IMG/VR virus record: IMGVR_UViG_3300045988_121917
Span: 1-64,000 of that record
Reading direction: 5' to 3' (one strand)
DNA: 64,000 bases
DNA from: a virus
The notes under the pieces were generated by a model. That model saw nothing but the letters and a program-made list of their open reading frames with translations. It had not been told where the DNA came from and made no database searches. The translations under genes were made by a program, and so were the position numbers. This document shows, one piece after another, positions 1 to 64,000 of this stretch (positions are counted from its first letter, which is position 1; each line of letters opens with the position of its first letter).

Positions 1-74
1 AAAATATCTTAATTGATATTTTATAAAAAATATTATATAATATATATGTAATAATTAAAAAGGAATTGATACTA

Positions 75-416
75 ATGGGACGAAGAAATGGAAAAATGAT
101 AATCAATGATTTCTATTGTATGAATTGTGGTCATAAAAATATGAGTTTACCACGTCGTAATAGTCATCAACATGGTAGATTTCATAGAAAGAAAATGTAC
201 TGTGTATTTTGTAAACAAGAAGTAAATCATATCGAATGTAAATCATATGAAGATGTTCTTGAATTTAAAGAAAATTTTAAAAATGGGGCGTATAAAGATG
301 AAGCACAAGATTCTCTTTCTTATGTGCGGACCCGCAGGATCGGGCAAGACAACTTACGTCAAGAAGGAAATGGCACAGGCAATGACTTACAAGTGCGTAC
401 ATGTGTCAAGAGATGA
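75..416 (+). CDS. hypothetical zinc-ribbon protein (two CxxC pairs)
   Basis: ORF with AAAGGAA RBS before the ATG at 75. CMNCGH...CVFCK Cys pairs. The 3' part overlaps the next gene in another frame, so the true end is uncertain. Confidence 0.4.
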   Translation: MGRRNGKMIINDFYCMNCGHKNMSLPRRNSHQHGRFHRKKMYCVFCKQEVNHIECKSYEDVLEFKENFKNGAYKDEAQDSLSYVRTRRIGQDNLRQEGNGTGNDLQVRTCVKR

Positions 417-816
417 AGTAAGAGCTGAGTTCTTAAAAGAAGATGATAAAAACATCTTCAAGTATGAAGATGATGTCTTTGATGAATTCTGTAATAGAAT
501 TAAAAATGCTTTAAATGAAGCAACTGATGATATTGCAGTTTTTGCAGATGCAACTCATCTGAGTGAAAAAGCAAGAAATCGAGTTCTTGATAGACTTGAT
601 TTGGATGGAGTAGATATTATTCCAGTTGTATTTAATTTACCACTTGCTCAGATTCTTGCTCAGAATGAGAATCGAAAAGGAATGGGGCGTGCCTATGTTC
701 CAAGAGGAACAATCAGAAGAATGTTTTATACTTTTGATAAGCCAACTTACAATGAAAAATATACCTACAAACATATTTTGATTGTAGGAGATGCCGATAA
801 GGAGTATGTAGAATGA
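298..816 (+). CDS. P-loop kinase, polynucleotide-kinase-like (AAA_33-type)
   Basis: Walker A CGPAGSGKTT right after the Met. Size and layout resemble the T4 Pnk kinase domain. The start could instead be the ATG at 247. Confidence 0.6.
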   Translation: MKHKILFLMCGPAGSGKTTYVKKEMAQAMTYKCVHVSRDEVRAEFLKEDDKNIFKYEDDVFDEFCNRIKNALNEATDDIAVFADATHLSEKARNRVLDRLDLDGVDIIPVVFNLPLAQILAQNENRKGMGRAYVPRGTIRRMFYTFDKPTYNEKYTYKHILIVGDADKEYVE

Positions 817-1364
817 TTTATGTTACTTCAGACCTTCATTTTGGTCATTCGAAGCCATTCATTTATGAACCAAGAGGTTTTCCGAATATTAATGACCATG
901 ATGAAGAGATTATTAAAAAATGGAATGAGCTGGTGCGGCCGGAAGATGAAGTGTATATCTTAGGCGATTTAATGCTGAAAGATAATGAACATGGACTCGA
1001 ATGTTTAAAACGGCTGAATGGTAAAAAGTATTTTATCATTGGAAACCATGATACAAATACAAGAGTTAATCTTTATAAAGAAAATGGTCTTGAATGTCTT
1101 GGATATTCGACAGTTTTAAAATATAGAAAATATAATTTCTATATGAGTCATTATCCAACAATGACTGGTAATGTTGATGACTCAGGATTACATCATATGA
1201 CTTTAAACTTATTTGGTCATACTCATCAACAAGTTAATTTTTATGAAGATAATTTTTTCATGTATCATGTAGGAGTTGATTCTCATAATTGTTATCCAGT
1301 TTCACTTGATACAGTTATTGAAGATATAAAAAATAAATATGAGGAGTGTAAAGATATGCTATGA
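813..1364 (+). CDS. calcineurin-like metallophosphoesterase
   Basis: Motifs DLHFGH, GDLM and GNHD typical of metallophosphatases. AAGGAG RBS. ATGA overlap with the next gene. Confidence 0.7.
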   Translation: MIYVTSDLHFGHSKPFIYEPRGFPNINDHDEEIIKKWNELVRPEDEVYILGDLMLKDNEHGLECLKRLNGKKYFIIGNHDTNTRVNLYKENGLECLGYSTVLKYRKYNFYMSHYPTMTGNVDDSGLHHMTLNLFGHTHQQVNFYEDNFFMYHVGVDSHNCYPVSLDTVIEDIKNKYEECKDML

Positions 1365-1630
1365 GCCATTTAATTGGGTATAAGAGCTATGACAGCTCTA
1401 CAAAAGAGTCCCAAATTTTACGAGATTTAAACAGTTTTGCTTATGACCCGCAAGAATCAAGTGGGTATCATGGAAATTTAACTTTTCATAAAAATGCAGT
1501 TTATAAAAATAAAACTGAAGCTGTTCAAAAACTTAAAAGTTTGGTAACAACGTCATATGATGACCATGCTGTTCTTTATAAAGAAGACGGCAAAGAATAT
1601 TGGTTAGTAAAATATGAGTATCATTGTTGA
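1361..1630 (+). CDS. hypothetical protein
   Basis: 89-aa ORF translationally coupled to the upstream gene. Confidence 0.45.
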   Translation: MSHLIGYKSYDSSTKESQILRDLNSFAYDPQESSGYHGNLTFHKNAVYKNKTEAVQKLKSLVTTSYDDHAVLYKEDGKEYWLVKYEYHC

Positions 1631-1678
1631 ACCTTGAAAATTAAATAAATTATTATAAGAGAAAAAGGAGCTAAGTAC

Positions 1679-3211
1679 ATGAATATTTTAAGTTCAATTT
1701 TTCCATTTATCCCTGTAATTATTATTGCAGTGGCATTGATTGTGATCCTTGCGACAGGATATGTAAAGTCCTCACCTGATGTAGCTTATATCATCTCTGG
1801 TCCGCACAAGAAACCTCGAATCTTGATTGGTAAATCCGGTATTAAGATTCCTTTCTTTGAGAAACTCGATAAGTTGTCTCTTGGTGCGATTCAGATTGAT
1901 GTAAAAACTCGTACCGCTGTTCCAACAGCAGAATACATTAACGTAAAAGTTGATTCTACTGTTTCTGTACAGGTTGGAAGAACTGATGAAATGATTGCAC
2001 TTGCGGCTCAGAACTTCTTGAATGTTAAACGTGAAGTAATTGCAGAAAGAATCAATGACCTTTTGGAAGGTAATATTCGTGAAATCGTTGGTCAGATGAA
2101 ACTGACTGAGATGGTATCTGATAGAAAATCGTTTAGCGAAAAAGTCCAGCAGAATGTAGTTCCTGATCTTGCCAGATTCGGACTTGAGCTTGTTTCCTTT
2201 AATGTTCAGAACTTTTCTGATGAGGGTGGCGTTATTGATAACTTAGGTATTGATAACGTTGAGCAGATTAGAAAGAATGCAGCAATCGCTAAGTCTGATG
2301 CACAGAGAGAAATCGCTGTTGCTGAAGCAGCCAATGCAAAGAAATCTAATGATGCTAAGGTTCAGGCAGCTGAGGAAATTGCAGTTTGTAACAACGAGTT
2401 CGAGATGAAACAGGCAGACCTCAAGAAAACTGCTGATACTGCAAAGGCTCAGGCTAATGCGGCACAGGCAATTGAGGAAGAGAAACAGCGTCAGTTAAGA
2501 GACGTTGCTGCTACTGAAGCAGATATTGCTCGTCAGGAAAAGCAGATTGAGTTGAAAGAAAGAGAAGTTGCTATTAAAGAGCGTGCTCTGGAAGCTGAAG
2601 TTAAGAAAACTGCTGAAGCTGAGAAGTATGCAGCACAGCAGAGGGCAGATGCTAAACTGTATGAGACTCAGAAGAAATCTGAAGCTGAGTTGTTCGAGAG
2701 AACAAAACAGGCAGAAGCTGCGCTTGCAGAAGCACAGAGAGATGCAGATGCTAAGAAAGCTCTTGCAGAAGCCGTAAAAGCACAGGGTGAAGCTGATGCA
2801 GCTGCAGCAAAAGTAAAAGGTGAAGCAGAAGCTGCTGCTATTAGAGCTAAACTTGAAGCTGAGGCTGAAGGTCTTCAGAAGAAGGCAGAGGCTATGAAGC
2901 AGTATGGTGAAGCTGCTAAGCAGGACATGCAGTTACAGGCACTTAAAGTGTACTTCGAGCAGTTACCGGCAATTGCTGAAGCTGTTGGTAAAGGATACAC
3001 AAATGTTGATAAGATTATGATGTTCGGTGGAGACACCTCTAAGCTTGCTGGTGACATCATGACCAATGTAACTCAGGTATCTGAAGGACTGAGTGAATCT
3101 CTTGGAATCGACCTGAAGGCTCTTCTGGCTGGTTTCATGGGTGGTAACTTAGCCGCAAACAAAGGCGTAACTATTAACGCTGATACAGTTGTTGCTCCGA
3201 CTGAAGAGTAA
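1679..3211 (+). CDS. SPFH/band-7 flotillin-like protein
   Basis: N-terminal TM segment, SPFH-like core, and a long Ala/Glu/Lys-rich coiled coil typical of flotillin/YqiK. Strong RBS AAAAGGAG. Locally GC-richer codon usage. Confidence 0.7.
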   Translation: MNILSSIFPFIPVIIIAVALIVILATGYVKSSPDVAYIISGPHKKPRILIGKSGIKIPFFEKLDKLSLGAIQIDVKTRTAVPTAEYINVKVDSTVSVQVGRTDEMIALAAQNFLNVKREVIAERINDLLEGNIREIVGQMKLTEMVSDRKSFSEKVQQNVVPDLARFGLELVSFNVQNFSDEGGVIDNLGIDNVEQIRKNAAIAKSDAQREIAVAEAANAKKSNDAKVQAAEEIAVCNNEFEMKQADLKKTADTAKAQANAAQAIEEEKQRQLRDVAATEADIARQEKQIELKEREVAIKERALEAEVKKTAEAEKYAAQQRADAKLYETQKKSEAELFERTKQAEAALAEAQRDADAKKALAEAVKAQGEADAAAAKVKGEAEAAAIRAKLEAEAEGLQKKAEAMKQYGEAAKQDMQLQALKVYFEQLPAIAEAVGKGYTNVDKIMMFGGDTSKLAGDIMTNVTQVSEGLSESLGIDLKALLAGFMGGNLAANKGVTINADTVVAPTEE

Positions 3212-3216
3212 TTAAC

Positions 3217-3249
3217 TGAGAGGGGCTTTTAAGCCCCTCTTTTTTTTAT
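3217..3249 (+). terminator. rho-independent terminator
   Basis: GAGAGGGGCTTTTAAGCCCCTCT hairpin followed by a T8 run. Confidence 0.85.
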
Positions 3250-3263
3250 AGAAAGGATTAAGT

Positions 3264-3650
3264 ATGGAAATTATTTATTTTGAAATTAATGATTGGAGTC
3301 CAGGAAGAGATTATCCAGATTGTAAGCCATTCGACACTTGGTTCGATGTTGATAATTTAACTTTTAGAAATGAGCAATGGTTGATTGAAAATAAAATTAT
3401 TGTGGTTGAAACAATAATTGATATGTCATTAAATTATTGCGTTACAGCTCCAAAAGAATGGGTTGAGAAAAACTGTCCTTGTATTTTAAATTCTAAATTT
3501 ATTAGAGAGCCAAATGAAAATAATGAAGTATTCGGAAGATTTGGTTGCCCTTTCAAACCTTATACTGAAGAAAATTTAGGATACTGGTTTGCGGGCTGGG
3601 ATGAATTCGGGAAATGGAATCCTAAGCGGCTGGATGAAATAGAGTCTTAA
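3264..3650 (+). CDS. hypothetical protein
   Basis: 128-aa ORF with AAAGGA RBS. Confidence 0.5.
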   Translation: MEIIYFEINDWSPGRDYPDCKPFDTWFDVDNLTFRNEQWLIENKIIVVETIIDMSLNYCVTAPKEWVEKNCPCILNSKFIREPNENNEVFGRFGCPFKPYTEENLGYWFAGWDEFGKWNPKRLDEIES

Positions 3651-3667
3651 AAGACTCTATTTTTTTG
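3639..3667 (+). terminator. rho-independent terminator
   Basis: ATAGAGTCTTAAAAGACTCTAT hairpin overlapping the stop codon, then a T7 run. Confidence 0.8.
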
Positions 3668-3758
3668 TGCCAGAAAATTCGGGCTCGTAGGCGCCCTCAG
3701 CGGTCGTTGCCGCTTAAAAATCGCACCTACCAATTTTTTTTAGCAAAATGTCCCCTTT

Positions 3759-3787
3759 TTGATTTTCCCTTATTTTTGTGATATAAT
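3759..3787 (+). promoter_or_regulatory. sigma70-type promoter TTGATT-N17-TGaTATAAT
   Basis: -35 at 3759-3764, 17-nt spacer, extended -10 at 3779-3787, then RBS AAGGAGG of the gene at 3817. Confidence 0.65.
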
Positions 3788-3816
3788 GTTTTTATATAAT
3801 ATAAGGAGGACTTAAT

Positions 3817-4275
3817 ATGAGACAAGAACCTAAGTTCTACTGGGACGATACTACTAAAACTGCAACTTGCATTTTAGCAGATGAAAATAATATATTTACA
3901 GGTATTGCCAGCGTACATCCAGATGATATGGATATGGCTAATGAAAAAACTGGATATCAAATCGCTTTATGGAGAGCAGAAATTAAATATTATACTCATG
4001 TTCGTGACAATGAGTTAAAGCCAGCTCTTAAAGCATTAAAAAAAGTGATGGATGAAATGAAGTATAGTAAAAATTTTAATCCAAAATCTTACGAAAATAG
4101 GTCTTTGCAGAGAAACTTCTATCAAGTAGAATCTGACTTAGATACAGTTCGTGATTTGCTAGCTCATACTAAGCAAAAACTTAAACAGTATATTTCTGAA
4201 AAAGAAAAATTCTATCAAAAAATTAGAGCCAATAGAACAAAGAAGAACGATGTAGGACAAAAACCTTCAATTTAA
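3817..4275 (+). CDS. hypothetical protein
   Basis: 152-aa ORF with strong RBS AAGGAGG. Confidence 0.5.
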   Translation: MRQEPKFYWDDTTKTATCILADENNIFTGIASVHPDDMDMANEKTGYQIALWRAEIKYYTHVRDNELKPALKALKKVMDEMKYSKNFNPKSYENRSLQRNFYQVESDLDTVRDLLAHTKQKLKQYISEKEKFYQKIRANRTKKNDVGQKPSI

Positions 4276-4323
4276 TCTCTCTATTTTCAAATATATATAT
4301 AAGGAGTTAAAAAGGAGGAATGA

Positions 4324-4572
4324 ATGATTCAAAACTTAATATTTTTTATTTTAGGAATAATTTTTATTGAATTAATAATTCCTGTAATAGAGGCTCTAAC
4401 AATAGTAATTGTCACTGCTTTAGAGGTTGCTAAAGGCAAACTAAACATGATAATTTCTAAATATAATATACAAATCCAAAAAATGTCAGAAGAACTTGAG
4501 CCAGAAAATACACCCACTATTGGGTTTGTAGTACAAAATAATGAACCAGAGGAAGAAGAGGAAGACGAATGA
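4324..4572 (+). CDS. small membrane protein with acidic tail
   Basis: Hydrophobic N-terminus (LIFFILGIIFIELIIPVIEALTIVIV), C-terminal EEEEDE. RBS AAGGAGG. Confidence 0.4.
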   Translation: MIQNLIFFILGIIFIELIIPVIEALTIVIVTALEVAKGKLNMIISKYNIQIQKMSEELEPENTPTIGFVVQNNEPEEEEEDE

Positions 4573-5816
4573 AATTTTATGACACATGTGCATTATTAGA
4601 TAACTTTGAAACTATGCCAGAAGAGAAGTTCATCATATCTTCTATTACATTAGCGGAACTTGAGAAGATTAAAACATCAACTTCTAAAGATTCTGAAGTT
4701 AAATATATTGCAAGGAAAATCCTATCTTTTTTAAATGCTAATCCCGCAGAATATGAAGTTGTATTATATAAAACATTTTTTATTTATCCCTTTACTGAAA
4801 AAGGATTTGAAGTAAATAATGATATTAAAATTTTAGCAACTGCATATTCTTATTTCAATAATTTAAAAATAAGCGAAAGAGAAAATTTTTTCTTTGTAAC
4901 GAATGATTTAACTTTAAAAGTTACTGCTACAGCATTTTTACCAGATCAATGTATTGTATCTATGTATCCTCCAAAAGATGATTATAGTGGATATAAAGAA
5001 ATTATAATGGATGATGAAATGATGTCTGATTTTTATTCTAATCCCACTGAGAATATTTATGATTTAAAAGTAAATGAATATATTATTGTAAAAAATAAAG
5101 ATGGAAAACCTGTTGACTCTGCTGTATGGACAGGTTCTGAATATCGTCATACTCAATTTAGAAGTTTTAATTCTAAATGGTTTGGTGAAGTTAAACCACT
5201 TAAAGGAGATATTTATCAGACCCTTGTCGCAGATAGCTTTACAAATAATAAAATAACTCTGGTAAAAGGACCTGCGGGATCGGGTAAAACATACCTATCT
5301 CTTGGATACTTAATGAGCCAATTAGAGCGTGGCAAGATTGATAAAATTATTATTTTCTGTAATACAGTTGCTACAAAAAATTCTGCTAAATTAGGATATT
5401 TACCAGGTACTAAAGATGAAAAACTTTTAGATTCACAAATTGGAAATGTCCTTGCAAGTAAAATAGGAAGTCGAATTGAATTAGAAAGATTAATGGATGA
5501 AGAACAAATTGTTTTACTTCCATTCTCTGATATTAGAGGTTATGACACTACTGGAATGAATGCTGGGATATATATTTCAGAAGCTCAAAATCTTGATATT
5601 ACACTTATGAAACTTGCTTTACAAAGAATTGGTGAAGATAGCATATGTATTATAGATGGAGATGAAAAAGCGCAAGTTGATGATATTGCATTTGCCGGAA
5701 ATAATAATGGTATGAGACGAGTATCAAAAGTCTATCGAGGCGAAGATATATATGGTGAAATTGAATTAAAAATGATTCATCGTTCTAAAATTGCTAAAAT
5801 TGCAGAAAGATTATAA
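4569..5816 (+). CDS. phoH: PIN-domain / PhoH-like ATPase fusion (YlaK-like)
   Basis: N-terminal PIN-like region, then Walker A GPAGSGKT and the PhoH motif LGYLPGTKDEKL. Confidence 0.75.
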   Translation: MKFYDTCALLDNFETMPEEKFIISSITLAELEKIKTSTSKDSEVKYIARKILSFLNANPAEYEVVLYKTFFIYPFTEKGFEVNNDIKILATAYSYFNNLKISERENFFFVTNDLTLKVTATAFLPDQCIVSMYPPKDDYSGYKEIIMDDEMMSDFYSNPTENIYDLKVNEYIIVKNKDGKPVDSAVWTGSEYRHTQFRSFNSKWFGEVKPLKGDIYQTLVADSFTNNKITLVKGPAGSGKTYLSLGYLMSQLERGKIDKIIIFCNTVATKNSAKLGYLPGTKDEKLLDSQIGNVLASKIGSRIELERLMDEEQIVLLPFSDIRGYDTTGMNAGIYISEAQNLDITLMKLALQRIGEDSICIIDGDEKAQVDDIAFAGNNNGMRRVSKVYRGEDIYGEIELKMIHRSKIAKIAERL

Positions 5817-5820
5817 TATA

Positions 5821-5860
5821 AACCAGAAGAGATTAATATCTCTTCTGGTTTATTTATTTA
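5821..5860 (+). terminator. rho-independent terminator
   Basis: AACCAGAAGAGAT-TAAT-ATCTCTTCTGGTT hairpin followed by a T-rich tract. Confidence 0.8.
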
Positions 5861-5920
5861 TAATGGAAACATGTTAAAACTTTTGAATAAGATATTTTGA
5901 AAGAGGAGGTTTATACAAAT

Positions 5921-7624
5921 ATGGCTTCAATTGAAAAAAATATTTGGGATTATCTAATTAAAGAAATTAATAATCCATATGGTGTTGCCGGATTAATGGG
6001 TAATATCTATGCTGAGTCTGGTATGATTCCAAATAGAGTAGAAGTTTTATGCTTAAATAGATTAAAAGAACATGGTCAAGTATGGAATGATTCTACTTAT
6101 ACTGCGGCAGTTGATAATGGAAAAATCTCAAGAGAAACTTTTCTGCATCCACTCCCTAATAAGCAATATGGATATGGGCTTTGCCAATGGACAAGTCCAG
6201 GTCGTAAAGCAGGATTATATGATTTAGCAAAAATGAAACAAGCTTCTATTGGCAATGAATTAATTCAATTGCAATGGCTTATGACTGAATTAAAAAATAA
6301 TTATTCTACAGTTTTATCAACTTTAAAAAATGCAACAAGTGTAAGACAAGCTTCTGATATTGTATTAACTCGTTTTGAATGTCCTGCTAATACAGGTGAA
6401 ACTGTTAAAGCAACAAGAGCTAAATATGGTCAGAGGTATTATGATGCATATGCATCTAATAAAGGAGGAAACTCAATAGTGGCAAATTATAATAACTATA
6501 TTAATTCTACTGGTACTCATTATATTTCTAATTCAGGTTCAGATGAAAATGGTGGATATCATAGCGGAAGAGCTGGTGACCAGACTGGTAGAGAATGGTA
6601 CTTACGTTCTTGGTATAATAGACCATGGAATTGTGTATTAAGATATGAAAAAGACCCAAGAGTCGGTCAAAAAATGGCTGAATTAAGCTGTGCAGCAGCT
6701 CTTAATAATTTAGTTGGTTATGACCAATATGAAAGAGATACTTATTGGGCTCATTTAAAAGCATCTAACTATGATCCTGCTCAAATCACTATTGCATGTG
6801 AGGCAGACTGCTCCGCAGGAGTAATTGCTAATATTAGAGCAGTAGGATATTTACTTGGCATTCCAGCTTTACAAAATATTAATGCAAGTTATACTGGTAA
6901 TATGAGAGCCGGTTTTAAAGCTGCTGGATTTACTGTTTTAACAGCAGATAAATATCTTTCTGGATATGATTATTTACTTCCTGGAGATATTTTACTTAAT
7001 GATGCCCATCATACAGCAACAAATGTTACAAGAGGACGTTTAGCAGCTAATTCTAACTCACTACAACAAAGCCCAGCTCCAGAAAAAACTAATACTACTT
7101 ATGTTGGAAAAGGAATTGGTACTGCAACTGCAAAAACTGAGATGAATATTAGAAGTAATTCCAATACAAATAGCTCTTCTTATGGAACTATTTCTAAAGG
7201 AACTAAAGTAGAAGTATTAGAGATTTTATCTAATGGCTGGTATAAAATTGTATGGCCAGGTGCTTCATGCGGTTATGCTTATACTTCTAATTCTACTAAA
7301 ACTTATTATTCATATGTAGCTAAAAAGAAGGCTCCTACAATTACTAAACCAAAACCATCCAGTAGTAAAAGTATAACTGCAAAAGAAGGCGCAACTGACT
7401 TTAATAAATCTCTTGCAGGCACATATTATACAACAGCTGATTTAAATATCCGCCATGGAGCAGGTACATCTAAGGCTCTTATGGTTACAATTCCAAAAGG
7501 AACAAAAGTAGCTAATTATGGATATTACTCAGTTAGCAACGGTTGTAAATGGCTATATGTCCAATTCACATATAAGAACGTAACTTATACAGGATTTGCT
7601 TCAAGCACATATTTACGTAAATAA
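5921..7624 (+). CDS. endolysin / peptidoglycan hydrolase (phage tail-lysozyme-type catalytic domain plus SH3b-like wall-binding repeats)
   Basis: N-terminal region (AGLMGNIYAESG, GLCQWTSPGRK) resembles phage lysozyme-like domains. C-terminal repeated SH3b-like segments (GTKV...NGWYK, GTKVANYGYYSVSNGCKWLYV). RBS AAAGAGGAGG. The ORF-track TTG at 5897 is probably not the start. Confidence 0.6.
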   Translation: MASIEKNIWDYLIKEINNPYGVAGLMGNIYAESGMIPNRVEVLCLNRLKEHGQVWNDSTYTAAVDNGKISRETFLHPLPNKQYGYGLCQWTSPGRKAGLYDLAKMKQASIGNELIQLQWLMTELKNNYSTVLSTLKNATSVRQASDIVLTRFECPANTGETVKATRAKYGQRYYDAYASNKGGNSIVANYNNYINSTGTHYISNSGSDENGGYHSGRAGDQTGREWYLRSWYNRPWNCVLRYEKDPRVGQKMAELSCAAALNNLVGYDQYERDTYWAHLKASNYDPAQITIACEADCSAGVIANIRAVGYLLGIPALQNINASYTGNMRAGFKAAGFTVLTADKYLSGYDYLLPGDILLNDAHHTATNVTRGRLAANSNSLQQSPAPEKTNTTYVGKGIGTATAKTEMNIRSNSNTNSSSYGTISKGTKVEVLEILSNGWYKIVWPGASCGYAYTSNSTKTYYSYVAKKKAPTITKPKPSSSKSITAKEGATDFNKSLAGTYYTTADLNIRHGAGTSKALMVTIPKGTKVANYGYYSVSNGCKWLYVQFTYKNVTYTGFASSTYLRK

Positions 7625-7626
7625 TT

Positions 7627-8028
7627 ATGACTAAAGAAGAACGTGATATAACTATTAAAGAACGTCGCTGGCAAAGAGAAAAAGAAGTTCTTGAAAGAAA
7701 ATATAAATTAAAACAAGAAAAAAGAGAATTTAAAAAACAATTCCTTCCTAAAATATCTACTTCAAAACTCCTTATTCTTTTCTTGTTTATAAATTGCACA
7801 ATTATAGAACTTTTCACAGGCTTTGTAACTTTAAAGAGTCTTGATTTAACAACTCTTACCATGGCGAATCCAGACTTTACTCCATTAGTAGCATTAATAG
7901 GTGCAGTCGTGAGTGAGGTCGTAGGATATGCGGTCTATGCATTGAAGTCCGCAAAAGAGAATACTGTAGGTGGTATTACATACGAAGCAGCAATGCGTCA
8001 AATTGACGAAGATAAAGCTAAAGGATAA
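7627..8028 (+). CDS. putative holin-like membrane protein
   Basis: Highly charged N-terminus followed by two predicted TM helices, located immediately after the endolysin. Confidence 0.35.
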   Translation: MTKEERDITIKERRWQREKEVLERKYKLKQEKREFKKQFLPKISTSKLLILFLFINCTIIELFTGFVTLKSLDLTTLTMANPDFTPLVALIGAVVSEVVGYAVYALKSAKENTVGGITYEAAMRQIDEDKAKG

Positions 8029-8039
8029 TTGATTTTTAA

Positions 8040-8081
8040 CCCTAAAAGAGAAGATTTTTCTCTTTTAGGGTATTTTTTTTT
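8040..8081 (+). terminator. rho-independent terminator
   Basis: CCCTAAAAGAGAAGATTTTTCTCTTTTAGGG hairpin plus a T10 run. Confidence 0.85.
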
Positions 8082-8104
8082 GACCGTAACTAAAATTTTA
8101 AGAA

Positions 8105-8133
8105 TTGATTTTATTATTTTTTTATGCTATAAT
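8105..8133 (+). promoter_or_regulatory. sigma70-type promoter TTGATT-N17-TGcTATAAT
   Basis: -35 at 8105-8110, -10 at 8128-8133, upstream of the gyrB-like gene. Confidence 0.6.
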
Positions 8134-8183
8134 ATATATATGATAAGAAAAAATGATGATTTTAAAGTTGAAAGGAGATTTAT

Positions 8184-10082
8184 ATGTCTGAAAACTATGG
8201 TGTAAAAGACATAAAAACTTTGGAAGGTATTGAAGCCATCAGGCTTAGACCTGGTATGTATATAGGCTCAATCGGACCAGATGGAGTTAGACATATTACT
8301 CTTGAAATTATTTCTAACGTAATTGATGAGTATTTAAACGGATATTGTACAAAGTGTAATATTGAAGTAACAGAAAATGACATGGTAAAAGTTTCTGATG
8401 ATGGACGTGGTGTTCCTTTTGGAAAAGCCGCAGATGGTTCAGAAACTCTTGAAAATATTTTTACTAAACTTCATACAGGAGCTAAATTTGATAGCTCTGG
8501 TAAAACTGGATATAATACATCTGGTGGTATGAATGGTGTTGGTGCAAAAGCAACAAATGCATTGTCTGATAAATTTATTGTCACTTCCAAAAGAGATGGT
8601 AAAATTGCAACAATGACATTTGAAAAGGGTGAAAGAAAAGATTTTAAAGTTGAAAAGTATGCTGGAAAAGATACTGGAACAACTATTACTTTTCATCCTG
8701 ATATTGAGATTTTTAAAGAGGGAATCTCACTTGATTATGAAGAATTAAAAAGACAGATTCAGGAATTAGCATATCTTTCTCCTGGATTAACTTTTACATT
8801 AAAATATAAAGATAAGGCTGAAGATGTAATTGTTTCTCAGAATGGTATTCTGGATTATATTCAAGATTTGAATAAAAAGAAAAATACTATTACATCTGTT
8901 TTTTATGCTGAAGCTTTCGAAGATAGAATTGGTGTAAAATTAGCAATGCTGTATAACGATAGTTATACTGATACTTATAAATTATATACAAACTCAATTC
9001 CAAATACAGCTGGGACTCATCTTACTGGATTTAGAACTGCATTAACTTCTGCAATTAATAATTATGCAAGAGAGAATAAACTTCTTAAAGAGAAGGATTC
9101 TAATATCGTAGGTGATGAATTAAAAGAAGGTCTTGTATTAGTTCTTTCTTTTGTGATGCCAGACCCAGTCTTTTCAGGTCAGACAAAAGAGAAACTTGAT
9201 TCAAGTGAAGGACGTACAATGGTCCAGAAGCTGGTATCAAAAGAAATCGCAATTTGGCTTGACAGCCATCCTAATGACGCAAAAGCAATTATCAATAAAG
9301 CTTTATTAGCACGTGCCGCAAGAGAAAAAGCTAAAAAAGCTAAAGAAACAGTTCGTAAAGCTGATGTGAAGAAAAGGGCAGTAATGCCTGGTACATTAGC
9401 AGATGCAAGTTCTCGAAATAGAGCTTCTTGTGAAGTATTTATTGTAGAGGGAAAATCTGCGGCCGGTTCAACAAAAGAAGCAAGGGATAGAGCTACCCAG
9501 GCTGTATTCCCCGTAAGAGGAAAGATTCTTAACGTATTGAAGGCAGACCTCGCGAAGGCATTAAAGAACGCAGAAATTGATGGTATGATTACTGCTTTTG
9601 GACTTGAAATTAAAGATGGAAAAGTAATTGTAAATAAAGATAAATTGCGTTACGGTAAAATTGTTATTACAGCCGATGCGGACGTTGATGGTAGCCACAT
9701 TAGAGCGTTATTTTTAACCTTTATTTGGAAATTTGCTCCGCAATTAATTGAAGATGGATATATTTATGCGGCAGTTCCTCCACTTTATAAAGTAACTCAG
9801 GGAACTAAGATTACTTATTTAAAAGATGATGCTGCTCTTGAGGAGTTCAGAAAGACCGCTAAAAAATCTTTTGAGCTGGGTCGTATGAAGGGTCTTGGCG
9901 AGATGGACCCGTCCGAAATGGCTGAAACAGTTATGAATCCAGAAACTAGAACTCTTAAACAGATATGTATGGAAGACGCAGAAGAAGCTGCTAAAACTTT
10001 CATGAGATTGATGGGTGAGTCAGTTGTTTATAGAAAGAAATTTATCGAAGAGAATGCGTGGAGAGCAAATATTGACGTATAA
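8184..10082 (+). CDS. type IIA topoisomerase ATPase/Toprim subunit (GyrB/ParE-like)
   Basis: GHKL ATPase N-terminus, Toprim motifs EGKSAAGS and ADADVDGSHI, 632 aa. RBS AAAGGAG. Confidence 0.9.
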   Translation: MSENYGVKDIKTLEGIEAIRLRPGMYIGSIGPDGVRHITLEIISNVIDEYLNGYCTKCNIEVTENDMVKVSDDGRGVPFGKAADGSETLENIFTKLHTGAKFDSSGKTGYNTSGGMNGVGAKATNALSDKFIVTSKRDGKIATMTFEKGERKDFKVEKYAGKDTGTTITFHPDIEIFKEGISLDYEELKRQIQELAYLSPGLTFTLKYKDKAEDVIVSQNGILDYIQDLNKKKNTITSVFYAEAFEDRIGVKLAMLYNDSYTDTYKLYTNSIPNTAGTHLTGFRTALTSAINNYARENKLLKEKDSNIVGDELKEGLVLVLSFVMPDPVFSGQTKEKLDSSEGRTMVQKLVSKEIAIWLDSHPNDAKAIINKALLARAAREKAKKAKETVRKADVKKRAVMPGTLADASSRNRASCEVFIVEGKSAAGSTKEARDRATQAVFPVRGKILNVLKADLAKALKNAEIDGMITAFGLEIKDGKVIVNKDKLRYGKIVITADADVDGSHIRALFLTFIWKFAPQLIEDGYIYAAVPPLYKVTQGTKITYLKDDAALEEFRKTAKKSFELGRMKGLGEMDPSEMAETVMNPETRTLKQICMEDAEEAAKTFMRLMGESVVYRKKFIEENAWRANIDV

Positions 10083-10178
10083 TGATGCAATGTATCTGGC
10101 CGTTGGAGTTGAAGACGGCTGGATACATGTAACTCCAAAAGTGTGGAAAGAATATTTAAAAGCTAAAGAGGTTATTCA

Positions 10179-10538
10179 ATGGAAACAAAAATATTTGAAT
10201 TTGTACCAGAAGAGTCAGAACACTTTGAATCCCAATTTTTAAAATGGTATGATGCGGGCAAGCCTAAAAATAATTTTAATGAGGCTTATAATTATAGTAC
10301 AATAACTCAATTTCTTATATGGGAGTATGGATTATCAGATGAGTCATATGATAAACCTCGTAGATGGAATCAAATTGTAGAAGGGGTTGTTTGTATTAAT
10401 GGACGCTATTTTTCTGTTTGCTATGATAGAGGTTTAACAGAAATGCAAGAAGATGATTATGACTTTGATGATAATATTACTGAAGTTGAAAAATGCACAG
10501 TTTTAAAAGAGGTAACAGAATGGAAGAAAAAAAGATAA
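10179..10538 (+). CDS. hypothetical protein
   Basis: 119-aa ORF with AAAGAGG RBS 7 nt upstream. Confidence 0.4.
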   Translation: METKIFEFVPEESEHFESQFLKWYDAGKPKNNFNEAYNYSTITQFLIWEYGLSDESYDKPRRWNQIVEGVVCINGRYFSVCYDRGLTEMQEDDYDFDDNITEVEKCTVLKEVTEWKKKR

Positions 10539-10759
10539 TTGAATTAGCTGGAGATTTTTCTCAAAAACCAGATATGGCCGCAATTACCAAAATAACTCCT
10601 ATAAAAGATGGGGATAAAGTGATTTTACATTTTGATATAGAGAAATATAATTTAGATATAGATACTGTTGCTCAACAATTTAAGCTATGGCAGCAATGTT
10701 TTCCACATAATGATGTAATTGGAGATTTGTGTAATATAGGCATTGAAGTAAAGGAGTAA
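10520..10759 (+). CDS. hypothetical protein
   Basis: Internal ATG with AAAGAGG RBS. The track ORF 10493 likely starts here. Confidence 0.35.
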   Translation: MEEKKIIELAGDFSQKPDMAAITKITPIKDGDKVILHFDIEKYNLDIDTVAQQFKLWQQCFPHNDVIGDLCNIGIEVKE

Positions 10760-10761
10760 AT

Positions 10762-11208
10762 ATGATATTTTATACAGATGGTTCGGCGAGTCCAAATCCA
10801 GGCCCAGGTGGTTTTGGAGTTGTTCAAGTCGATACAGAAGGTAATATTTTAAGTACATATTCCAGTAGACAGGATAATACGACTAATAATGAACAGGAAA
10901 TGAAAGCTATTCTTTATGCGGCCTGTCAAGGAGTATTAGCTAAAGAAGATGTATTAATTTACTCTGATTCTGCATATGCAATTAATACTTTTTCAAACTG
11001 GATATATAATTGGGAAAGAAATGGATGGGTTAAAGGAGATGGAAAGGTTCCTGAAAATTTAGAAATTGTGAAGGCTTTTTTTGATATATCTAAAATAATT
11101 GAGGTTACTTTTGTAAAAGTAAAAGGACACTCTAAAAATCCATTTAATGAGCTGGCAGATAATCTGGCGACAGGCAAGGTTAAACCTGGTAACTATTTGA
11201 CAATTTAA
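10762..11208 (+). CDS. rnhA: ribonuclease HI
   Basis: YTDGSASPNPGPGGFGVV RNase H signature with conserved acidic residues. RBS AAGGAG. Confidence 0.85.
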   Translation: MIFYTDGSASPNPGPGGFGVVQVDTEGNILSTYSSRQDNTTNNEQEMKAILYAACQGVLAKEDVLIYSDSAYAINTFSNWIYNWERNGWVKGDGKVPENLEIVKAFFDISKIIEVTFVKVKGHSKNPFNELADNLATGKVKPGNYLTI

Positions 11209-11225
11209 TTTTTTTATGGTAATAT
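11197..11225 (+). promoter_or_regulatory. sigma70-type promoter TTGACA-N17-TGgTAATAT
   Basis: -35 TTGACA at 11197-11202, -10 at 11220-11225. Confidence 0.5.
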
Positions 11226-11232
11226 ATTATAT

Positions 11233-11511
11233 ATGGATAAGAATAAAGAACAGTTAAAAAAACAATTACTACATTTTGTTAAATCAGTTGAAGAACTTAT
11301 GACAAAAGAAGAATATGATAAATATATGAAAGAATATCATAAACAAGATCCTCTTTTACAAACAGGTTCTGGTTATTTATATGTTCCATCAGAAGATGTT
11401 GTTATTAGTGCTGATTCAATTTATAATTTTATAGAAAGAGTTATAGATGAAAGTTTGATGGATGTAAAAATGCAATATTATAAAGAATTATTCGATAAGG
11501 GAGAGTTTTAA
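11233..11511 (+). CDS. hypothetical protein
   Basis: 92-aa ORF. Its stop overlaps the start of the downstream topoisomerase subunit. Confidence 0.45.
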   Translation: MDKNKEQLKKQLLHFVKSVEELMTKEEYDKYMKEYHKQDPLLQTGSGYLYVPSEDVVISADSIYNFIERVIDESLMDVKMQYYKELFDKGEF

Positions 11512-13889
11512 TGAGTGAGAATATTATTCAAGTAAATATTAAAGATGAAATTGAACAGAGTTTACTTGATTATGGAATGAGTATCATTTCAGATCGAGCT
11601 TTACCTTCAGCAGAGGATGGATTAAAACCTGTTAATAGACGTATCTTATATGATATGTTTGATAAAGGTTTTATGAACAATAAGAAATTTGTAAAGTGTG
11701 CTCAGCCAGTCGGAGATACAATGGGTAGATTTCATCCGCATGGTGATAGTTCTATCTATGGTGCATTAGTATGGATGTCACAGGAATGGAATATGAGATA
11801 TCCACTCATTTCTTGGCATGGTAATAACGGAAGCCGAGATGGTGATGAACCGGCTGCATATAGATATACAGAATGTAAGCTTTCTAAACTTGGAGAAGAA
11901 ATGCTTGCAGATATTAAAAAGAATACAGTAGATTGGATGAATGCTTATACAGATGAGGAGCAGGAGCCAATTTATTTACCTGGCCGCATTCCAAACCTTA
12001 TTGTAAATGGTACTTCTGGAATTGCATGGGCGATGGCTTGTTCATTTGCACCGCACAATTTATCAGAAGTTATGGATGCAGCTATTTATCTTTTGGAAAA
12101 TCCAGAATGTGATATTAGAGAACTCTTAAACTATATTAAAGGTCCAGATTTTCCAACAGGTGGATTACTTATTAATAAAGATGAACTTGAGACAGCTTAT
12201 CTTACAGGAAAAGGTCGTGCAAGATTAAGAGGTGAATATACAATCGAATCTTCCAAAAACGGAGATAGTATTGTTTTTACTTCAATTCCTTATAAGGTAT
12301 CTAAAGAGACATTAACAATCGAGATTGATAAACTCTGTGAAGAAGGAGAACTTAATGGCGTAACAGCTATTAGAGATGAATCCAACAGAGATGGTGTACG
12401 TTTTGTAATTGAACTTGGTAAAGGAATATCTGCGGCACCGATTATCGCAAAATTATTCAAATCTACACGCCTTGAAGATACATATTCATTTAATCAGGTT
12501 GCGCTGGTTGATAAGAAACCAAGACTGCTGAATATTAAACAGCTTTTGGAAAATTATATTGAGCATCAGAAAGATGTTCTTTTAAGAAAGACTAAATTCG
12601 ATATTGAAAAAGTACAAGCAAGAATTCATATTCTTGAAGGATTATTAATTGCACTTGAAGATATTGATAATATTATTGCTTTAATTAAGAAATCTGCTAG
12701 TGCTGCTGCCGCAAAAGAAGCTTTAATGGATAAGTATAATCTTAGTGAAGCACAGGCAAAAGCAATTCTTGATATGAAATTAAGTAAATTGGCTCGTTTG
12801 GAATCAGTTGAAATTCAGACTGAAAAAGATAATTTACTTAAAAAAGAAGCTGAATTAAATCAGATTCTTTTAAATCCAGTTCCAGAGATGAAAAAAAACT
12901 TCACAGAGATTAAAACCTCATATGGAGATGCTCGTAGAACCACAATCACACAGGTAAATGTCACAAAAGAAGAAAAAGAGATTGAATATGTAGAACCTGA
13001 AAAATGTGTTGTTGTAATGACAGAAGATGGTTTGATTAAACGTATTCCTTCTACTAGCTTTAGAACTCAGAGAAGAAACGGAAAAGGCGTTAAAACACAA
13101 GGTGATGTTGTTAAAACTACCATCCGCACAAATACTATTGATTCTCTTATGGTATTTACAACAAAAGGAAAAATGTATCGTATCCTTGTAAATGATATTC
13201 CAGTAGGTACAAATGTATCTAAAGGTCAGTCAATTAAGTCTTTAATTGCGATGGATACTGATGAAGAACCTAATTTAATTTATTCTATTTATAGAGATAC
13301 TGATGCGAAATATTTATTATTTGTAACAAAGAACGGAATTACAAAGAAAACCTCATTAGAGGAATATACAAATACAAAGAAAAAGACTGGAATTATTGCT
13401 ATTAATCTTAAAGAAGATGATACCTTAGTATCTGTAAATCTTGTTAAAGATGAAGATTTAATTCTTTTAACCTCTAATGGTATGGGAATTAAGATTAATT
13501 CTGGAGAGATTTCAGCTTCTGGTAGAGCAACAGCAGGCGTTAAAGGAATCACTTTAAAGAAAGATGATTTTGTAGTTGCAGCATTACCAGTTCGTAATAA
13601 GACAGATTACATTGCAATCTTTTCATCTAAAGGTCTTGGAAAGAAGATTGAAATGGATGAATTAGTTCTTCAGAAACGTGCGGGAAAAGGTTTAATTATT
13701 TATAAGCCAACAGATGAAACAGGAACAGTTATTTCTGGTGCTTTAGTTGCAGACGAGGATAATATTCTTGTTGTTGGCAAATTAAGTTCAATTTGTATTT
13801 CAGCAAAAGACATTCCTCTTACAAGTAGAATTGCAACAGGTAATCAGTTAATTAAGAATGGTGAAATTACTTCTGTGACAAAAATTTAA
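11511..13889 (+). CDS. type IIA topoisomerase DNA breakage-reunion subunit (GyrA/ParC-like)
   Basis: Active-site region AAYRYTECKL (catalytic Tyr), HPHGD motif, C-terminal beta-pinwheel-like repeats, 792 aa. Confidence 0.9.
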   Translation: MSENIIQVNIKDEIEQSLLDYGMSIISDRALPSAEDGLKPVNRRILYDMFDKGFMNNKKFVKCAQPVGDTMGRFHPHGDSSIYGALVWMSQEWNMRYPLISWHGNNGSRDGDEPAAYRYTECKLSKLGEEMLADIKKNTVDWMNAYTDEEQEPIYLPGRIPNLIVNGTSGIAWAMACSFAPHNLSEVMDAAIYLLENPECDIRELLNYIKGPDFPTGGLLINKDELETAYLTGKGRARLRGEYTIESSKNGDSIVFTSIPYKVSKETLTIEIDKLCEEGELNGVTAIRDESNRDGVRFVIELGKGISAAPIIAKLFKSTRLEDTYSFNQVALVDKKPRLLNIKQLLENYIEHQKDVLLRKTKFDIEKVQARIHILEGLLIALEDIDNIIALIKKSASAAAAKEALMDKYNLSEAQAKAILDMKLSKLARLESVEIQTEKDNLLKKEAELNQILLNPVPEMKKNFTEIKTSYGDARRTTITQVNVTKEEKEIEYVEPEKCVVVMTEDGLIKRIPSTSFRTQRRNGKGVKTQGDVVKTTIRTNTIDSLMVFTTKGKMYRILVNDIPVGTNVSKGQSIKSLIAMDTDEEPNLIYSIYRDTDAKYLLFVTKNGITKKTSLEEYTNTKKKTGIIAINLKEDDTLVSVNLVKDEDLILLTSNGMGIKINSGEISASGRATAGVKGITLKKDDFVVAALPVRNKTDYIAIFSSKGLGKKIEMDELVLQKRAGKGLIIYKPTDETGTVISGALVADEDNILVVGKLSSICISAKDIPLTSRIATGNQLIKNGEITSVTKI

Positions 13890-13918
13890 GTGGGATTTAT
13901 TTCCCACTTATCTTTTCC
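13888..13918 (+). terminator. rho-independent terminator
   Basis: AAGTGGGATTTATTTCCCACTT hairpin followed by a T-rich tract. Confidence 0.7.
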
Positions 13919-13931
13919 AAAAGGAGAATAA

Positions 13932-15910
<1,979 letters not shown>

Positions 15911-15943
15911 TAAATTGTAATAAAGATAAGGATAGAAAAAAAT

Positions 15944-16138
15944 ATGAATAAGAAAGAAATCAAGAATTTAGCTAAACAAATCGCAAAGGCTGAATTAATT
16001 ATTCAGAATTCCACTGATCAAAAGGAAAGAAAATATGCGATGGATACAATAATTGCTTTATCCAATAAGCTCTCCTCATTAGAGGAAATAGAACGTGTCG
16101 ATGAGATGGTTCAAAAAATTTTAAAAAATAATTCTTGA
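15944..16138 (+). CDS. hypothetical small protein
   Basis: 64-aa ORF downstream of the promoter. Confidence 0.35.
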   Translation: MNKKEIKNLAKQIAKAELIIQNSTDQKERKYAMDTIIALSNKLSSLEEIERVDEMVQKILKNNS

Positions 16139-16163
16139 CTTAAAAATATTTTTTTGATATAAT
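16135..16163 (+). promoter_or_regulatory. sigma70-type promoter TTGACT-N17-TGaTATAAT
   Basis: Perfect -35, spacing and -10 upstream of the gene at 16237. Confidence 0.7.
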
Positions 16164-16236
16164 AATTACATAAGCTAAGAGAGCTTAGAAAATTACACAA
16201 ACAATAAAATTATTTAATTAAAGGAGATTTGTTATT

Positions 16237-16512
16237 ATGGCAAAAATGAAAGAAAATTCACGTAAAGTATTTGAGTATTTAAAGACTATCGGAGATGCAA
16301 AGGTTACAGCAGCAGATGTAGCAGAGGCACTCGGAATTGAGAAGAAACGTGTAGATGGAATCTTTACTTCCGCTATTCAGAGAAAAGGTCTTGGAGTTCG
16401 TACTCCTGCAGAAGTTGAGCTTGAGGACGGAAGTCATAAGGCAGTTAAGTTCTTGTCTCTTACACCAGCTGGCATGAGCTTCGACCTAGACGCTGAAGAT
16501 GAAGCTGAGTAA
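16237..16512 (+). CDS. small acidic HTH-like protein
   Basis: 91 aa. TAADVAEALGIEKKRVDG resembles an HTH, with an acidic C-terminal tail DLDAEDEAE. Strong RBS AAAGGAG. Own promoter and terminator. Higher GC than neighbours. Confidence 0.5.
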   Translation: MAKMKENSRKVFEYLKTIGDAKVTAADVAEALGIEKKRVDGIFTSAIQRKGLGVRTPAEVELEDGSHKAVKFLSLTPAGMSFDLDAEDEAE

Positions 16513-16538
16513 TTAAATTATTTTTGTAAGATAAATTA

Positions 16539-16571
16539 AAAGAGATAAGGTAATACTTATCTCTTTTTTTA
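16539..16571 (+). terminator. rho-independent terminator
   Basis: AAAGAGATAAGGTAATACTTATCTCTTTTTTT hairpin with T-run. Confidence 0.85.
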
Positions 16572-16578
16572 ACAAAAT

Positions 16579-17571
16579 ATGATTACTGTAATTATAGCAA
16601 TTTTTTGTCTTATATTGGGGGCTGGGTTAGTATATCTGTTTATGCAACCAAAAGTCAAAGTTACTCAAGAGGAAGATAAAGAAATTCTTGAAAAGAATAA
16701 AGCCGTTCAATTTGAGTTACAAGCAATGGAGCAAAGAACGGATTACTTAAAAGAGCAATATGAACAAAAATTGCAAGAATATAAACAATTAAAACAAGAT
16801 GTTGATAAGGAATATAAGGCTTCAGAAGAAAATGCGAAAAAATATTATCAACAAATGCTTGATTTTTATAAACAAAAATTTCACACTGATATAGAAGAAA
16901 TTCATGCTATTTTTATGAATACCAAACATAGTTTAGAAGATAGCTATGAAGAATTGGCTAAAGATTTAGTACAAGATTATTTGGATAAAGAGCAAGAAAG
17001 CATCCAAAAGATAAAAAAATTAAATGAAAAAATTCAATTTGAAGAATCTCAGCTAGAGGACTTGCGGCATAAGGTAGAGGCCGCAGTTGCGTATGATAAA
17101 CGCAATGAAGAAAATAAGAATAAAACTGATTTTTATAAATTAAATTTAGCTCAAGATGATTTAGATGAAATTTATGAATTAAGGAAAATTATTTCTCATT
17201 TTAGAAATCCTGAACCTGTAAATAAGGTTATATGGAAAACATATTATGAGAAACCTTATACTGATTTAGTTGGTAGAGTAATTGGTTCTGGTATTCATTG
17301 CGGTATTTATAAAATCACAAATTTACAAAATAATATGTGTTATGTCGGACAAAGTACGAATATTGCTGAACGTTGGAAACAGCATATTAAGCGTGGATTG
17401 GGCGCAGATACTCCGACCCGCAATAAACTTTATCCTATTATGCAGGCTGTTGGAGTTGAAAATTTTTCATTTGAAATCATTGAAGAATGTACAAAATCTC
17501 AATTAAATGATAGAGAAGATTATTGGCAAGATTTTTTTAAAGCAAAAGAATTTGGTTATAGTATAAAATAA
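16579..17571 (+). CDS. membrane-anchored coiled-coil protein with C-terminal GIY-YIG nuclease domain
   Basis: N-terminal TM helix, about 200 aa of K/E/Q-rich coiled coil, then GIYKITNL...YVGQS...RWKQH...ENFSFEIIEEC. This is paralogous to the GIY-YIG domain of the 19588 gene. Confidence 0.6.
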   Translation: MITVIIAIFCLILGAGLVYLFMQPKVKVTQEEDKEILEKNKAVQFELQAMEQRTDYLKEQYEQKLQEYKQLKQDVDKEYKASEENAKKYYQQMLDFYKQKFHTDIEEIHAIFMNTKHSLEDSYEELAKDLVQDYLDKEQESIQKIKKLNEKIQFEESQLEDLRHKVEAAVAYDKRNEENKNKTDFYKLNLAQDDLDEIYELRKIISHFRNPEPVNKVIWKTYYEKPYTDLVGRVIGSGIHCGIYKITNLQNNMCYVGQSTNIAERWKQHIKRGLGADTPTRNKLYPIMQAVGVENFSFEIIEECTKSQLNDREDYWQDFFKAKEFGYSIK

Positions 17572-17586
17572 AAGGAGAAAATTGTT

Positions 17587-17880
17587 ATGTATAGAATTAT
17601 TGATGGACGAGGAACAGGAAAAACTTCTCGATTATTCTTACTTGCAAAAGAAGCCGGTGTTCCGATTATTTGCCAGTGTCCGCAAGATATGAGAGAAAAA
17701 GCTTACTCTTATGGAATAACTGGCATTGATTTTATTAGTTATCAAGAAGCCCTTGCCGCAGGAGACCTATCTGATACAGCTAAAGAGGTATTTGTTGATA
17801 ATATTGAACAATTTTCTTATTATATATTAATGAAGAATCATTTTAAGTTGAAAGGATTTACAGTATCAAATGAAGATTAA
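17587..17880 (+). CDS. hypothetical protein with P-loop-like GRGTGKTS motif
   Basis: 97-aa ORF with RBS AAAGGAG. Confidence 0.4.
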   Translation: MYRIIDGRGTGKTSRLFLLAKEAGVPIICQCPQDMREKAYSYGITGIDFISYQEALAAGDLSDTAKEVFVDNIEQFSYYILMKNHFKLKGFTVSNED

Positions 17881-18193
17881 AGTATTTACAACTGACCAAA
17901 AAGGTTATATTACTTTAACGCAGAAAGAGCTTCAAGAGCTTTTAAATGAAGCTTATTGGGAAGGTTATAATGAGGGAAACAGATCTATACCAACTTATCC
18001 TAATCGTCCAAATCCTTACTATTGGACTACTGCAACAAACGGTAATGTAACTTTATTAAATAATCCAGATGTTACTAATAATATTAAAAATATTACACCA
18101 ACAGTAACAACTACTACTGGAAATTTATCAATTAAATCAGAAGATATGAAACCATATTCAATTAGTTATGATACAAAAACCAGAGGTAAATAA
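17870..18193 (+). CDS. hypothetical protein
   Basis: 107-aa ORF overlapping the upstream stop. Thr/Asn-rich C-terminal half. Confidence 0.4.
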   Translation: MKIKVFTTDQKGYITLTQKELQELLNEAYWEGYNEGNRSIPTYPNRPNPYYWTTATNGNVTLLNNPDVTNNIKNITPTVTTTTGNLSIKSEDMKPYSISYDTKTRGK

Positions 18194-18196
18194 AGA

Positions 18197-19093
18197 ATGA
18201 AATTTGAAAATATAAAAGTTTATAATTTTGAAAATGCTTTAAGAGGAATGAGAAATCCAAAAAATTCTTGGAATTTAAGCGATAGTTATTTTGGACTTAT
18301 TAATATAGACGATGATGAGCATGATTATGAAGTTGCTGAAGAGTGGGTTCAGAAAAAATTCCCTAATTATCCATCTAATGCAGACAATGAAGCCCTTATG
18401 GCTCAAGAAGAATATGATAGATGGCTTTTAAACAATGGTATTCTTGAAATTAATTTTGACCATCAATTGGCTAATGTCGCTTTTATTGGTCCGAATGATA
18501 TGAAGCTTGCTAAGGCTCTTATTAATGGCGGTTCCGAACATAGAAAATTTTTAAGACAAATTATGGTAACAGTTGACATTACAGCCCCACTTTTCTGGTG
18601 GAAGGAATTTGATACTTATAAAGTAGGTACTACAGCTAATTCTACTTCTACAATGCATAAACTTACGAGCAAGCCAATCACAAAAGATTGCTTTGAAATT
18701 GATGATTATGACCAAGATTTATCTGTCGATTTTACAGACCAATCTCTTGCTGGAGAAAATGGTTTTACTGACCACTGGCATATGGATATGTTTGTTGATG
18801 ACCTTATTGATAGATTAGAAGAACTTAGACTTGCTTATTTACAAACTAAAGATAAACGCTATTGGAAAGAACTCGTTCGTTGGTTACCAGAGTCTTGGCT
18901 TCAGACAAGAACTGTTACAATGAATTATGAAAATGTTTTGGCTATGGTTCATCAGAGAGGCCATCATAAACTTACAGAATGGTCTGGAGATGGCGAAGAG
19001 TTTATCAATGAAAGTTTCATTAAATTTGCTCATTCTTTACCTTATTCTGATGATTTTATCTTTATAGATAACAATACAACAGAAAGTAAGTAA
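18197..19093 (+). CDS. ThyX-fold (flavin-dependent thymidylate synthase-like) protein, apparently without the canonical RHRxxxS motif
   Basis: From memory, EHRKFLRQIMVTVDITAPLFWWKEF and VRWLPESWLQTRTVTMNYENVLAMVHQRG align with ThyX conserved blocks. DTYKV sits where RHR normally is. Confidence 0.4.
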   Translation: MKFENIKVYNFENALRGMRNPKNSWNLSDSYFGLINIDDDEHDYEVAEEWVQKKFPNYPSNADNEALMAQEEYDRWLLNNGILEINFDHQLANVAFIGPNDMKLAKALINGGSEHRKFLRQIMVTVDITAPLFWWKEFDTYKVGTTANSTSTMHKLTSKPITKDCFEIDDYDQDLSVDFTDQSLAGENGFTDHWHMDMFVDDLIDRLEELRLAYLQTKDKRYWKELVRWLPESWLQTRTVTMNYENVLAMVHQRGHHKLTEWSGDGEEFINESFIKFAHSLPYSDDFIFIDNNTTESK

Positions 19094-19100
19094 AACAGTA

Positions 19101-19129
19101 TTGATTTTTATTTAAAAAAATGTTATAAT
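19101..19129 (+). promoter_or_regulatory. sigma70-type promoter TTGATT-N17-TGtTATAAT
   Basis: -35 at 19101-19106, -10 at 19124-19129. Confidence 0.6.
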
Positions 19130-19140
19130 ATACTTATAAG

Positions 19141-19521
19141 ATGAAAGATGAAAGCGAGTTAAAAGAAATGAGTAAAAAAGAAAAATTTATTGAATGCATA
19201 GATTCATTATTTGCAGATTTAGATATGGCAGATATTGACCCAGATGTAATTGCTTATTGGGAGGCTTTTAAAGGAAAAGGTACTTCTAATAAACCATTAT
19301 TTACTGATAATGGAAAAATGATTTTAAAATATATGCAGGAGCATGTTTCTGATATGCCAATGGGTAAAGCAAAAGATATTGCTGAAGGAATGTTTGTTTC
19401 TTCAAGAACTGTATCTGGTGCAATTCAGAAACTTGTTAAAGATGGATATGTTGAGAAGATTGGGTCAGACCCAGTTGTCTATGCTTTAACAGATAATGGA
19501 AAAACAGTTAATATTGAATAA
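19141..19521 (+). CDS. hypothetical protein, possible winged-helix DNA-binding
   Basis: 126 aa. SSRTVSGAIQKLVKDGYVEKIG resembles a MarR-like recognition helix plus wing. Confidence 0.45.
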   Translation: MKDESELKEMSKKEKFIECIDSLFADLDMADIDPDVIAYWEAFKGKGTSNKPLFTDNGKMILKYMQEHVSDMPMGKAKDIAEGMFVSSRTVSGAIQKLVKDGYVEKIGSDPVVYALTDNGKTVNIE

Positions 19522-19587
19522 ATTTTTATGGGCTATGTTGATTAAAAAATAATCAACAAAACTCACATAATTGTGAGGAGGTATAAA

Positions 19588-20247
19588 ATGTCTATAGGAA
19601 TTTATAAAATTGAAAACTTAATTAACCATAAGATTTATATTGGTCAAAGTATAGAAATTGAAAAAAGATGGCAAAAACATCTTAATGCAAAAGATAATTT
19701 TGTTATTCATAAAGCATTACAAAAATATGGAAAAGAAAATTTTTCTTTTCAGATTATAGAAGAATGTGATTTATTAGACTTAGATAATAAAGAGCAATAT
19801 TGGATTAATTATTATAATAGTTTAATCCCAAATGGATATAATATGATTCCAGGTGGGAGTAATGGAGCTGGATTTGCAAAAGGGAAAAAAGTCTTACAAT
19901 ATACTTTAGATGGAGCTTTTATAAAAGAATATAACAGTGCTAATCAAGCTAGTAATCAAACAGGAGTTTGTCATTCTGATATATGCAAATGTTGTAGAGG
20001 AGATGCTCCAAGAGCAGGAGAATATCAATGGAAATATTCTGGAGATGATAAAGAAATTAAGCCTATTAAAGTAAGAACGGATTTTTCTGTTTTACAAATA
20101 GATAAAAATACTGATGAAATTATAAAAGAATTTTCTTCACTAAAAGAGGCTTTTGAACAGACTCATATTGCGAAATCTATTATCTGTAGAGTTTGTAATG
20201 GTAAAGGCAAAACTGCTGGTGGATTTAAGTGGAAATATAAAAAATAA
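19588..20247 (+). CDS. GIY-YIG homing endonuclease (free-standing)
   Basis: IGIYKIENL...IYIGQS...RWQKH...ENFSFQIIEEC at the N-terminus. RBS GAGGAGG. C-terminal region carries a repeated GxKWKY motif. Confidence 0.75.
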   Translation: MSIGIYKIENLINHKIYIGQSIEIEKRWQKHLNAKDNFVIHKALQKYGKENFSFQIIEECDLLDLDNKEQYWINYYNSLIPNGYNMIPGGSNGAGFAKGKKVLQYTLDGAFIKEYNSANQASNQTGVCHSDICKCCRGDAPRAGEYQWKYSGDDKEIKPIKVRTDFSVLQIDKNTDEIIKEFSSLKEAFEQTHIAKSIICRVCNGKGKTAGGFKWKYKK

Positions 20248-20293
20248 AATGTTATAATTAAAATATAAGTTAAAAATAAAGGAGATAAAATAT

Positions 20294-21241
20294 ATGAAAA
20301 GCATGATTAATCGCACCCATTTGGAGGGATTTATTTATGAGCATGACTTACAGTTAAGAGAGTCTGGTGCAAATTCAAAACATCCAGGAACTAAATTTAT
20401 TATGGGTAATCTTAGTATTGCCACTGATAATGATATGACAAATATTGTACCTGTTCATTTTACATATGTAACAGCAACAACTGCAAAAGGAAATACAAAT
20501 GCAACATTTGGTATTCTTAATCAGATTATCAACGGAGAGCTTGGTTCTGTAATGGAACATGGTAAAGAGAATGCTGCAAAAGTTCGTATTGATTCTGCGA
20601 TTGGTTTAAATGAGTTTTATTCTGATAGAAATGGTGAGGAACAGCTTGTTTCTGTAAAAAGAAATGAAGGCGGATTTGTTCATACTTGTGTTGATTTGAA
20701 TGAAGACGAGAAAATGAGAAATACTTTTGAAGCTGATATTCTTATTACAAATGTAAGAACTATTGATGCGAATGAAGAGCAGAATACTCCTGAGAAAGCT
20801 ATTATCAAAGGTGCGATTTTTGACTTCAGAGGTGCGGTTCTTCCTGTTGAATTTTCAGCAATTAATCCAGGAGCCATCTCTTATTTTGAGGGACTTGGCG
20901 CATCTGCAAAAGAACCTGTATTTACAAAAGTAAAAGGTCGTCAGGTGTCTGAAGTAATTACTCGTACAATTACTGAAGAGTCTGCATTTGGTGAGCCTTA
21001 TGTAAGAACTGTTCAGTCTAATAGAAAAGATTGGGTTATTACTTGGGCTCTTCCAGATCCATATGTATGGGATGATAAAAGCACAATTACTGCGGCAGAG
21101 CTGACTGAAGCTCTTGCTAATAGAGAAGTTTATCTTGCTGATGTGAAGAAACGTCAGGACGAGTATAAGGCTTCTAAAGGACAGGCAGCTGCTCCAACTT
21201 CTGCAACTCCTGCAAAGGGCGGCGGCGCATTTAACTTCTAA
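20294..21241 (+). CDS. hypothetical protein, possibly an ssDNA-binding protein
   Basis: 315-aa ORF with strong RBS AAAGGAG. Sits directly upstream of the Sak4-like ATPase. Flexible Ala/Pro/Gly-rich C-terminal tail. Function is inferred from context only. Confidence 0.45.
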   Translation: MKSMINRTHLEGFIYEHDLQLRESGANSKHPGTKFIMGNLSIATDNDMTNIVPVHFTYVTATTAKGNTNATFGILNQIINGELGSVMEHGKENAAKVRIDSAIGLNEFYSDRNGEEQLVSVKRNEGGFVHTCVDLNEDEKMRNTFEADILITNVRTIDANEEQNTPEKAIIKGAIFDFRGAVLPVEFSAINPGAISYFEGLGASAKEPVFTKVKGRQVSEVITRTITEESAFGEPYVRTVQSNRKDWVITWALPDPYVWDDKSTITAAELTEALANREVYLADVKKRQDEYKASKGQAAAPTSATPAKGGGAFNF

Positions 21242-21413
21242 TGACAGTTTCTGAATTAATTATTTTACTACAATCGTATCCAAAAGATGCGATTGTAGTA
21301 AATGATATGGGAATTATATCAAAAGAAGATATTTATATACAAAATGAATTTTATAATGGTGACAGTGCAAATCCTAATTGTGAAATTTTAAAAGATGTTG
21401 TAAGAATTGATTA
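21240..21413 (+). CDS. possible small ORF (57 aa)
   Basis: The ATG overlaps the upstream stop (TAATGA). Below the track length cutoff. Uncertain. Confidence 0.2.
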
Positions 21414-21464
21414 AAATAAAAATTGCGGGTGGTCGGATGCCAATGCCGCAAGAAGGAGAAAAGA

Positions 21465-22442
21465 ATGGGAATTAATTTATTAAATATTGAGCCACATAAG
21501 GTTAGTAAAGATTTAAGTGGATATATCACTTATATCTATGGTGCTCCTAAAACAGGAAAAACAACTTTAGCAGTTCAGATGCCAAAAACACTTTTACTCG
21601 CTTTTGAACGTGGATATAATGCATTACCTGGTGTAATCGCTCAAGATGTTACTTCTTGGGGAGATATGAAACAGGTTATGAGAGAGCTTAAAAAGCCAGA
21701 AGTTAAAGCTAATTTTGATGCCGTAGTTGTTGATACTATTGATATTGCTTCTGATTTTTGTCAGAAATATATCTGTCAGCAAAAAGGTATTGAAGCTCTT
21801 GGAGACCTTGGATATGGAAAAGGCTGGACTGCTTTTAAAGATGAATTTAATGATGTATTTAGAGGTTTAACTCAGTTAGGATACGCAGTATTTTTCATCG
21901 GTCACCACAAAGAGCAGACAATTACAAATGATGATGGAACAGAAAGAATTGTAATTCGTCCTGCGCTTAGTAACTCAACAAGACAGGTCATTGAAGGTAT
22001 GGCTGATATTTATGGATATGCTCATCAGTCTAATAAGAATGAAATGTCTGTATTAACACTTCGTTGTCCAGATGATTCTATTAGCTGTGGTGGTCGTTTT
22101 AAATATATCGCAAGTGAGTTTCCAATGAGTTATGATAATCTTGTAGAAGAAATTCATAAAGCCATTGATAAAGAAGCTCTTGAGCATGGTAATCAGTATG
22201 TTACAGATGAACGTGAAAAGCCTGTTGAGAAAGAGGAATTAAATTATGATGCATTAATGAATAAGTTTCAGGAGTTAGTTGGTAATTTAATGCAAGCTTC
22301 TGAAGCTAATGGACCTAAGATTACGAAGATTATTGATAAATATCTTGGTAAAGGTCGTAAAATTGCAGATGCAACTCCAGAGCAAGTTGAGATGATTAAC
22401 TTAATTGTAACTGAGATTGAAGATGAATTAATGCATAGCTAA
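21465..22442 (+). CDS. Sak4-like / AAA_24 family recombination ATPase
   Basis: Walker A GAPKTGKTT near the N-terminus, Walker B-like VVVDTID. RBS AAGGAG before MGINLL. The track start at 21423 is probably upstream of the true start. Confidence 0.6.
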   Translation: MGINLLNIEPHKVSKDLSGYITYIYGAPKTGKTTLAVQMPKTLLLAFERGYNALPGVIAQDVTSWGDMKQVMRELKKPEVKANFDAVVVDTIDIASDFCQKYICQQKGIEALGDLGYGKGWTAFKDEFNDVFRGLTQLGYAVFFIGHHKEQTITNDDGTERIVIRPALSNSTRQVIEGMADIYGYAHQSNKNEMSVLTLRCPDDSISCGGRFKYIASEFPMSYDNLVEEIHKAIDKEALEHGNQYVTDEREKPVEKEELNYDALMNKFQELVGNLMQASEANGPKITKIIDKYLGKGRKIADATPEQVEMINLIVTEIEDELMHS

Positions 22443-22457
22443 GATATATAATCTTAA

Positions 22458-22494
22458 AGTCAATCCAAGTTATATTCTTGGATTGACTTTTTTA
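22458..22494 (+). terminator. rho-independent terminator
   Basis: AGTCAATCCAAG-TTATATT-CTTGGATTGACT hairpin plus a T6 run. Confidence 0.8.
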
Positions 22495-22511
22495 TTGAAA
22501 AATGATATAAT
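22483..22511 (+). promoter_or_regulatory. sigma70-type promoter TTGACT-N17-TGaTATAAT
   Basis: The -35 is embedded in the 3' arm of the preceding terminator hairpin. -10 at 22506-22511. Confidence 0.6.
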
Positions 22512-22545
22512 ATTATTATAGATTGGGAGAAAGGAGTAAGAATAT

Positions 22546-23073
22546 TTGGCACATAAAGTAAAATGTATATATTGTCATCAAACGTTTGATAGAGATAAAT
22601 ATTCTTTTGTTCAAGTCTCACCAAGAAGATACGCTCATACTGAATGTGCAAGTAAAGAGCAAAGTCGATTAAAACAAGAAGAAGCTGATAAAATAGCTTT
22701 AGAAGAATATATCATTAAATTGTTGGGCGATGACTTTATAACTCCAAGAATTAGAAAACAAATAAATACATACATTGAACAATACCAATATACTTATTCA
22801 GGAATTAGAAAAGCTTTAGTTTATTTTTATGAGATAAAAGGTAATTCTACAGAAAAGGCAAATGGCGGCATAGGTATCGTTCCTTATGTTTATAAAGATG
22901 CTTTTAATTATTATTATTCCATTTGGGAAGCGAATCAAAAAAATCAGGATAAAGATGTTCAAGAGTTTGTTTCAAAAGAAAAAGTTATAAAAATCGAACC
23001 CCCAAAAAGGAATTTGAGAAAACGGAGATTATTTGCATTTTTAGACGAGGAGGAAGCTGAAAGTGGCGAGTAA
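22546..23073 (+). CDS. hypothetical zinc-finger protein
   Basis: TTG start after a GGAGAAAGGAG RBS. CIYCH...HTEC motif. Precedes the helicase. Confidence 0.45.
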   Translation: MAHKVKCIYCHQTFDRDKYSFVQVSPRRYAHTECASKEQSRLKQEEADKIALEEYIIKLLGDDFITPRIRKQINTYIEQYQYTYSGIRKALVYFYEIKGNSTEKANGGIGIVPYVYKDAFNYYYSIWEANQKNQDKDVQEFVSKEKVIKIEPPKRNLRKRRLFAFLDEEEAESGE

Positions 23074-24604
23074 GTATGTCGATGTGACTGCAATAATGCA
23101 GGTAATTGGATGTGTTTATAATAATCCTCAGATTTTGGAGTTTGAAGATAAATATACTATTACAGATGAAGATTTTCCAGATGAATTTCATAGAACTGTA
23201 TTTGGTGCTATTTATAAAGTTTATGAACTTGGAGCAAAAACTATCACGTTAGAAAACTTAGCGGATTTTTTAAGTTCAAGACCAAAATCGGCGGCGATAT
23301 ATAAGAAAAATGATGGTGATAAATGGCTATTAAAAGTAGCTGATATCGCATCTCAGTTGTCTTTTGATTTCTATTATAATAGATTAAAAAAGATGACTTT
23401 ATTAAGGGCATATGATAACTATGGAGTAGATGTTTCTGATATCTACGACCCAGATAATATCTTAGATGTAAAAAAGAAACAACTTCAAGAAGACTTGTTA
23501 GATAATTCTTCTTTAGAGGAAATTGCGGATAGAGTTGACCGTAAGATAAGCGATATTCGTTTAAAATATGTTGATGATACTACTGGAGAAGCTATTCAAG
23601 CTGGAAAAGGTGTTTTACAATTAATCCAGAAATTTAAAGATCATCCAGAAGTAGGAGTTCCTCTTTATGGAAGATTAGTAAATACAGTTACTCGTGGAGC
23701 AAGATTAAAAAAGTTTTATTTACGTTCTGCGGCAACTGGTATAGGTAAGACTCGTTCAATGATTGCAGATGCTTGTAATATAGCTTGTAATAAAATATAT
23801 GATGAGTCTTTTGGATGGATTAAAAATGGTACATCTGAGCCAACTTTATTTATTACAACAGAGCAGGAACTTGAAGAAATCCAAACAATGATGTTAGCTT
23901 TTCTTTCCAATGTAAATGAAGAGCATATTATTAATGGTGAATATGAAGGCGATGAAGAAGAGCGAGTTATTAAAGCTGGAGAGATTCTTGAAAGTAGCCC
24001 ATTATATGTAGAAGAATTACCAGATTTTTCATTAAAAGATGTTGAAAATGTAATTAAGAAAAATATTCGTGACCATGATGTTAAGTATATTTTTCACGAT
24101 TATATTCATACCAGTTTGAAAATTTTGGAAGAAATCACAAAAAGAAGTGGTGGAGTAAAACTTCGTGAAGATAATATCTTATTTATGTTATCAAATAAAT
24201 TAAAAGATATTTGTAATCAGTATGGAGTCTTTATTATGTCTGCAACGCAGTTAAATGGAGACTATCAAGAAGCTAAAACTCCTGACCAGAATTTACTTCG
24301 TGGTGCAAAATCTATTGCTGATAAGATTGACTATGGTTCAATTTTATTAAGTGTTAAAGAAGAAGACATTGATGCTCTTGATTCAATTCTTTCTTCAAAT
24401 ATTTTTGAAAAGCCTACTATTAAAATGTCTGTTTACAAGAATAGACGTGGTAGATATAAAGGAATTATTATGTGGTGTAAAGCAGATTTAGGTACTTGTA
24501 GAATCCAGCCTATGTTCTGTACTACATATGATTATGAACTTATTAACATGGACGATATAAAAATTATTGTAGAGAAAGGTGCTTGGGACGATGATGAAGA
24601 GTGA
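23063..24604 (+). CDS. dnaB: DnaB-like replicative DNA helicase
   Basis: Walker A AATGIGKT, RecA-like C-terminal domain, N-terminal helical domain. GTG start after GAGGAGGAAG. Confidence 0.75.
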   Translation: MASKYVDVTAIMQVIGCVYNNPQILEFEDKYTITDEDFPDEFHRTVFGAIYKVYELGAKTITLENLADFLSSRPKSAAIYKKNDGDKWLLKVADIASQLSFDFYYNRLKKMTLLRAYDNYGVDVSDIYDPDNILDVKKKQLQEDLLDNSSLEEIADRVDRKISDIRLKYVDDTTGEAIQAGKGVLQLIQKFKDHPEVGVPLYGRLVNTVTRGARLKKFYLRSAATGIGKTRSMIADACNIACNKIYDESFGWIKNGTSEPTLFITTEQELEEIQTMMLAFLSNVNEEHIINGEYEGDEEERVIKAGEILESSPLYVEELPDFSLKDVENVIKKNIRDHDVKYIFHDYIHTSLKILEEITKRSGGVKLREDNILFMLSNKLKDICNQYGVFIMSATQLNGDYQEAKTPDQNLLRGAKSIADKIDYGSILLSVKEEDIDALDSILSSNIFEKPTIKMSVYKNRRGRYKGIIMWCKADLGTCRIQPMFCTTYDYELINMDDIKIIVEKGAWDDDEE

Positions 24605-24881
24605 AAAAAATTATAGTGAGAAAAATTATAAGGTAAACAATTTTACAAAGAAGAAAACGAAAAAGAAAGAAAGTAGAGTAGCAAAAGTTGCTCGTCAGTA
24701 TGTAGCTCCAAAAGAAATCAGAGCTGGTATGCAGTTTGAATATAAAATGCCTATCCCTATGTATGAGGACATTCTTAAAGAGTGTAAGAAAGATGGCGGC
24801 GAGGCTCAGGTATATCTTTGTAACTGGGTAAATGAGCAGTTTGGATTGCTTGGAACTTGCGTAAAAGTTATTCCAGGTTAA
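24591..24881 (+). CDS. hypothetical protein
   Basis: ORF overlapping the helicase stop. Internal ATG chosen. Confidence 0.4.
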   Translation: MMKSEKNYSEKNYKVNNFTKKKTKKKESRVAKVARQYVAPKEIRAGMQFEYKMPIPMYEDILKECKKDGGEAQVYLCNWVNEQFGLLGTCVKVIPG

Positions 24882-24885
24882 TGCT

Positions 24886-25074
24886 ATGGATAAGCAAGAA
24901 ATAACAATTCTTCGACTTATAGGACAGGATAAATTCGTTGCTGGCAGAAAATTAACTCTGTCAGCAGACGAATATAAGATAACCGGTCCAATGAAAGAGT
25001 TTGAAGAACAAACTGGAATAGATTTAACCGCAATAACAGATTTAATATTCTTTTGGCCAGAAAGTGAAAAGTAA
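24886..25074 (+). CDS. hypothetical small protein
   Basis: 62-aa ORF. Confidence 0.3.
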   Translation: MDKQEITILRLIGQDKFVAGRKLTLSADEYKITGPMKEFEEQTGIDLTAITDLIFFWPESEK

Positions 25075-26181
25075 ATGATTAATTATGATAAAAGCGAAAT
25101 TAGAGAAGTTTTAGAATTAGAAAATATATTTGAGTTATTGCAGGAGTGGGGAGGAGACCCAGAGTATACTGGCTTTGGAATCCTCTCTTCTACTATATGT
25201 CATAATGAACCAGGAGAAGGAAGTCGTAAACTATATTATTATAATAACTCAGGTTTGTTTAGATGTTATACTGGTTGTGATAGTTATTTTGATATTTTTG
25301 AATTAACCAGAAAAGTTGCTAAGATTCAATGGTCAGAAGAATATGATTTGAATGATGCAGTGCGTTGGGTTGCAAGAAGATTTGGTATCGCAGGAAGAAA
25401 TGAAGATGGTTCTGAGTCTGATGATAAAATTGAGGATTGGAAACTTTTAGCGAATTATGAAAAAATAAAAGAAATAGAGTTAAAAGAAAATAAGATAGAA
25501 TTAAAAGAATTTAATACAGATATTTTAACACGATTTAATTATAATGTTCTTATTATGCCTTGGATAAAAGAGGGAATAACTAATGAAGTTATGAAACTTG
25601 CTCAGATAGGTTATTATCCAGGAGCAGATCAAATTACGATTCCGCATTTTGATATTAATGGTAGGTTTATTGGTTTAAGAGGCCGAACTTTAATTGCGGA
25701 CGAAGCCGAGATATATGGAAAATATAGACCTATGCGAATTAATAAAGTATTATATAATCATCCTCTTGGAATGAATTTATATGGATTAAATTGGAGCAAA
25801 GATAATATTAAAACAATGGGAAAAGCTATTGTTTTTGAATCTGAAAAATCTGTATTAATGTATGCAAGTTATTTTGGTTGGGACAACAATATTTCAGTTG
25901 CTTGTTGCGGTTCAAGCTTGTCCGCAAGGCAAATTCAATTATTGAAAGATGTTGGAGCAAAAGAAATTATTATTGCTTTTGATAGACAGTTTCAAGAAAT
26001 TGGAGATAAAGAATTTAAACACTTAACAAGAAATCTTACAAGAATTAATGATAAATATAAAAATGATGTAAATATTAGCTTTATATTTGATAAGAATATG
26101 ATTACTGGATATAAAGCAAGTCCGATAGATGAAGGATCTGAAAAATTTCTTATATTATTTAAAGAAAGGATTTTATTATGA
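25075..26181 (+). CDS. dnaG: DnaG-like DNA primase
   Basis: CHC2-type zinc finger (CHNEPG...CYTGC) followed by a Toprim-like region (IVFESEKS, IIIAFDRQ). Confidence 0.7.
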   Translation: MINYDKSEIREVLELENIFELLQEWGGDPEYTGFGILSSTICHNEPGEGSRKLYYYNNSGLFRCYTGCDSYFDIFELTRKVAKIQWSEEYDLNDAVRWVARRFGIAGRNEDGSESDDKIEDWKLLANYEKIKEIELKENKIELKEFNTDILTRFNYNVLIMPWIKEGITNEVMKLAQIGYYPGADQITIPHFDINGRFIGLRGRTLIADEAEIYGKYRPMRINKVLYNHPLGMNLYGLNWSKDNIKTMGKAIVFESEKSVLMYASYFGWDNNISVACCGSSLSARQIQLLKDVGAKEIIIAFDRQFQEIGDKEFKHLTRNLTRINDKYKNDVNISFIFDKNMITGYKASPIDEGSEKFLILFKERILL

Positions 26182-26477
26182 TAGTAGATGAGCCTTTTAA
26201 CCCTAATAAATATCCATTAAGAGACTATGCCAGTTTTAGTATAGAAGTGCCTATTCATGGAGATAGATATGGCGCCAGATGTAAATTTTCTCGGGCACAT
26301 AGGGAAGTATTAGATATTATTGATGCAAATATGATTAGTTTTACTTTTCAAGATTATTGGGAATTTAATGAATTTGTAGATATGTTAAATCAAATGAAAA
26401 AATCCATTGATGAAAAAGCTGGATATGGAAAAGAAATAGGCTTAGTAAATAAAATTAATTTTGATAATGGAGAGTGA
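26178..26477 (+). CDS. hypothetical protein
   Basis: 99-aa ORF, ATGA-coupled to the primase. Confidence 0.4.
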   Translation: MIVDEPFNPNKYPLRDYASFSIEVPIHGDRYGARCKFSRAHREVLDIIDANMISFTFQDYWEFNEFVDMLNQMKKSIDEKAGYGKEIGLVNKINFDNGE

Positions 26478-26507
26478 TGGAGATATGAAAGGAGGTTGAA
26501 ATCAACT

Positions 26508-28289
26508 ATGGATTATCAACTTAAAACACCATTGCTCCCAATTAAAAATGAATATACAGTGGTAGAGCGGGTATTTGCAATAAGAGGAGTAGATCCAAAA
26601 GATATTCCTCATTATCTTAATACAACTAAAGAAGATATTTTAGACCCTGGTTTAATTATGAATATAGATGAAGGAGTAAGAATGTTGGCAAGACATATCA
26701 GCCAACAGGATAAGATTTATATTCAAGTAGATAGTGATTGCGATGGTTTTACGTCTGCGGCATTCCTTATTCATTATTTAAACCGATTATTTCCAGGGTA
26801 TACTCAAACAAAAGTTTCATATGGATTACATTCCGGTAAACAGCACGGACTTTATGAAGAGTTTATTCCAGATTTTATAAATGAAGATTATAAACTAATT
26901 ATTGCACCAGATTCGTCAAGTAATAATTATGAAGTACATAAAAAGCTTAAAGAACTCGGAGTTGATGTATTGGTTATTGACCACCATGAAGCTGAAAAAG
27001 TTTCAGAAGATGCGTGTGTAATAAATAATCAATTATGTGATTATCCAACTAAGTCCTTATCTGGTGTAGGTATGGTTTATAAATTTTGTTCTTATTTTGA
27101 TTCAATCATGGGAACAGATTGGGCAAATTACTATCTTGATTTGGCTGCACTTGGAATCATTGCAGATATGATGGATATTCGAGATTTTGAAACAAGAGAA
27201 ATTATTAATCTTGGTTTAGCATCTATTGAAAATCCATTCTTTAAAGAAATGGTAAAAGTGCAAGATTATTCCATTAGCAGAGCAGGTGGATTGTGTCCAT
27301 TTGCAGTTAGTTTTTATATTGCACCGCAGATAAATGGAACTATTCGTATGGGTTCTGCAAATGAGAAACTTATGCTTTTTGAATCTATGTTAGATTTTAA
27401 AGCTTATGACCAAATTCCTTCTACCAAAAGAGGATGTAAAGGTCAGTTTGAAACTCGTGTAGAGCAGGCTTGCCGCAATTGTACAAATATTAAACGTAAT
27501 CAATCTAAAGCCATTGATGCAAGTCTCCAAACAATTGAAGAAATTATAAAAGATAAATCTCTTGAAGAAAATAAAATTATTGCAGTTAAACTTGCTGCTG
27601 GAGCAATAAATAAAAATTTAACTGGACTTATTGCAAATCAGTTAATGGCTAAATATAATCATCCATTCCTTATTCTTATGGAACATCCACAAGAGGATGG
27701 TAGTATTAGTTTAGAAGGTTCTGGTAGAAGCTATGAAACTTCTAATTTTAATGATTTAAGAACATTTATTCGAGATAGCGGTTATGCTAGTCTTGCAGAA
27801 GGCCATCCTAATGCGTTTGGTGCAGCTATTCCAGAAGATAAGTTTAGTGATTTTATTCAGTATTCAAATGAAGCTTTAAAAGAATGCTCATTTACTCCAT
27901 GTCAGAAAGTTGATTTTATCTGGGATGCAAATGACTTTAAAGCAAATGATATTATTGATTTAGCTGAATTAAATACTATTTGGGGACAAGAGCTTGCGGA
28001 ACCAATTGTCGTAATTAAAAATATTAAAGTAACTAAAGATAATTTATCTTATATGGGAAAAGGTGGCAGATGTCCTTCATTTAAAATTACTTTACCCAAT
28101 GGAACAAGTTTAATTAAGTTTAGAATTACTGATGAAGAATTTGATTCATTACTTCCTACTAATGCTACTGGTAGTAAAAATATTACAGTTATAGGAACTT
28201 GTGCAATTAATGAATGGAATGGTCGTATAACTCCTCAGATTAAAGTTAGTGATTATGAAATCACAGGAGAGACTAAATATTATTTTTAA
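26508..28289 (+). CDS. recJ: RecJ-like DHH/DHHA1 ssDNA exonuclease
   Basis: DHH motifs DSDCDG and VIDHHE, and a DHHA1 GHPNAFG motif. RBS AAAGGAGG before MDYQL. The track TTG at 26496 is probably not the start. Confidence 0.75.
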   Translation: MDYQLKTPLLPIKNEYTVVERVFAIRGVDPKDIPHYLNTTKEDILDPGLIMNIDEGVRMLARHISQQDKIYIQVDSDCDGFTSAAFLIHYLNRLFPGYTQTKVSYGLHSGKQHGLYEEFIPDFINEDYKLIIAPDSSSNNYEVHKKLKELGVDVLVIDHHEAEKVSEDACVINNQLCDYPTKSLSGVGMVYKFCSYFDSIMGTDWANYYLDLAALGIIADMMDIRDFETREIINLGLASIENPFFKEMVKVQDYSISRAGGLCPFAVSFYIAPQINGTIRMGSANEKLMLFESMLDFKAYDQIPSTKRGCKGQFETRVEQACRNCTNIKRNQSKAIDASLQTIEEIIKDKSLEENKIIAVKLAAGAINKNLTGLIANQLMAKYNHPFLILMEHPQEDGSISLEGSGRSYETSNFNDLRTFIRDSGYASLAEGHPNAFGAAIPEDKFSDFIQYSNEALKECSFTPCQKVDFIWDANDFKANDIIDLAELNTIWGQELAEPIVVIKNIKVTKDNLSYMGKGGRCPSFKITLPNGTSLIKFRITDEEFDSLLPTNATGSKNITVIGTCAINEWNGRITPQIKVSDYEITGETKYYF

Positions 28290-28293
28290 AATT

Positions 28294-28326
28294 ATATGGC
28301 GTATATAATGTACGCCATATTTTTGT
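28294..28326 (+). terminator. rho-independent terminator
   Basis: ATATGGCGTATATAATGTACGCCATAT hairpin plus T5. Confidence 0.75.
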
Positions 28327-28430
28327 ACCCATATGCGAGAATAGCAGTTCTTCCGGCGGTGATGGGTCCTAACAACCGTAATCCAAAACAAAAAGTGGTC
28401 TTAGAAATTTTTCACCAAAAATGCCTTATA

Positions 28431-28459
28431 TTGATTTTTTACTTAAAAAATGGTATAAT
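28431..28459 (+). promoter_or_regulatory. sigma70-type promoter TTGATT-N17-TGgTATAAT
   Basis: -35 at 28431-28436, -10 at 28454-28459. Followed by the shared 18-mer TATAATATTTATATAAT. Confidence 0.65.
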
Positions 28460-28490
28460 ATTTATATAATCAAAAGGGATGGTATATATT

Positions 28491-28787
28491 ATGATAAGAG
28501 AAGCTGAAGAATTAAAAAATAAATTAGATGTAACAGTAATTAATAAGGACCAGTTAAATAAAATTTTACTTGAAAGACTTAATTTTGCCTTTGATAGTTT
28601 ATATTTTCGATACGCTATGGCTATCAAAGAACTTGGTGAATATAAAGAAAGAGAAGCATTAAAAGAAGGTAGACATTTTTCCCGTAAAAATTGGGAAGAG
28701 GGTCAGTGTATGCATTTTTATAAAGTATTAGAGGAGATATTAGAAGCCCATGCAGAAGATCACCCACTTCGATCAAACAAGGAATGA
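28491..28787 (+). CDS. hypothetical protein
   Basis: About 98-aa ORF downstream of the promoter. The start could also be 28479. Confidence 0.4.
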   Translation: MIREAEELKNKLDVTVINKDQLNKILLERLNFAFDSLYFRYAMAIKELGEYKEREALKEGRHFSRKNWEEGQCMHFYKVLEEILEAHAEDHPLRSNKE

Positions 28788-28999
28788 TTCAATTAGAGCT
28801 TTTAAATTAACTAAAAGTGATATATTTTCAATTTCCATGAAAACGTATATGAAAAGTTCATTTTTATGGAATGGAAATTTTAAGATAATGGGATTTAAAA
28901 AAGAACGAGTATATTTATATTGGCATTATTATAGAATTCCAACGCCATTTAAACAGCAAATGATTAGATTAATGTATATGAAAGAGAGTAATGAAATAA

Positions 29000-30181
29000 A
29001 TGGAATTAACTAAAAAACAAGAAGAAGGACTTAAAATTGCAGTTGAAAGATTCCACAATAATGAGAAATATACCGTAATAGCTGGGTACGCAGGTACTGG
29101 TAAGTCCACCCTTGTAAAGTTCATCATCGAGGCTCTTGATGTCGAACCAAGCAAGGTTGCATATGCTACTTTTACTGGTAAAGCTGCTGAAGTTCTTCGT
29201 AAAAAGGGAAATAAAAATGCTTGCACTTTGCATAAATTACTTTATGAACATATTCCAAGACCAGGTGGAGGCTTCTTTAGAAAACCAAAAACTACTATTG
29301 AATATAGTATTATTGTGGTAGATGAGATTTCAATGGTGCCAGTAGATATGATGCAGCAGCTTTTTAAACATAAAGTGTATGTTATTTGTCTTGGTGACCC
29401 ATTCCAGATTCCTCCAATAGAGAAAGATAAAGATAATCATTTACTTGATAATCCTCATATTTTTTTGGATGAAATTATGCGGCAAGCAGCAGATTCTGAA
29501 ATTATTAGATTAAGTATTGACATTCGAGAAATGAAGCCTTTACAATTATTTAGAGGAGAAAATGTTCAAGTAATTGACCAGAAAGATTATGAAGCAGGCA
29601 TGGTTCTTTGGGCTGACCAAATTATTTGCGGAACTAATGCCGCAGTTGAAGAAATTAATATTTATGTAAGAAATCTTTTGGGAAGAGGTCCTCTTCCAGA
29701 AGATGGAGATAAAATTCTTTGCAGACAAAACTATTGGGATGATATTAGTGATGACCATAATGCTTTAGTTAATGGCACTATCGGTTATTTAAAAAATCCT
29801 AAAAATAGATTTGTTTATTTCCCATATTGGATTGGAACTTCTGTTCCATCAGTACAGGCTATTCAGTGTGATATAGAGACTGATGAAGGAGACTTATATA
29901 AAGACCTGTATTTAGATAAAACTATGCTTACTCATGGAGCAAGATGTCTTGATGATAGAGATATTTATAAAATTGGTAAATACCGTGAAAGAGTTGGAGA
30001 TTTAGTTCCAAAATTTTTCACTTATGGATATGGTATTACTGGACATAAAGCTCAAGGTTCTGAATGGGATAAGGTTTTAGTTCTTGAAGAGCCATTTCCA
30101 AGAGTAAGATTAGAACATGCCAGATGGCTTTATACTGCGGTTACAAGAGCATCTGAAAAAGTAATTATAAGGAGAAAATAA
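29000..30181 (+). CDS. Dda/RecD-like SF1 DNA helicase
   Basis: Walker A GYAGTGKST, Walker B VVDEISMV, C-terminal GHKAQGSEWDKV and TAVTRA motifs. Confidence 0.8.
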   Translation: MELTKKQEEGLKIAVERFHNNEKYTVIAGYAGTGKSTLVKFIIEALDVEPSKVAYATFTGKAAEVLRKKGNKNACTLHKLLYEHIPRPGGGFFRKPKTTIEYSIIVVDEISMVPVDMMQQLFKHKVYVICLGDPFQIPPIEKDKDNHLLDNPHIFLDEIMRQAADSEIIRLSIDIREMKPLQLFRGENVQVIDQKDYEAGMVLWADQIICGTNAAVEEINIYVRNLLGRGPLPEDGDKILCRQNYWDDISDDHNALVNGTIGYLKNPKNRFVYFPYWIGTSVPSVQAIQCDIETDEGDLYKDLYLDKTMLTHGARCLDDRDIYKIGKYRERVGDLVPKFFTYGYGITGHKAQGSEWDKVLVLEEPFPRVRLEHARWLYTAVTRASEKVIIRRK

Positions 30182-30182
30182 T

Positions 30183-30824
30183 ATGAATGTAGTTACAATA
30201 GATTTTGATATTATTATGGAACCAAGTATTAGTTTTTATAATAATATGGTAGATATTGAAGACCCAATGAAAGATTATGTAGATAAATTTTCATTTCTTA
30301 CAAATATCCCTGCTAATTTATATATTTATGATTATCTAACTCGCTATATTGTACGTGCGGCAAAGCAAAATCAAGAAATTTATTTTGTAAATAGCCATGA
30401 TAAAGTGATTGATATTCTTAAAACAATTCCTCATGATGAGCAGATTGATTTATATAATATTGACCATCACCATGATTTAGGATATGACATGGAGCCTTCA
30501 GACTGGATGCGCCCAATGTTTAAATATGATTTAAGTAACTGGGTTAAGTATGCAAGAGATAAGAAGTTGGTTGATACTTTTTATTGGGTTCATAATGAAA
30601 ATTCTGACCCTTATCCAAACGAGGCCGCAAGATATGTTACAGAAGATTATGTCTTAAAAGACTTTAATTTAGAAGATGACAAATATGCTCCAGATGTTTT
30701 AATTATTTGCTCTTCTTTTGAATGGATTCCACCAGTTTATCAACCATTGTTTTATTCATGGAATACCATCTGTAGTGAAATCACAGGAAAAGAATATCCT
30801 TTTGACAGTATTGAAAAAATATGA
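30183..30824 (+). CDS. hypothetical protein
   Basis: 213-aa ORF with RBS AGGAGAAAA. Confidence 0.5.
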   Translation: MNVVTIDFDIIMEPSISFYNNMVDIEDPMKDYVDKFSFLTNIPANLYIYDYLTRYIVRAAKQNQEIYFVNSHDKVIDILKTIPHDEQIDLYNIDHHHDLGYDMEPSDWMRPMFKYDLSNWVKYARDKKLVDTFYWVHNENSDPYPNEAARYVTEDYVLKDFNLEDDKYAPDVLIICSSFEWIPPVYQPLFYSWNTICSEITGKEYPFDSIEKI

Positions 30825-30829
30825 TATAA
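30801..30829 (+). promoter_or_regulatory. consensus sigma70 promoter TTGACA-N17-TGaTATAAT
   Basis: Perfect -35 (30801-30806), 17-nt spacer, extended -10 (30822-30829). Followed by the same 18-mer TATAATATTTATATAAT seen at 28454. Confidence 0.75.
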
Positions 30830-30872
30830 TATTTATATAATTGAGAATAGTATAGATAGAGGAAAATAATAA

Positions 30873-33800
30873 ATGAGCAAAAAGTGGTTTAATTGTCATA
30901 ACCATACAGAGTATTCAAACTTACGTCTTTTGGATTCAACCAATCACCCAAAAGATTTAATCAATAAAGCAATCGAATTAGGACTTAGTGGTATCTGTAT
31001 AACTGACCATGAAGCCCTTTGTGCGCACGTTGAAATAAATAAAATTGCAACAGAATTAAGAGAAACAAATCCTGATTTTGTGATTGGGTTAGGAAATGAG
31101 ATTTATTTAACTGATACAAGAAATCATGGTCAGAAGTATTATCACTTCATTTTGATTGCTAAAGATGCAATCGGTCATAAAGCGTTAAGAGAGTTAAGTT
31201 CTACAGCTTGGTATTATTCATATATGGATAGAGGTATGGAAAGAGTTCCAACTCTAAAAGATGAATTAACTGAAATTGTAAAACATTATAAAGGTCATTT
31301 AATTGCAACAAGTGCATGTATCGGCGGAGAATTATCTTCATGGTCTTTATTATATGCAGAAGCATTAAAAGTAAATGACCAAAAGATGGCAATAGAATTT
31401 CAGAAAAAGATTCAAGATTTTATGGATTTTGTTTTGGATTTATTTGGAGATGATTTTTATATTGAATGCGCTCCATCTAATAAAGAAGACCAAATGACTG
31501 TAAATTCTCAGTTATTTAAAATTGCAACTGCATATAATGTTAAAATGGTTGTTGGAACCGACTCTCATTATTTAACAAAAGAAGATAGAATGGTTCATAA
31601 AGCATATCTTAATTCAAAGGGTGGAGAGCGTGAAGTTGATGACTTTTATGAATTTGCCAGACTTATGGATAGCGATGAAGTAGAAGAATTATTATCTCCA
31701 TGTTTTCCAGAAGGATATGTAGATATAATTTTTGAGAACACTTTAGATTTACAGAATAAAATTGAATATTATAGTCTTTTTCATAAGCAAGATATTCCAT
31801 CTGTAGAAGTTAAAGATTATCCAAAAGTAAGAGGATTTAAACAGTATCCACATTTATCTGCGATGTTAATGGATGATGATATTCAGAATCGTTATTGGGT
31901 AAATGAGTGTTTAAATCAGCTTGAAAAACTTGAGAAAATCAATGATAAACGTTATCTTGATGAACTTGAAGAAGAAGCACGAGTTAAAAGTATTATTAGT
32001 GAAAAACTTGAAACAAATATGTTTCGTTATCCAAATACACTTCAACATTATATTGATATGATTTGGGATTGCGGTTCAATGGTAGGCGCTGGTCGTGGTT
32101 CCAGTTGTGCCGCACTTAATCATTACCTTATGGGAATTACTCAGTTGGACCCTATCGAGTGGGATTTACCTTTCTTCCGTTACCTCAACGAAGAGAGAAT
32201 TGAGCTTGGCGATATTGATATCGATATATGCCCGTCTAAACGTCCGGAGATTCTTCGTAAAATTAAAGAAGAGCGTGGAAAAATGTTCTATGATAATATC
32301 ATAGAATGGGCGAAGAAAAATCTTGGATGTACTCTTGTAGCAACATTTGGTACAGAAGGAACTAAATCTGCAATTCAAACAGCTTGTAGAGGTTATAGAA
32401 GTGAAGATTATCCAGAAGGAATTGACGTTGATGAAGCTCAGTATATGAGTTCATTAATTCCAGAAGAAAGAGGATTTTTATGGCCAATTAAAGAAGTTGT
32501 TTATGGAAATCCAGAAAAAGGTCGTAAGCCTGTTAAGACATTTGTAAATGAAGTAAATAAATATCCAGGTTTATTGGATATTATTATAGCTATTGAAGGT
32601 CTTATAAACCATAGAGGTTCTCATGCATCTGGCGTAATTTTATTTGGAGATGACCCATTTGAGCATAGTGCTTTTATGAAAACTCCAAAAGGCGAGATTA
32701 CTACTCAGTTTGACTTGCATGATGCTGAGTATATGGGGTTAACAAAGTATGATTTTCTTGTAACTGAAGTTCAGGATAAATTAGTTCAGACAATTCAATT
32801 ACTCCAAGAGGATAATGAAATTGAGCCAGAATTAAGTTTGCGGGAAGTCTATGATAAATATTTTCACCCTAATGTATTACCTTTAGATGACCAGAAAATC
32901 TGGGATGCATTGGGTAAAGTATCTGTTATTAATACTTTCCAGTTTGATTCTCAGGTTGGTGCGCAGGTAGCAAAGAAATTAAAACCTCAGAATGTATTGG
33001 AAATGGCGGATGCGAATGGTCTAATGAGACTTATGGGCGAAGATGGAGAGGAACGCCCGATGGATAAATATTATCGTTTTAAACAAAACATTCAGTTATG
33101 GTATGATGAAATGACAAAATTTGGTCTTACCGAAGAAGAGCAGAAAACTCTTGAGCCTTACTTTAAGAGTTCTTATGGAGTTCCTCCTTCACAGGAACAG
33201 TTAATGAGAATGTTGATGGACGATAAGATTTGTCATTTCACTCTTGGAGAAGCAAATGCGGCTCGTAAGATTGTTGGTAAAAAACAAATGAATAAAATTC
33301 CAGCTTTACATGAAAAAGTATTGGCACAAGCGGCAAGTGAGAAGCTTGGACAGTATGTATGGAAATGTGGAGTTGGCCCGCAGATGGGTTATTCATTTAG
33401 TGTTATTCATGCTTTAGCTTATAGTTTCATTGGTGTTCAAACGTTATATATTGCAACAAATTGGAATCCTATTTATTGGGATTGTGCATGTTTAATTGTA
33501 AATAGTGGTTCACTTGAAGATAATAGTGACTTAGAGATTGAAGAGGATGATGAATCTGAATCTATTTCTGTAAAGAAAACAGCTTCAACTGATTATGGAA
33601 AGATTGCAAAAGCTATGGGTGAAATTATGTTAGCAGGAATTAAATTAAGTCTTGTTGATATAAATAATTCAGATTATGGGTTTAAACCTGATGCTAAAAA
33701 CAATCAGATTCTTTATGGAATGAAAGGTTTATTGAATGTAAGTGATGCAGTAATTGATGATATTATTAAAAATAGACCTTATACTTCACCTAAAGATTTT

Positions 33801-34799
33801 TTATTAAAAGTGCGTCCAAAAAAACAGGCAATGATTTCACTTATTAAAGGTGGAGCATTTGATACAATGATTGATCGTAAGATTTGTATGGGTTGGTATA
33901 TTTGGGAAACTTGTGATAAGAAGAAACGAATTACATTACAAAATATGGGAGGTTTGATTAAATATAATCTTCTTCCAGAAAAAAATGAAGAACAGATTAT
34001 GGCGAGAAGAGTTTATGAATTTAATCGTTATTTAAAATCTGTCTGTAAAATTAAAGGTGACGCAATTAATTATCATATAGATGATAGAGCAATGAATTTT
34101 TTGATTGAAATTGAACATGATGATTTATTAGAGGGTTATTCTTTAAATATGAAAGCATGGGACAAAGTATATCAGAAATGGATGGATGTATTCAGAGAAT
34201 GGATTGCAGAAGAAAAAGAACAGATTCTTCAGAACTTAAATGAAAAAATCTTTAAGGATGATTGGGATAAATATGCTCAAGGAACTTTATCAGCTTGGGA
34301 AATGCAAGCATTATGTTTCTATTATCATGAACATGAATTATCTCATGTTGATACTCAAAGATATGGTTTTGTTGATTTTGATAAACTGCCGCAAGAACCT
34401 ATCATAGAAAGAACAATTACAAAAGGTGCAAAGCAAAATAATATATTCAAATTGAATAAAATTTGCGGAACTTGTATTGCTAAAAATAAAACTAAAAGTA
34501 CAGTAACTCTATTGACAACTTCTGGAGTAGTTAATGTCAAATTTAGAAAAGAATATTTCTCATTATTTGATAAACAGATTTCTGAAAAACAAGAAGATGG
34601 AACTAAAAAGGTTCGAGAAAAATCTTGGTTCAATCGAGGAAATATGATTATAGTAATGGGCATTAGGTCAGGAGATGATTTCATTTCTAAGAAATATGCT
34701 TCTTCTAATGGACATCAATTATATAAGATTGATAAAATTAATGAAGATGGAAGTTTGGAAATTAGAAGTGATAGATACCAAGGGGAAGATGTTTTTTAA
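30873..34799 (+). CDS. dnaE: DNA polymerase III alpha subunit (DnaE-type, N-terminal PHP domain)
   Basis: PHP His/Asp motifs at the N-terminus, GDIDIDIC and GLTKYDFL Pol III alpha signature blocks, 1308 aa. Confidence 0.9.
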   Translation: MSKKWFNCHNHTEYSNLRLLDSTNHPKDLINKAIELGLSGICITDHEALCAHVEINKIATELRETNPDFVIGLGNEIYLTDTRNHGQKYYHFILIAKDAIGHKALRELSSTAWYYSYMDRGMERVPTLKDELTEIVKHYKGHLIATSACIGGELSSWSLLYAEALKVNDQKMAIEFQKKIQDFMDFVLDLFGDDFYIECAPSNKEDQMTVNSQLFKIATAYNVKMVVGTDSHYLTKEDRMVHKAYLNSKGGEREVDDFYEFARLMDSDEVEELLSPCFPEGYVDIIFENTLDLQNKIEYYSLFHKQDIPSVEVKDYPKVRGFKQYPHLSAMLMDDDIQNRYWVNECLNQLEKLEKINDKRYLDELEEEARVKSIISEKLETNMFRYPNTLQHYIDMIWDCGSMVGAGRGSSCAALNHYLMGITQLDPIEWDLPFFRYLNEERIELGDIDIDICPSKRPEILRKIKEERGKMFYDNIIEWAKKNLGCTLVATFGTEGTKSAIQTACRGYRSEDYPEGIDVDEAQYMSSLIPEERGFLWPIKEVVYGNPEKGRKPVKTFVNEVNKYPGLLDIIIAIEGLINHRGSHASGVILFGDDPFEHSAFMKTPKGEITTQFDLHDAEYMGLTKYDFLVTEVQDKLVQTIQLLQEDNEIEPELSLREVYDKYFHPNVLPLDDQKIWDALGKVSVINTFQFDSQVGAQVAKKLKPQNVLEMADANGLMRLMGEDGEERPMDKYYRFKQNIQLWYDEMTKFGLTEEEQKTLEPYFKSSYGVPPSQEQLMRMLMDDKICHFTLGEANAARKIVGKKQMNKIPALHEKVLAQAASEKLGQYVWKCGVGPQMGYSFSVIHALAYSFIGVQTLYIATNWNPIYWDCACLIVNSGSLEDNSDLEIEEDDESESISVKKTASTDYGKIAKAMGEIMLAGIKLSLVDINNSDYGFKPDAKNNQILYGMKGLLNVSDAVIDDIIKNRPYTSPKDFLLKVRPKKQAMISLIKGGAFDTMIDRKICMGWYIWETCDKKKRITLQNMGGLIKYNLLPEKNEEQIMARRVYEFNRYLKSVCKIKGDAINYHIDDRAMNFLIEIEHDDLLEGYSLNMKAWDKVYQKWMDVFREWIAEEKEQILQNLNEKIFKDDWDKYAQGTLSAWEMQALCFYYHEHELSHVDTQRYGFVDFDKLPQEPIIERTITKGAKQNNIFKLNKICGTCIAKNKTKSTVTLLTTSGVVNVKFRKEYFSLFDKQISEKQEDGTKKVREKSWFNRGNMIIVMGIRSGDDFISKKYASSNGHQLYKIDKINEDGSLEIRSDRYQGEDVF

Positions 34800-34838
34800 C
34801 ATCTTCTCTAATATATCAATAAAAAGGAGAATAAAGAT

Positions 34839-35201
34839 ATGAGTCAAGTAGTAAAAAGAGTTTGTGATTTATGTGGACATGAAATTACAGAAAACTTAGA
34901 TACTGGTAATATTAATTTTAATTATGCAAATTCTATGGGCTATATGTGTAGTCATAACATGGATATTTGTAAGGAGTGCGCTCCAAAGATTGTTCCTGCT
35001 CTTCATAAAACCTTAACAGATTTGTTTAAATTAAAAGAAAATGATAATGAGGTTTCTGATTTAAGTACATTCTTTCAGAGAGAAAGTATTATGCAGGAAG
35101 AAATGAGAAAATATCAGGAAGAGATAGATAAAGCAAATAAGCCAGGTGAAAATACTACACCAGGAGAATCAACAGGTAAAGAGGAAGAAGCAAGCGTATG
35201 A
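34839..35201 (+). CDS. hypothetical zinc-ribbon protein
   Basis: CDLCGH...CKEC motifs. RBS AAAAGGAG. Confidence 0.45.
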   Translation: MSQVVKRVCDLCGHEITENLDTGNINFNYANSMGYMCSHNMDICKECAPKIVPALHKTLTDLFKLKENDNEVSDLSTFFQRESIMQEEMRKYQEEIDKANKPGENTTPGESTGKEEEASV

Positions 35202-35770
35202 TAGGTTCTTATAAAATTCTTGCCATTATTGGAGAAGCTGGTAGCGGAAAAGATACTCTTATGCAAGAGGTTTTAAAAGTTAATCATAATCTCCATGAGA
35301 TAGTTAGTTTTACAACAAGACCTCCAAGAGAAGGAGAAAAAGACGGAATTAATTATCATTTTATTTCTGGTGAAGAATTTGCAGAAAAGCTTCTGGCAGG
35401 TGAAATGCTGGAAGCTGCCTGCTTCAATGACTGGTTTTATGGAACCGGTTTTGGCTCATTGCGCTCTGATTGTGTTAATATCGGAGTCTTTAATCCAGAA
35501 GGAATTGATAGTTTAATGGCTCATAAAAATATTGAGCTTGTAGTATATTATGTGACTGCTAAAGATAAGACTCGATTATTGCGGCAGTTGAATAGAGAAG
35601 AAAATCCAAATGTTGATGAAATTATTAGAAGATATAAAGCTGATAAAGATGATTTTGCTGATTTGGATTTTCATTATAATGAAATAGTGAATGAAGATAG
35701 AAAAGATATGGACTTCAATGTGAAAGTTGTATCTGCTGCGGCACAGCGGTTGGAGAACAAGATTGGATAA
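35198..35770 (+). CDS. guanylate-kinase-like (d)NMP kinase
   Basis: P-loop GEAGSGKDT and SFTTRPPREGEKDGINYHF guanylate kinase signature. Confidence 0.7.
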   Translation: MIGSYKILAIIGEAGSGKDTLMQEVLKVNHNLHEIVSFTTRPPREGEKDGINYHFISGEEFAEKLLAGEMLEAACFNDWFYGTGFGSLRSDCVNIGVFNPEGIDSLMAHKNIELVVYYVTAKDKTRLLRQLNREENPNVDEIIRRYKADKDDFADLDFHYNEIVNEDRKDMDFNVKVVSAAAQRLENKIG

Positions 35771-35844
35771 TTTATCCATCGCAAAAACCATATATAGTGT
35801 TAAGACTTAAAAAATTTTACTAAATATAGATGGAGGGATACAAT

Positions 35845-38163
35845 ATGTTAGAAGTTCAAAAACGAAATGGTGATATTGTCCCATTTGATAAAGAAAAAAT
35901 TATTGACGCAGTAAATAGAGCGATGATTGAAGTAGATAAAATCCTTTATGAAACAGATACTTCAAAAGATATTGCCACTGAAATTGAAGAAATGGCTAAA
36001 CGCTCTAAGACAACTATTTCTGTAGAAACTATTCAAGATTGCGTAGAAGATTTATTGATGCAATCTGAAAGAAGAGATGTTGCAAGAGCGTATATTCGTT
36101 ATAGATATAAGCAAGAAGCAAAGAGAGAACATGAGGCAGTTTTTATTAAAACTTATAGTGAAAAATTGGAAGCCCGCAATGTTCAAAATCAAAATGCTAA
36201 TGTAGATGAACATTCTTTTGGTGGACGTATGGGTGAAGCAAGTTCAGTTATGACAAAAAAATATGCTTTAGATTATATCGTATCTAAAATGTCAAGAGAT
36301 AATCATTTAAACAATGAGATTTATATTCACGACTTAGATAGTTATGCTGTTGGAATGCATAATTGTTTGTCACTACCTATAGATGATTTACTCAGAGATG
36401 GTTTTAATACTCGCCAAACTGATGTTCGTCCTGCTCAATCAGTTAATACAGCTTTTCAGCTTTTAGCAGTATTATTTCAATTACAATCATTACAGCAGTT
36501 TGGAGGAGTATCTGCTACTCACTTAGACTGGAGCATGGTTCCTTATGTTCGTAGAAGTTTTTATAAGCATTTCTTAGATGGTGTTAAATATTGTCAAAAA
36601 GGTCAGATGCTTGGATTAGCCGGAATTTATGAAGATTTTGATTTATCTAATGCAAAAGATATGTGGATTAAAGCTGATGCTTCTATTAATGATGATGTAT
36701 TTGTTAGAAATGAAGCTGCTTATAAATATGCTATGGATATGACAACAAAAGAAACTTATCAGGCTGTAGAAGGAATGTATCATAATCTTAATACATTGCA
36801 ATCTCGGAGTGGAAATCAGTTACCTTTTACTTCTATTAATTATGGCACATGTACTTTACCAGAAGGAAGATTGGTAACAGAAGCTTTATTAAATGTATCT
36901 ATTAAAGGTATTGGAAAGCTTCATAAAACTTCTATTTTTCCTTGTGGAATTTTCCAGTGTATGAAAGGAGTTAATCGTGAAGAAGGAGACCCAAATTACG
37001 ATTTATTTAAACTCGCATTACGTTCAACCGCCACAAGACTGTACCCAAATTATGCTAATGTAGATTGGTCTGGAAACGCAGGATATGACCCAGACGACCC
37101 GACGACTTACTTCAGTACAATGGGATGCAGAACTGCCAACGGATGGGATATCAATGGTTTCGGCCAAAAGAAGGATGGACGTGGAAATATTTGTCCTGTA
37201 ACAATTATTTTACCTACATTAGCGATGGAAGCTAAACAGAATTTTATGTCTCAATATGCTTTAACTGACGAAGATGCAAAAGAAGCTTTTGCAGTTGAAT
37301 ATTTCATGACTCTTTTAGATGAAAAAATTCATCAGGCAAAAGATATGTTAATTGAACGTTTTGATTGGATTTGTTCTCAGGATGCTTCTGCCGCAACTTT
37401 TATGTATGAGAATGGTACAATGAAAGGATATATTCCAGAAGAAGGAATAAGAAGTGCATTGAAGCATGGAACTTTAGCATTAGGTCAGTTAGGACTCGCT
37501 GAGACTCTTCAAATTCTTATTGGTACAGACCATACTACTCCAGAAGGAATGAAACTGGCTAAAAGAATTGAACAGTTATTTAAAGATAGATGTGCGGAAT
37601 TTAAAGAAGAATATAAACTTAATTTTGGAGTATATTATACTCCGGCTGAGAACCTTTGCTATAAAGCTTTAAAAAACTTTAAAGCAAAATATGGTGTAAT
37701 TGAAAATGTAAGTGACAAAGAATTCTTTACTAATTCAATTCATGTTCCAGTGTGGAAAAAAATGTCTCCATTTGAAAAGATTGATATTGAATCTCAATTA
37801 ACTGGTTATTCATCTGCGGGATGTATTACTTATATTGAATTAGATTCCGGTATTAAAAATAATCTTGAGGCATTAGAGCAAATTGTAAATTATGCTATGG
37901 ATAAAGATATTCCATATTTTGCGGTCAATGTACCAAATGATACATGCCTTGAGTGCGGCTACACAGATGAATTTAATGATAGATGTCCTATTTGCGGAAG
38001 CACTCATATCCAACAGCTTAGAAGAGTTACTGGATATTTAACAGGAAATTATAAAACTGCTTTTAATCTTGGAAAACAAGATGAAGTTGAACATCGTGTT
38101 AAGCATGGAGGAAGAAGAGAATGGGCGCAGATAAAACCTGGCACGACAAAGAAGAATACTTAA
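35845..38163 (+). CDS. nrdD: anaerobic ribonucleoside-triphosphate reductase (class III RNR)
   Basis: ATP-cone-like N-terminus, C-terminal Zn ribbon CLEC...CPIC, and glycyl-radical motif RVTGYLTG. RBS GGAGGGA before the ATG at 35845. Confidence 0.9.
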   Translation: MLEVQKRNGDIVPFDKEKIIDAVNRAMIEVDKILYETDTSKDIATEIEEMAKRSKTTISVETIQDCVEDLLMQSERRDVARAYIRYRYKQEAKREHEAVFIKTYSEKLEARNVQNQNANVDEHSFGGRMGEASSVMTKKYALDYIVSKMSRDNHLNNEIYIHDLDSYAVGMHNCLSLPIDDLLRDGFNTRQTDVRPAQSVNTAFQLLAVLFQLQSLQQFGGVSATHLDWSMVPYVRRSFYKHFLDGVKYCQKGQMLGLAGIYEDFDLSNAKDMWIKADASINDDVFVRNEAAYKYAMDMTTKETYQAVEGMYHNLNTLQSRSGNQLPFTSINYGTCTLPEGRLVTEALLNVSIKGIGKLHKTSIFPCGIFQCMKGVNREEGDPNYDLFKLALRSTATRLYPNYANVDWSGNAGYDPDDPTTYFSTMGCRTANGWDINGFGQKKDGRGNICPVTIILPTLAMEAKQNFMSQYALTDEDAKEAFAVEYFMTLLDEKIHQAKDMLIERFDWICSQDASAATFMYENGTMKGYIPEEGIRSALKHGTLALGQLGLAETLQILIGTDHTTPEGMKLAKRIEQLFKDRCAEFKEEYKLNFGVYYTPAENLCYKALKNFKAKYGVIENVSDKEFFTNSIHVPVWKKMSPFEKIDIESQLTGYSSAGCITYIELDSGIKNNLEALEQIVNYAMDKDIPYFAVNVPNDTCLECGYTDEFNDRCPICGSTHIQQLRRVTGYLTGNYKTAFNLGKQDEVEHRVKHGGRREWAQIKPGTTKKNT

Positions 38164-38318
38164 AACAAGCAAAAGAATGTAAATATTGTAGAGAACTAGA
38201 TGCAGATGATACTTTATATATGGCAAACGACTGAGATGGCGGAGTAGGATTTGAATATATCAGGCATATTAAATACTGCCCTATCTGCGGCCGCAAGCTT
38301 TTTAATTGGGAGGAATAA
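38121..38318 (+). pseudogene. small zinc-ribbon ORF (CKYC...CPIC) interrupted by an in-frame TGA
   Basis: Frame-0 ORF from ATG 38121 to TGA 38232-38234. It continues in the same frame to TAA 38316-38318 and contains a second CxxC. Could be recoding, a pseudogene, or a sequencing error. Confidence 0.2.
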
Positions 38319-38323
38319 TTATA

Positions 38324-38803
38324 ATGCGTTATGCAGGAATTATTAAAAATGATTTTTCCGCCGCTCCTGGAATAAGTGTAACTTTTTTTACACAAGGTTG
38401 CCCTCACAAATGTGAGGGTTGCCACAATCCAGAGACTTGGGATTTTGAAGGCGGAGAAGAAGTTACTCATGATACTATTTTAGAGGTTATTGAAGCTATT
38501 ACTGCTAATGGATTACATCGTAATTTATGTATTATGGGAGGAGAGCCTCTTTGCCCAGAAAATCAATTTTTGACTAATTTAATTATTAATTCTGTTAAAG
38601 AAAAACTTCCTGACACTAAAATTTATTTATGGACAGGATATTGTTTAGAAGATTTAGATATGAGTAATAATAGAATTAAATCAATACTTGAGCAAGTAGA
38701 TTGCATTATTGATGGTCCTTATGATAAAACAAAAAGAGATGTTTCTTTATTTATGAGAGGTTCATCTAATCAACGAATTTTATATAAGGGAACTGATTAT
38801 TGA
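38324..38803 (+). CDS. nrdG: anaerobic RNR activating protein (radical SAM)
   Basis: CPHKCEGC CxxxCxxC cluster near the N-terminus, about 160 aa, immediately after nrdD. RBS GGGAGG. Confidence 0.85.
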   Translation: MRYAGIIKNDFSAAPGISVTFFTQGCPHKCEGCHNPETWDFEGGEEVTHDTILEVIEAITANGLHRNLCIMGGEPLCPENQFLTNLIINSVKEKLPDTKIYLWTGYCLEDLDMSNNRIKSILEQVDCIIDGPYDKTKRDVSLFMRGSSNQRILYKGTDY

Positions 38804-38828
38804 TTTTCTAAAAAAAATATGATATTAT
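38800..38828 (+). promoter_or_regulatory. sigma70-type promoter TTGATT-N17-TGaTATTAT
   Basis: -35 at 38800-38805, -10 at 38823-38828. Confidence 0.5.
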
Positions 38829-38856
38829 ATACTTATAAATAATAAGGAGATTAAAA

Positions 38857-39384
38857 ATGAAACATATTAAAGATAATAAAGAATTAGATGAAATTAAAGA
38901 GCCAGAAGATGGCCAGATTGTATATAATGAAACAGATGATAGTTATTTTATTTATAAAAATGAAAAATGGTTTCCAGTAGAAGCTCAAATGACTTCTCAG
39001 GGACTTGAACTTAATTTATATGAATTAAATCGAAGTATTATTGAGCAACTTCCAGACTATGAAGATTCTCAGTGGGAAGGCGCTGAAAAGATTTTTGGAG
39101 ACTGGTTAATGGAACAATCTTCTACATATTATATGCTTTATGGTAGAGAGATTAATTACTTTACAATCTTTAAGAAAGGGAATATCGGAGAGTCAGATTT
39201 CGCAACATTCTGGGATGGACTTAAAGAATGTTTAACTGCGCTCGGTACAGTTCGTTCTATCAACGTTAATAAATTAGAGGATGGTAGTGCTTCTTCTATT
39301 GAAATCTGGATTAAATATAATGGTGTAGTTACCTGCATGTATTTATTTAATTACGATGAAGGTATTGTGACTTATGAACAATAA
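38857..39384 (+). CDS. hypothetical protein
   Basis: 175-aa ORF with RBS AAGGAG. Confidence 0.5.
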   Translation: MKHIKDNKELDEIKEPEDGQIVYNETDDSYFIYKNEKWFPVEAQMTSQGLELNLYELNRSIIEQLPDYEDSQWEGAEKIFGDWLMEQSSTYYMLYGREINYFTIFKKGNIGESDFATFWDGLKECLTALGTVRSINVNKLEDGSASSIEIWIKYNGVVTCMYLFNYDEGIVTYEQ

Positions 39385-39628
39385 TGAGATTGTATGTTTT
39401 ATTGATATGTTCTCTATTTATCAAAAAGTTCAATATAATGACGGTCAAGAAGAGCAGGTTTCTTTAGCAAATTTACCTGACTTCTTACCGCAGGTTTGTT
39501 CAGCAGAGAATATCAGTAAAATTCATTTATATGGTGATGCTATTTTTTGTAATGGTGTTGCTGATAAAATTAGAACAAGTGAAATTACAACATATGGAGA
39601 AAATAATTTAGAAATCGAGGTAAATTAA
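39374..39628 (+). CDS. hypothetical protein
   Basis: 84-aa ORF overlapping the upstream stop. Confidence 0.4.
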   Translation: MNNNEIVCFIDMFSIYQKVQYNDGQEEQVSLANLPDFLPQVCSAENISKIHLYGDAIFCNGVADKIRTSEITTYGENNLEIEVN

Positions 39629-39631
39629 TTT

Positions 39632-39880
39632 ATGAATAAATATTTAATTAACAATACATTAGTATTTAGAGTTCCAACAGTAGAAGATGCTTTAGTTTTA
39701 AGAGATGAACTTTCTGAGAATCCTTATGGAGAATTAACAAACTTTAGTTATACAACTAAGTACATCAAAGCTAAAGGTGAGAATATTGAAGAGTATCAGC
39801 TTGTAAAAGCTAAAATTGAATTTACTCCAGAAAAAGATCCAGAGCAGCATATTAATGTTACTTATGAGGAGGGAATCTAA
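39632..39880 (+). CDS. hypothetical protein
   Basis: 82-aa ORF. Confidence 0.4.
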   Translation: MNKYLINNTLVFRVPTVEDALVLRDELSENPYGELTNFSYTTKYIKAKGENIEEYQLVKAKIEFTPEKDPEQHINVTYEEGI

Positions 39881-39881
39881 T

Positions 39882-40478
39882 TTGGCTAAATTTGAGTTAA
39901 TTAAAAAATTTAAAGGCGAAAATGATTTACTTCCTAAAAGAAAAACGGTAGAATCTGCGGGATATGATTTTATTGTAGCAGAAGATACAGTAATTCTTCC
40001 ATATCATTATCATTTTTCAAATCTTTCAAAGAGTGTTTTTGAAGATATGACATCTAAAAAGCTTGAAGAAAAATATCTTGAAAGACCTATGACGCTTGAT
40101 GAAGTTGCTACTTTTACAAAACAAGCTAAAGCAAAACCAACATTAGTTCCAACAGGGGTTAAAGCTAAACTTGATCCTGGCACATACTTAGAACTTTCAG
40201 TTCGTAGTTCTTGTCCGCTTAAATATTGGTTAGTAATGGCCAATAGTGTAGGAATTATAGATGGTGATTATTATAATAATCCAGATAATGAGGGGCATAT
40301 CTTTTTTCAATTAATTAATTTTTCCCCTGTCCCTATTATTTTAAAGAAAGGTGACTGTATTGGTCAAGGTATTATTAAACCTTATTTAAAAACTGAGGAT
40401 GATAATACAGTTGATTTGCGGGAAGGCGGTTTTGGTTCTACAGATGCGGCAAGTCAGCCAGTACTGCAAGAAGCTTAA
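39882..40478 (+). CDS. dut: dUTP diphosphatase (trimeric dUTPase with an insertion)
   Basis: Motifs SAGYDF, RSS and GIIDGDYYNN. Likely TTG start at 39882 after the GAGGAGGG RBS. The track ATG at 39816 lies inside the previous gene. Confidence 0.7.
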   Translation: MAKFELIKKFKGENDLLPKRKTVESAGYDFIVAEDTVILPYHYHFSNLSKSVFEDMTSKKLEEKYLERPMTLDEVATFTKQAKAKPTLVPTGVKAKLDPGTYLELSVRSSCPLKYWLVMANSVGIIDGDYYNNPDNEGHIFFQLINFSPVPIILKKGDCIGQGIIKPYLKTEDDNTVDLREGGFGSTDAASQPVLQEA

Positions 40479-40975
40479 TGAGTCGATTACTCGCATTAGA
40501 CCAAGCAAGCAGAATTTCAGGTTGGGCCTTCTTTAACGAAGGCCAACTTGAAGCTCATGGTAAATTTAATGCTACTCAAGAAGATATTGGGGAAAGACTT
40601 TTTTTTATTAAAAATGAAGTAAATAAACTTATTGAAGAATTTAATATTAATGAAGTAGCTTTTGAAGATATTCAACTTCAAGGAAATGTTACTAATAATG
40701 TTCAAACCTTTAAGGTTTTGGCAGAAGTGTTCGGAGTTATTTATGAATTAGTAACAGAATTAAAGATACCAAATAGTGCAACTTTAGCAAGTGTATGGAA
40801 GTCTGCATTAAATATAAAAGGACGTACTCGTCCTGAGCAGAAAAGAAATGCTCAACAATATGTTCTTGATACATATGGAATAAAAGCTACTCAAGATGAA
40901 TGCGATGCAATTTGTATTGGGACATATATTGTTAATGAAAAAGCAAGAGAAAAGATACATGACTGGTCTGATTAA
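40478..40975 (+). CDS. RuvC-like Holliday junction resolvase
   Basis: LALDQASRISGWAFF and DECDAICIG match the RuvC/YqgF-fold catalytic motifs. Confidence 0.6.
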   Translation: MSRLLALDQASRISGWAFFNEGQLEAHGKFNATQEDIGERLFFIKNEVNKLIEEFNINEVAFEDIQLQGNVTNNVQTFKVLAEVFGVIYELVTELKIPNSATLASVWKSALNIKGRTRPEQKRNAQQYVLDTYGIKATQDECDAICIGTYIVNEKAREKIHDWSD

Positions 40976-41025
40976 AGAAAGTATTTTCTCTTTTTTTTCA
41001 TTTCTTAAAAAGGAGAGAGAAAAAT

Positions 41026-41400
41026 ATGTATACTTTAATTATAAATAATGGCGAATTACAATGCCATATTAAAAGCTTTACAGAAGGCTTAGAATTAAAA
41101 GAATTACCAGATAATTCTGGTAAGAAAGAAACTACAGCGGCTTTATATATTACCACTTATATTTCTGCAGATAATGGTGAAAATATAAATACTTTTGATA
41201 ATATTAGTTTAGTAGATTTTCTTCCATATTTTAAAGTTGATAATTCTATTAAGAATATAACTATTAAAGATGAAGAAAAAATTGTTTTTGAAACTACTAA
41301 ATATACGTCTATCTCAAATGCAAAAGGAGATTATGACCAAACTGCTGAAGTACCAGAATATTATATAGATATTTCTTTTCAAACAAATCCAAGACTTTAA
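41026..41400 (+). CDS. hypothetical protein
   Basis: 124-aa ORF with strong RBS AAAAGGAGAGAG. First gene of the radical-SAM operon. Confidence 0.45.
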   Translation: MYTLIINNGELQCHIKSFTEGLELKELPDNSGKKETTAALYITTYISADNGENINTFDNISLVDFLPYFKVDNSIKNITIKDEEKIVFETTKYTSISNAKGDYDQTAEVPEYYIDISFQTNPRL

Positions 41401-41414
41401 AAAGAGGTGATTGA

Positions 41415-42656
41415 ATGGCAAGAATAGTATATACAGGTCAGCCAATTCAAGCCTCTACTATTAATGACTATTATAATAGATTGGATGCTATTAGAACTTG
41501 GAATGGTAGATATTCTGCTATTTCTAATCGAGGAAGCGTTGGTAGTGGTGTTAGAATAACCAGCGCACAAATTATGAATGAAATTTTTAAAAGTGTTGTA
41601 GATACAAAAAATACTGTTTCATTTGTAAGTGGTGTTTCAATCTTAACTCCTATTGGAGTTAGTCAAGGCACTTCCGCAATTGGAAAAAAATCCATGGCTC
41701 AAATTGAAAAAAGTATTGGAATGATGGAACAAGCTTGTCGAGAATATTTTTCAAGCAATCGTGGAGGCTTTAATAGTTCTAATTATGGTGTTTTTGGTAG
41801 CTTTAGTTCTAATAGATCTGGACATAATGGCGCACATAGAATTTCTAATGATACCAGTTTTAATGTAATTGGTAATAATTCTAATAGAAGTGGTTATAAC
41901 GGTGGCCATAGAAGCGGTTATTTTGCTTCTAATAAAAGTAGTAATAATGCTTCTAATAGAAGAGGTTATAATAATGCTTTTAGAAATGGACATCATAATA
42001 CTTTTAACAGTGGATTTTTTAGTACCAAATGGGCAAGTAATAACGGTTCAGATTTTAGTTCTTTTGGAAGTAATAGTTCTAAATTTTCAGAAGTTCATAA
42101 TGGTAATCATAGTGGATTCAAAACCGGAAAATATCATCATCATTACTCTTATTGGGTATTTAACTGGGCCAGTAGTGGAAGTAAAGACGTTCAATTATCA
42201 GGTAATGCTCTTAAAAGAGGTAACTTCCAGGGCCATAACGGTTCTAAATACTCTGGAAATGGAAAAAATAGCACTAATAGAACTACTGTTAATAATGCTA
42301 AAAGAAGTTCTTTCCAAAAAGGTGGATATACTGCAAATAATAATACTAAATATACAGGACATACAACTGGTTGTTCTGGAAATAACTCTACTAATTTTTC
42401 CAGTGTTGGTACTCAATGCGTAGGAGATAATGCTTCTAATTATTCTGGAAATGCTACTGGATATACAGGTTTCTTTACTTCAAATTGTCCAAGTAATTTT
42501 AGTACAAATGATTCCAGTGTAAATACTTGTCCAAGTAATTTTTCTGGAGTAAATAGCAGTAATTTTAATTCTGTTAATACTGGTAATTTTAGTAATGTCG
42601 ATAAACGATGCTTTGTAGTTCATAGTAGCTATACTGTAGAAGGCGTTGATTTTTAA
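41415..42656 (+). CDS. Ser/Asn/Gly-rich repeat protein with Cys-containing C-terminal repeats, a candidate radical-SAM substrate
   Basis: Globular N-terminus of about 110 aa. Repeats SNRSGHNGAHR, SNRSGYNGGHR and SNRRGYNNAFR. Very many NxS/T triplets. C-terminal NCPSNFS and TCPSNFS repeats with 5 Cys. RBS AAAAGAGG. Confidence 0.55.
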   Translation: MARIVYTGQPIQASTINDYYNRLDAIRTWNGRYSAISNRGSVGSGVRITSAQIMNEIFKSVVDTKNTVSFVSGVSILTPIGVSQGTSAIGKKSMAQIEKSIGMMEQACREYFSSNRGGFNSSNYGVFGSFSSNRSGHNGAHRISNDTSFNVIGNNSNRSGYNGGHRSGYFASNKSSNNASNRRGYNNAFRNGHHNTFNSGFFSTKWASNNGSDFSSFGSNSSKFSEVHNGNHSGFKTGKYHHHYSYWVFNWASSGSKDVQLSGNALKRGNFQGHNGSKYSGNGKNSTNRTTVNNAKRSSFQKGGYTANNNTKYTGHTTGCSGNNSTNFSSVGTQCVGDNASNYSGNATGYTGFFTSNCPSNFSTNDSSVNTCPSNFSGVNSSNFNSVNTGNFSNVDKRCFVVHSSYTVEGVDF

Positions 42657-42686
42657 TATATTTTAAAAGAGTAAAAGGAGCTATTA

Positions 42687-44111
42687 ATGATAGAAAATAA
42701 TGAAAAAATTTATTTTACAAATATAACTTTATTTACTACTGCTTTATGTAATCTTAATTGCGGATATTGTTATATTTGTAAAGATGCTACTGGATGTTTA
42801 AAACAAATAGATGATGATTTGGCTAAAGATTTTGAAAATGGAAGTCAAATTAAACAAGTCTATGATGTTGATCCAGAAGCAGATAAACATATTAAGCATA
42901 TTACTTTATGGGGAGGAGAACCTTTTCTTCATATAGAACGTTTTATAGATCACTTTGAAGAATATACAAAGGCTTTTCCAAACTTTAATGAATTAGATAC
43001 TTCAACAAATTTTACTCTTCCAAACCAAGTTGAATCTTTAAAAAGATTATTTGATACAATTATTAAATATTATCATGGTAATCAAAAATTTCATTTTGAT
43101 CTTCAGGTCTCAATTGATGGGCCTGAAGAGATGAATGATTTGGGAAGAGGTAAAGGAGTTACTCAAAAGTTCTTAAAGAATTTTAGAGATTTATGTGAAT
43201 TAGAATTTGATGATTCTAAAATTGATTTATATGTTCATACTAAACCAACTTTTTCAAAACCTACATTTCATTTTGTAGATACACCAGAAAAAGCATATGA
43301 ATGGTTTGAATTTTTCGATAGAGAAATGTATCAGCCTTATAAGAATAGAAAAACTCGAAAATGGTGTTTCTTACCATGTCTTTTCAATTATGCAACTCCA
43401 GCAGAATGGACAAAAGATGATGGACTTGAAGTGGCAAAGATTTATCGTTCAATCCAAAAGGTAACTCCAAAAATAAAACAATTAGATGGATGGATTCCTA
43501 ATTATGAAACTTATATTCCAAGCGTAGAGTTCTTATTAGGACGATTAAAAGATAATAATTCATTTAATAAGAAAAAATGTTTGGATTGTTCAAAGCCATT
43601 CTGCGGCGGAGGATGCGGTTCATTTTCACATGTAGTAGTTCCTATCCATGATGGAAAATATACTATGTGTCATAGAGGTATGTTTGATGATTATGTAGAT
43701 TATCATAATAATATGAAAGACCATGCTGATATGAATGGACTTGCCGCAAAATATGTTCAGACAAATAATGAATCTGCTTGGATTTATGATAAAGATCAGT
43801 TCTTAAATCTTAAAAAGACTTTTGACAATCTTATCCTATATCCTCATCAAATTTTTTATACAGATTATGTTAAGTTTGTATATGAATATGCAAAAGCAGG
43901 TATCATTGATGAGAAATGGACTGATATGAGTAAAATTGATAAAACGATTGCTATTTTTGTTGATAAATCATGTTGTTTACAAGATTCATATATTATTACT
44001 GGCTCTTGGATAACATCAAATCCATTAGAAATTCCATTGTGGTATAATGGAGCTATGGATGTAGTTGAAGAAGAAATTGACAGAGTAATGGCGGAAAGAG
44101 GTATTGTATGA
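42687..44111 (+). CDS. radical SAM / SPASM-domain enzyme (anSME-like)
   Basis: CNLNCGYC cluster, GGEP motif, anSME-like VSIDGPEEMND, C-terminal Cys cluster CLDCSKPFCGGGCGS...C. RBS AAAAGGAG. Confidence 0.85.
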   Translation: MIENNEKIYFTNITLFTTALCNLNCGYCYICKDATGCLKQIDDDLAKDFENGSQIKQVYDVDPEADKHIKHITLWGGEPFLHIERFIDHFEEYTKAFPNFNELDTSTNFTLPNQVESLKRLFDTIIKYYHGNQKFHFDLQVSIDGPEEMNDLGRGKGVTQKFLKNFRDLCELEFDDSKIDLYVHTKPTFSKPTFHFVDTPEKAYEWFEFFDREMYQPYKNRKTRKWCFLPCLFNYATPAEWTKDDGLEVAKIYRSIQKVTPKIKQLDGWIPNYETYIPSVEFLLGRLKDNNSFNKKKCLDCSKPFCGGGCGSFSHVVVPIHDGKYTMCHRGMFDDYVDYHNNMKDHADMNGLAAKYVQTNNESAWIYDKDQFLNLKKTFDNLILYPHQIFYTDYVKFVYEYAKAGIIDEKWTDMSKIDKTIAIFVDKSCCLQDSYIITGSWITSNPLEIPLWYNGAMDVVEEEIDRVMAERGIV

Positions 44112-45502
44112 CATTTCAAGAACAGCAAGATTTACTTTTAAAAAATTATTTATTCAGATATGATAAAGATGAAAATTCTGTTGAATTTATTATTACATCT
44201 GCATGTAATCAAAAATGTGAGTATTGTTATTTATACAGATATGGCGATGAAATGTATCCTCCAGAAGCCAATAAGAAAGAAAATATTCTTAGAAACTTAG
44301 CTCTATTATTAGATTGGCTTGACGAAAATGATTACCAGTATACAACTTTTGATATTTTTTCAGGTGAGTTTTTTCAAATCCCTTATTGGGAAGATGTTCT
44401 AAATGTTTTTTATGAACATCAAATAAATACTCCTAACGTTCCAAGAAGAGATTTTGTTATTCCTACAAATATGTCTTTTCTTATGGATGATGAAAAAACA
44501 GCAAGAGTTGAATATTGGATGAATAGAGTCAGAGATGATGTAAAACATTTCAATGGCTTTTGGTTAAGTGTTTCTGTAGATGGACCAACAGAGTTAGAAT
44601 CTGTTGAAAGAGGACTTAAAAATGGTCAAATAAAACAAGACAAGTTTTATGATAAACTTTTTAAGTTTATTGCAAAGTATTCTCTTTCTTGTCACCCTAT
44701 GATTACAAGAGAATTTGTAAAGAATTATAAACGTAATTATGACTGGTGGATTGATAATATTATTAAATATAATGTTATCTTTAAGAAAGAAAATGGATGT
44801 GAAGTATATTCAATTCCAATGATGTTAGAGGTCAGAAATGCGGAGCAGTGGGATGAAGAATCTTTAAAGGATTATAGAGATTTCCTTCTTTATGTAGCGG
44901 AAAAAGACTTAAATACGCTTCATAACGGAGATTTAACAGATTTTGCATATCATATGGCAGATAACTTCTCTGATGGGATGATGAATATTGGAAAATATAA
45001 TCATGTACAGCCATACATATTAGCTCTTCCAGAAATACAACATAAATTACCATGTTCAATTCAAGGCGGTTCAATTTTTAGAGTCGGAGATTTAGCAATT
45101 GTACCTTGTCATAGAACTTGTTATCCTGATAAAGTTTATGGTTTTCTTGAATTAAATGAAGATAAAACTAAGATTATTGGAGTTCGTGGAGAAAATCCTA
45201 TGCTTGCATATAAAATTAAGACTCTTAATCAAAATCGTTCTTTTATGAAATGTGCTGGCTGTCCTATTAAAAGCTTTTGTATGAAAGGTTGTCTAGGAGC
45301 GCAATATGAAGATAGAAAAGAACTTTTCTGCGCTATTGATGAAGTATGTGAAATGTTTAAAACTAAATATCGTACTGTTAATGATATAGCTGAAAAATAT
45401 GGCGTTTATGATATTATTTTAAATGATTTGAAAATTCCAAAAGAAAGAAGGGAGTTTATAAAATATGCAAGAGATATTATCAACAGATACTTGTATGACT
45501 AA
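44108..45502 (+). CDS. radical SAM / SPASM-domain enzyme (anSME-like), paralog of the upstream gene
   Basis: CNQKCEYC cluster, VSVDGPTELES, C-terminal CAGCPIKSFCMKGC. ATGA-coupled to the upstream rSAM gene. Confidence 0.85.
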   Translation: MTFQEQQDLLLKNYLFRYDKDENSVEFIITSACNQKCEYCYLYRYGDEMYPPEANKKENILRNLALLLDWLDENDYQYTTFDIFSGEFFQIPYWEDVLNVFYEHQINTPNVPRRDFVIPTNMSFLMDDEKTARVEYWMNRVRDDVKHFNGFWLSVSVDGPTELESVERGLKNGQIKQDKFYDKLFKFIAKYSLSCHPMITREFVKNYKRNYDWWIDNIIKYNVIFKKENGCEVYSIPMMLEVRNAEQWDEESLKDYRDFLLYVAEKDLNTLHNGDLTDFAYHMADNFSDGMMNIGKYNHVQPYILALPEIQHKLPCSIQGGSIFRVGDLAIVPCHRTCYPDKVYGFLELNEDKTKIIGVRGENPMLAYKIKTLNQNRSFMKCAGCPIKSFCMKGCLGAQYEDRKELFCAIDEVCEMFKTKYRTVNDIAEKYGVYDIILNDLKIPKERREFIKYARDIINRYLYD

Positions 45503-46142
45503 TGAAGTTTCTATTTTCGATTTAGCTCAAGACATTATGTTTAAAAAACAATTCGCATTAATAGATGAGTTAGATTTTAGATTAGGTAAGATAAATACGA
45601 CTGATGATGTAATTGAATCAGCCAGATTGAAAATTTATTATATCTATTATTTTATGCTTGATAATAATGAAAAAGAGTATTTTACTCATATAAAAAACTT
45701 TATCATTTTGTCTAATAATGATTTAATTAAACGAATTAAAAATACTACTGTTGAAGGTTTTTTTGATGAAGGTAAAAATACGATTGAAGAAATATACTTG
45801 AATAAATTGTTTTTAGTTCTATTAAAAGAATATGCTCCAGAGTTAAAATATACAGATTATAAAGATGACGTTTTATCTAATATGAATAAGTATATTTATC
45901 TTTTAAATGCAACTTATTTTGATGATTTCAGCTTATTTCAAGATAATGTCTTATATGGAATTTGCATTGGAAATTCTGTAGTTGATTATAAAAAATTCTT
46001 AACGGCTGCAGAGTGGGATAGATTCCAATATAGCATTTATTATTTATTTTATGGTATTAAAGAATTTCCAACAGACAATGAAATATTAGATATTGAAAAT
46101 CGTATTGAGAGTAAGGTAGACCTTCTTTATGTAAAAGAATAA
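45465..46142 (+). CDS. hypothetical protein
   Basis: 225-aa ORF with RBS AAGGGAG. Overlaps the rSAM stop by 38 nt. The start could instead be 45496. Confidence 0.45.
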   Translation: MQEILSTDTCMTNEVSIFDLAQDIMFKKQFALIDELDFRLGKINTTDDVIESARLKIYYIYYFMLDNNEKEYFTHIKNFIILSNNDLIKRIKNTTVEGFFDEGKNTIEEIYLNKLFLVLLKEYAPELKYTDYKDDVLSNMNKYIYLLNATYFDDFSLFQDNVLYGICIGNSVVDYKKFLTAAEWDRFQYSIYYLFYGIKEFPTDNEILDIENRIESKVDLLYVKE

Positions 46143-46171
46143 AGAAGTAAAGAGTAAAAGGAGTATAGTAA

Positions 46172-46963
46172 ATGATTTTTATATTGCCATCTATTTATTA
46201 TAATTTTGAAGATAATGTTAATATTTTAGATATGTATAGCAATACAGTAAAAATCAAAGGCATCGAAGGCAATTTCCCATCTAACATTATGTGTGGTGGG
46301 ATTAATGCCTTAGACACCAGATATTTTGCACTGTATGATGATATTGTGGGTTGCGTAAATAGTTATTCAATACCATCTAAAATGTTATTTGTTGACTGCG
46401 GCAACCTCTTCCTTAATGAAAAAGAATATCTAAATCGTTTTGATAAGATATTATTTGAAGAATGGGAAAATAATGATTCTGCATATTATGAAATTGCAGA
46501 TTTTAATTTGATTGATTATGTAGTGAAACGTTATCCTAATATTCAAATTGCATTACATCAAAATGCTTTATTGAGATATAATTTAAAAGAGATTCAAGAT
46601 AAGATTGATAATTGTAAAAATATTAAATATATAATCTTACCAAGACGTTATGCTCATTTAAAAGTAAAAGGCGTACAAAAGATTTACTTAATGAGTTTTA
46701 CAAAGTGTAGAGATTGTGTAAATTATTGCGATTGTTTATCTGAAGAATCTCATTATATACTTGAATATAGTGGTCATTCTACTTTTAGAAAATGTACTAA
46801 AAGATTTTATAAAGACGATAATGAATTCTTTGAAGAATATAGAAATATTCCAAAAGATTTCTCATATGTTCTGTTTGATGACATCATTCCAGAAGATGCA
46901 AATGAAAGCTATACATTAATAATTAATTTATTTGAGAGAGGGCTTAAAAATGATTTATTATAA
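46172..46963 (+). CDS. hypothetical Cys-rich protein
   Basis: 263 aa, RBS AAAGGAG. Cys cluster CRDCVNYCDC. N-terminal IYYNF motif shared with the next gene. Confidence 0.5.
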   Translation: MIFILPSIYYNFEDNVNILDMYSNTVKIKGIEGNFPSNIMCGGINALDTRYFALYDDIVGCVNSYSIPSKMLFVDCGNLFLNEKEYLNRFDKILFEEWENNDSAYYEIADFNLIDYVVKRYPNIQIALHQNALLRYNLKEIQDKIDNCKNIKYIILPRRYAHLKVKGVQKIYLMSFTKCRDCVNYCDCLSEESHYILEYSGHSTFRKCTKRFYKDDNEFFEEYRNIPKDFSYVLFDDIIPEDANESYTLIINLFERGLKNDLL

Positions 46964-47948
46964 TTTATCCGGATTTTACGAACATTTTACTTTAAATAAA
47001 TTTATTTTGGAATTGCGTGATACTAATCCTGAATACTTCAGAGACGGAATTAAAATTGGAACCTTCTTTGGTAACTTTCCATTTTGCACTTGGGACGGCG
47101 GAAGAAACTTTCCATTTTATCGCCAGGTCACAAAAGAAGAGATTGAAAAAATTAGAGACTTTTATAAGTTCTATAATATTCCTCTGAGATTAATTTTTAC
47201 TAATTCCGCAATTGAGGAAGAGGATTTATATGATCCATTCTGTAATCTTCAAATGAAATTGCTTGAAGATGGCAATAATGAGGTTGTTGTAAATTCTCCT
47301 CTTTTGGAGCAATATTTAAGAGAGACATATCCAGATTTTAAATATATTAGTTCTACAACTAAATGTTTAAATAAAGAAAAATTCCTTAAAGAACTTCAAA
47401 ATCCAGATTATTATCAAGTTTGTTTAGATTATAATTTGAATAAAGATATGGATATGCTTGAGAATATTCCTCAAGAATTACGAGGTAAATGTGAATTTTT
47501 ATCAAATGCAATTTGTCATAGCCATTGTCCTATTAGAAAATCACATTATCTCGATACAAGTAAAACTAACTTGACATATGGTAAACATAAATACAGTATC
47601 ACTGCAAAATGTCAAATTCATGGTGGTATTAATGACCCTGATACTCTTGGAAAACAGAATAATTTAACTTGGGAAGATATCCAAAAGTACAATAGTATGG
47701 GATATAAATACTTTAAATTTGAAGGAAGAACATTGCCGAGCGCAGATATTTTTTCTAATTATCTATATTATTTATTTAAACCAGAATATATTCCAATTAT
47801 TGTAAGTAAATCTTCATATGTACCAGGAATATTCTTTAATAATCCAAATTCTCAGTTCTATTTAGATATGGTAAAAAGAACTGATGCTTCATTAGATGCT
47901 GATAATGGTGTATATGCAGATGAATGCGTAATGAGTTGGCCATTCTAA
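46950..47948 (+). CDS. hypothetical Cys-rich protein, distant paralog of the upstream gene
   Basis: ATG at 46950 (MIYYNLSGFY) after a GAGAGAGGG RBS. Cys cluster CEFLSNAICHSHC. The track TTG at 46932 is unlikely to be the start. Confidence 0.5.
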   Translation: MIYYNLSGFYEHFTLNKFILELRDTNPEYFRDGIKIGTFFGNFPFCTWDGGRNFPFYRQVTKEEIEKIRDFYKFYNIPLRLIFTNSAIEEEDLYDPFCNLQMKLLEDGNNEVVVNSPLLEQYLRETYPDFKYISSTTKCLNKEKFLKELQNPDYYQVCLDYNLNKDMDMLENIPQELRGKCEFLSNAICHSHCPIRKSHYLDTSKTNLTYGKHKYSITAKCQIHGGINDPDTLGKQNNLTWEDIQKYNSMGYKYFKFEGRTLPSADIFSNYLYYLFKPEYIPIIVSKSSYVPGIFFNNPNSQFYLDMVKRTDASLDADNGVYADECVMSWPF

Positions 47949-48017
47949 TAGAATTAACTCTTCTTGTTTTTTAAAATCTGTAGAGAGAAAGTTTAAAAAT
48001 GAGGAGGGTTTTTAACT

Positions 48018-48602
48018 ATGCTGGAAACAATTGGATCAATTGTCTTAAAGTATTGGGTTGAATTTATTTTAGGCTTAATTGTAGCTGGCGGCGGTTTTTT
48101 AATAAAACGTTATTTAAGACTTGAAAAAGAAGAGCGCCAAAGAGATCAAAAAGAATATTTTGATAATGTGCTTAAAAAAATTCAAAGTGAAAATCAACAG
48201 ATATTAAAATCTTTAGAAAAAGAACATGATAAGATGGATCAAAATTCTGAAGATAAATATAATGAAATTAATACCAAGGTTGATAAAGCTTTAGAAGCAG
48301 GTAGAGAAGAATCTAAAGCAGATGATGCCGTTCTTGAAAAAGAAATTTCTGCGATGAAAAAAAATATTACAGCTTTAACCGCAGGCGTTTTATCAATGCA
48401 AGGAAAAGAATTTATAAATAATTGTAGAAAACTTTTAGCTGAAGATCATATTATTACTCTTGATGAATGGGAAGAATTAGATGCAGACCATACAGCCTAT
48501 AACGGATTAGGTGGTAATCATAAAGGTGACCATTTATTTTCATTAGTAAAAAAGAAAGTCGAAGCTGGATTTGCAGAAGACCAACGTCCAAAAGAAAAAT
48601 AA
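48018..48602 (+). CDS. membrane-anchored coiled-coil protein
   Basis: N-terminal TM helix then K/E-rich coiled coil. RBS GAGGAGGG. Last gene before the bidirectional terminator. Confidence 0.5.
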   Translation: MLETIGSIVLKYWVEFILGLIVAGGGFLIKRYLRLEKEERQRDQKEYFDNVLKKIQSENQQILKSLEKEHDKMDQNSEDKYNEINTKVDKALEAGREESKADDAVLEKEISAMKKNITALTAGVLSMQGKEFINNCRKLLAEDHIITLDEWEELDADHTAYNGLGGNHKGDHLFSLVKKKVEAGFAEDQRPKEK

Positions 48603-48646
48603 AAAAGAGGGGATAGAATTTAATTCTATCCCCTATTATTTTTTAT
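48601..48646. terminator. bidirectional rho-independent terminator
   Basis: A-run, then AGGGGATAGAATTTAATTCTATCCCCT hairpin, then T-run. Lies between convergent + and - gene blocks. Confidence 0.85.
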
Positions 48647-48934
48647 CTTAGAAAAAATCTTATTAGTTATATCAATTATCTCTTGTCCATAAGTAGCGAG
48701 TAAATCGGATAATAACTCCTCTTGGTCATAAGTTAATTGAATATCATAACTAAACATTGCGGCGTGTGTTATTTCGTGGCATAAAACTTGTTTAACTTTT
48801 GCGAGAGAAAGTTTATTATTAATATAGATTTTCTTTGTATCATCAACGCAGGCTCCAAGAGTATAAGAGCCATCTTTCTTTTTAAGTATTGGGTTATATT
48901 GGGGATACAAAGACGACTCGCCAATTATCCCCAT
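48626..48934 (-). CDS. small HExxH-motif protein, putative metallopeptidase-like
   Basis: 102 aa with HEITHA. Confidence 0.4.
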   Translation of the reverse strand: MGIIGESSLYPQYNPILKKKDGSYTLGACVDDTKKIYINNKLSLAKVKQVLCHEITHAAMFSYDIQLTYDQEELLSDLLATYGQEIIDITNKIFSKIKNNRG

Positions 48935-48939
48935 TAATT

Positions 48940-49449
48940 TTAAACATTTATTTTAGTTGCTAATAAAGCAATTTTCTTTTGAAGTAACTGTTTTTCCTCT
49001 TGGCTTGCGCCCTCAATCATTTCGAGAATATCTGCATTAAGTTCTTGCATATATTCTTCAAGTTCTTTTAATTTTTTAGCTTGATCATGATGAAGTTCTT
49101 TGGATTCCATATACATGCGTCTGCGCTCAGGGCTTTTACCTTCACGGCTATCGTATATTTTAATTGGATATTCTCTTTCATCTTCATCTTCGTATCTATC
49201 ATAATAGTCCATAGGTACATTACGTTTTTTCTTACGAATACTTTCTTTATAGTACATTCTCTGAGGTTCTTCATCATCAGATTTTTCTCTCATAGCGTTA
49301 GTGATTGTACAATAATAGATAGCCTGTTCAATATCTTTAATCATATCAATAACTTCGCCTAATTCTTCAGCGTCACAATTCTGAAGATTAGACATTTGAG
49401 ATTGGGCTGCGCTAATTAAGCAATTTTTTATTTCACAAAGTCTTTTCAT
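48940..49449 (-). CDS. hypothetical acidic coiled-coil protein
   Basis: 169-aa ORF, D/E-rich. Confidence 0.45.
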   Translation of the reverse strand: MKRLCEIKNCLISAAQSQMSNLQNCDAEELGEVIDMIKDIEQAIYYCTITNAMREKSDDEEPQRMYYKESIRKKKRNVPMDYYDRYEDEDEREYPIKIYDSREGKSPERRRMYMESKELHHDQAKKLKELEEYMQELNADILEMIEGASQEEKQLLQKKIALLATKINV

Positions 49450-49450
49450 A

Positions 49451-49873
49451 TTAAGCCACCCTTTCTACGATTAGATTAGCATTTTGAACATTAATCGTTT
49501 GATTTGAAGTATTAGTTACCCCAGCTGTTGAACAGCATCCAGTAGGTACATCAATGTATACACATGAAGCTACATTAAAATACTGCTCTACTGCGGCAGG
49601 GGTAACAATCATCTGGGCAGTGCGAACTGCTTCACCATCTATAGTGATAGTTAATGAGATAGCTTCTGCGGTGCCGCCAGTTGGAACCGCAATATTACCT
49701 GTAAAAGTTACTTTAAATCTTGAGCGGCATTGATTATTAGATAAGCCTCTCATTTTGATATTTCCACTTCCCTCGGTATGAATAATTGAACAATTACCAG
49801 GGATTCTTGTTGTGATAAATACAACATTATCATTTGTATTTACGGTTTGTACTATATTATTAGTTAGTTCCAT
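49451..49873 (-). CDS. hypothetical protein
   Basis: 140-aa ORF, Thr/Asn/Val-rich, several Cys. Confidence 0.45.
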   Translation of the reverse strand: MELTNNIVQTVNTNDNVVFITTRIPGNCSIIHTEGSGNIKMRGLSNNQCRSRFKVTFTGNIAVPTGGTAEAISLTITIDGEAVRTAQMIVTPAAVEQYFNVASCVYIDVPTGCCSTAGVTNTSNQTINVQNANLIVERVA

Positions 49874-49944
49874 ATATAGTCTCCTTTCAGGAATTTAATA
49901 GGTTAGAGGGTTGGCAGACCTTCTAACCATTAAACTAATTTAGA

Positions 49945-50712
49945 TTAAAGTGTACTACATCCGCAGTTATGATATCCAGAATATGGATTAGCAACTGTAT
50001 ATGCAGGAATAGGTGTTGGATTTAAAGCATTAATTAAATAGCTATTTTGAGCTGCTTGACTAGCTTGTAATCTAAGATCAGAATTTTTGGCAGTTAATTC
50101 AGCAATCTTATCATGTAAAGCTTGTGTTTGCATCTCTTGAAGAGCACTTAAAACGCTTCTGGTATTAGCGTTTTGATTTTCCATTAGGTCTCTGGTTGCA
50201 TCAGAAACTGTTCTACGAGTTGAGCACTCTTGGTCTGCTAAATTATAATTTAATTGAGCAAAATTTTGAGCGTCCTCATATCTGCTTTGGCAGCAACACT
50301 GTTGCAACTGAGTTCCTAAGTTAGTAATACCTGCATTAATAGTATTAGTATTTTGCATGTCTGCGATTGATTGCTGAGTAATATTATTATTAACAGCAGC
50401 AAATCCATTTAACATGCCTGTGTTCATGGCATAAAAACCATCACAAACACCACTATTTACGCCATCAATTTTTCTTTCAATGTTGGCGAAATCTGAGGTT
50501 AAAATATAACCGTCTGTAATTCCAGAGCCTGTGGAACCTCCTCCGAAGAGTCCATTTCCATATCCTCCCCATCCTGCAAAGCAGAAAAGGAATAAAATTA
50601 TAATCCACCAAGCTCCATCTCCACCGAATCCAAATCTATTATCATTTCTATTGGCTCCAGTAGCTGCGGCAATGTCGGCTAAACTATAGCCATTTGTTGC
50701 GTTATTGAACAT
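49945..50712 (-). CDS. Gly-rich membrane protein with C-terminal coiled coil
   Basis: TM segment WWIIILFLFCFAGW flanked by Gly-rich tracts. Confidence 0.5.
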   Translation of the reverse strand: MFNNATNGYSLADIAAATGANRNDNRFGFGGDGAWWIIILFLFCFAGWGGYGNGLFGGGSTGSGITDGYILTSDFANIERKIDGVNSGVCDGFYAMNTGMLNGFAAVNNNITQQSIADMQNTNTINAGITNLGTQLQQCCCQSRYEDAQNFAQLNYNLADQECSTRRTVSDATRDLMENQNANTRSVLSALQEMQTQALHDKIAELTAKNSDLRLQASQAAQNSYLINALNPTPIPAYTVANPYSGYHNCGCSTL

Positions 50713-50738
50713 ATTAATGTCCTCCTTTTTAAAATATA

Positions 50739-50987
50739 TTATTTAATCCCAAGCATTTGCTTAAAGGCATTAAATTCTTTATCAAAATCTTTACCATTTT
50801 GACTACATATATTTCGAGCGATTTGTTCAATATCTGCACTTCTATTCTGCTTTGCTAAAGACAATAGATTAGCTCCCATTGGAGTATTTTGCATTTGTTG
50901 CTCTAAAATATTCATTACTAACTGTTGAGGATTCTGGCCTCCTTTAATCATTTGAATTAATTGCATTGGGTTAATATTCATTGGCAT
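50739..50987 (-). CDS. hypothetical protein
   Basis: 82-aa ORF. Confidence 0.4.
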   Translation of the reverse strand: MPMNINPMQLIQMIKGGQNPQQLVMNILEQQMQNTPMGANLLSLAKQNRSADIEQIARNICSQNGKDFDKEFNAFKQMLGIK

Positions 50988-50998
50988 AAGAATTCCTC

Positions 50999-51424
50999 CT
51001 AAAACTTAATATCTTCTTTTTTGACTGGTTGCGGCGAAGGAACTGAAGGAGTAGTATTTTGCGGCGCTTGCTCTGGTACCTGGCCCGCAAATATAGCTCT
51101 TATTTTTTCCATTTGTTCATTAAATTCATCTCTTGTTATATAATCTGTCATTTGTGGCTGTGCAGTTGGTTGTTGTAATATTTTTAATTCATACACATTA
51201 ATTGATGCGGTTCCATCTAAGTTAATTTGTTTAGTATAAATTTGTTTATTCGCTATATCTGGAAAAATAAAAATAGAGCCATCAAAGTCTATTGGAATGG
51301 CTTTAACCTCTTCAATGGAAGAAACTGGCCTGCCTTTTAGGTACAAAATACCTTGGTTTTGCATTGGTGGTTGCTGTCTAATAGGTTGTTGATTCTGCGG
51401 GAAGTAATTGTAGTTAGGATACAT
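50999..51424 (-). CDS. hypothetical Gln/Pro-rich protein
   Basis: 141-aa ORF. Confidence 0.45.
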   Translation of the reverse strand: MYPNYNYFPQNQQPIRQQPPMQNQGILYLKGRPVSSIEEVKAIPIDFDGSIFIFPDIANKQIYTKQINLDGTASINVYELKILQQPTAQPQMTDYITRDEFNEQMEKIRAIFAGQVPEQAPQNTTPSVPSPQPVKKEDIKF

Positions 51425-51550
51425 TTTTTAATCCTCCTTCTTAAAATTATTTTTCTTTCTTTCCTTCAATAGTATGTAAAATTTTTACTAACTATCTTAA
51501 TATGAAAAGTCCAGTCTTTTTTAATCTTTTTTTGTACTACAAAATTAGAC

Positions 51551-51590
51551 AAAAAAAAATAGGGGTACAGAATATACATTCTGTACCCCT
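51551..51590 (-). terminator. rho-independent terminator (minus strand)
   Basis: AGGGGTACAGAATATACATTCTGTACCCCT hairpin. A9 on + means a T-run on -. Confidence 0.8.
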
Positions 51591-51595
51591 TATTT

Positions 51596-52006
51596 TTATT
51601 TAGATTCAATAGTTGTTTTATTTTTATTAACAGCCGCTTCAATTTGTTTTGTAATGTATGTATTCAAATCACCATAGATTGCTGTCAAGTATTCTTTCGC
51701 TTCGTCATTTAAGATAGAAAGAACTGCAGTTAAGGTCATATTAAATGCTTTTTTCTGAGCTTCGGCATCGAATTTTCCTTGAGCTTTTAAGCTATCTACA
51801 TATGTTTGATTTGTAGCAATTACACAATCAGTAATTGTTTTTGACAACATTGTAATATATTTTGCGGCTAAAGCATTATCATTTTGCTTAATTAAAGCAT
51901 CTTTTTTTGTTGCGATATACTGTACTAAGTAAGCTGTTAAAATTCCCAATAATGGGATTACACATACTTCAAAAATTTGTGATAACATTTGTAAAAAATT
52001 TTCCAT
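51596..52006 (-). CDS. holin-like protein (single N-terminal TM, amphipathic C-terminus)
   Basis: 136 aa, TM VCVIPLLGILTAYLVQYIA, located next to the tail fibre gene. Possibly LL-H-type holin family. Confidence 0.35.
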   Translation of the reverse strand: MENFLQMLSQIFEVCVIPLLGILTAYLVQYIATKKDALIKQNDNALAAKYITMLSKTITDCVIATNQTYVDSLKAQGKFDAEAQKKAFNMTLTAVLSILNDEAKEYLTAIYGDLNTYITKQIEAAVNKNKTTIESK

Positions 52007-52017
52007 AATTATTCCTC

Positions 52018-55000
52018 CTATTTAACTTTAATCCAAATTCTTCCATTAACTTTTACGTTTCCTGTGCCCCAAACTTCATACTCTGGAATTTCAGAAACTG
52101 TACCAACAATACGGTCTGGATATTCTCTGACTTCTTCACGAGTCATTTTTGAAATAGTTCCATTAGGTCCAGAACAAACTGGGTCACCAGCTTGATATGA
52201 ATCTCTATCTTCATAAGGATAAGCTAATACCCTACCTGAGACCGCAATTGGTGTTTTAGTTTGTTCAGTTTTTCCAATCGCAAAGCCAAAAGTATCTGAT
52301 ACTATATTTGCTCCTGGCTGAAGACGTTTAGTTGATTGAACCAAATCTCCTAGGCCAGTTTCAATAACACATTGGCCTGGTTTAATATTTATAGTATTAC
52401 GATATTCGGCATAGTCATTCCATACTGCGCCATAAACTTTTCCCGCATACACACTAGTAGTATTATAACCTGCATGACCATTTCCAAAATAATAACTATT
52501 GATAGTTGATGAACTGTTTCTACTCCAAGATTGATAATTAATCCATATATCTCCAGAATACGCATCTGGAATAAAATTAAATTCTTTTCCGCCTACTAAA
52601 AAATCATGACCATGTTTTGCAACTAAACCACTATTATTAATTAAAGCTCCAGTCATTGTGTCACCAGATTTTTTAACATAATTACCATTAAGCGTTCCAG
52701 TATAATTACCAGTTGTAAGAATTCTATTCCAATTACCCCAAGCTGTTGCACTTGTACCAATACGAGTCCAAAGATTACCATTTGCAGTATAAGCTATTTC
52801 AATTGGATAACCACCAGACAAATCACCGCCTAAACCGTAGCTTCTCCAACTTAATAAACCAATATATGAACCTCCATCAGATAGACTATAAGTACCATTC
52901 CCTTTAAAATTTAAAGTCATACCTCTTGGAGTATCTTGTGGAGTTCTTGTTGCACTTCTAGTGTCATAAGAATCTAATCTAGCTGCTCTAGCAGCCTCTC
53001 CATTAAGATATCCATTAAATTGAGTTGCAGTAACCTGACCATTAAAATATGCAGTTCCATTTACATATAAATTATAGTCCGCAGTATCTGCATCTCTAAC
53101 AGCTCTATTGATGTATAAAGCATTATGATGTATTTGTACAGCTGGAATTACACCTAAAGAATTCCATTTTGTTTTATTACTTGGTCTAATTCCATTAACA
53201 AATATCCATCCTGCATGAGCATACATATTTGCAAATACTACAGATTCTCTGTTAGGAGTAGAGTAATAAACGCCTGATTCTAAACCTCCAGTAACGCCAC
53301 CATGATCAGCTTTTCTCCAAGTTAAGCTACAATTTCCATCTCCTATATTCACATTTCCATTTGCTGGTGCTAAAAGAATGTCTCCATAAGAGGTAGCTAT
53401 TTTTAAATGAGTACTAGATTTAAAAGTATTATCGATATTTCCATTAAAAGTAATAATAGCTCTTTGAGTATTATTACTAGCATTGAATCTAATATGAGAT
53501 TCATCTCCAGTAGATTCATTACCATAAATATTAAAATCACGATAAATATGACCGCTTCTCCATCTACGATTACTTAAGCCAAGATCCATTGCATTTGTTG
53601 AATATGGAGATATATAATTTGTGCTTCCATATAAAACATAACTATCTCCTGAAGTAGAAGTCTCAGAATTAGTAGTGCGTTTTCCCCAATACCAATTTCC
53701 ATCATTATTAACGCATAATCCATACCCTAATGTATTCGTAGATAATAAGATAGATACATGATCATTACCTTTAAATACAGTAGCTAATCTATGTCCGCCA
53801 ATTCCCCAAGCATTATTTGAATTGATATTTATTGAAACAGCTTTTGAATTATAGTTACGAATAAAATTGCTATCAGTCATATGCCAGCCACCGCCATAGG
53901 TCTCAGAATACCATCCTCCAGTTCCGATACTTCTAAACCAACTATTTGAATATACTTCATGCCAAGGATATCCAATCGTTCCTAAATTTCCATCTGTTGA
54001 AGCAACAGTTTTATTAAAAATAAAAGGAATATTTGCGCTATTATATAAATGACACCAATTAGAGTTTTGAGAACCTATTGTAATAGTATTTCCATTAGAA
54101 CTAATCTGTAATAGTCTTGGAATTTCAGCATTGCTTTTTGTGGTAGAAATTAACCAAGTTGAAACTCCACCAACATTAGTCCAAATTCCCATTCTACCAT
54201 TTGTAGCATCTAAATGAATATGTCCAGTACTATTATAAACATCTACAAATCTCTCACTTGTATCATTTGCTTTAATACATAAGTGACCAGTCATGGTATC
54301 GCCAGTTTTTAAAACATATCTACCATCTAATGTATAGGTATAATTATCAACATCTAATACTTGAACCCATTTAGAACCTACCACATTTCCACCTCTAACA
54401 ATTTTATAATAAATACTTTTATCATTAAAGGGAATTGCAACATCTGTATAATAATTATTTAATTGATTAGTATGTCTGTTTCTTAATATGTACCACCAGG
54501 CACTTGACGGAGTGTCATTAGTATCTACGGCAGCTCCAGCAGTACCACTTATATTCAACCAAGTTAATCCACCTACATCTCCAGAATTTGTACTACTATT
54601 TTCTCCTAATATACCATGAAAACATGATTTATTTGGTATAGTAAGGTTTCCATCTATGTAAGAAGCTCCATTAACTCGTAATCTATAAGCAGAATCATTT
54701 GAGTTGTAGTTATATCCAATATTAGTATATTGAAACCATGAATAACCATCTATATTAATAGCCCAATTATTCGCTCCAGAATGAGAACAAATGTCTTGTG
54801 TAAAAACCCAATTAGAATTATCTGCATTTCCAAGATATAATGGTTGTGTAGAACGATTCATTATACGAGTTGCACCAGATAATTGTCCTGCAACATCTGC
54901 GGTTCCATTAAAAGGCTGTCCCCAAATATTTCTGGTATTTAATAATTTAGTTGCTGCATAGCTACTATTTGGTTTATCAATTGAGGCAGTTACATTTTCT

Positions 55001-58000
55001 AAAGTAGTAACAAAGTCAATATTCCAATTAAAGCACCATTGTTTATATTCATAATTTTGAAAACCTACAACAACATCATGAATTTGAATTTGTGGATAAC
55101 TCCAACTAGTTGCAACATCTCCAATATAAATGACACTATTAGAAGCTGTTTCTCCATAATAAACGGGTAAATTAGATTTTGATAAGTCCCCATTATATCC
55201 TATAGAATAAGCAGTGCATTGACTCCATACACCATCATAATAATTATACCCTTTAATAGTATATTCACAACTTGTATTTGTAGAATAATTATAAATAGAA
55301 ACTTTAAAACCTAACATCGTATTAGAACGTCGTTGTGGTAAAGTAATTCTTAAATATCCTGTTTTAACATCAGCTGTAGTTACATAACTTCCTCCGTCTG
55401 GAAAAGCAATAAAGCTACTTTTTCCAACCGCACTAAAAGCTGCATAACCCTTATTATTAATAGAAGCAACATTGGTATTACCAGTTCTAAAAATCCATCC
55501 TCTATTAGAAGTGCTATTCATAGTAAAATAAGTTGCCCAATCATTGCAAACAGCTCCATGAGAGTCAAATGTATCAACTCCTGCAAAAGCAATTCCATAA
55601 GTAGGAAGTGAACCAGTTCCTCCATAGCCACCTCCATATAAAGAAATACCTTTTCCAGTATTAGAAGCTGTATTTGTAATTCCAATATGAGTTGCATATA
55701 ATGTATCAGAAAAATATCCAGTACCAGAAACTATTAAACGATGATTTGAATTAGCATCTGTGCCTATTCCAACTTGGCCATTTTGATTGATTCCAATAGC
55801 AATTACATCTGAATTACCTCGATTATCAGCATATAATCTTAATAGATTGCCTACTTCAGAACCAGTTCCAATATATTTTAATCCATATCCATAATATTGC
55901 TTAGTAGAAGTTCCAGAACCAATTTGCCATAACCAATTATCAGTATTATTTCCATTCATCCAAATTACTGGATTTTGATTATTAGCAGTAAAGTTTTTAT
56001 AAATACCACCTGAATTTGCCAATGGCTCAATAATTCCATTATCTCTAATAACTAATAGATTTTTCCAAGTAGATGCAGAATCTTCACTTTGTTGAAAAGT
56101 AAATACAGGAGTATTTGCAGTTGAATCATCTGTTGTTAATAATCTTTGTCTATATGTATCTGAGTCCCAATAAATACTTGTTCCTGCTCTAGTCATATAT
56201 ATATCATTAGCTACTCTTATATTACCTTGAAATAAAGAATCACCTTTAACATAAAAAGTATAACTTCCTACAGGAGAAGTATCTCCAATAGATACTTGAG
56301 TTGAACTGGCATAATGATGAGAAGCTTGTATTGCATTAGCTCCATTAGTCCATACTAATCTATTTGCGGTTTGTCCATATAAATTAAGATTAGTTACATA
56401 AAGAGTTCTCCATGCTAATGCTTGTGTACCTAAATCATATGCGTTAGTTTGGTTAGGATTTACATGGCTATTAAAAGTAAAATAACCTCCACCCTCCTTT
56501 ACAAAACGCATATTTCCATTATCAGAAATATCCGTTTGAATATATCCATATCTTTTAGAAGAAGTATCTCCTTTTGCAGTATACCATCCAATCCAATTAT
56601 CTCCAGATAAATATTTATTACCAAACCATCCTGCATTAGCTCTAATAGTTGCTGTGCCAGTACCACTACCAAAAATAAAAATTGATGGAATTTCTTTAGA
56701 ATCTTTTTTTCTATATCCAAAATAAACAGTATTAGAATTATTTGTTCCGCCAAAATTTATTTCATTATTAAATTCCGCATAAACTTTCATAGTACCAGCA
56801 TCTGAAGTAAAACCACCTAAAGCTTTTACTCCACCAGCAGTATTTATAGAATCAGAATCTGTATTTTCTACAGCAAATTTTTTTCCACCATAAATTCTAA
56901 CATAACTGTTGTCTTTCATATAAATACCGCCGCCATGAGCGGAATTTTGCCATCCTGTAGAAGATGTATTTGAGAAAAACCAGCCTGAAGAAGTCACATT
57001 GAAAAAATTTGGATTAGTCTTTGCATTAGCTGTTGTAGAAACTTTAACATCTGCCCAATAATAATTATTTATATAAGAGGTATAATTTGAAGAATCTAAA
57101 ACTGTACTCCAAGTTTCATCCCAAATAGAATCACCTTTTTCGCCAGCTTTTGCGCCTCTTATTGCCATATGCGGTTTAGCATCTGTAGTAATCGCTAATT
57201 GAGCGCCCCATCCAGAACCATCCCAACCAAAAGTCAAAACATGTGAATCTCCTACTGGAGGCTTTCCCGTTTTTGTAATTGAACTGGCTAATGAATAAGT
57301 TACTCTACTTTGATATTTATCTGAATTTATTTGATAGTTAATGTTTTCTTGTCTATTACTTGGATTTAAAAATAAGCTATTTGCTCTACTGGCCACAGTT
57401 GCGCTATCTGCGTTACCTTGAAATCTTGTAGATTGAATTAAATTAAAACCAGAAATACTTGCTGGCAAAATTAACTCCAATAAAGCTCCAGTTAATTTAG
57501 TAACTACACCTGTTTCACCAGTAGTTGCATTAGCAATTTTACTAATTTTAAAAGTAACATCATGATCTAATCCAGCTGTACTTACAGAATGAGCAACCCT
57601 AAAATTAGATGGATTATAAACGTACATATCTGTACCATTTTCTCCACCCCATAACCAAGTTGGTTGTCCACCTTGGCCGCTCCAATTGAATGTCATAGGT
57701 AAAGAAGTATTTCCACCTCTACCTAATTTAGCCGCTACAGTTGAAGTATCAGCATTGCCTTGAAAGCGTGTAGCTTGTAATAAATCAAAGCCAGATATTT
57801 TTGTTGGTAAATATAAATCAACTGCGGAACCAGATAAATTAGTCGCAGTACCACTTCCACCTTTAATTGCATCAGCAGTAGAAGCAATCTTAAAAGTTAC
57901 ATTATGGTCTAATTTTGCGCTATCACTGGAATGACCACCGATCCCATTTAAATCATAAGTTTTATCATTAGAACCAGTAATGGTAAAATACCAAACTGGA

Positions 58001-58533
58001 GCACTACCATTTCCTCCCGCAAATCTAACACTTGGTTGGTAATATCTAACAGATATGACACCTTTTGTATTTTCACCACCAAAGGCAATACCAGCACTAT
58101 AATCAGGCTGAAACCAAGCTGGAGCTTTAGCTTGTCCTCTAATAGATTTTAACCAAAAGCCTCCACCATTTTGATTTCCCAATCTTGTCCATTTTAAATC
58201 AGTATCATCATCTGATAAAGTTACAGTAAAATCTTGATGTGCTAATCCATGAGAGTGGTTAGTTGATGTATTTATTTCAATAGTTTCACCGTCTTGAGAA
58301 ATAACTCCTGTTCCTATTACAGAACCAGTTATTTTAATTGGTAAACCAGAAAATTTAACTCTATGGACAGTTCCATTTTTAGTAGCCTTTTTACCATCAA
58401 CAATAGTATCATAGTATATAGAACCATTATTATTTTCATCTATAACAAAATAAATCATACCATTTGTTAATGGCTGATTTGTTGTATTAAAGTCCTTTTT
58501 TAAACCTTGTTTAAATTTAACATAATTTGCCAA
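52018..58533 (-). CDS. giant tail fibre / receptor-binding structural protein
   Basis: 2171 aa, G/N/S/T/Y/W-rich. Internal tandem repeat (HNVTFKIA...ISGFDLLQATRFQGNAD and HDVTFKIS...ISGFNLIQSTRFQGNAD). Own consensus promoter upstream. Confidence 0.65.
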   Translation of the reverse strand: MANYVKFKQGLKKDFNTTNQPLTNGMIYFVIDENNNGSIYYDTIVDGKKATKNGTVHRVKFSGLPIKITGSVIGTGVISQDGETIEINTSTNHSHGLAHQDFTVTLSDDDTDLKWTRLGNQNGGGFWLKSIRGQAKAPAWFQPDYSAGIAFGGENTKGVISVRYYQPSVRFAGGNGSAPVWYFTITGSNDKTYDLNGIGGHSSDSAKLDHNVTFKIASTADAIKGGSGTATNLSGSAVDLYLPTKISGFDLLQATRFQGNADTSTVAAKLGRGGNTSLPMTFNWSGQGGQPTWLWGGENGTDMYVYNPSNFRVAHSVSTAGLDHDVTFKISKIANATTGETGVVTKLTGALLELILPASISGFNLIQSTRFQGNADSATVASRANSLFLNPSNRQENINYQINSDKYQSRVTYSLASSITKTGKPPVGDSHVLTFGWDGSGWGAQLAITTDAKPHMAIRGAKAGEKGDSIWDETWSTVLDSSNYTSYINNYYWADVKVSTTANAKTNPNFFNVTSSGWFFSNTSSTGWQNSAHGGGIYMKDNSYVRIYGGKKFAVENTDSDSINTAGGVKALGGFTSDAGTMKVYAEFNNEINFGGTNNSNTVYFGYRKKDSKEIPSIFIFGSGTGTATIRANAGWFGNKYLSGDNWIGWYTAKGDTSSKRYGYIQTDISDNGNMRFVKEGGGYFTFNSHVNPNQTNAYDLGTQALAWRTLYVTNLNLYGQTANRLVWTNGANAIQASHHYASSTQVSIGDTSPVGSYTFYVKGDSLFQGNIRVANDIYMTRAGTSIYWDSDTYRQRLLTTDDSTANTPVFTFQQSEDSASTWKNLLVIRDNGIIEPLANSGGIYKNFTANNQNPVIWMNGNNTDNWLWQIGSGTSTKQYYGYGLKYIGTGSEVGNLLRLYADNRGNSDVIAIGINQNGQVGIGTDANSNHRLIVSGTGYFSDTLYATHIGITNTASNTGKGISLYGGGYGGTGSLPTYGIAFAGVDTFDSHGAVCNDWATYFTMNSTSNRGWIFRTGNTNVASINNKGYAAFSAVGKSSFIAFPDGGSYVTTADVKTGYLRITLPQRRSNTMLGFKVSIYNYSTNTSCEYTIKGYNYYDGVWSQCTAYSIGYNGDLSKSNLPVYYGETASNSVIYIGDVATSWSYPQIQIHDVVVGFQNYEYKQWCFNWNIDFVTTLENVTASIDKPNSSYAATKLLNTRNIWGQPFNGTADVAGQLSGATRIMNRSTQPLYLGNADNSNWVFTQDICSHSGANNWAINIDGYSWFQYTNIGYNYNSNDSAYRLRVNGASYIDGNLTIPNKSCFHGILGENSSTNSGDVGGLTWLNISGTAGAAVDTNDTPSSAWWYILRNRHTNQLNNYYTDVAIPFNDKSIYYKIVRGGNVVGSKWVQVLDVDNYTYTLDGRYVLKTGDTMTGHLCIKANDTSERFVDVYNSTGHIHLDATNGRMGIWTNVGGVSTWLISTTKSNAEIPRLLQISSNGNTITIGSQNSNWCHLYNSANIPFIFNKTVASTDGNLGTIGYPWHEVYSNSWFRSIGTGGWYSETYGGGWHMTDSNFIRNYNSKAVSININSNNAWGIGGHRLATVFKGNDHVSILLSTNTLGYGLCVNNDGNWYWGKRTTNSETSTSGDSYVLYGSTNYISPYSTNAMDLGLSNRRWRSGHIYRDFNIYGNESTGDESHIRFNASNNTQRAIITFNGNIDNTFKSSTHLKIATSYGDILLAPANGNVNIGDGNCSLTWRKADHGGVTGGLESGVYYSTPNRESVVFANMYAHAGWIFVNGIRPSNKTKWNSLGVIPAVQIHHNALYINRAVRDADTADYNLYVNGTAYFNGQVTATQFNGYLNGEAARAARLDSYDTRSATRTPQDTPRGMTLNFKGNGTYSLSDGGSYIGLLSWRSYGLGGDLSGGYPIEIAYTANGNLWTRIGTSATAWGNWNRILTTGNYTGTLNGNYVKKSGDTMTGALINNSGLVAKHGHDFLVGGKEFNFIPDAYSGDIWINYQSWSRNSSSTINSYYFGNGHAGYNTTSVYAGKVYGAVWNDYAEYRNTINIKPGQCVIETGLGDLVQSTKRLQPGANIVSDTFGFAIGKTEQTKTPIAVSGRVLAYPYEDRDSYQAGDPVCSGPNGTISKMTREEVREYPDRIVGTVSEIPEYEVWGTGNVKVNGRIWIKVK

Positions 58534-58562
58534 AAGGAAAATCCTCCTTTCTCTCTGAGTTA

Positions 58563-58591
58563 ATTATATCATAAAAACGACGTTAAGTCAA
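58563..58591 (-). promoter_or_regulatory. consensus sigma70 promoter TTGACT-N17-TATAAT (minus strand)
   Basis: The reverse complement reads TTGACTTAACGTCGTTTTTATGATATAAT, upstream of the 2171-aa gene. Confidence 0.6.
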
Positions 58592-58648
58592 TTTCATTCT
58601 ATGATATATAAAAACTTGACCAAAAATATTATTATAATTTGGCCTATT

Positions 58649-58688
58649 AAACAAAAATAAGGGGATAAGACAAAATGTCTTATCCCCT
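58649..58688 (-). terminator. rho-independent terminator (minus strand)
   Basis: GGGGATAAGACAAAATGTCTTATCCCC hairpin followed by a T-rich run on the minus strand. Confidence 0.75.
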
Positions 58689-58694
58689 ATATAT

Positions 58695-59318
58695 TTAATA
58701 AGCGTCTTGCCAAAATATATCCATTTGCTTATTAATTTGATCAATTCGTGCGATTAATTGTTCAGTTACAGTATATTCTTTAGTATCAAGAATTCTCTGT
58801 ACTCTGTCATTATCGCCTTCTTCATCTAAGTTAATATCTACTACTAAACTTTGTTTAATCTCAGTTGTAGTTTCGATTGTACTCAGATTATAAGTTAATT
58901 CAGATTTACTACTATCTATACTGTAAAATCGAATTGAATATTTTACTTTACCTGCGGCCGCAGCTACTCGTCCACTAATACACCATGGAATTAGCAACTT
59001 ATCTTCATCAATAAAAGTATCTGCATCATAAAAAGGAACTACATAAAGTCCAGATTTTCCTTCCGCATTTTCATATTGAATTAAACAAGTTGTATTAATT
59101 AAATCCATATGGTCATAATATCTATTTAATTTAAAATAGATAATTTCAGAACGGTGGTCAGCCTCTACACCAAGAGAGGCCGGCCCTTTAATTGTTCTTG
59201 TAGACAAATCAACATCATAAATCGTTTCTGTAGATGGAATTAAAACAGCTAAGCTCGGCTTATTTTGATCTTGAATACGATAGAGTAAATCATAATATTC
59301 CTGCATATTAGTAACCAT
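58695..59318 (-). CDS. structural protein, paralog of a domain in the 59343-61466 protein
   Basis: Shared block DH-SEI-YF...R-YD--DL-N...IPWC/IGWC...RFY with the neighbouring 707-aa protein. Confidence 0.5.
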   Translation of the reverse strand: MVTNMQEYYDLLYRIQDQNKPSLAVLIPSTETIYDVDLSTRTIKGPASLGVEADHRSEIIYFKLNRYYDHMDLINTTCLIQYENAEGKSGLYVVPFYDADTFIDEDKLLIPWCISGRVAAAAGKVKYSIRFYSIDSSKSELTYNLSTIETTTEIKQSLVVDINLDEEGDNDRVQRILDTKEYTVTEQLIARIDQINKQMDIFWQDAY

Positions 59319-59342
59319 GCTTAACCCTCCTTAACTGTTTTA

Positions 59343-61466
59343 TTAATCTTGAGTAGAAATTACTAAGAAGAACTTAGAACATCTATCTGCTGTTGTTCCA
59401 TTATATGTATTTCTAACCATGCAATAATAATATCCGCCTTCGTTATCTTTTGGTTTAAAGATTGACTGAGTTTCTCCCTCAATAGGAATATCATTATCAA
59501 AGGTGTAATTTCCAAGTGCCGCATCTTGAACGTCTTCATCAATATTACTATTTGTACCCTTATAGTATTTATACCATTGATATGTAATAGTATCAGCATC
59601 AGTTCTCATAAGACCTTCGCCGCGTTCTTTAGCTAATGAATAATCTACTTTCAATCCATAATTATGAGCAATTGAATAGTCAACTTTTAATTCAGTCCTT
59701 TTAGGAGTATCTACTACTGGATCTCCATGCCCATCGAAACTTGAGATTTCAATATTAACAGGACTTGCAACATGAGTTACACGACAATTTCTTGTCTCTT
59801 CAGTTGAAGTTTCGTTGTTGATACTATTAGTAGCAACTACTGCATAATATCCATCTCCAACTGCTCCAGTTTTATCAGTTGCATCATTAGAACCTACAAT
59901 TGTATAAATTGGATTGGTAGCGTCCGCAATTCTCTCCCAAGGAGCATTAATATCAACACTTGTAACGAGATTTGGTTTATCTTGATTATCATAGTGCTTA
60001 GTTTGAACTTTCTTCAATTTGCCTTCATCATCAAAAGCATCTTTTACATTTTCTGGTTTAATCTTATACCACTGATATGTAATAACACCGCTATCACTCT
60101 TACCAGTTTGAGTTGTTAAAACGCCTTTGAACTCTTCAGCTTCTTTAAGAACTAAAGATTCATCAATATCTTTAACAATAGTAACTTCGCTTGGGTGGAA
60201 GATTTGACAAATAACACTTAATGTGCTTTCACGGCTCTTTCCTACACGGTTTGTTGCAACAGCTACATAACGTCCAGTAGAAGTAATTTTAACTTGAGAT
60301 TTTCTTTCAAATACACCTGTTGGAGTAGCCCAATCTACAGCTCTTAAATCTTCTTCTGTCATTAATTCATAAGCTGGAACTCCATCTTCTGCAGCAGTAG
60401 GTTTATAATAATATTTAGTATCACTCTGAGCAGTATCAGTAGTTTGAACATAAATATTTTTAGCAGTTAATAGACCAATGTATTCATTTGTATCAATATC
60501 ATACATTCTCCATACATAGGATAAAGTACCACCATCTGGAGAAACTGCTTCAACTTGCTGCATAGTATAACCAACTTCTGTAGCGAAAGATACTGTTTCT
60601 GCAAGATTCTCGATAAATACAGGAGGCTGAGCCTTTGTAGTATCTCCAGTAGCAGTAGAATCTACTAATCTTTCAAGAACTTTCTTATCATCTTCATCAA
60701 ATACATTTTCACCATCAAGCATCATTTGCGGAATGTTGAAATCTAATGTAGGCTTAATAGATACAGTTGCTGTCTTTGTTGATAAAGAATAAGTAAGCAT
60801 ATTAGTAATTTCATCTTGGATATAGAATCTAACTGCGAACTGTACGTTACCAGCATATTTAGTGATGTCGTTATTTAAACACCATCCAATTAAAATCTTA
60901 CCAGGATTACTTGTTACATCAGCAATATAAGGTGCGGAAATACCTTGAATAGTATTACCATTTTCATCTTTTTGACTTAATTGCCATTCAATATAAACAT
61001 TACAGTTATCTAAATCTTGGTTATCATAAAAACGATCTACTAAGAAATAAACAATTTCTGAAATATGGTCACCTTGTACGGATACACCATTTTTAGTAAA
61101 TGTTTGAGGAACAGAAATTTCTCTTGTATTAGCATCAATTTCAAATACATCTTCATCTAATGGAAGAACTGTATAGATTTTATCAATTTCAGCTAACTCA
61201 ACGATACTACCAAAATACTCAGCAAGAGATGTAATACCATTACTTGGTTCATAGTATGTTTCTGTTGGGTCAAACGCATTAGTTGCTTGGACATATTGAC
61301 CGTCTTTTGTTTTTACAAAATACATTCCTTCTCCGAATTGGCTTTCTTCCAAAGGAACTTCTACATATGTAAGTTTTAACTCGCCAGCATCACTTAAAGC
61401 TTTTGTAGCTTTTGAGAAAAGACGATTATATTTTGCACTATTCTGACTATTTACATAGGTAATCAT
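59343..61466 (-). CDS. virion structural protein (baseplate or fibre-associated)
   Basis: 707-aa ORF containing the domain shared with the 58695 gene. Position within the late module. Confidence 0.55.
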   Translation of the reverse strand: MITYVNSQNSAKYNRLFSKATKALSDAGELKLTYVEVPLEESQFGEGMYFVKTKDGQYVQATNAFDPTETYYEPSNGITSLAEYFGSIVELAEIDKIYTVLPLDEDVFEIDANTREISVPQTFTKNGVSVQGDHISEIVYFLVDRFYDNQDLDNCNVYIEWQLSQKDENGNTIQGISAPYIADVTSNPGKILIGWCLNNDITKYAGNVQFAVRFYIQDEITNMLTYSLSTKTATVSIKPTLDFNIPQMMLDGENVFDEDDKKVLERLVDSTATGDTTKAQPPVFIENLAETVSFATEVGYTMQQVEAVSPDGGTLSYVWRMYDIDTNEYIGLLTAKNIYVQTTDTAQSDTKYYYKPTAAEDGVPAYELMTEEDLRAVDWATPTGVFERKSQVKITSTGRYVAVATNRVGKSRESTLSVICQIFHPSEVTIVKDIDESLVLKEAEEFKGVLTTQTGKSDSGVITYQWYKIKPENVKDAFDDEGKLKKVQTKHYDNQDKPNLVTSVDINAPWERIADATNPIYTIVGSNDATDKTGAVGDGYYAVVATNSINNETSTEETRNCRVTHVASPVNIEISSFDGHGDPVVDTPKRTELKVDYSIAHNYGLKVDYSLAKERGEGLMRTDADTITYQWYKYYKGTNSNIDEDVQDAALGNYTFDNDIPIEGETQSIFKPKDNEGGYYYCMVRNTYNGTTADRCSKFFLVISTQD

Positions 61467-61494
61467 CTATTTTATCCCAATCCTTTCTTAGAAT

Positions 61495-61545
61495 TTTAAA
61501 AAGAGGAAAGAAAAAACTATTTCTTTCCTCTTTACTTTTTCTTTC
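61495..61545 (-). terminator. rho-independent terminator
   Basis: AGAGGAAAGAAAAAACTATTTCTTTCCTCT hairpin flanked by T-rich tracts. Confidence 0.7.
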
Positions 61546-61577
61546 AAAAGATATGAAAGAAAGAGATTCATTTATAA

Positions 61578-61814
61578 TTATTTTTGGCCAACTTCTCGCC
61601 ATTCATCCAGTTCATCCTCTGGAATAGTAACGCTTTGGACAAAAGTCTTACCATCTTTGGTAAGACTTTTTCTTGCGTCTGCTACTAATCTATATTTACG
61701 AATATAGTAAATATCTTCAAGATGAACTGTACTTGTAATTGTTCCATTAGTACCTAAATAGGTATACAAAACAGTTTTAGTCATCTTTTTAGAATCCTCC
61801 TTATTTGAATTCAA
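61578..61814 (-). CDS. hypothetical protein
   Basis: 78-aa ORF overlapping the upstream gene's stop. Confidence 0.4.
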   Translation of the reverse strand: MNSNKEDSKKMTKTVLYTYLGTNGTITSTVHLEDIYYIRKYRLVADARKSLTKDGKTFVQSVTIPEDELDEWREVGQK

Positions 61815-64000
61815 TCATTGTTTCAGGGTCTGCATACATTCTAGCCAAAGATTTTTTAATCAGTGGTTTCATTTGTTCAGAAGCACCATAAATAAATGCT
61901 TTAGCTTCTGGATCGGTAATCATAGCTTCACCATTCTGTGCAAAAGAATTCTCTTGAATAGAAGTCAATTTACTGTTTTCAGTTTCAGTACCGATGTATA
62001 AAAACTTTAATGTAGCTGTACACATAATATACATGAAAGCTGAATCTCCAATTGTTTTAACGCTTGGAGGAATGATAATTGTGAAGTCTCCAGAAGGAGC
62101 ATCAGCAAGAGCCTGGTTAAATGCAAAATTACCAATCTTTTCCAACTTGTTTGGTAAACCAGTCCAAATAAGGTTTGAACACATTCTAAATGCCATAGCT
62201 CCAATTTCAATTAAGTTATTTGGAAGATAACAATATTTCATTTGAGAGCAGTTCTGAAATGCATTTTCTTTAATATATTTCAAAGGAGCATCTTCGTAGA
62301 AGAATACATGAGTTATTTCTGTCTGGTTAGAAAACTCTTGAATTATACTAATATCTGCGTTTCCATGGATTTTATCATTATGCTGTTTTGGAATAGTAAT
62401 TTTACCAGTTAAAGAAACACCAGGTTTAACACGTATAGAATAAGTTTGGTCTGTTTGCCAATTAAATTCAAAATACTTATCATCAGTAGGATTGTCATAA
62501 ACATTTTCAACACTGAATGCCGCATAGAACTTTAAGTTTTGAGTAGCTTTAATTGTTGTTAAATCTACAATAGGCGCTAAAGTTGCGGAACCGTATATAT
62601 TATTTTCACCAGAAATTCTTCTTGTATATCCTAAGAATCTATACTTACTTGTAATAGGAAGACTATCTTCTTTTGGATTTTGAACAAGATAATTTGGATC
62701 ATGTAATGCGCTTCCATGAACAACAGAATATCCAATCTTATTTCCATAAGTATTCTCAATCTCTCTCTCAGAGCCATCATCGTTTACAAGATAGAATTTT
62801 ATATCCCAATGGTGGTCTTCGAATACAGCATAAAATGTGTAATCAGTTTTATCAGCTAATAATTGTTGAGTTTCCCAATTATGGATTGCGCTATTACCTA
62901 ATAAAGTAACCCAGTTTGTATCATAAGACTCAATCAATCCAGTTCTATCAGGAGTTGTAGACCATCCAATAAAGTCTTGAGAAGGCTTTAATGCATTAAT
63001 TCTTGTCTCACTAAAAGCGGATTCAGTTCTGTCTTTTGGATTTATGAAGAAAACTCTTGGATTTGTCTCAAATTCATGTAAACCAATTTTATCTGTACCA
63101 ATTAAGGTTTCTGTTGTTGTAGTAACTCCAGTTAAGGGATCAGTTGTTTTATCTTGAATTACGAAACGTGCTGCAAAACCTTTAGTAACTTTCTTAAAGA
63201 AGAATGTTAAATTAGGATAATTCTTAACTAATAAGTCTTGAATTGCGCTTTCTTCAACTGCGACTTCATTGTTAATGTAAATGTAACCAGAAATTGTAGG
63301 AACTTTTGTTCCACTGGAAACACCAACGAAACTTGCATTAGTGATTAAATTCTCAAGTAATTGTGTATCTTTGATATCAACTGTATTCATAGTGCTGTCA
63401 TATTCATACATCTGGTTATTGTTGATGTATTGAATCCAATCTCCAGGATGCGCTTTATAATCTTCTGCTGTAAAAGCAACTAATCCAAAGTGACCATCAT
63501 CTCTGAAGTATTGAGAACTTGCACTAAATGTAGCTTCTGGGTCATCTACTAATACGTATGGACTCCATTGAACGTCAGTCATATTAATCTTTCTCTGTGC
63601 ACCCAAAGAAGCGGTTGCCGCATAGAATTTATTTAATAATTTATAACTATTATATCCTAAGCTTCCACCTATAATATTTAAAGTTGTTAAATTAGATTTT
63701 CCTTCTCCAACAGCCTTATCAGTTAATCCTTCGATATAAAGTCCTTTTTGAGCTACCAAATCTCCGCTCGGATTATTCTTATCTTTTTCTTCTGGAACTT
63801 TATAAGTTTCAATCAGATCAGTTAATAATCTTGCTTCAGTTAATTTTAAAGCTGCGGTTGAAGCGCTTAAATGCAATGTATCAAGTGCAACACCATCAGC
63901 AAAAGTAACTTGAGTAATGTTTGAACCAGTATCTCTAAAGTTCTGTAATTTTTCACTTGCAGATAAATCAAATGTTACGTTATTATCCTTAAAGGTAATG
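61801..64000 (-). CDS. structural protein with C-terminal BspA-type leucine-rich repeats (5' end outside window)
   Basis: LRR_5-like repeats (LPNNLIEIGAMAFRMCSNL, LPNKLEKIGNFAFNQ, IPPSVKTIGDSAFMY). There is no in-frame stop between 63877 and 64000, so the ORF continues past the window edge. The track start at 63876 is a TTG. Confidence 0.6.
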   Translation of the reverse strand, partial: ITFKDNNVTFDLSASEKLQNFRDTGSNITQVTFADGVALDTLHLSASTAALKLTEARLLTDLIETYKVPEEKDKNNPSGDLVAQKGLYIEGLTDKAVGEGKSNLTTLNIIGGSLGYNSYKLLNKFYAATASLGAQRKINMTDVQWSPYVLVDDPEATFSASSQYFRDDGHFGLVAFTAEDYKAHPGDWIQYINNNQMYEYDSTMNTVDIKDTQLLENLITNASFVGVSSGTKVPTISGYIYINNEVAVEESAIQDLLVKNYPNLTFFFKKVTKGFAARFVIQDKTTDPLTGVTTTTETLIGTDKIGLHEFETNPRVFFINPKDRTESAFSETRINALKPSQDFIGWSTTPDRTGLIESYDTNWVTLLGNSAIHNWETQQLLADKTDYTFYAVFEDHHWDIKFYLVNDDGSEREIENTYGNKIGYSVVHGSALHDPNYLVQNPKEDSLPITSKYRFLGYTRRISGENNIYGSATLAPIVDLTTIKATQNLKFYAAFSVENVYDNPTDDKYFEFNWQTDQTYSIRVKPGVSLTGKITIPKQHNDKIHGNADISIIQEFSNQTEITHVFFYEDAPLKYIKENAFQNCSQMKYCYLPNNLIEIGAMAFRMCSNLIWTGLPNKLEKIGNFAFNQALADAPSGDFTIIIPPSVKTIGDSAFMYIMCTATLKFLYIGTETENSKLTSIQENSFAQNGEAMITDPEAKAFIYGASEQMKPLIKKSLARMYADPETMIEFK

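Follow-up and report, generated by a model that had tools for sequence, protein, structure and literature searches.

The window analysed here, 64,000 nucleotides of DNA, comes from a large phage that infects anaerobic bacteria of the gut type. Eight ORFs are densely packed on its + strand between 41026 and 48602, overlapping at C/D, D/E and F/G. The conserved block opens with A (41026-41400, 124 aa), followed by B (41415-42656, 413 aa), a putative substrate protein, and by two radical-SAM ORFs, C (42687-44111, 474 aa) and the SPASM-bearing D (44108-45502, 464 aa). Next come E (45465-46142, 225 aa), which has no assigned family and whose 5' end lies inside D, the U32-like F (46172-46963, 263 aa) and its Peptidase_U32-like paralog G (46932/46950-47948, 338/332 aa). 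The listed start of G is a TTG at 46932, and the ATG at 46950 is the likely start. The last ORF, H (48018-48602, 194 aa), has an N-terminal TM segment and a coiled coil. A bidirectional intrinsic terminator (48608-48634; 12-bp stem with 5 GC pairs, T-runs on both strands) divides the + strand block from convergent late genes, in agreement with the initial annotation, which placed a strong terminator at 48.6 kb; its weak terminator after RuvC was not called, and only a weak AT-rich hairpin and T-run are seen there. A small M78-type metallopeptidase gene lies immediately 3' of the cassette on the opposite strand.

The locus had been described as seven co-directional, tightly coupled genes ending in the membrane coiled-coil gene. 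Direction and spacing are as described; the count is eight, and H lacks synteny with the others. In L013-15 the homolog of H has kept its place beside RuvC and lies on the opposite strand, with five late genes (m_136 to m_169) separating it from A-G, which lie about 3 kb away in a tail-fibre/holin operon. Judged from gene order, the conserved unit is therefore the seven genes A-G (41026-47948), with H excluded. A, whose sequence appears beta-rich by eye, found no match in domain and family searches; it shares 30% identity with its L013 counterpart, travels with the block and has a dN/dS of 0.19, and its position is occupied in relatives by a 107-132 aa ORF (positional analogs in L016, L018, L020, L024 and L058). 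E looks helical by eye, and a small, weakly conserved ORF (72-233 aa) is always found 3' of D in relatives. Profile searches detected no homologs of A or E past L013.

B has an N-terminal domain (41415-41759) predicted to form three helices, placed by AF2 at residues 13-29, 51-67 and 90-114 with pLDDT about 70. Residues 116-413 were modelled with very low confidence (pLDDT about 30) and are predicted to be disordered; this region (about 41760-42614, roughly 300 residues) is abundant in Asn, Ser, Gly and aromatics, and it is followed by the conserved end VVHSSYTVEGVDF at 42615-42653, of which the C-terminus VEG(I/L)DF is kept family-wide. The repeats first reported for B are all present: SNRxGxNxxxR units (SNRSGHNGAHR, SNRSGYNGGHR and SNRRGYNNAFR), two CPSNFS units in the tail, five Cys within the C-terminal 94 residues besides Cys108, and an excess of NxS/T, the 286-residue repeat region holding 25 where shuffled sequence gives 14.0 +/- 2.9 (z = 3.8). 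These sequons are not among the conserved positions, unlike the aromatics and Cys. The architecture is shared by 25 family representatives. The close variants, 12 in number, all have a length of exactly 413 aa and show no indel; among them Cys (4/4 invariant), Trp (3/3) and Phe (83%) are the most conserved residues and Ser and Lys the least, and aromatic character is retained at 90% of 50 positions compared with 34% for Ser. Together with a repeat-region dN/dS of 0.29, the fixed length and the aromatic and Cys conservation suggest that B evolves as a constrained substrate rather than a spacer. Conservation at set offsets from the aromatics is weak, aromatic-x-Ser/Asn triplets in window B are not enriched beyond composition, and Cys in the repeat region is not present family-wide. 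One family member, P0265, has the B module fused to a Laminin_G_3 ('virion structural protein') module.

C and D both carry the motifs initially noted, CX3CX2C (CNLNCGYC and CNQKCEYC), GGEP/SGE and SxDGP, and their paralogy is borne out by hhalign (prob 94.7 over 368 columns). C matches PF04055 at 32.8 bits (cut-off 29.5). The proposal that both have a SPASM domain holds for D, which has the full Cys set, and not for C. Invariant in 22 D sequences, down to 30% identity, are C33/C37/C40, C316, C334, C382-x2-C385-x5-C391-x3-C395 and C414; by this pattern D is classed as a SPASM-type enzyme with a complete 7-Cys auxiliary-cluster motif, predicted to hold two auxiliary clusters. C lacks the CX2CX5CX3C block of its paralog, and only three of its C-terminal Cys are conserved in a ten-sequence alignment, a twitch-like arrangement with one auxiliary cluster. 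In NCBIfam, C comes closest to peptide maturases and to a twitch-domain model, each time scoring under cut-off. D scores 17.8 bits against TIGR04085 (cut-off 27); its top NCBIfam match is QhpD (34 bits, E 1e-8, cut-off 453), its top PDB relative by profile is the SCIFF maturase CteB (5wgg, E 4.5e-9), and its 180 homologs are almost all unnamed metagenomic proteins. The best NCBIfam matches of the pair are GggB, PapB, QhpD, HxsB and cyclophane formers, that is, peptide maturases rather than QueE or NrdG-like families, and the phage's true NrdG is a separate gene (38306-38803). C and D are thus assigned, from their sequences, as full-length paralogous radical-SAM enzymes of the peptide/protein-maturase type. 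Since their family scores fall far under curated cut-offs, the reaction type is not transferable. An RRE domain was sought in C and D and none was found; CX3CX2C begins at residue 21 (C) or 33 (D), which leaves no room for an N-terminal RRE. Formylglycine formation of the anSME kind, raised in the initial annotation, finds no backing in the TIGR03942 scores (28 and 20 bits, cut-off 349) or in B, whose repeat region conserves Ser less than most other residues. Nor can sactipeptide or ranthipeptide thioethers, also raised there, be the general chemistry, because Cys is not family-wide in that region.

F and G had been called Cys-rich distant paralogs. The paralogy is confirmed (hhalign prob 93.6, E 2e-7; an F-seeded profile recovers G proteins at 2.9e-18), and their membership of the U32 family had been missed. 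PF01136 is matched by 6 of 25 G homologs (best E 5.9e-6), with the window proteins themselves falling short of it. The AF2 model of G (pLDDT 87) gave a single significant Foldseek match in the PDB, the U32 peptidase Mk0906 (5d88, E 4e-7), and on this model G is a predicted distant Peptidase_U32-family TIM-barrel protein; F is taken as U32-like through its paralogy with G. Conserved Cys in G (C158, C189, C193 and C221 invariant, C46 at 90% or more) are consistent with Fe-S binding. The U32 family includes O2-independent hydroxylases such as UbiU/UbiV, and its known substrates are a quinone precursor and rRNA/tRNA bases, with no proteins (PMC11574389). In the literature searched we found no U32 protein acting on a protein or lying within a RiPP-like or phage cassette.

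Each of the 13 distinct contexts examined has C and D in tandem, in that order, at 30-52% identity, and L024 has the pair twice. A B-like protein lies 5' of C-D wherever that DNA is present. Searched with a profile of the N-domain of B, the ORF directly 5' of C matches in L013, L061, L020 (5e-10), L057 (2e-6), L016 (3e-4) and L021 (8e-4); that ORF ranks first among weak matches in L058, L018 and L059, and in L024 the matches are two upstream ORFs and nothing else. A B-anchored locus search returned just one additional locus, so the linkage of B to radical-SAM neighbours holds for the loci covered here. Around B-C-D the accessory genes vary: a U32 pair (window, L013, L018 and L058), a single U32-like gene (L024), YcaO (L059), or an rSAM-GT2 fusion with ThiF (L058). 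U32 genes are absent from L020, L057 and L059 and not confidently detected in L016. Co-occurrence with YcaO, ThiF and the rSAM-GT2 fusion indicates a RiPP-like modularity that supports peptide modification.

In the window the cassette comes after NrdD/NrdG, dUTPase and RuvC genes, with no preceding tail fibre, and had been placed within a replication/nucleotide-metabolism module. This does not extend to relatives: A-G shifts as a single block, from the early strand in the window to the tail-fibre-holin interval in L013-15, and since the cassette is often found between tail-fibre and holin/lysin genes, there is no tie to the replication module. It lies 3' of tail-fibre-type genes in L013-15, L061 and L020, and L016 has, apart from the C-D pair, a third radical-SAM enzyme that lies beside a tail-fibre gene and is accompanied by a Cys-repeat protein of its own. 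These neighbours and the P0265 fusion suggest a link to the virion. Neither the literature searched nor a set of 50,697 deposited phage genomes gave a match to the cassette, so the statement that it is not a described phage function stands for this particular cassette; it fails in general, as phage-borne RiPP clusters, mainly bacteriocins on temperate phages, are documented (10.1101/2020.10.01.322628).

The core of the original proposal, a low-complexity protein followed by tandem maturase-type radical-SAM enzymes, is upheld by the NCBIfam and PDB matches and by the C-D linkage. We read A-G as a phage-borne, RiPP-like protein maturation cassette with B as substrate, and consider the chances of this being correct about even. 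The three-helix domain of B would act as a protein-like leader or handle through which the RRE-less C and D engage the disordered Asn/Ser/Gly/aromatic-rich region. C and D would abstract side-chain hydrogens to form intramolecular cross-links in B, most likely C-C links to aromatics (cyclophane-type), with thioethers where Cys occurs. F and G could then provide oxygen-independent oxidative tailoring, most plausibly hydroxylation. An anaerobic setting, as indicated by the phage's own NrdD/NrdG, fits both O2-sensitive radical-SAM and O2-independent U32 chemistry (PMC11574389). Domain and family searches of the cassette found no RRE, leader peptidase or transporter; given the lack of a dedicated protease or exporter, the product probably stays a protein that is either carried at or close to the tail fibre or just freed at cell lysis.

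Alternatively, the cassette could be a classical RiPP 'moron', in which the B leader is cleaved and the modified C-terminal region, a bacteriocin, toxin, signal or anti-defence factor with no part in the virion, is freed at lysis or from lysogens. We regard this as possible and rather unlikely. The leader-plus-core layout, the small B-like ORFs (76-188 aa) of some relatives, the YcaO and ThiF neighbours and the adjacent M78-type gene would suit it; bacteriocin clusters on phages have precedent, and the temperate, prophage-like L020, which has an integrase, carries the cassette where morons classically reside, with tail fibres on one side and holin/endolysin on the other. However, none of the genes conserved in the block encodes a protease, transporter or immunity protein, and in L013-15 no counterpart of the M78 gene was detected around the cassette. 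Known RiPP cores look different from 'cores' that reach up to about 300-360 residues, are fixed in length and are conserved at the extreme C-terminus; the B module is fused to a virion-structural module in P0265, and the carriers are phages of about 195 kb with their own replication machinery.

Very improbable in our judgement is modification of nucleic acids or nucleotides, with the U32 pair hydroxylating pyrimidines, the radical-SAM enzymes elaborating phage DNA or host RNA, and B an unrelated neighbour. Characterised U32 enzymes do hydroxylate rRNA and tRNA bases (RlhA, TrhP), others acting on a quinone precursor, and the window block follows nucleotide-metabolism genes, but in L013-15, L020 and L061 it sits in the late operon away from them, the U32 genes are dispensable while B-C-D is constant, C and D resemble peptide maturases rather than nucleoside enzymes, and the YcaO, ThiF and GT2 accessories indicate peptide chemistry. 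Least probable of all is a cofactor or small-molecule pathway (an anaerobic quinone, or a PQQ- or mycofactocin-like redox cofactor) with B a sacrificial or unmodified structural operon-mate: UbiU/UbiV-like pairs serve anaerobic quinone biosynthesis, the SPASM enzymes PqqE and MftC build cofactors out of peptides, and QhpD is the top match of D, yet the block has no further cofactor-pathway genes, its U32 genes are optional, and a hypervariable 300-residue region is implausible as a sacrificial precursor.

Among known systems, the maturation cassette proposed here resembles those of SCIFF/sactipeptide-ranthipeptide maturases (CteB, PapB, GggB) in that D combines CX3CX2C with a 7-Cys SPASM motif, CteB being the closest solved structure, and in that a putative precursor gene lies immediately 5' of the enzymes. 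Unlike them, it scores far under every equivalog cut-off, has no N-terminal RRE, protease or exporter, is phage-borne, and would act on a 170-470 aa substrate with a folded N-domain and no general Cys in the modified region. Proteusin/NHLP and Nif11 precursors (PMC12537861) share with B a structured N-terminal domain (about 110 residues in B) followed by a variable region; B has no sequence match to NHLP or Nif11 leader models, and its variable region ends in a conserved C-terminal motif. The His-Xaa-Ser system (HxsA-D) likewise pairs a repeat-rich precursor with two tandem radical-SAM maturases, and the aromatics conserved among close variants of window B recall triceptide/three-residue cyclophane systems. 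Matches to HxsB, HxsC, XyeB, GrrM, FxsB and YhhB models are weak and all under cut-off, and unlike in those systems window B has no aromatic-x-Ser/Asn enrichment, the putative substrate is much larger, and leader and C-terminal motif differ. F and G are like UbiU/UbiV in being paralogous U32 proteins encoded adjacently, with conserved Cys and in an anaerobic setting; they differ in having no UbiT-like partner in the cassette and, from RlhA and TrhP as well, in that their family reaches PF01136 only in those 6 of 25 homologs plus the fold match. QhpD, the maturase of the quinohemoprotein amine dehydrogenase gamma subunit, is far from D in score, and the cassette has no dehydrogenase subunits and an unrelated substrate. 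It is nevertheless a SPASM precedent for cross-linking a protein that is left intact, with no release of a peptide.

The seven-gene cassette (A to G, 41026-47948) is part of a block of eight closely packed, co-directional + strand ORFs (41026-48602). These encode A (124 aa), the repeat protein B (413 aa, 41415-42656), the radical-SAM enzymes C (474 aa, 42687-44111) and D (464 aa, 44108-45502), E (225 aa), the Cys-rich paralogs F (263 aa, 46172-46963) and G (46950-47948; 338 aa if translated from TTG 46932, 332 aa if from ATG 46950), and H (194 aa, 48018-48602). The initial annotation read this region as a RiPP-like operon of seven genes; the tight co-directional layout holds, but its own list comes to eight ORFs. 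The strong bidirectional terminator expected at 48.6 kb was located by a terminator scan at 48608-48634, whereas after the RuvC gene, where a weak one was expected, only a weak AT-rich hairpin with a T-run is visible, and the scan did not call it. Genes for DNA Pol III alpha, guanylate kinase, NrdD with its own small activase, dUTPase and RuvC lie 5' of the cassette, and 3' of it, on the opposite strand, are an M78-like peptidase, three unknowns, a holin (phrog_13712, 2.6e-32) and then a 2171-aa protein. GC content around the cassette is about 28-33%.

Searches with D gave 180 homologs, nearly all of them metagenomic proteins without a name, from contigs as long as 250 kb; deposited phage genomes (50,697 records) gave no match by megablast of the region or tblastn of B and D. 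In the close relatives L001-L012 (D 90-98% identical) the gene order is that of the window. In the more distant contigs L013-L015 (D 48-52%) the order runs from a tail-fibre-like protein of 1787 aa through A, B, C, D, E, F and G to a homolog of the holin and further genes, with H, RuvC and dUTPase beyond the cassette on the opposite strand. This arrangement shows that A to G form the mobile unit and that H, the membrane coiled-coil protein previously counted within the operon, lies outside it. The placement of the cassette within a replication and nucleotide-metabolism module is true of its position in the window, but in relatives it adjoins tail-fibre and lysis genes.

All seven positions are kept in contig L018 (D 34% identical, with in-frame TAG codons). 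Other contigs carry a radical-SAM/GT2 fusion, a small ORF, B-like, C, D, a small ORF, a U32 pair and ThiF (L058); YcaO, B-like, C and D (L059); a B-like gene with SNGSKSNG repeats, C and D, then a lysozyme/M23 protein (L057); A-like, B-like, C and D, with a separate third radical-SAM enzyme near a (CSG)n-repeat protein and a tail-fibre gene (L016); a doubled C-D pair, with a small B-like ORF for each copy, and a single G-like U32 gene (L024); tail-fibre-type genes, A-like, B-like, C, D, two small ORFs, a holin and a GH25 endolysin, with no U32 gene (L020, which has an integrase and was binned with a Clostridia MAG); or a tail-fibre C-terminus, B and C (L061). In this comparison of neighbourhoods, proposed as a check in the initial annotation, the B-C-D order recurs across divergent contigs. 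A profile of the B N-terminal domain significantly recognised the ORF 5' of C in six lineages and ranked it first in the others. Iterative profiles for A and E gave no match beyond L013, and PDB sequence searches with them gave nothing significant. The core of the cassette is thus B-C-D, and the A and E positions on either side are filled by small ORFs with little conservation. The tailoring enzymes are interchangeable, and the cassette recurrently adjoins tail-fibre and lysis genes.

Several of these contigs have further features. The L058 fusion (5437-7287) is a single 616-aa protein in which a radical-SAM domain is joined to a family-2 glycosyltransferase, two genes 5' of a B-like protein rich in N-x-S units (NVSGFNSSN...). 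The 250-kb contig of L016 holds a second, different system (12646-15901, - strand), in which a tail-fibre gene (phrog_22609, 1.5e-25) is accompanied by a radical-SAM enzyme of 458 aa, with Cys clusters at its C-terminus, and by a protein of 227 aa. The latter has (C-S-G)n repeats throughout its N-terminal half and a C-terminal half resembling a folded domain, the reverse of the layout of B. L024, a 175-kb contig binned with a Clostridium MAG, has two full copies of the B-like/C/D set, separated by about 7 kb (1320-4191 and 8147-11422). In-frame TAG codons were counted in several genes of L018 (7558-11419; 8), L057 (6332-11368; 4) and L059 (6322-11621; 9), whose genes end in TAA or TGA, and these are TAG-recoded phages.

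In the window itself, NrdD (E 8e-146) is followed by a 165-aa radical-SAM activase (Fer4_12, 8.5e-36; 35830-38803, + strand), so the phage owns a third radical-SAM protein; from this pair, it evidently replicates in a strict anaerobe. Phages with the cassette probably infect Clostridia/Lachnospiraceae. Converging on the terminator of the + strand block is a 102-aa HExxH protein (48626-48934, - strand) that is Peptidase_M78/IrrE-like (phrog_1233), with no counterpart detected beside the cassette in L013-L015. The 2171-aa protein (52018-58533, - strand) has no Pfam or PHROG match; only its C-terminal 163 residues are kept, at 67% identity, in the 1787-aa fibre-like protein 5' of the cassette in L013, and its N-terminal and central parts diverge strongly even among L001-L012, suggesting a host-range determinant. 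A conserved two-gene module (49451-50712, - strand) encodes a 255-aa protein (phrog_16490) with a Gly-rich hydrophobic N-terminal part and Cys-rich motifs (CCCQ..., C-terminal NCGCSTL) and a 140-aa protein (phrog_20016) with NLIVERVA at its C-terminus. It adjoins the cassette in the window, L013 (15273-16502) and L057 (6332-7411), and occurs, 3' of the endolysin, at 6155-7450 of Butyrivibrio virus Ceridwen (L060), a 40-kb Lachnospiraceae siphophage with no radical-SAM genes.

B has the motifs first noted in it, three SNRxGxNxxxR and two CPSNFS units, with five Cys within the last 94 residues plus Cys108; Ser and Asn each account for 19% of its 286-residue repeat region, Gly for 13% and Phe for 8%. 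Structure prediction, another check proposed at the outset, was informative for the N-terminus only: AlphaFold run on 19 family sequences gave three helices (residues 13-29, 51-67 and 90-114; pLDDT about 70), while residues 116-413 (pLDDT about 30) are predicted to be disordered or are unpredictable, and the full-length model has a pLDDT of 39. When 1.84 billion representative proteins were queried with the N-domain, 25 relatives emerged, all with a common architecture: an N-domain, about 113 residues long, in which Tyr20, Arg22, Arg27, Thr64, Phe70, Glu98, Glu105 and Cys108 are invariant; a middle region highly variable in length and composition, always rich in Asn, Ser, Thr and aromatics and in some members very rich in His or Cys (e.g., C-x-T-V-H-S repeats); and a conserved C-terminus, F/Y-x-V-E-G-(I/L/V)-D-F. 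The variable region shows strong i/i+2 periodicity across 18 members (S.N z = 7.1, N.S 6.4, F.S 6.2, T.H 8.2, C..V 11.6). In one family member, P0265, the B module is preceded by a Laminin_G_3 domain (E 9.8e-24) that matches a PHROG annotated as 'virion structural protein' (1.4e-11). A word-indexed search with the N-domain returned three fragments only, a B-anchored locus search found no match in IMG/VR and one locus in JGI metagenomes, and a PDB sequence search with the N-domain profile gave no significant match.

No other protein of the block diverges as much as B, whose close variants are 81-94% identical, differing from the window copy by 6-19% of residues (L001-L012), compared to 94-99.6% identity for C. 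It is nevertheless exactly 413 residues long, with zero indels, in the window and 11 close IMG/VR relatives, which is unusual for a region predicted to be disordered. In the repeat region of the 12 variants, all Cys (4/4), Trp (3/3) and Pro (2/2) are invariant, followed by Phe (83%), Arg (75%), Gly (68%), Tyr (67%), Asn (57%), Ser (34%) and Lys (31%), and aromatic character is held at 90% of 50 positions. The dN/dS is 0.29 for the repeat region, 0.21 for the B N-domain, 0.19 for A and 0.05-0.09 for C, D, F and G, ruling out diversifying selection on B overall. The dN/dS, fixed length and residue invariance together show that the repeat region is under purifying selection and length constraint, with the aromatic and Cys positions mattering most. 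NxS/T sequons are enriched, yet their +2 Ser/Thr is kept at 52% compared to 56% for other Ser/Thr, and 10 of 40 sequon positions are fixed; since they are not preferentially conserved, we set N-glycosylation aside and read the enrichment as probably compositional or periodic. Neither triceptide motif enrichment nor offset-specific conservation near aromatics gave a clear signal in B.

Radical SAM superfamily membership was judged by a CX3CX2C motif in a partial TIM barrel and a PF04055 match above the gathering score. C scores 32.8 bits against the cut-off of 29.5; D, at 22 bits, falls under it, but is placed in the superfamily because its CX3CX2C cysteines (C33/C37/C40) are invariant in 22 homologs and it is paralogous to C over its whole length (hhalign prob 94.7, 368 columns), so that by sequence both enzymes can be assigned there. 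For SPASM, with its two auxiliary 4Fe-4S clusters, the defining motif is C-x(9-15)-G-x4-C ... C-x2-C-x5-C-x3-C ... C. D has this set invariant in the same 22 homologs (C316, C334, C382-x2-C385-x5-C391-x3-C395, C414) and belongs to the SPASM subfamily by the 7-Cys motif rather than by HMM (TIGR04085 17.8, cut-off 27). C keeps three C-terminal Cys in 10 divergent sequences and has no Cys opposite the CX2CX5CX3C of D; the additional Cys of the window copy are not conserved. Of the two SPASM enzymes originally proposed, both are therefore radical-SAM proteins, but D alone is SPASM and C is twitch-like.

NCBIfam neighbours of C and D are all peptide or protein maturases, at 12-57 bits compared to cut-offs of 170-650, scores too low to assign an equivalog and, with it, a reaction. 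The best solved relative of the D profile is CteB (E 4.5e-9); a PDB sequence search with C gave nothing significant. The CX3CX2C motif starts at residue 21 in C and 33 in D, and the D-CteB alignment begins at CteB residue 91, leaving too little sequence for an N-terminal RRE. With no RRE fused to C or D and no RRE/PqqD sequence match on A or E, the RRE that the initial annotation thought worth seeking did not appear, and C and D probably fall outside the RRE-dependent maturase class. Formylglycine formation fared no better: anSMEs are recognised by TIGR03942 above 349 bits and a C/S-x-P/A-x-R motif in the substrate, whereas the two enzymes score 28.0 and 20.5 bits and the Ser residues of B are poorly conserved. 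Neither enzyme is of the QueE or NrdG type, the class named beforehand as contrary to a maturase role; the sole QueE-like signal is an N-terminal match of C to a QueE-like PHROG (1e-4), and the NrdG-type activase of the phage is the separate gene beside NrdD. Defence-system models gave only generic radical-SAM core matches to viperin.

F and G are distant paralogs, as proposed (hhalign, profile cross-match), and are probably distant U32-family proteins, a family defined by a PF01136 match, a (beta/alpha)8 barrel as in 5D88 and Cys ligands for a 4Fe-4S cluster. G of the window itself lacks a Pfam match, but PF01136 is matched by 6 of 25 aligned homologs (best E 5.9e-6), and two of 182 G homologs have precomputed PF01136 matches. 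The AlphaFold model of G (pLDDT 87) has a single significant Foldseek match in the PDB, the U32 protein Mk0906 (5d88; E 4e-7, TM 0.44/0.56), and G has four invariant Cys. For a 340-aa Cys protein of L016, hhalign (prob 12) did not support U32 membership. The U32 proteins characterised so far, among them the UbiU/UbiV pair and RNA hydroxylases, hydroxylate independently of O2 and depend on Fe-S clusters; their oxygen source is apparently prephenate, by an unresolved mechanism (2024 review, PMC11574389).

As far as the genes go, the B-C-D architecture and neighbourhood fit the general definition of a RiPP. A RiPP starts as a ribosomally made precursor comprising a recognition sequence and a core; the core is post-translationally modified and usually released by proteolysis. 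RiPP clusters evolve as a substrate and core enzymes with swappable tailoring enzymes. From this RiPP-cluster-like pattern, B is most likely the substrate of C and D. The twitch and SPASM pair may cross-link B by radical chemistry, as indicated by the conserved aromatic and Cys positions, and the U32 pair would add a further anaerobic oxidation step. A nucleic-acid modification role is unlikely, as not all relatives have U32 genes and in some the block lies away from nucleotide-metabolism genes. A released product is a less probable alternative, to which the moron-like slot of the cassette in the prophage-like contig lends weight, but we favour a modified, possibly virion-associated protein over a small released peptide because the block has no protease or exporter, B has a fixed length among close variants and a conserved C-terminus, and there is the Laminin_G_3 fusion, from which we infer the virion link. 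A modified B could conceivably form a hardened or adhesive virion appendage, anchored by its three-helix domain near the tail fibre, polycyclised by C and D and hydroxylated on aromatics without oxygen by the U32 pair; we consider this specific model rather improbable, but if true it would provide the first U32 protein substrate and the first radical-SAM-matured virion component. All functional statements past family assignment draw on genomic inference, and this is the chief weakness of the account.

The cassette is conserved and widespread in large, apparently virulent-type phages and one prophage-like contig. If B is modified, new enzyme chemistry would be within reach, including a tractable protein substrate for U32 oxidases, as would a new phage route to build or arm particles in anoxic habitats and a genome-mining handle (B N-domain, VEGxDF end and C-D pair) applicable to several hundred metagenomic proteins that lack annotation.

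In bacteria, the maturation of ribosomal peptides by radical-SAM/SPASM enzymes is well established. Among known systems, the His-Xaa-Ser and triceptide (cyclophane) maturase HMMs score 12-36 bits on C and D against cut-offs of 268-450, and the repeated aromatic-x motif of triceptide systems is not enriched in the window B ([FYWH]-x-[SN] 19, 19.1 expected); these tests weaken the case for triceptide/HxsA-D membership but leave room for similar chemistry. The biosynthetic clusters known from phages are mostly for bacteriocins and carried by temperate ones (10.1101/2020.10.01.322628), so the claim that such a cassette is not a described phage function is too broad in general, but it stands for this cassette in the literature searched, in which we found no description of SPASM enzymes in large phages or of U32 proteins tied to RiPPs. 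A U32 pair as tailoring partner has in that literature never been linked to protein or peptide chemistry. What appears new is the substrate family, the seemingly unprecedented U32 partnership and the phage late-gene context; as a substrate, the B family would be unlike any described in combining a folded leader with a conserved tag at the C-terminus and, between them, a variable stretch that reaches about 360 residues and keeps its length among close variants.

Follow-up and report, generated by a model that had tools for sequence, protein, structure and literature searches.

A phage-borne cassette of two radical-SAM and two U32-type proteins and its most likely target, a conserved low-complexity repeat protein

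The window analysed here, a stretch of 64,000 nucleotides of viral DNA (positions 1 to 64,000 of the IMG/VR record IMGVR_UViG_3300045988_121917), contains seven tightly packed plus-strand genes in the order g1, repeat protein, rSAM1, rSAM2, g5, g6 and g7. The gaps between them range from -38 to +69 nt, and SD-like sites are found 5' of the genes. The features are as follows.

41026-41400, plus strand: g1, small acidic protein of 124 aa, pI 4.5, the first gene of the cassette
41415-42656, plus strand: Ser/Asn/Gly/aromatic-rich repeat protein of 413 aa, pI 9.8, on which the cassette is proposed to act
41415-41744, plus strand: N-domain of the repeat protein, aa 1-110, predicted by AlphaFold2 to have a strand at 2-4 and helices at 13-28, 51-67 and 87-106
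41745-42608, plus strand: low-complexity tract, aa 111-398 (288 aa), predicted to be disordered
41808-42023, plus strand: clearest octads, aa 132-203, nine units from repeat detection and self-similarity
42609-42653, plus strand: C-terminal motif CFVVHSSYTVEGVDF, aa 399-413, with the strongest constraint in the protein (dN/dS 0.06)
42687-44111, plus strand: rSAM1, 474 aa, CxxxCxxC at residues 21-28, Pfam Radical_SAM
44108-45502, plus strand: rSAM2, 464 aa, CxxxCxxC at residues 33-40 and a seven-Cys SPASM pattern
45465-46142, plus strand: g5, acidic protein of 225 aa, pI 4.5, poorly conserved, helix-rich as judged by sequence
46172-46963, plus strand: g6, U32-like paralogue of 263 aa with invariant C179, C182, C188 and C208
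46950-47948, plus strand: g7, TIM-barrel protein of the U32 family in which C164, C195, C199 and C227 are invariant (counted from a TTG at 46932; translation more probably starts at the ATG at 46950)
48608-48634: bidirectional terminator-like hairpin with a 12-bp stem, closing the plus-strand block

Between g1 and position 48608 there is no other hairpin of comparable strength; a weak terminator-like match of 5 pairs lies inside rSAM1 (43601-43618), and we propose from this arrangement that the cassette is a co-transcribed operon. A promoter scan was uninformative (52 sites, with 53 expected), and tRNA genes were not found in the 64-kb window. The DnaE protein of the window is 39-41% identical to those of SPbeta and Enterococcus SPbeta-like phages. 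A crAss-like origin, considered on account of a 2171-aa ORF and the low G+C, was dropped; the replication module consists of DnaE, GyrAB, NAD-ligase and NrdD.

The two acidic proteins have no family match in Pfam or PHROGs. An ORF of 100-141 aa lies directly 5' of the repeat protein in the window and at eight further loci (L003, L015, L018, L020, L022, L023, L024 and L030) with marginal sequence similarity among loci, and g1 is possibly a chaperone or recognition partner. Counterparts of g5 (124-233 aa) occupy the same place in all cassettes. Searches of g1, g5 and a 194-aa ORF with Pfam, PHROGs and NCBIfam gave no match to a protease or transporter family.

The 413-aa repeat protein is encoded by a genuine, conserved gene, with purifying selection acting on its tract. 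An SD-like site, AAAGAGGTG, is located 6 nt 5' of the ORF start. The dN/dS values are 0.20 for the N-domain, 0.29 for the tract and 0.06 for the C-terminus, and the value of 0.29 for the annotated frame of the tract compares with approximately 1.0 in both other plus-strand frames. The variable sites of the tract are distributed over the three codon positions as 91/71/149. The full-length close homologues are all 413 aa long (19/19), and neither gaps nor indels were observed in 14 aligned 413-aa homologs (66-95% identity), nor any indel among 11 IMG/VR copies of the gene. Invariant residues in the tract are W (3/3), F (16/24), R (7/12) and G (21/38) rather than S (10/55) and T (1/20), which, together with the dN/dS of 0.29 and the lack of indels, argues that the tract is not free low complexity. 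That the ORF might instead be a non-functional low-complexity frame, and hence an annotation artefact, could be suspected from its extreme composition and from the several ORFs that overlap it in other frames. This reading is already refuted by the difference in dN/dS in and out of frame, by the codon-position pattern, and by 49 representative homologues with an architecture in common and conserved synteny, and we give it practically no chance. The three overlapping ORFs had themselves been regarded as artefacts in the initial annotation, a view with support in each of the three cases and formal proof in two: stops interrupt the frame at 41869-42423 (plus) in 6 of 11 relatives and that at 42198-42416 (minus) in 3 of 11. 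The third, at 41751-41996 (minus), is open in 11/11 relatives and is an I/T/S/R-rich antisense of the AAT/AGT/GGT-rich sense frame.

Residues 1-110 are of ordinary composition, in line with the original description of an N-terminal region of about 110 aa followed by a tract biased towards S/N/G/F/H/Y. The N-domain is kept in 38 diverse members of the family and ends with the family-wide motif I-E-K-x-I-G-x-x-E-x-A-C; with its profile the domain is also recognised in remote cassettes. In aa 111-398, S and N account for 19% each, G for 13%, F for 8%, T for 7%, Y for 5% and H for 4%, and the tract is hypervariable among clades and of fixed length inside a clade. Three repeats of roughly 12 residues had been reported earlier. 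The three quoted 11-mers are present, but the period is wrong, since they start at aa 132, 156 and 180, that is at every third unit of 8 residues (24 nt), with a super-period of 24 residues. For self-similarity, an offset of 8 gives z = 5.3 when the entire tract is taken and an offset of 24 gives z = 5.8 in aa 131-205, and the members of repeat family D1 are spaced by 24, 24 and 24 nt. The nine octads of aa 132-203 are SNRSGHNG, AHRISNDT, SFNVIGNN, SNRSGYNG, GHRSGYFA, SNKSSNNA, SNRRGYNN, AFRNGHHN and TFNSGFFS.

Of the N-x-S/T triplets, estimated before at more than 20, the tract holds 25, against 13.9 +/- 2.9 in shuffled sequences (0/2000 shuffles reach 25). F-x-S is found 12 times with 4.6 +/- 1.9 expected (2.6-fold), and [FYWH]-x-[ST] is 1.44-fold enriched across the family. 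Family-wide, F, Y and H have an excess of small residues two positions away on either side (-2 and +2), and this symmetry makes the enrichment around aromatics look structural and not directional. The best-kept tract positions are aromatic residues (F, W) and G/R anchors in a grammar of 4 and 8 residues, and no single short motif is common to all tracts. An FG-nucleoporin-like reading, considered for FGFNSS and NNGFG in L022 and L023, was rejected and is at most a faint possibility, as the enrichment of [FYWH]G is no more than 1.21-fold and FG occurs twice in the window protein.

The cysteines of the repeat protein are at positions 108, 320, 335, 358, 372 and 399. The duplicated motifs NCPSNFS (aa 357) and TCPSNFS (aa 371) are present as first described, and so is the final Cys near the C-terminus, C399, which belongs to a conserved strand motif and is lacking in several members. 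The notion of Cys as a feature of the core does not hold, because the sole Cys invariant across the family is C108, in the motif that ends the N-domain. Cys crosslinks as a unifying chemistry were also rejected (N..C at 0.67 of expectation, tract Cys not conserved). The C-terminal consensus C-x-V-V-H-S-x-[FY]-x-V-E-G-[VIL]-D-F is kept in the distant members P0022, P0024, P0032, P0036, P0051 and P0062, and KYHHHYSYWVFNW is a conserved mid-element of the protein. In the AlphaFold2 model the pLDDT is about 70 for the N-domain and the C-terminal strand and 25-30 for the tract, so that structure is modelled for the former two parts alone. The model has just two strands, one N-terminal and one C-terminal, which would pair with each other.

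Searches with the 413-aa protein gave no family in Pfam, NCBIfam (both at E <= 0.1) or PHROGs, and a fold search of its mostly low-confidence model against viral structures gave nothing below E 0.49. None of the searches related it to a fibre, collagen or decoration protein that occurs apart from rSAM genes. A tblastn search with the repeat protein and rSAM1 against 50,697 deposited phage genomes returned no match; here the low-complexity filter may mask the tract, and the rSAM1 query was likewise matchless.

By their sequences, both rSAM1 and rSAM2 belong to the radical SAM superfamily, and rSAM2 has the canonical seven-Cys SPASM pattern. For rSAM1 the score with PF04055 is 32.8 bits, above the cut-off of 29.5. 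Its further conserved cysteines in 11 diverse sequences are C310, C328 and C430, which may form a twitch-like three-Cys auxiliary site, and the score with the N_Twi_rSAM model is 42.8 bits against a cut-off of 170; a C-x2-C-x5-C-x3-C pattern occurs in the window copy alone. For rSAM2 the PF04055 score of 22 bits is below the cut-off, and the match to the SPASM model TIGR04085 is weak (17.8 bits against 27). All ten cysteines, namely C33/C37/C40 and the SPASM residues C316, C334, C382-x2-C385-x5-C391-x3-C395 and C414, are nevertheless invariant in 13 sequences of 25-61% identity. The nearest models of both enzymes are maturases that crosslink peptides or proteins (GggB, PapB, YhhB, QhpD and HxsB, and in the PDB ChlB, the radical SAM domain of which is the best solved relative of both, with E 3e-4 to 1e-3 over the N-terminal core). 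In NCBIfam the best maturase models reach E values of 1e-15 and 1e-12, with viperin (3e-7) and MoaA (7e-4) well below. Both rSAMs score 14-57 bits with all known maturase models in NCBIfam, where the curated cut-offs are 170-650, and as they are thus far under the cut-off of every characterised maturase family, their chemistry cannot be transferred from any of these. Since the cluster motif begins at residue 21 in rSAM1 and at residue 33 in rSAM2, there is no room for an N-terminal RRE in either.

The repeat protein lies directly 5' of the two rSAM genes, and this linkage holds over deep divergence. Similar low-complexity proteins beside rSAM genes, which the initial annotation had proposed to search for, are found in most of at least approximately 80 loci, which belong to large phages infecting gut Clostridia or to Clostridia genomes, each with a conserved N-domain, a hypervariable low-complexity tract and then the same rSAM pair. 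Every family member with readable context carries rSAM genes, and rSAM1 is directly 5' of rSAM2 in every locus. The gene order is the same in L003, L015/16, L018/19, L020, L001 and L017, and across syntenic loci the enzymes are 44-61% identical and the repeat protein about 28%. Profiles of g7 and rSAM2 led to the same layout in L022, L023, L030 and other phage or Clostridia loci. The low-complexity proteins of the cassettes have 170-480 residues, and the tract motifs of the remote loci differ (FNSS, NTSNNGFG, NSNGT, WSQG, SYGDSNAR, YDSS). An obvious low-complexity ORF just 5' of the rSAM pair is absent in L027, L029/L061/L063, L082, L090 and L091. The cassette follows RuvC in the window, a 1772-aa protein in L020 and tail-fibre-like genes in L024, and precedes the terminase in L030; it is sometimes accompanied by glycosyltransferases, YcaO or DAHP synthase. 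The cassette is conserved and moves as a module. A description of it was not found in the literature searched.

The proteins g6 and g7 are encoded by neighbouring genes and have weak reciprocal similarity, and the g6-like protein of L022 matches the g7 region of the window at 1.6e-17. The g7 protein has 680 homologues, some with PF01136 or named collagenase-like PrtC; PF01136 (Peptidase_U32) is matched by 11/43 g7 homologues (best E 5.9e-6), with the window copy below detection. A sequence-profile search of the PDB with g7 gave nothing. The AlphaFold2 model of g7 (pLDDT 91) has as its sole PDB match below 1e-3 the U32 peptidase Mk0906 (5d88, E 9.4e-8, probability 1.00), and on the basis of this predicted fold g7 is assigned to the U32 family. 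The U32 pair is missing from about half of the clusters, and is for this reason considered an accessory. Phe-rich tracts co-occur with the U32 pair and only with it: Phe makes up at least 5% of the substrate in 15/20 U32-positive and 0/22 U32-negative clusters (Fisher 1.6e-7, with automatic ORF picking and a statistic that ignores kinship). On a rough rSAM2 tree, the clusters concerned are spread over no fewer than four distinct clades. In the L030 prophage, carried by Clostridiales Family XIII PM5-7, a gene for DAHP synthase is located two genes 3' of the U32 pair. DAHP synthase is the first step toward prephenate, and its place beside the U32 pair fits a need for this compound.

The cassette can in some respects be compared to known systems. 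The His-Xaa-Ser system (HxsA, HxsB TIGR03978, HxsC TIGR03977) also has a repeat-rich, low-complexity substrate beside two different rSAMs. However, the scores with HxsB are 23.4 and 21.1 bits against 370 and that with HxsC 20.9 against 268, H-x-S occurs 2 times in the window protein with 2.3 expected, and no HxsD counterpart was identified in the cassette. The window substrate also differs in being phage-borne and 413 aa long, with a folded N-domain and a C-terminal strand, and often in the company of a U32 pair. The triceptide systems (XyeB, GrrM/OscB, FxsB, YhhB, ChlB) have rSAM/SPASM enzymes that act on aromatic-x-x repeats in Gly/Asn/Ser-rich precursors, of which the F-x-S enrichment in the window tract may be reminiscent, and ChlB is the best solved relative of both window rSAMs. 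Here the cyclophane-maturase models (XyeB, GrrM, FxsB, YhhB, AmcB) give 12-36 bits against cut-offs of 310-450, the cassette has two rSAMs and not one, its substrate has about ten times the length and no known leader family, and the enrichment at the aromatic flanks is symmetric (-2 and +2). QhpD/QhpC and anSME are alike in being RRE-less SPASM enzymes whose modified protein stays intact, and QhpD is the top NCBIfam match of rSAM2 (1e-8, 34 bits against a cut-off of 453). In contrast to anSME substrates, the window protein has 0 [CS]-x-[PA]-x-R sites, the scores with TIGR03942 being 28 and 20.5 bits against 349, and the partners of a QhpC-type thioether, Cys and Asp/Glu, are scarce and not conserved in the window tract.

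The initial annotation had likened the protein to long RiPP precursors of the proteusin or ranthipeptide style, which are indeed long or have Cys-containing cores and are matured by rSAMs. What stands of this idea is the leader-like N-domain, the hypervariable repetitive core and the linkage to rSAM genes, while the named families and the Cys core do not. There is neither an NHLP nor a Nif11 leader, nor any Pfam or NCBIfam family on the 413-aa protein, as regards proteusins. As regards ranthipeptides, the protein lacks a SCIFF-like six-Cys core, its tract Cys are not conserved family-wide, and the maturase models are far under their cut-offs (PapB 47.5 and 21.7 bits against 340; SCIFF maturase 14.1 against 425). 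By any family test at the sequence level the repeat protein is not a proteusin, a ranthipeptide or a triceptide. The window cassette differs from canonical RiPP clusters also in being without an RRE, a leader protease and an exporter.

With UbiU-UbiV, RlhA and TrhP, the g6 and g7 proteins have in common the U32 fold (g7) and the occurrence as neighbouring paralogues with four invariant Cys each. UbiU-UbiV is a heterodimer with four conserved Cys and one 4Fe-4S cluster in each subunit (PMC6747719), and prephenate is its oxygen donor (PMC10990095). The Cys spacing is different, C-x30-C-x3-C-x27-C in g7 and C-x2-C-x5-C-x19-C in g6, and so are the known substrates, as U32 enzymes have so far been found to act on RNA bases and quinones (PMC10990095), including quinone precursors, and not on proteins.

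Taken together, the repeat protein is the most likely target of a phage-borne cassette of two rSAM and two U32-type Fe-S proteins, and from gene linkage and enzyme class we consider it probable that it is a RiPP-like substrate of a co-transcribed phage modification cassette. The identity of the substrate, the type of chemistry and the role of the product are what we infer from these data. The N-domain and the C-terminal strand would constitute a small folded handle, the equivalent of a RiPP leader, for recognition and docking, and the 288-residue disordered tract between these elements would be the core. The two rSAMs may abstract hydrogen atoms from residues of the tract, leading to covalent crosslinks or other radical modifications. 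The g6 and g7 proteins are probably a UbiU/UbiV-like Fe-S heterodimer by analogy. Their proposed reaction is an O2-independent hydroxylation of aromatic side chains, mainly those of Phe, in which prephenate would supply the oxygen, and such a reaction would suit an anaerobic host in the gut. The modified protein in its entirety would be the product, and not a small peptide set free from it.

It could be argued that the repeat protein is an unmodified structural or adhesive virion protein (fibre, decoration or spacer) and that the enzymes act elsewhere, for instance on DNA bases, a nucleotide or a cofactor. The predicted disorder of the tract is compatible with this, as are two family members with an N-terminal Laminin_G_3 that match a 'virion structural protein' PHROG, and the position of the cassette after virion-structural genes in several lineages. 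The known U32 substrates are RNA bases and quinones (PMC10990095), and phage radical-SAM enzymes act in DNA hypermodification too (PMC8989533), so the substrate of the cassette may be a non-protein. Yet the repeat gene stays with the rSAM pair in most of the roughly 80 loci, even where the tracts have diverged beyond recognition and the genomic context has changed; maturase models outrank the nucleotide and cofactor models (viperin, MoaA) for both rSAMs; and the Phe content of the substrate tracks the U32 pair. We therefore regard an unmodified virion protein as unlikely. Glycosylation as the main modification, at N-x-S/T or at Ser/Thr in a mucin-like manner and with the rSAMs secondary or sugar-tailoring, seems quite unlikely in turn. 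N-x-[ST] is 1.70-fold enriched over 36 family members (22/36 at z > 2), with the control patterns N[ST], N..[ST] and [ST]..N at 0.81-0.95, and genes for GT2, GT8-like and rSAM-GT2 fusion proteins lie beside cassettes, among others at L003, L015, L022, L023, L028, L030, L031, L033, L055 and L058. These glycosyltransferases are, on the other hand, found at only a subset of loci and have no homologue in the 64-kb window (of a genome of roughly 195 kb), S and T are the least conserved residues of the tract (10/55 and 1/20 invariant), and sequons are almost absent in some cassettes (1 in L052, 2 in L057), for which reason N-x-S/T was also rejected as a universal motif of the superfamily. Glycosylation might also come on top of the other modifications instead of replacing them.

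The repeated short units, together with a leader-like conserved N-domain and a hypervariable core, might also be taken to indicate a multi-core RiPP precursor, whose 8-residue units are modified singly, excised as small bioactive peptides and released at lysis. The phage SPbeta, the replication module of which is related to that of the window, encodes the RiPP sublancin. However, neither a protease nor a transporter is recognisable in the cassette, the degenerate units lack a flanking cleavage motif, and the tract is framed by the conserved C-terminal strand and the conserved mid-element KYHHHYSYWVFNW. The fixed length of the tract inside a clade fits better with a whole-protein product than with excised peptides, and we find the multi-core reading very unlikely.

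With low confidence, the whole-protein product favoured here may be a late-expressed, virion- or tail-associated crosslinked polymer. It is tempting to go further and speculate that large phages of anaerobic gut Clostridia make a crosslinked, anaerobically hydroxylated low-complexity protein akin to mussel adhesives, which would serve late in infection as an adhesive or armour of the virion or tail. The rSAMs would then staple the tract and the U32 pair would turn Phe into hydroxylated aromatics by means of prephenate, giving a Tyr/DOPA-like, Gly/Asn/Arg-rich polymer similar to mussel adhesive proteins. We rate this as rather unlikely; if true, it would provide the first protein substrate of U32 hydroxylases.

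Maturation by radical-SAM/SPASM enzymes is known for short bacterial RiPP precursors and a few bacterial proteins. Phages appear to use the same logic on long low-complexity proteins, with a recognition part, a hypervariable core and conserved enzymes. If the proposal made here is true, the cassette would represent a new class of phage post-translational chemistry, with what may be the first protein substrate of prephenate-dependent U32 hydroxylases and with enzymes that crosslink long disordered polypeptides under anoxic conditions.

The most economical reading of the sequence is that the 413-aa repeat protein is the substrate of the enzymes encoded beside it, in a cassette that forms a tight block on the plus strand:

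41026-41400, plus strand, g1, acidic protein of 124 aa, pI 4.5
41415-42656, plus strand, repeat protein of 413 aa, pI 9.8, with a Shine-Dalgarno-like site upstream
42687-44111, plus strand, rSAM1, radical-SAM (rSAM) protein of 474 aa
44108-45502, plus strand, rSAM2, radical-SAM/SPASM protein of 464 aa
45465-46142, plus strand, g5, acidic protein of 225 aa, pI 4.5
46172-46963, plus strand, g6, U32-like paralogue of 263 aa
46950-47948, plus strand, g7, U32 family protein of about 332 aa

Translation of g7 probably starts at ATG 46950 (MIYYNLSG...), which fits the N-termini of its homologues, rather than at TTG 46932, which adds six residues missing from every homologue. The only strong terminator-like hairpin lies at 48608-48634, where the plus and minus blocks converge, and a weak 5-pair match was seen inside rSAM1 (43601-43618).

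The composition of the repeat protein is ordinary in residues 1-110 (the N-domain), and residues 111-398 (the tract) contain S 19%, N 19%, G 13%, F 8%, T 7%, Y 5% and H 4%. The three 11-mers described in the initial annotation are located at residues 132, 156 and 180, the NCPSNFS/TCPSNFS pair at 357 and 371, and the cysteines, including the one near the C-terminus, at 108, 320, 335, 358, 372 and 399. The tract is repetitive as proposed, but its unit is 8 residues (24 nt) with a super-period of 24 residues, and not about 12 residues. Around F, Y or H the family has small residues (S/T/G/A) at -2 and +2, N, R, K, H or aromatics at -4 and +4, and N at -1 and +3, which gives a 4/8-residue periodicity. 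The tract is constrained coding sequence. In the window and 11 IMG/VR relatives, the N-domain has a dN/dS of 0.20, the tract one of 0.29 and the last 15 residues one of 0.06, and about 1.0 was obtained in the two other plus frames of the tract. The overlapping ORFs, earlier called artefacts, are best read as by-products; 41869-42423 (plus) is interrupted in 6 of 11 relatives, 42198-42416 (minus) in 3 of 11, and 41751-41996 (minus) stays open, yet is the I/T/S/R-rich antisense of biased sense codons. All 19 full-length close homologues (66-95% identity) are exactly 413 aa long, and the 14 that were aligned are gap-free. Invariant tract positions are found for W (3/3), F (16/24), R (7/12) and G (21/38), while S and T drift (only 10/55 and 1/20 invariant).

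Searched by profile, 1.84 billion representative proteins yielded 49 relatives of the repeat protein, and the family has five elements in common:

N-domain of about 100-120 aa, closing in I-E-K-x-I-G-x-L-E-x-A-C
first low-complexity tract
mid-element F-x-Y-x-x-F-H ... K-x-T-V-H-S, in the window protein KYHHHYSYWVFNW
second tract
C-terminal C-x-V-V-H-S-x-F-x-V-E-G-[VIL]-D-F

The tracts vary greatly in length and motifs across the family. Two members, P0050 (locus L017) and P0068, carry an extra N-terminal Laminin_G_3 domain; they also have an insertion with YLESTGTQYINTGY inside the N-domain and Trp-rich tracts (GSWSVNCS). The AlphaFold2 model, built from 38 sequences, covers only the N-domain (strand 2-4, helices 13-28, 51-67 and 87-106; pLDDT about 70) and a C-terminal strand (406-408; pLDDT 67-75), the tract having pLDDT 25-30. 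As the model has no other strands, the two presumably pair, and the tract would then form a closed loop of about 290 residues.

rSAM1 scores above the Pfam Radical_SAM cut-off, and the first-ranked models for both rSAMs are solely peptide or protein maturases (GggB, PapB, twitch, YhhB, QhpD, HxsB), with scores of 12-57 bits versus cut-offs of 170-650. Among solved structures, ChlB, a cyclophane synthase, is their only relative by sequence. In rSAM2 all seven Cys of the SPASM pattern are present and stay invariant across 13 sequences with identities as low as 25%, and rSAM1 has three extra conserved Cys. The cluster motifs begin at residues 21 (rSAM1) and 33 (rSAM2), leaving no room for an N-terminal RRE in either. 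Sequence and model both place g7 in the U32 family, as it has 680 homologues, some with PF01136 or PrtC-like names, the Pfam U32 model matches 11 of 43 of its homologues, and Mk0906, itself a U32 protein, is the only significant PDB neighbour of its AlphaFold2 model (pLDDT 91). g7 has a weak paralogue in g6, and there are four invariant Cys in each. UbiU and UbiV, two members of the U32 family, associate as a heterodimer in which each subunit binds one 4Fe-4S cluster through four conserved Cys (PMC6747719), and their hydroxylation is O2-independent with prephenate as oxygen donor (PMC10990095).

By analogy, the cassette would work as rSAM/SPASM maturation systems do. In architecture it comes closest to the His-Xaa-Ser system, which also has a repeat protein and two rSAMs, and in chemistry to triceptide cyclophane synthases and to QhpD, which modifies a protein; by membership tests, for the triceptides those on the maturase models, it falls outside all three. 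No description of the system was found in the literature searched.

The same gene order occurs with distant family members at L003, L015/L016, L018/L019, L020, L001 and L017 (L numbers denote related loci in large gut phages and Clostridia genomes), where the enzymes are 44-61% identical to those of the window and the repeat protein only about 28%. Wider searches with g7 and rSAM2 profiles added L022, L023, ten Clostridia genome or MAG loci (including Neglectibacter, Oscillospiraceae, Lachnospiraceae, Clostridium, Family XIII PM5-7 and Faecalibacterium) and 69 IMG/VR loci. rSAM1 is directly upstream of rSAM2 at all loci, and at most of them the preceding ORF has an N-domain-like start and then a low-complexity tract, with very unlike repeat types (FNSS, NTSNNGFG, NSNGT, WSQGxxGNG, SYGDSNARN, YDSS, VNYTFAAHC). 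About seven loci have no such ORF within 900 nt upstream of the rSAM pair. The cassette follows RuvC in the window, 1772- and 1787-aa proteins at L020 and L046, tail-fibre-like genes at L024 and virion-structural genes at L054, and precedes terminase in the L030 prophage, and thus behaves as a module. Contigs L083 and L085 (3300045988_175607, _177309), and also L063 and L061, contain 2-3 separate rSAM1-rSAM2 pairs, so several cassettes may operate in one phage.

With this gene order in view, it seems unlikely that the repeat protein is an unmodified structural protein with unrelated enzymes as neighbours. That it is mainly glycosylated we regard as quite improbable. In favour of this are its N-x-S/T triplets, put at more than 20 in the initial annotation and numbering 25 versus 13.9 ± 2.9 in composition-preserving shuffles, and the glycosyltransferases (GT2, a GT8-like protein and an rSAM-GT2 fusion) among the variable accessory genes of the loci, which also include YcaO and DAHP synthase; against it, the 64 kb of the window contain no homologue of any of these glycosyltransferases. 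The fusions (L022:7825-9831, L023:2717-4678, L030:2898-4967 and L033; about 650-690 aa) have an N-terminal radical-SAM and a C-terminal GT2 domain and lie just upstream of remote cassettes. A multi-core peptide precursor is a very doubtful reading, and the proteusin and ranthipeptide assignments suggested earlier were not borne out by membership tests. The cassette contains no recognisable protease and no recognisable exporter, and for this reason, together with the conserved termini, an intact modified protein is expected as product.

If the repeat protein is the substrate, the N-domain and C-terminal strand would be its conserved handle and the hypervariable disordered tract its core, with conserved enzymes encoded beside it, in the manner of a RiPP but with an entire protein as the target. 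The radical-SAM pair would most likely modify the tract by crosslinking or other radical chemistry, and the U32 pair (g6 and g7) would most likely hydroxylate aromatic residues anaerobically. Among 42 clusters of non-redundant loci with enough flanking sequence, Phe made up 5% or more of the proposed substrate in 15 of 20 U32-positive and 0 of 22 U32-negative clusters (Fisher p = 1.6e-7, not phylogeny-corrected), and median Tyr was 3.9% and 6.5%, respectively. Loci that are both U32-positive and Phe-rich fall into at least four separate clades of a rough rSAM2 neighbour-joining tree. The correlation is in line with the strong F and W conservation in the tract and with the known tendency of U32 hydroxylases to act on carbons of aromatic rings. 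It also fits the DAHP synthase gene near the U32 pair of L030, DAHP synthase being the first step toward prephenate. This gene (L030:12073-12891; phrog_5045, E 9e-36; another at L093) lies two genes downstream of the U32 pair, just before terminase, in a Clostridiales Family XIII PM5-7 prophage.

Elsewhere the plus strand of the window encodes gyrase, NAD-ligase, DnaE, NrdD, dUTPase and RuvC, and the minus strand a holin (51596-52006, adjoining the 2171-aa ORF), the 2171-aa protein, for which no family match was found, and a BspA-type LRR protein. The minus-strand block 52018-63876 (the 2171-aa ORF, 207- and 707-aa ORFs, the LRR protein) has an equivalent at L020 directly upstream of the cassette, on the same strand. 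Anaerobic ribonucleotide reductase NrdD (777 aa) and a 165-aa ORF (38306-38803) occupy 35830-38803; in place of the latter, L018 and L019 encode a small protein of the radical-SAM type, which is presumably the activase NrdG. A 213-aa ORF just upstream of DnaE (30183-30824, plus) is 33% identical (E 4.5e-28) to a 215-aa gene after the U32 pair in L030. NrdD points to an anaerobic host. DnaE shares 39-41% identity with its counterparts in SPbeta and Enterococcus SPbeta-like phages, which with the other genes and the 117-196 kb contigs of the relatives indicates a large phage of an anaerobic Firmicute; neither the repeat protein nor rSAM1 had a match among 50,697 deposited phage genomes.

Nine relatives (L001, L017, L031, L048, L065, L075, L078, L089, L090) have in-frame stops in rSAM, U32 and repeat-protein genes, all TAG (for example 8 in L090 and 4 in L001); those of L017 align with Q and K of the window rSAM1, and L031 has one between N-domain and tract. 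These look like TAG-recoded phages, in which in-frame TAG is reported to be enriched in late genes. The TAGs in cassette genes, the tail or structural genes adjoining the cassette in several lineages and the LamG fusions in the family all hint at late expression and a virion-associated role. Our guess is that the modified protein may be a late-expressed product with a virion-associated function.
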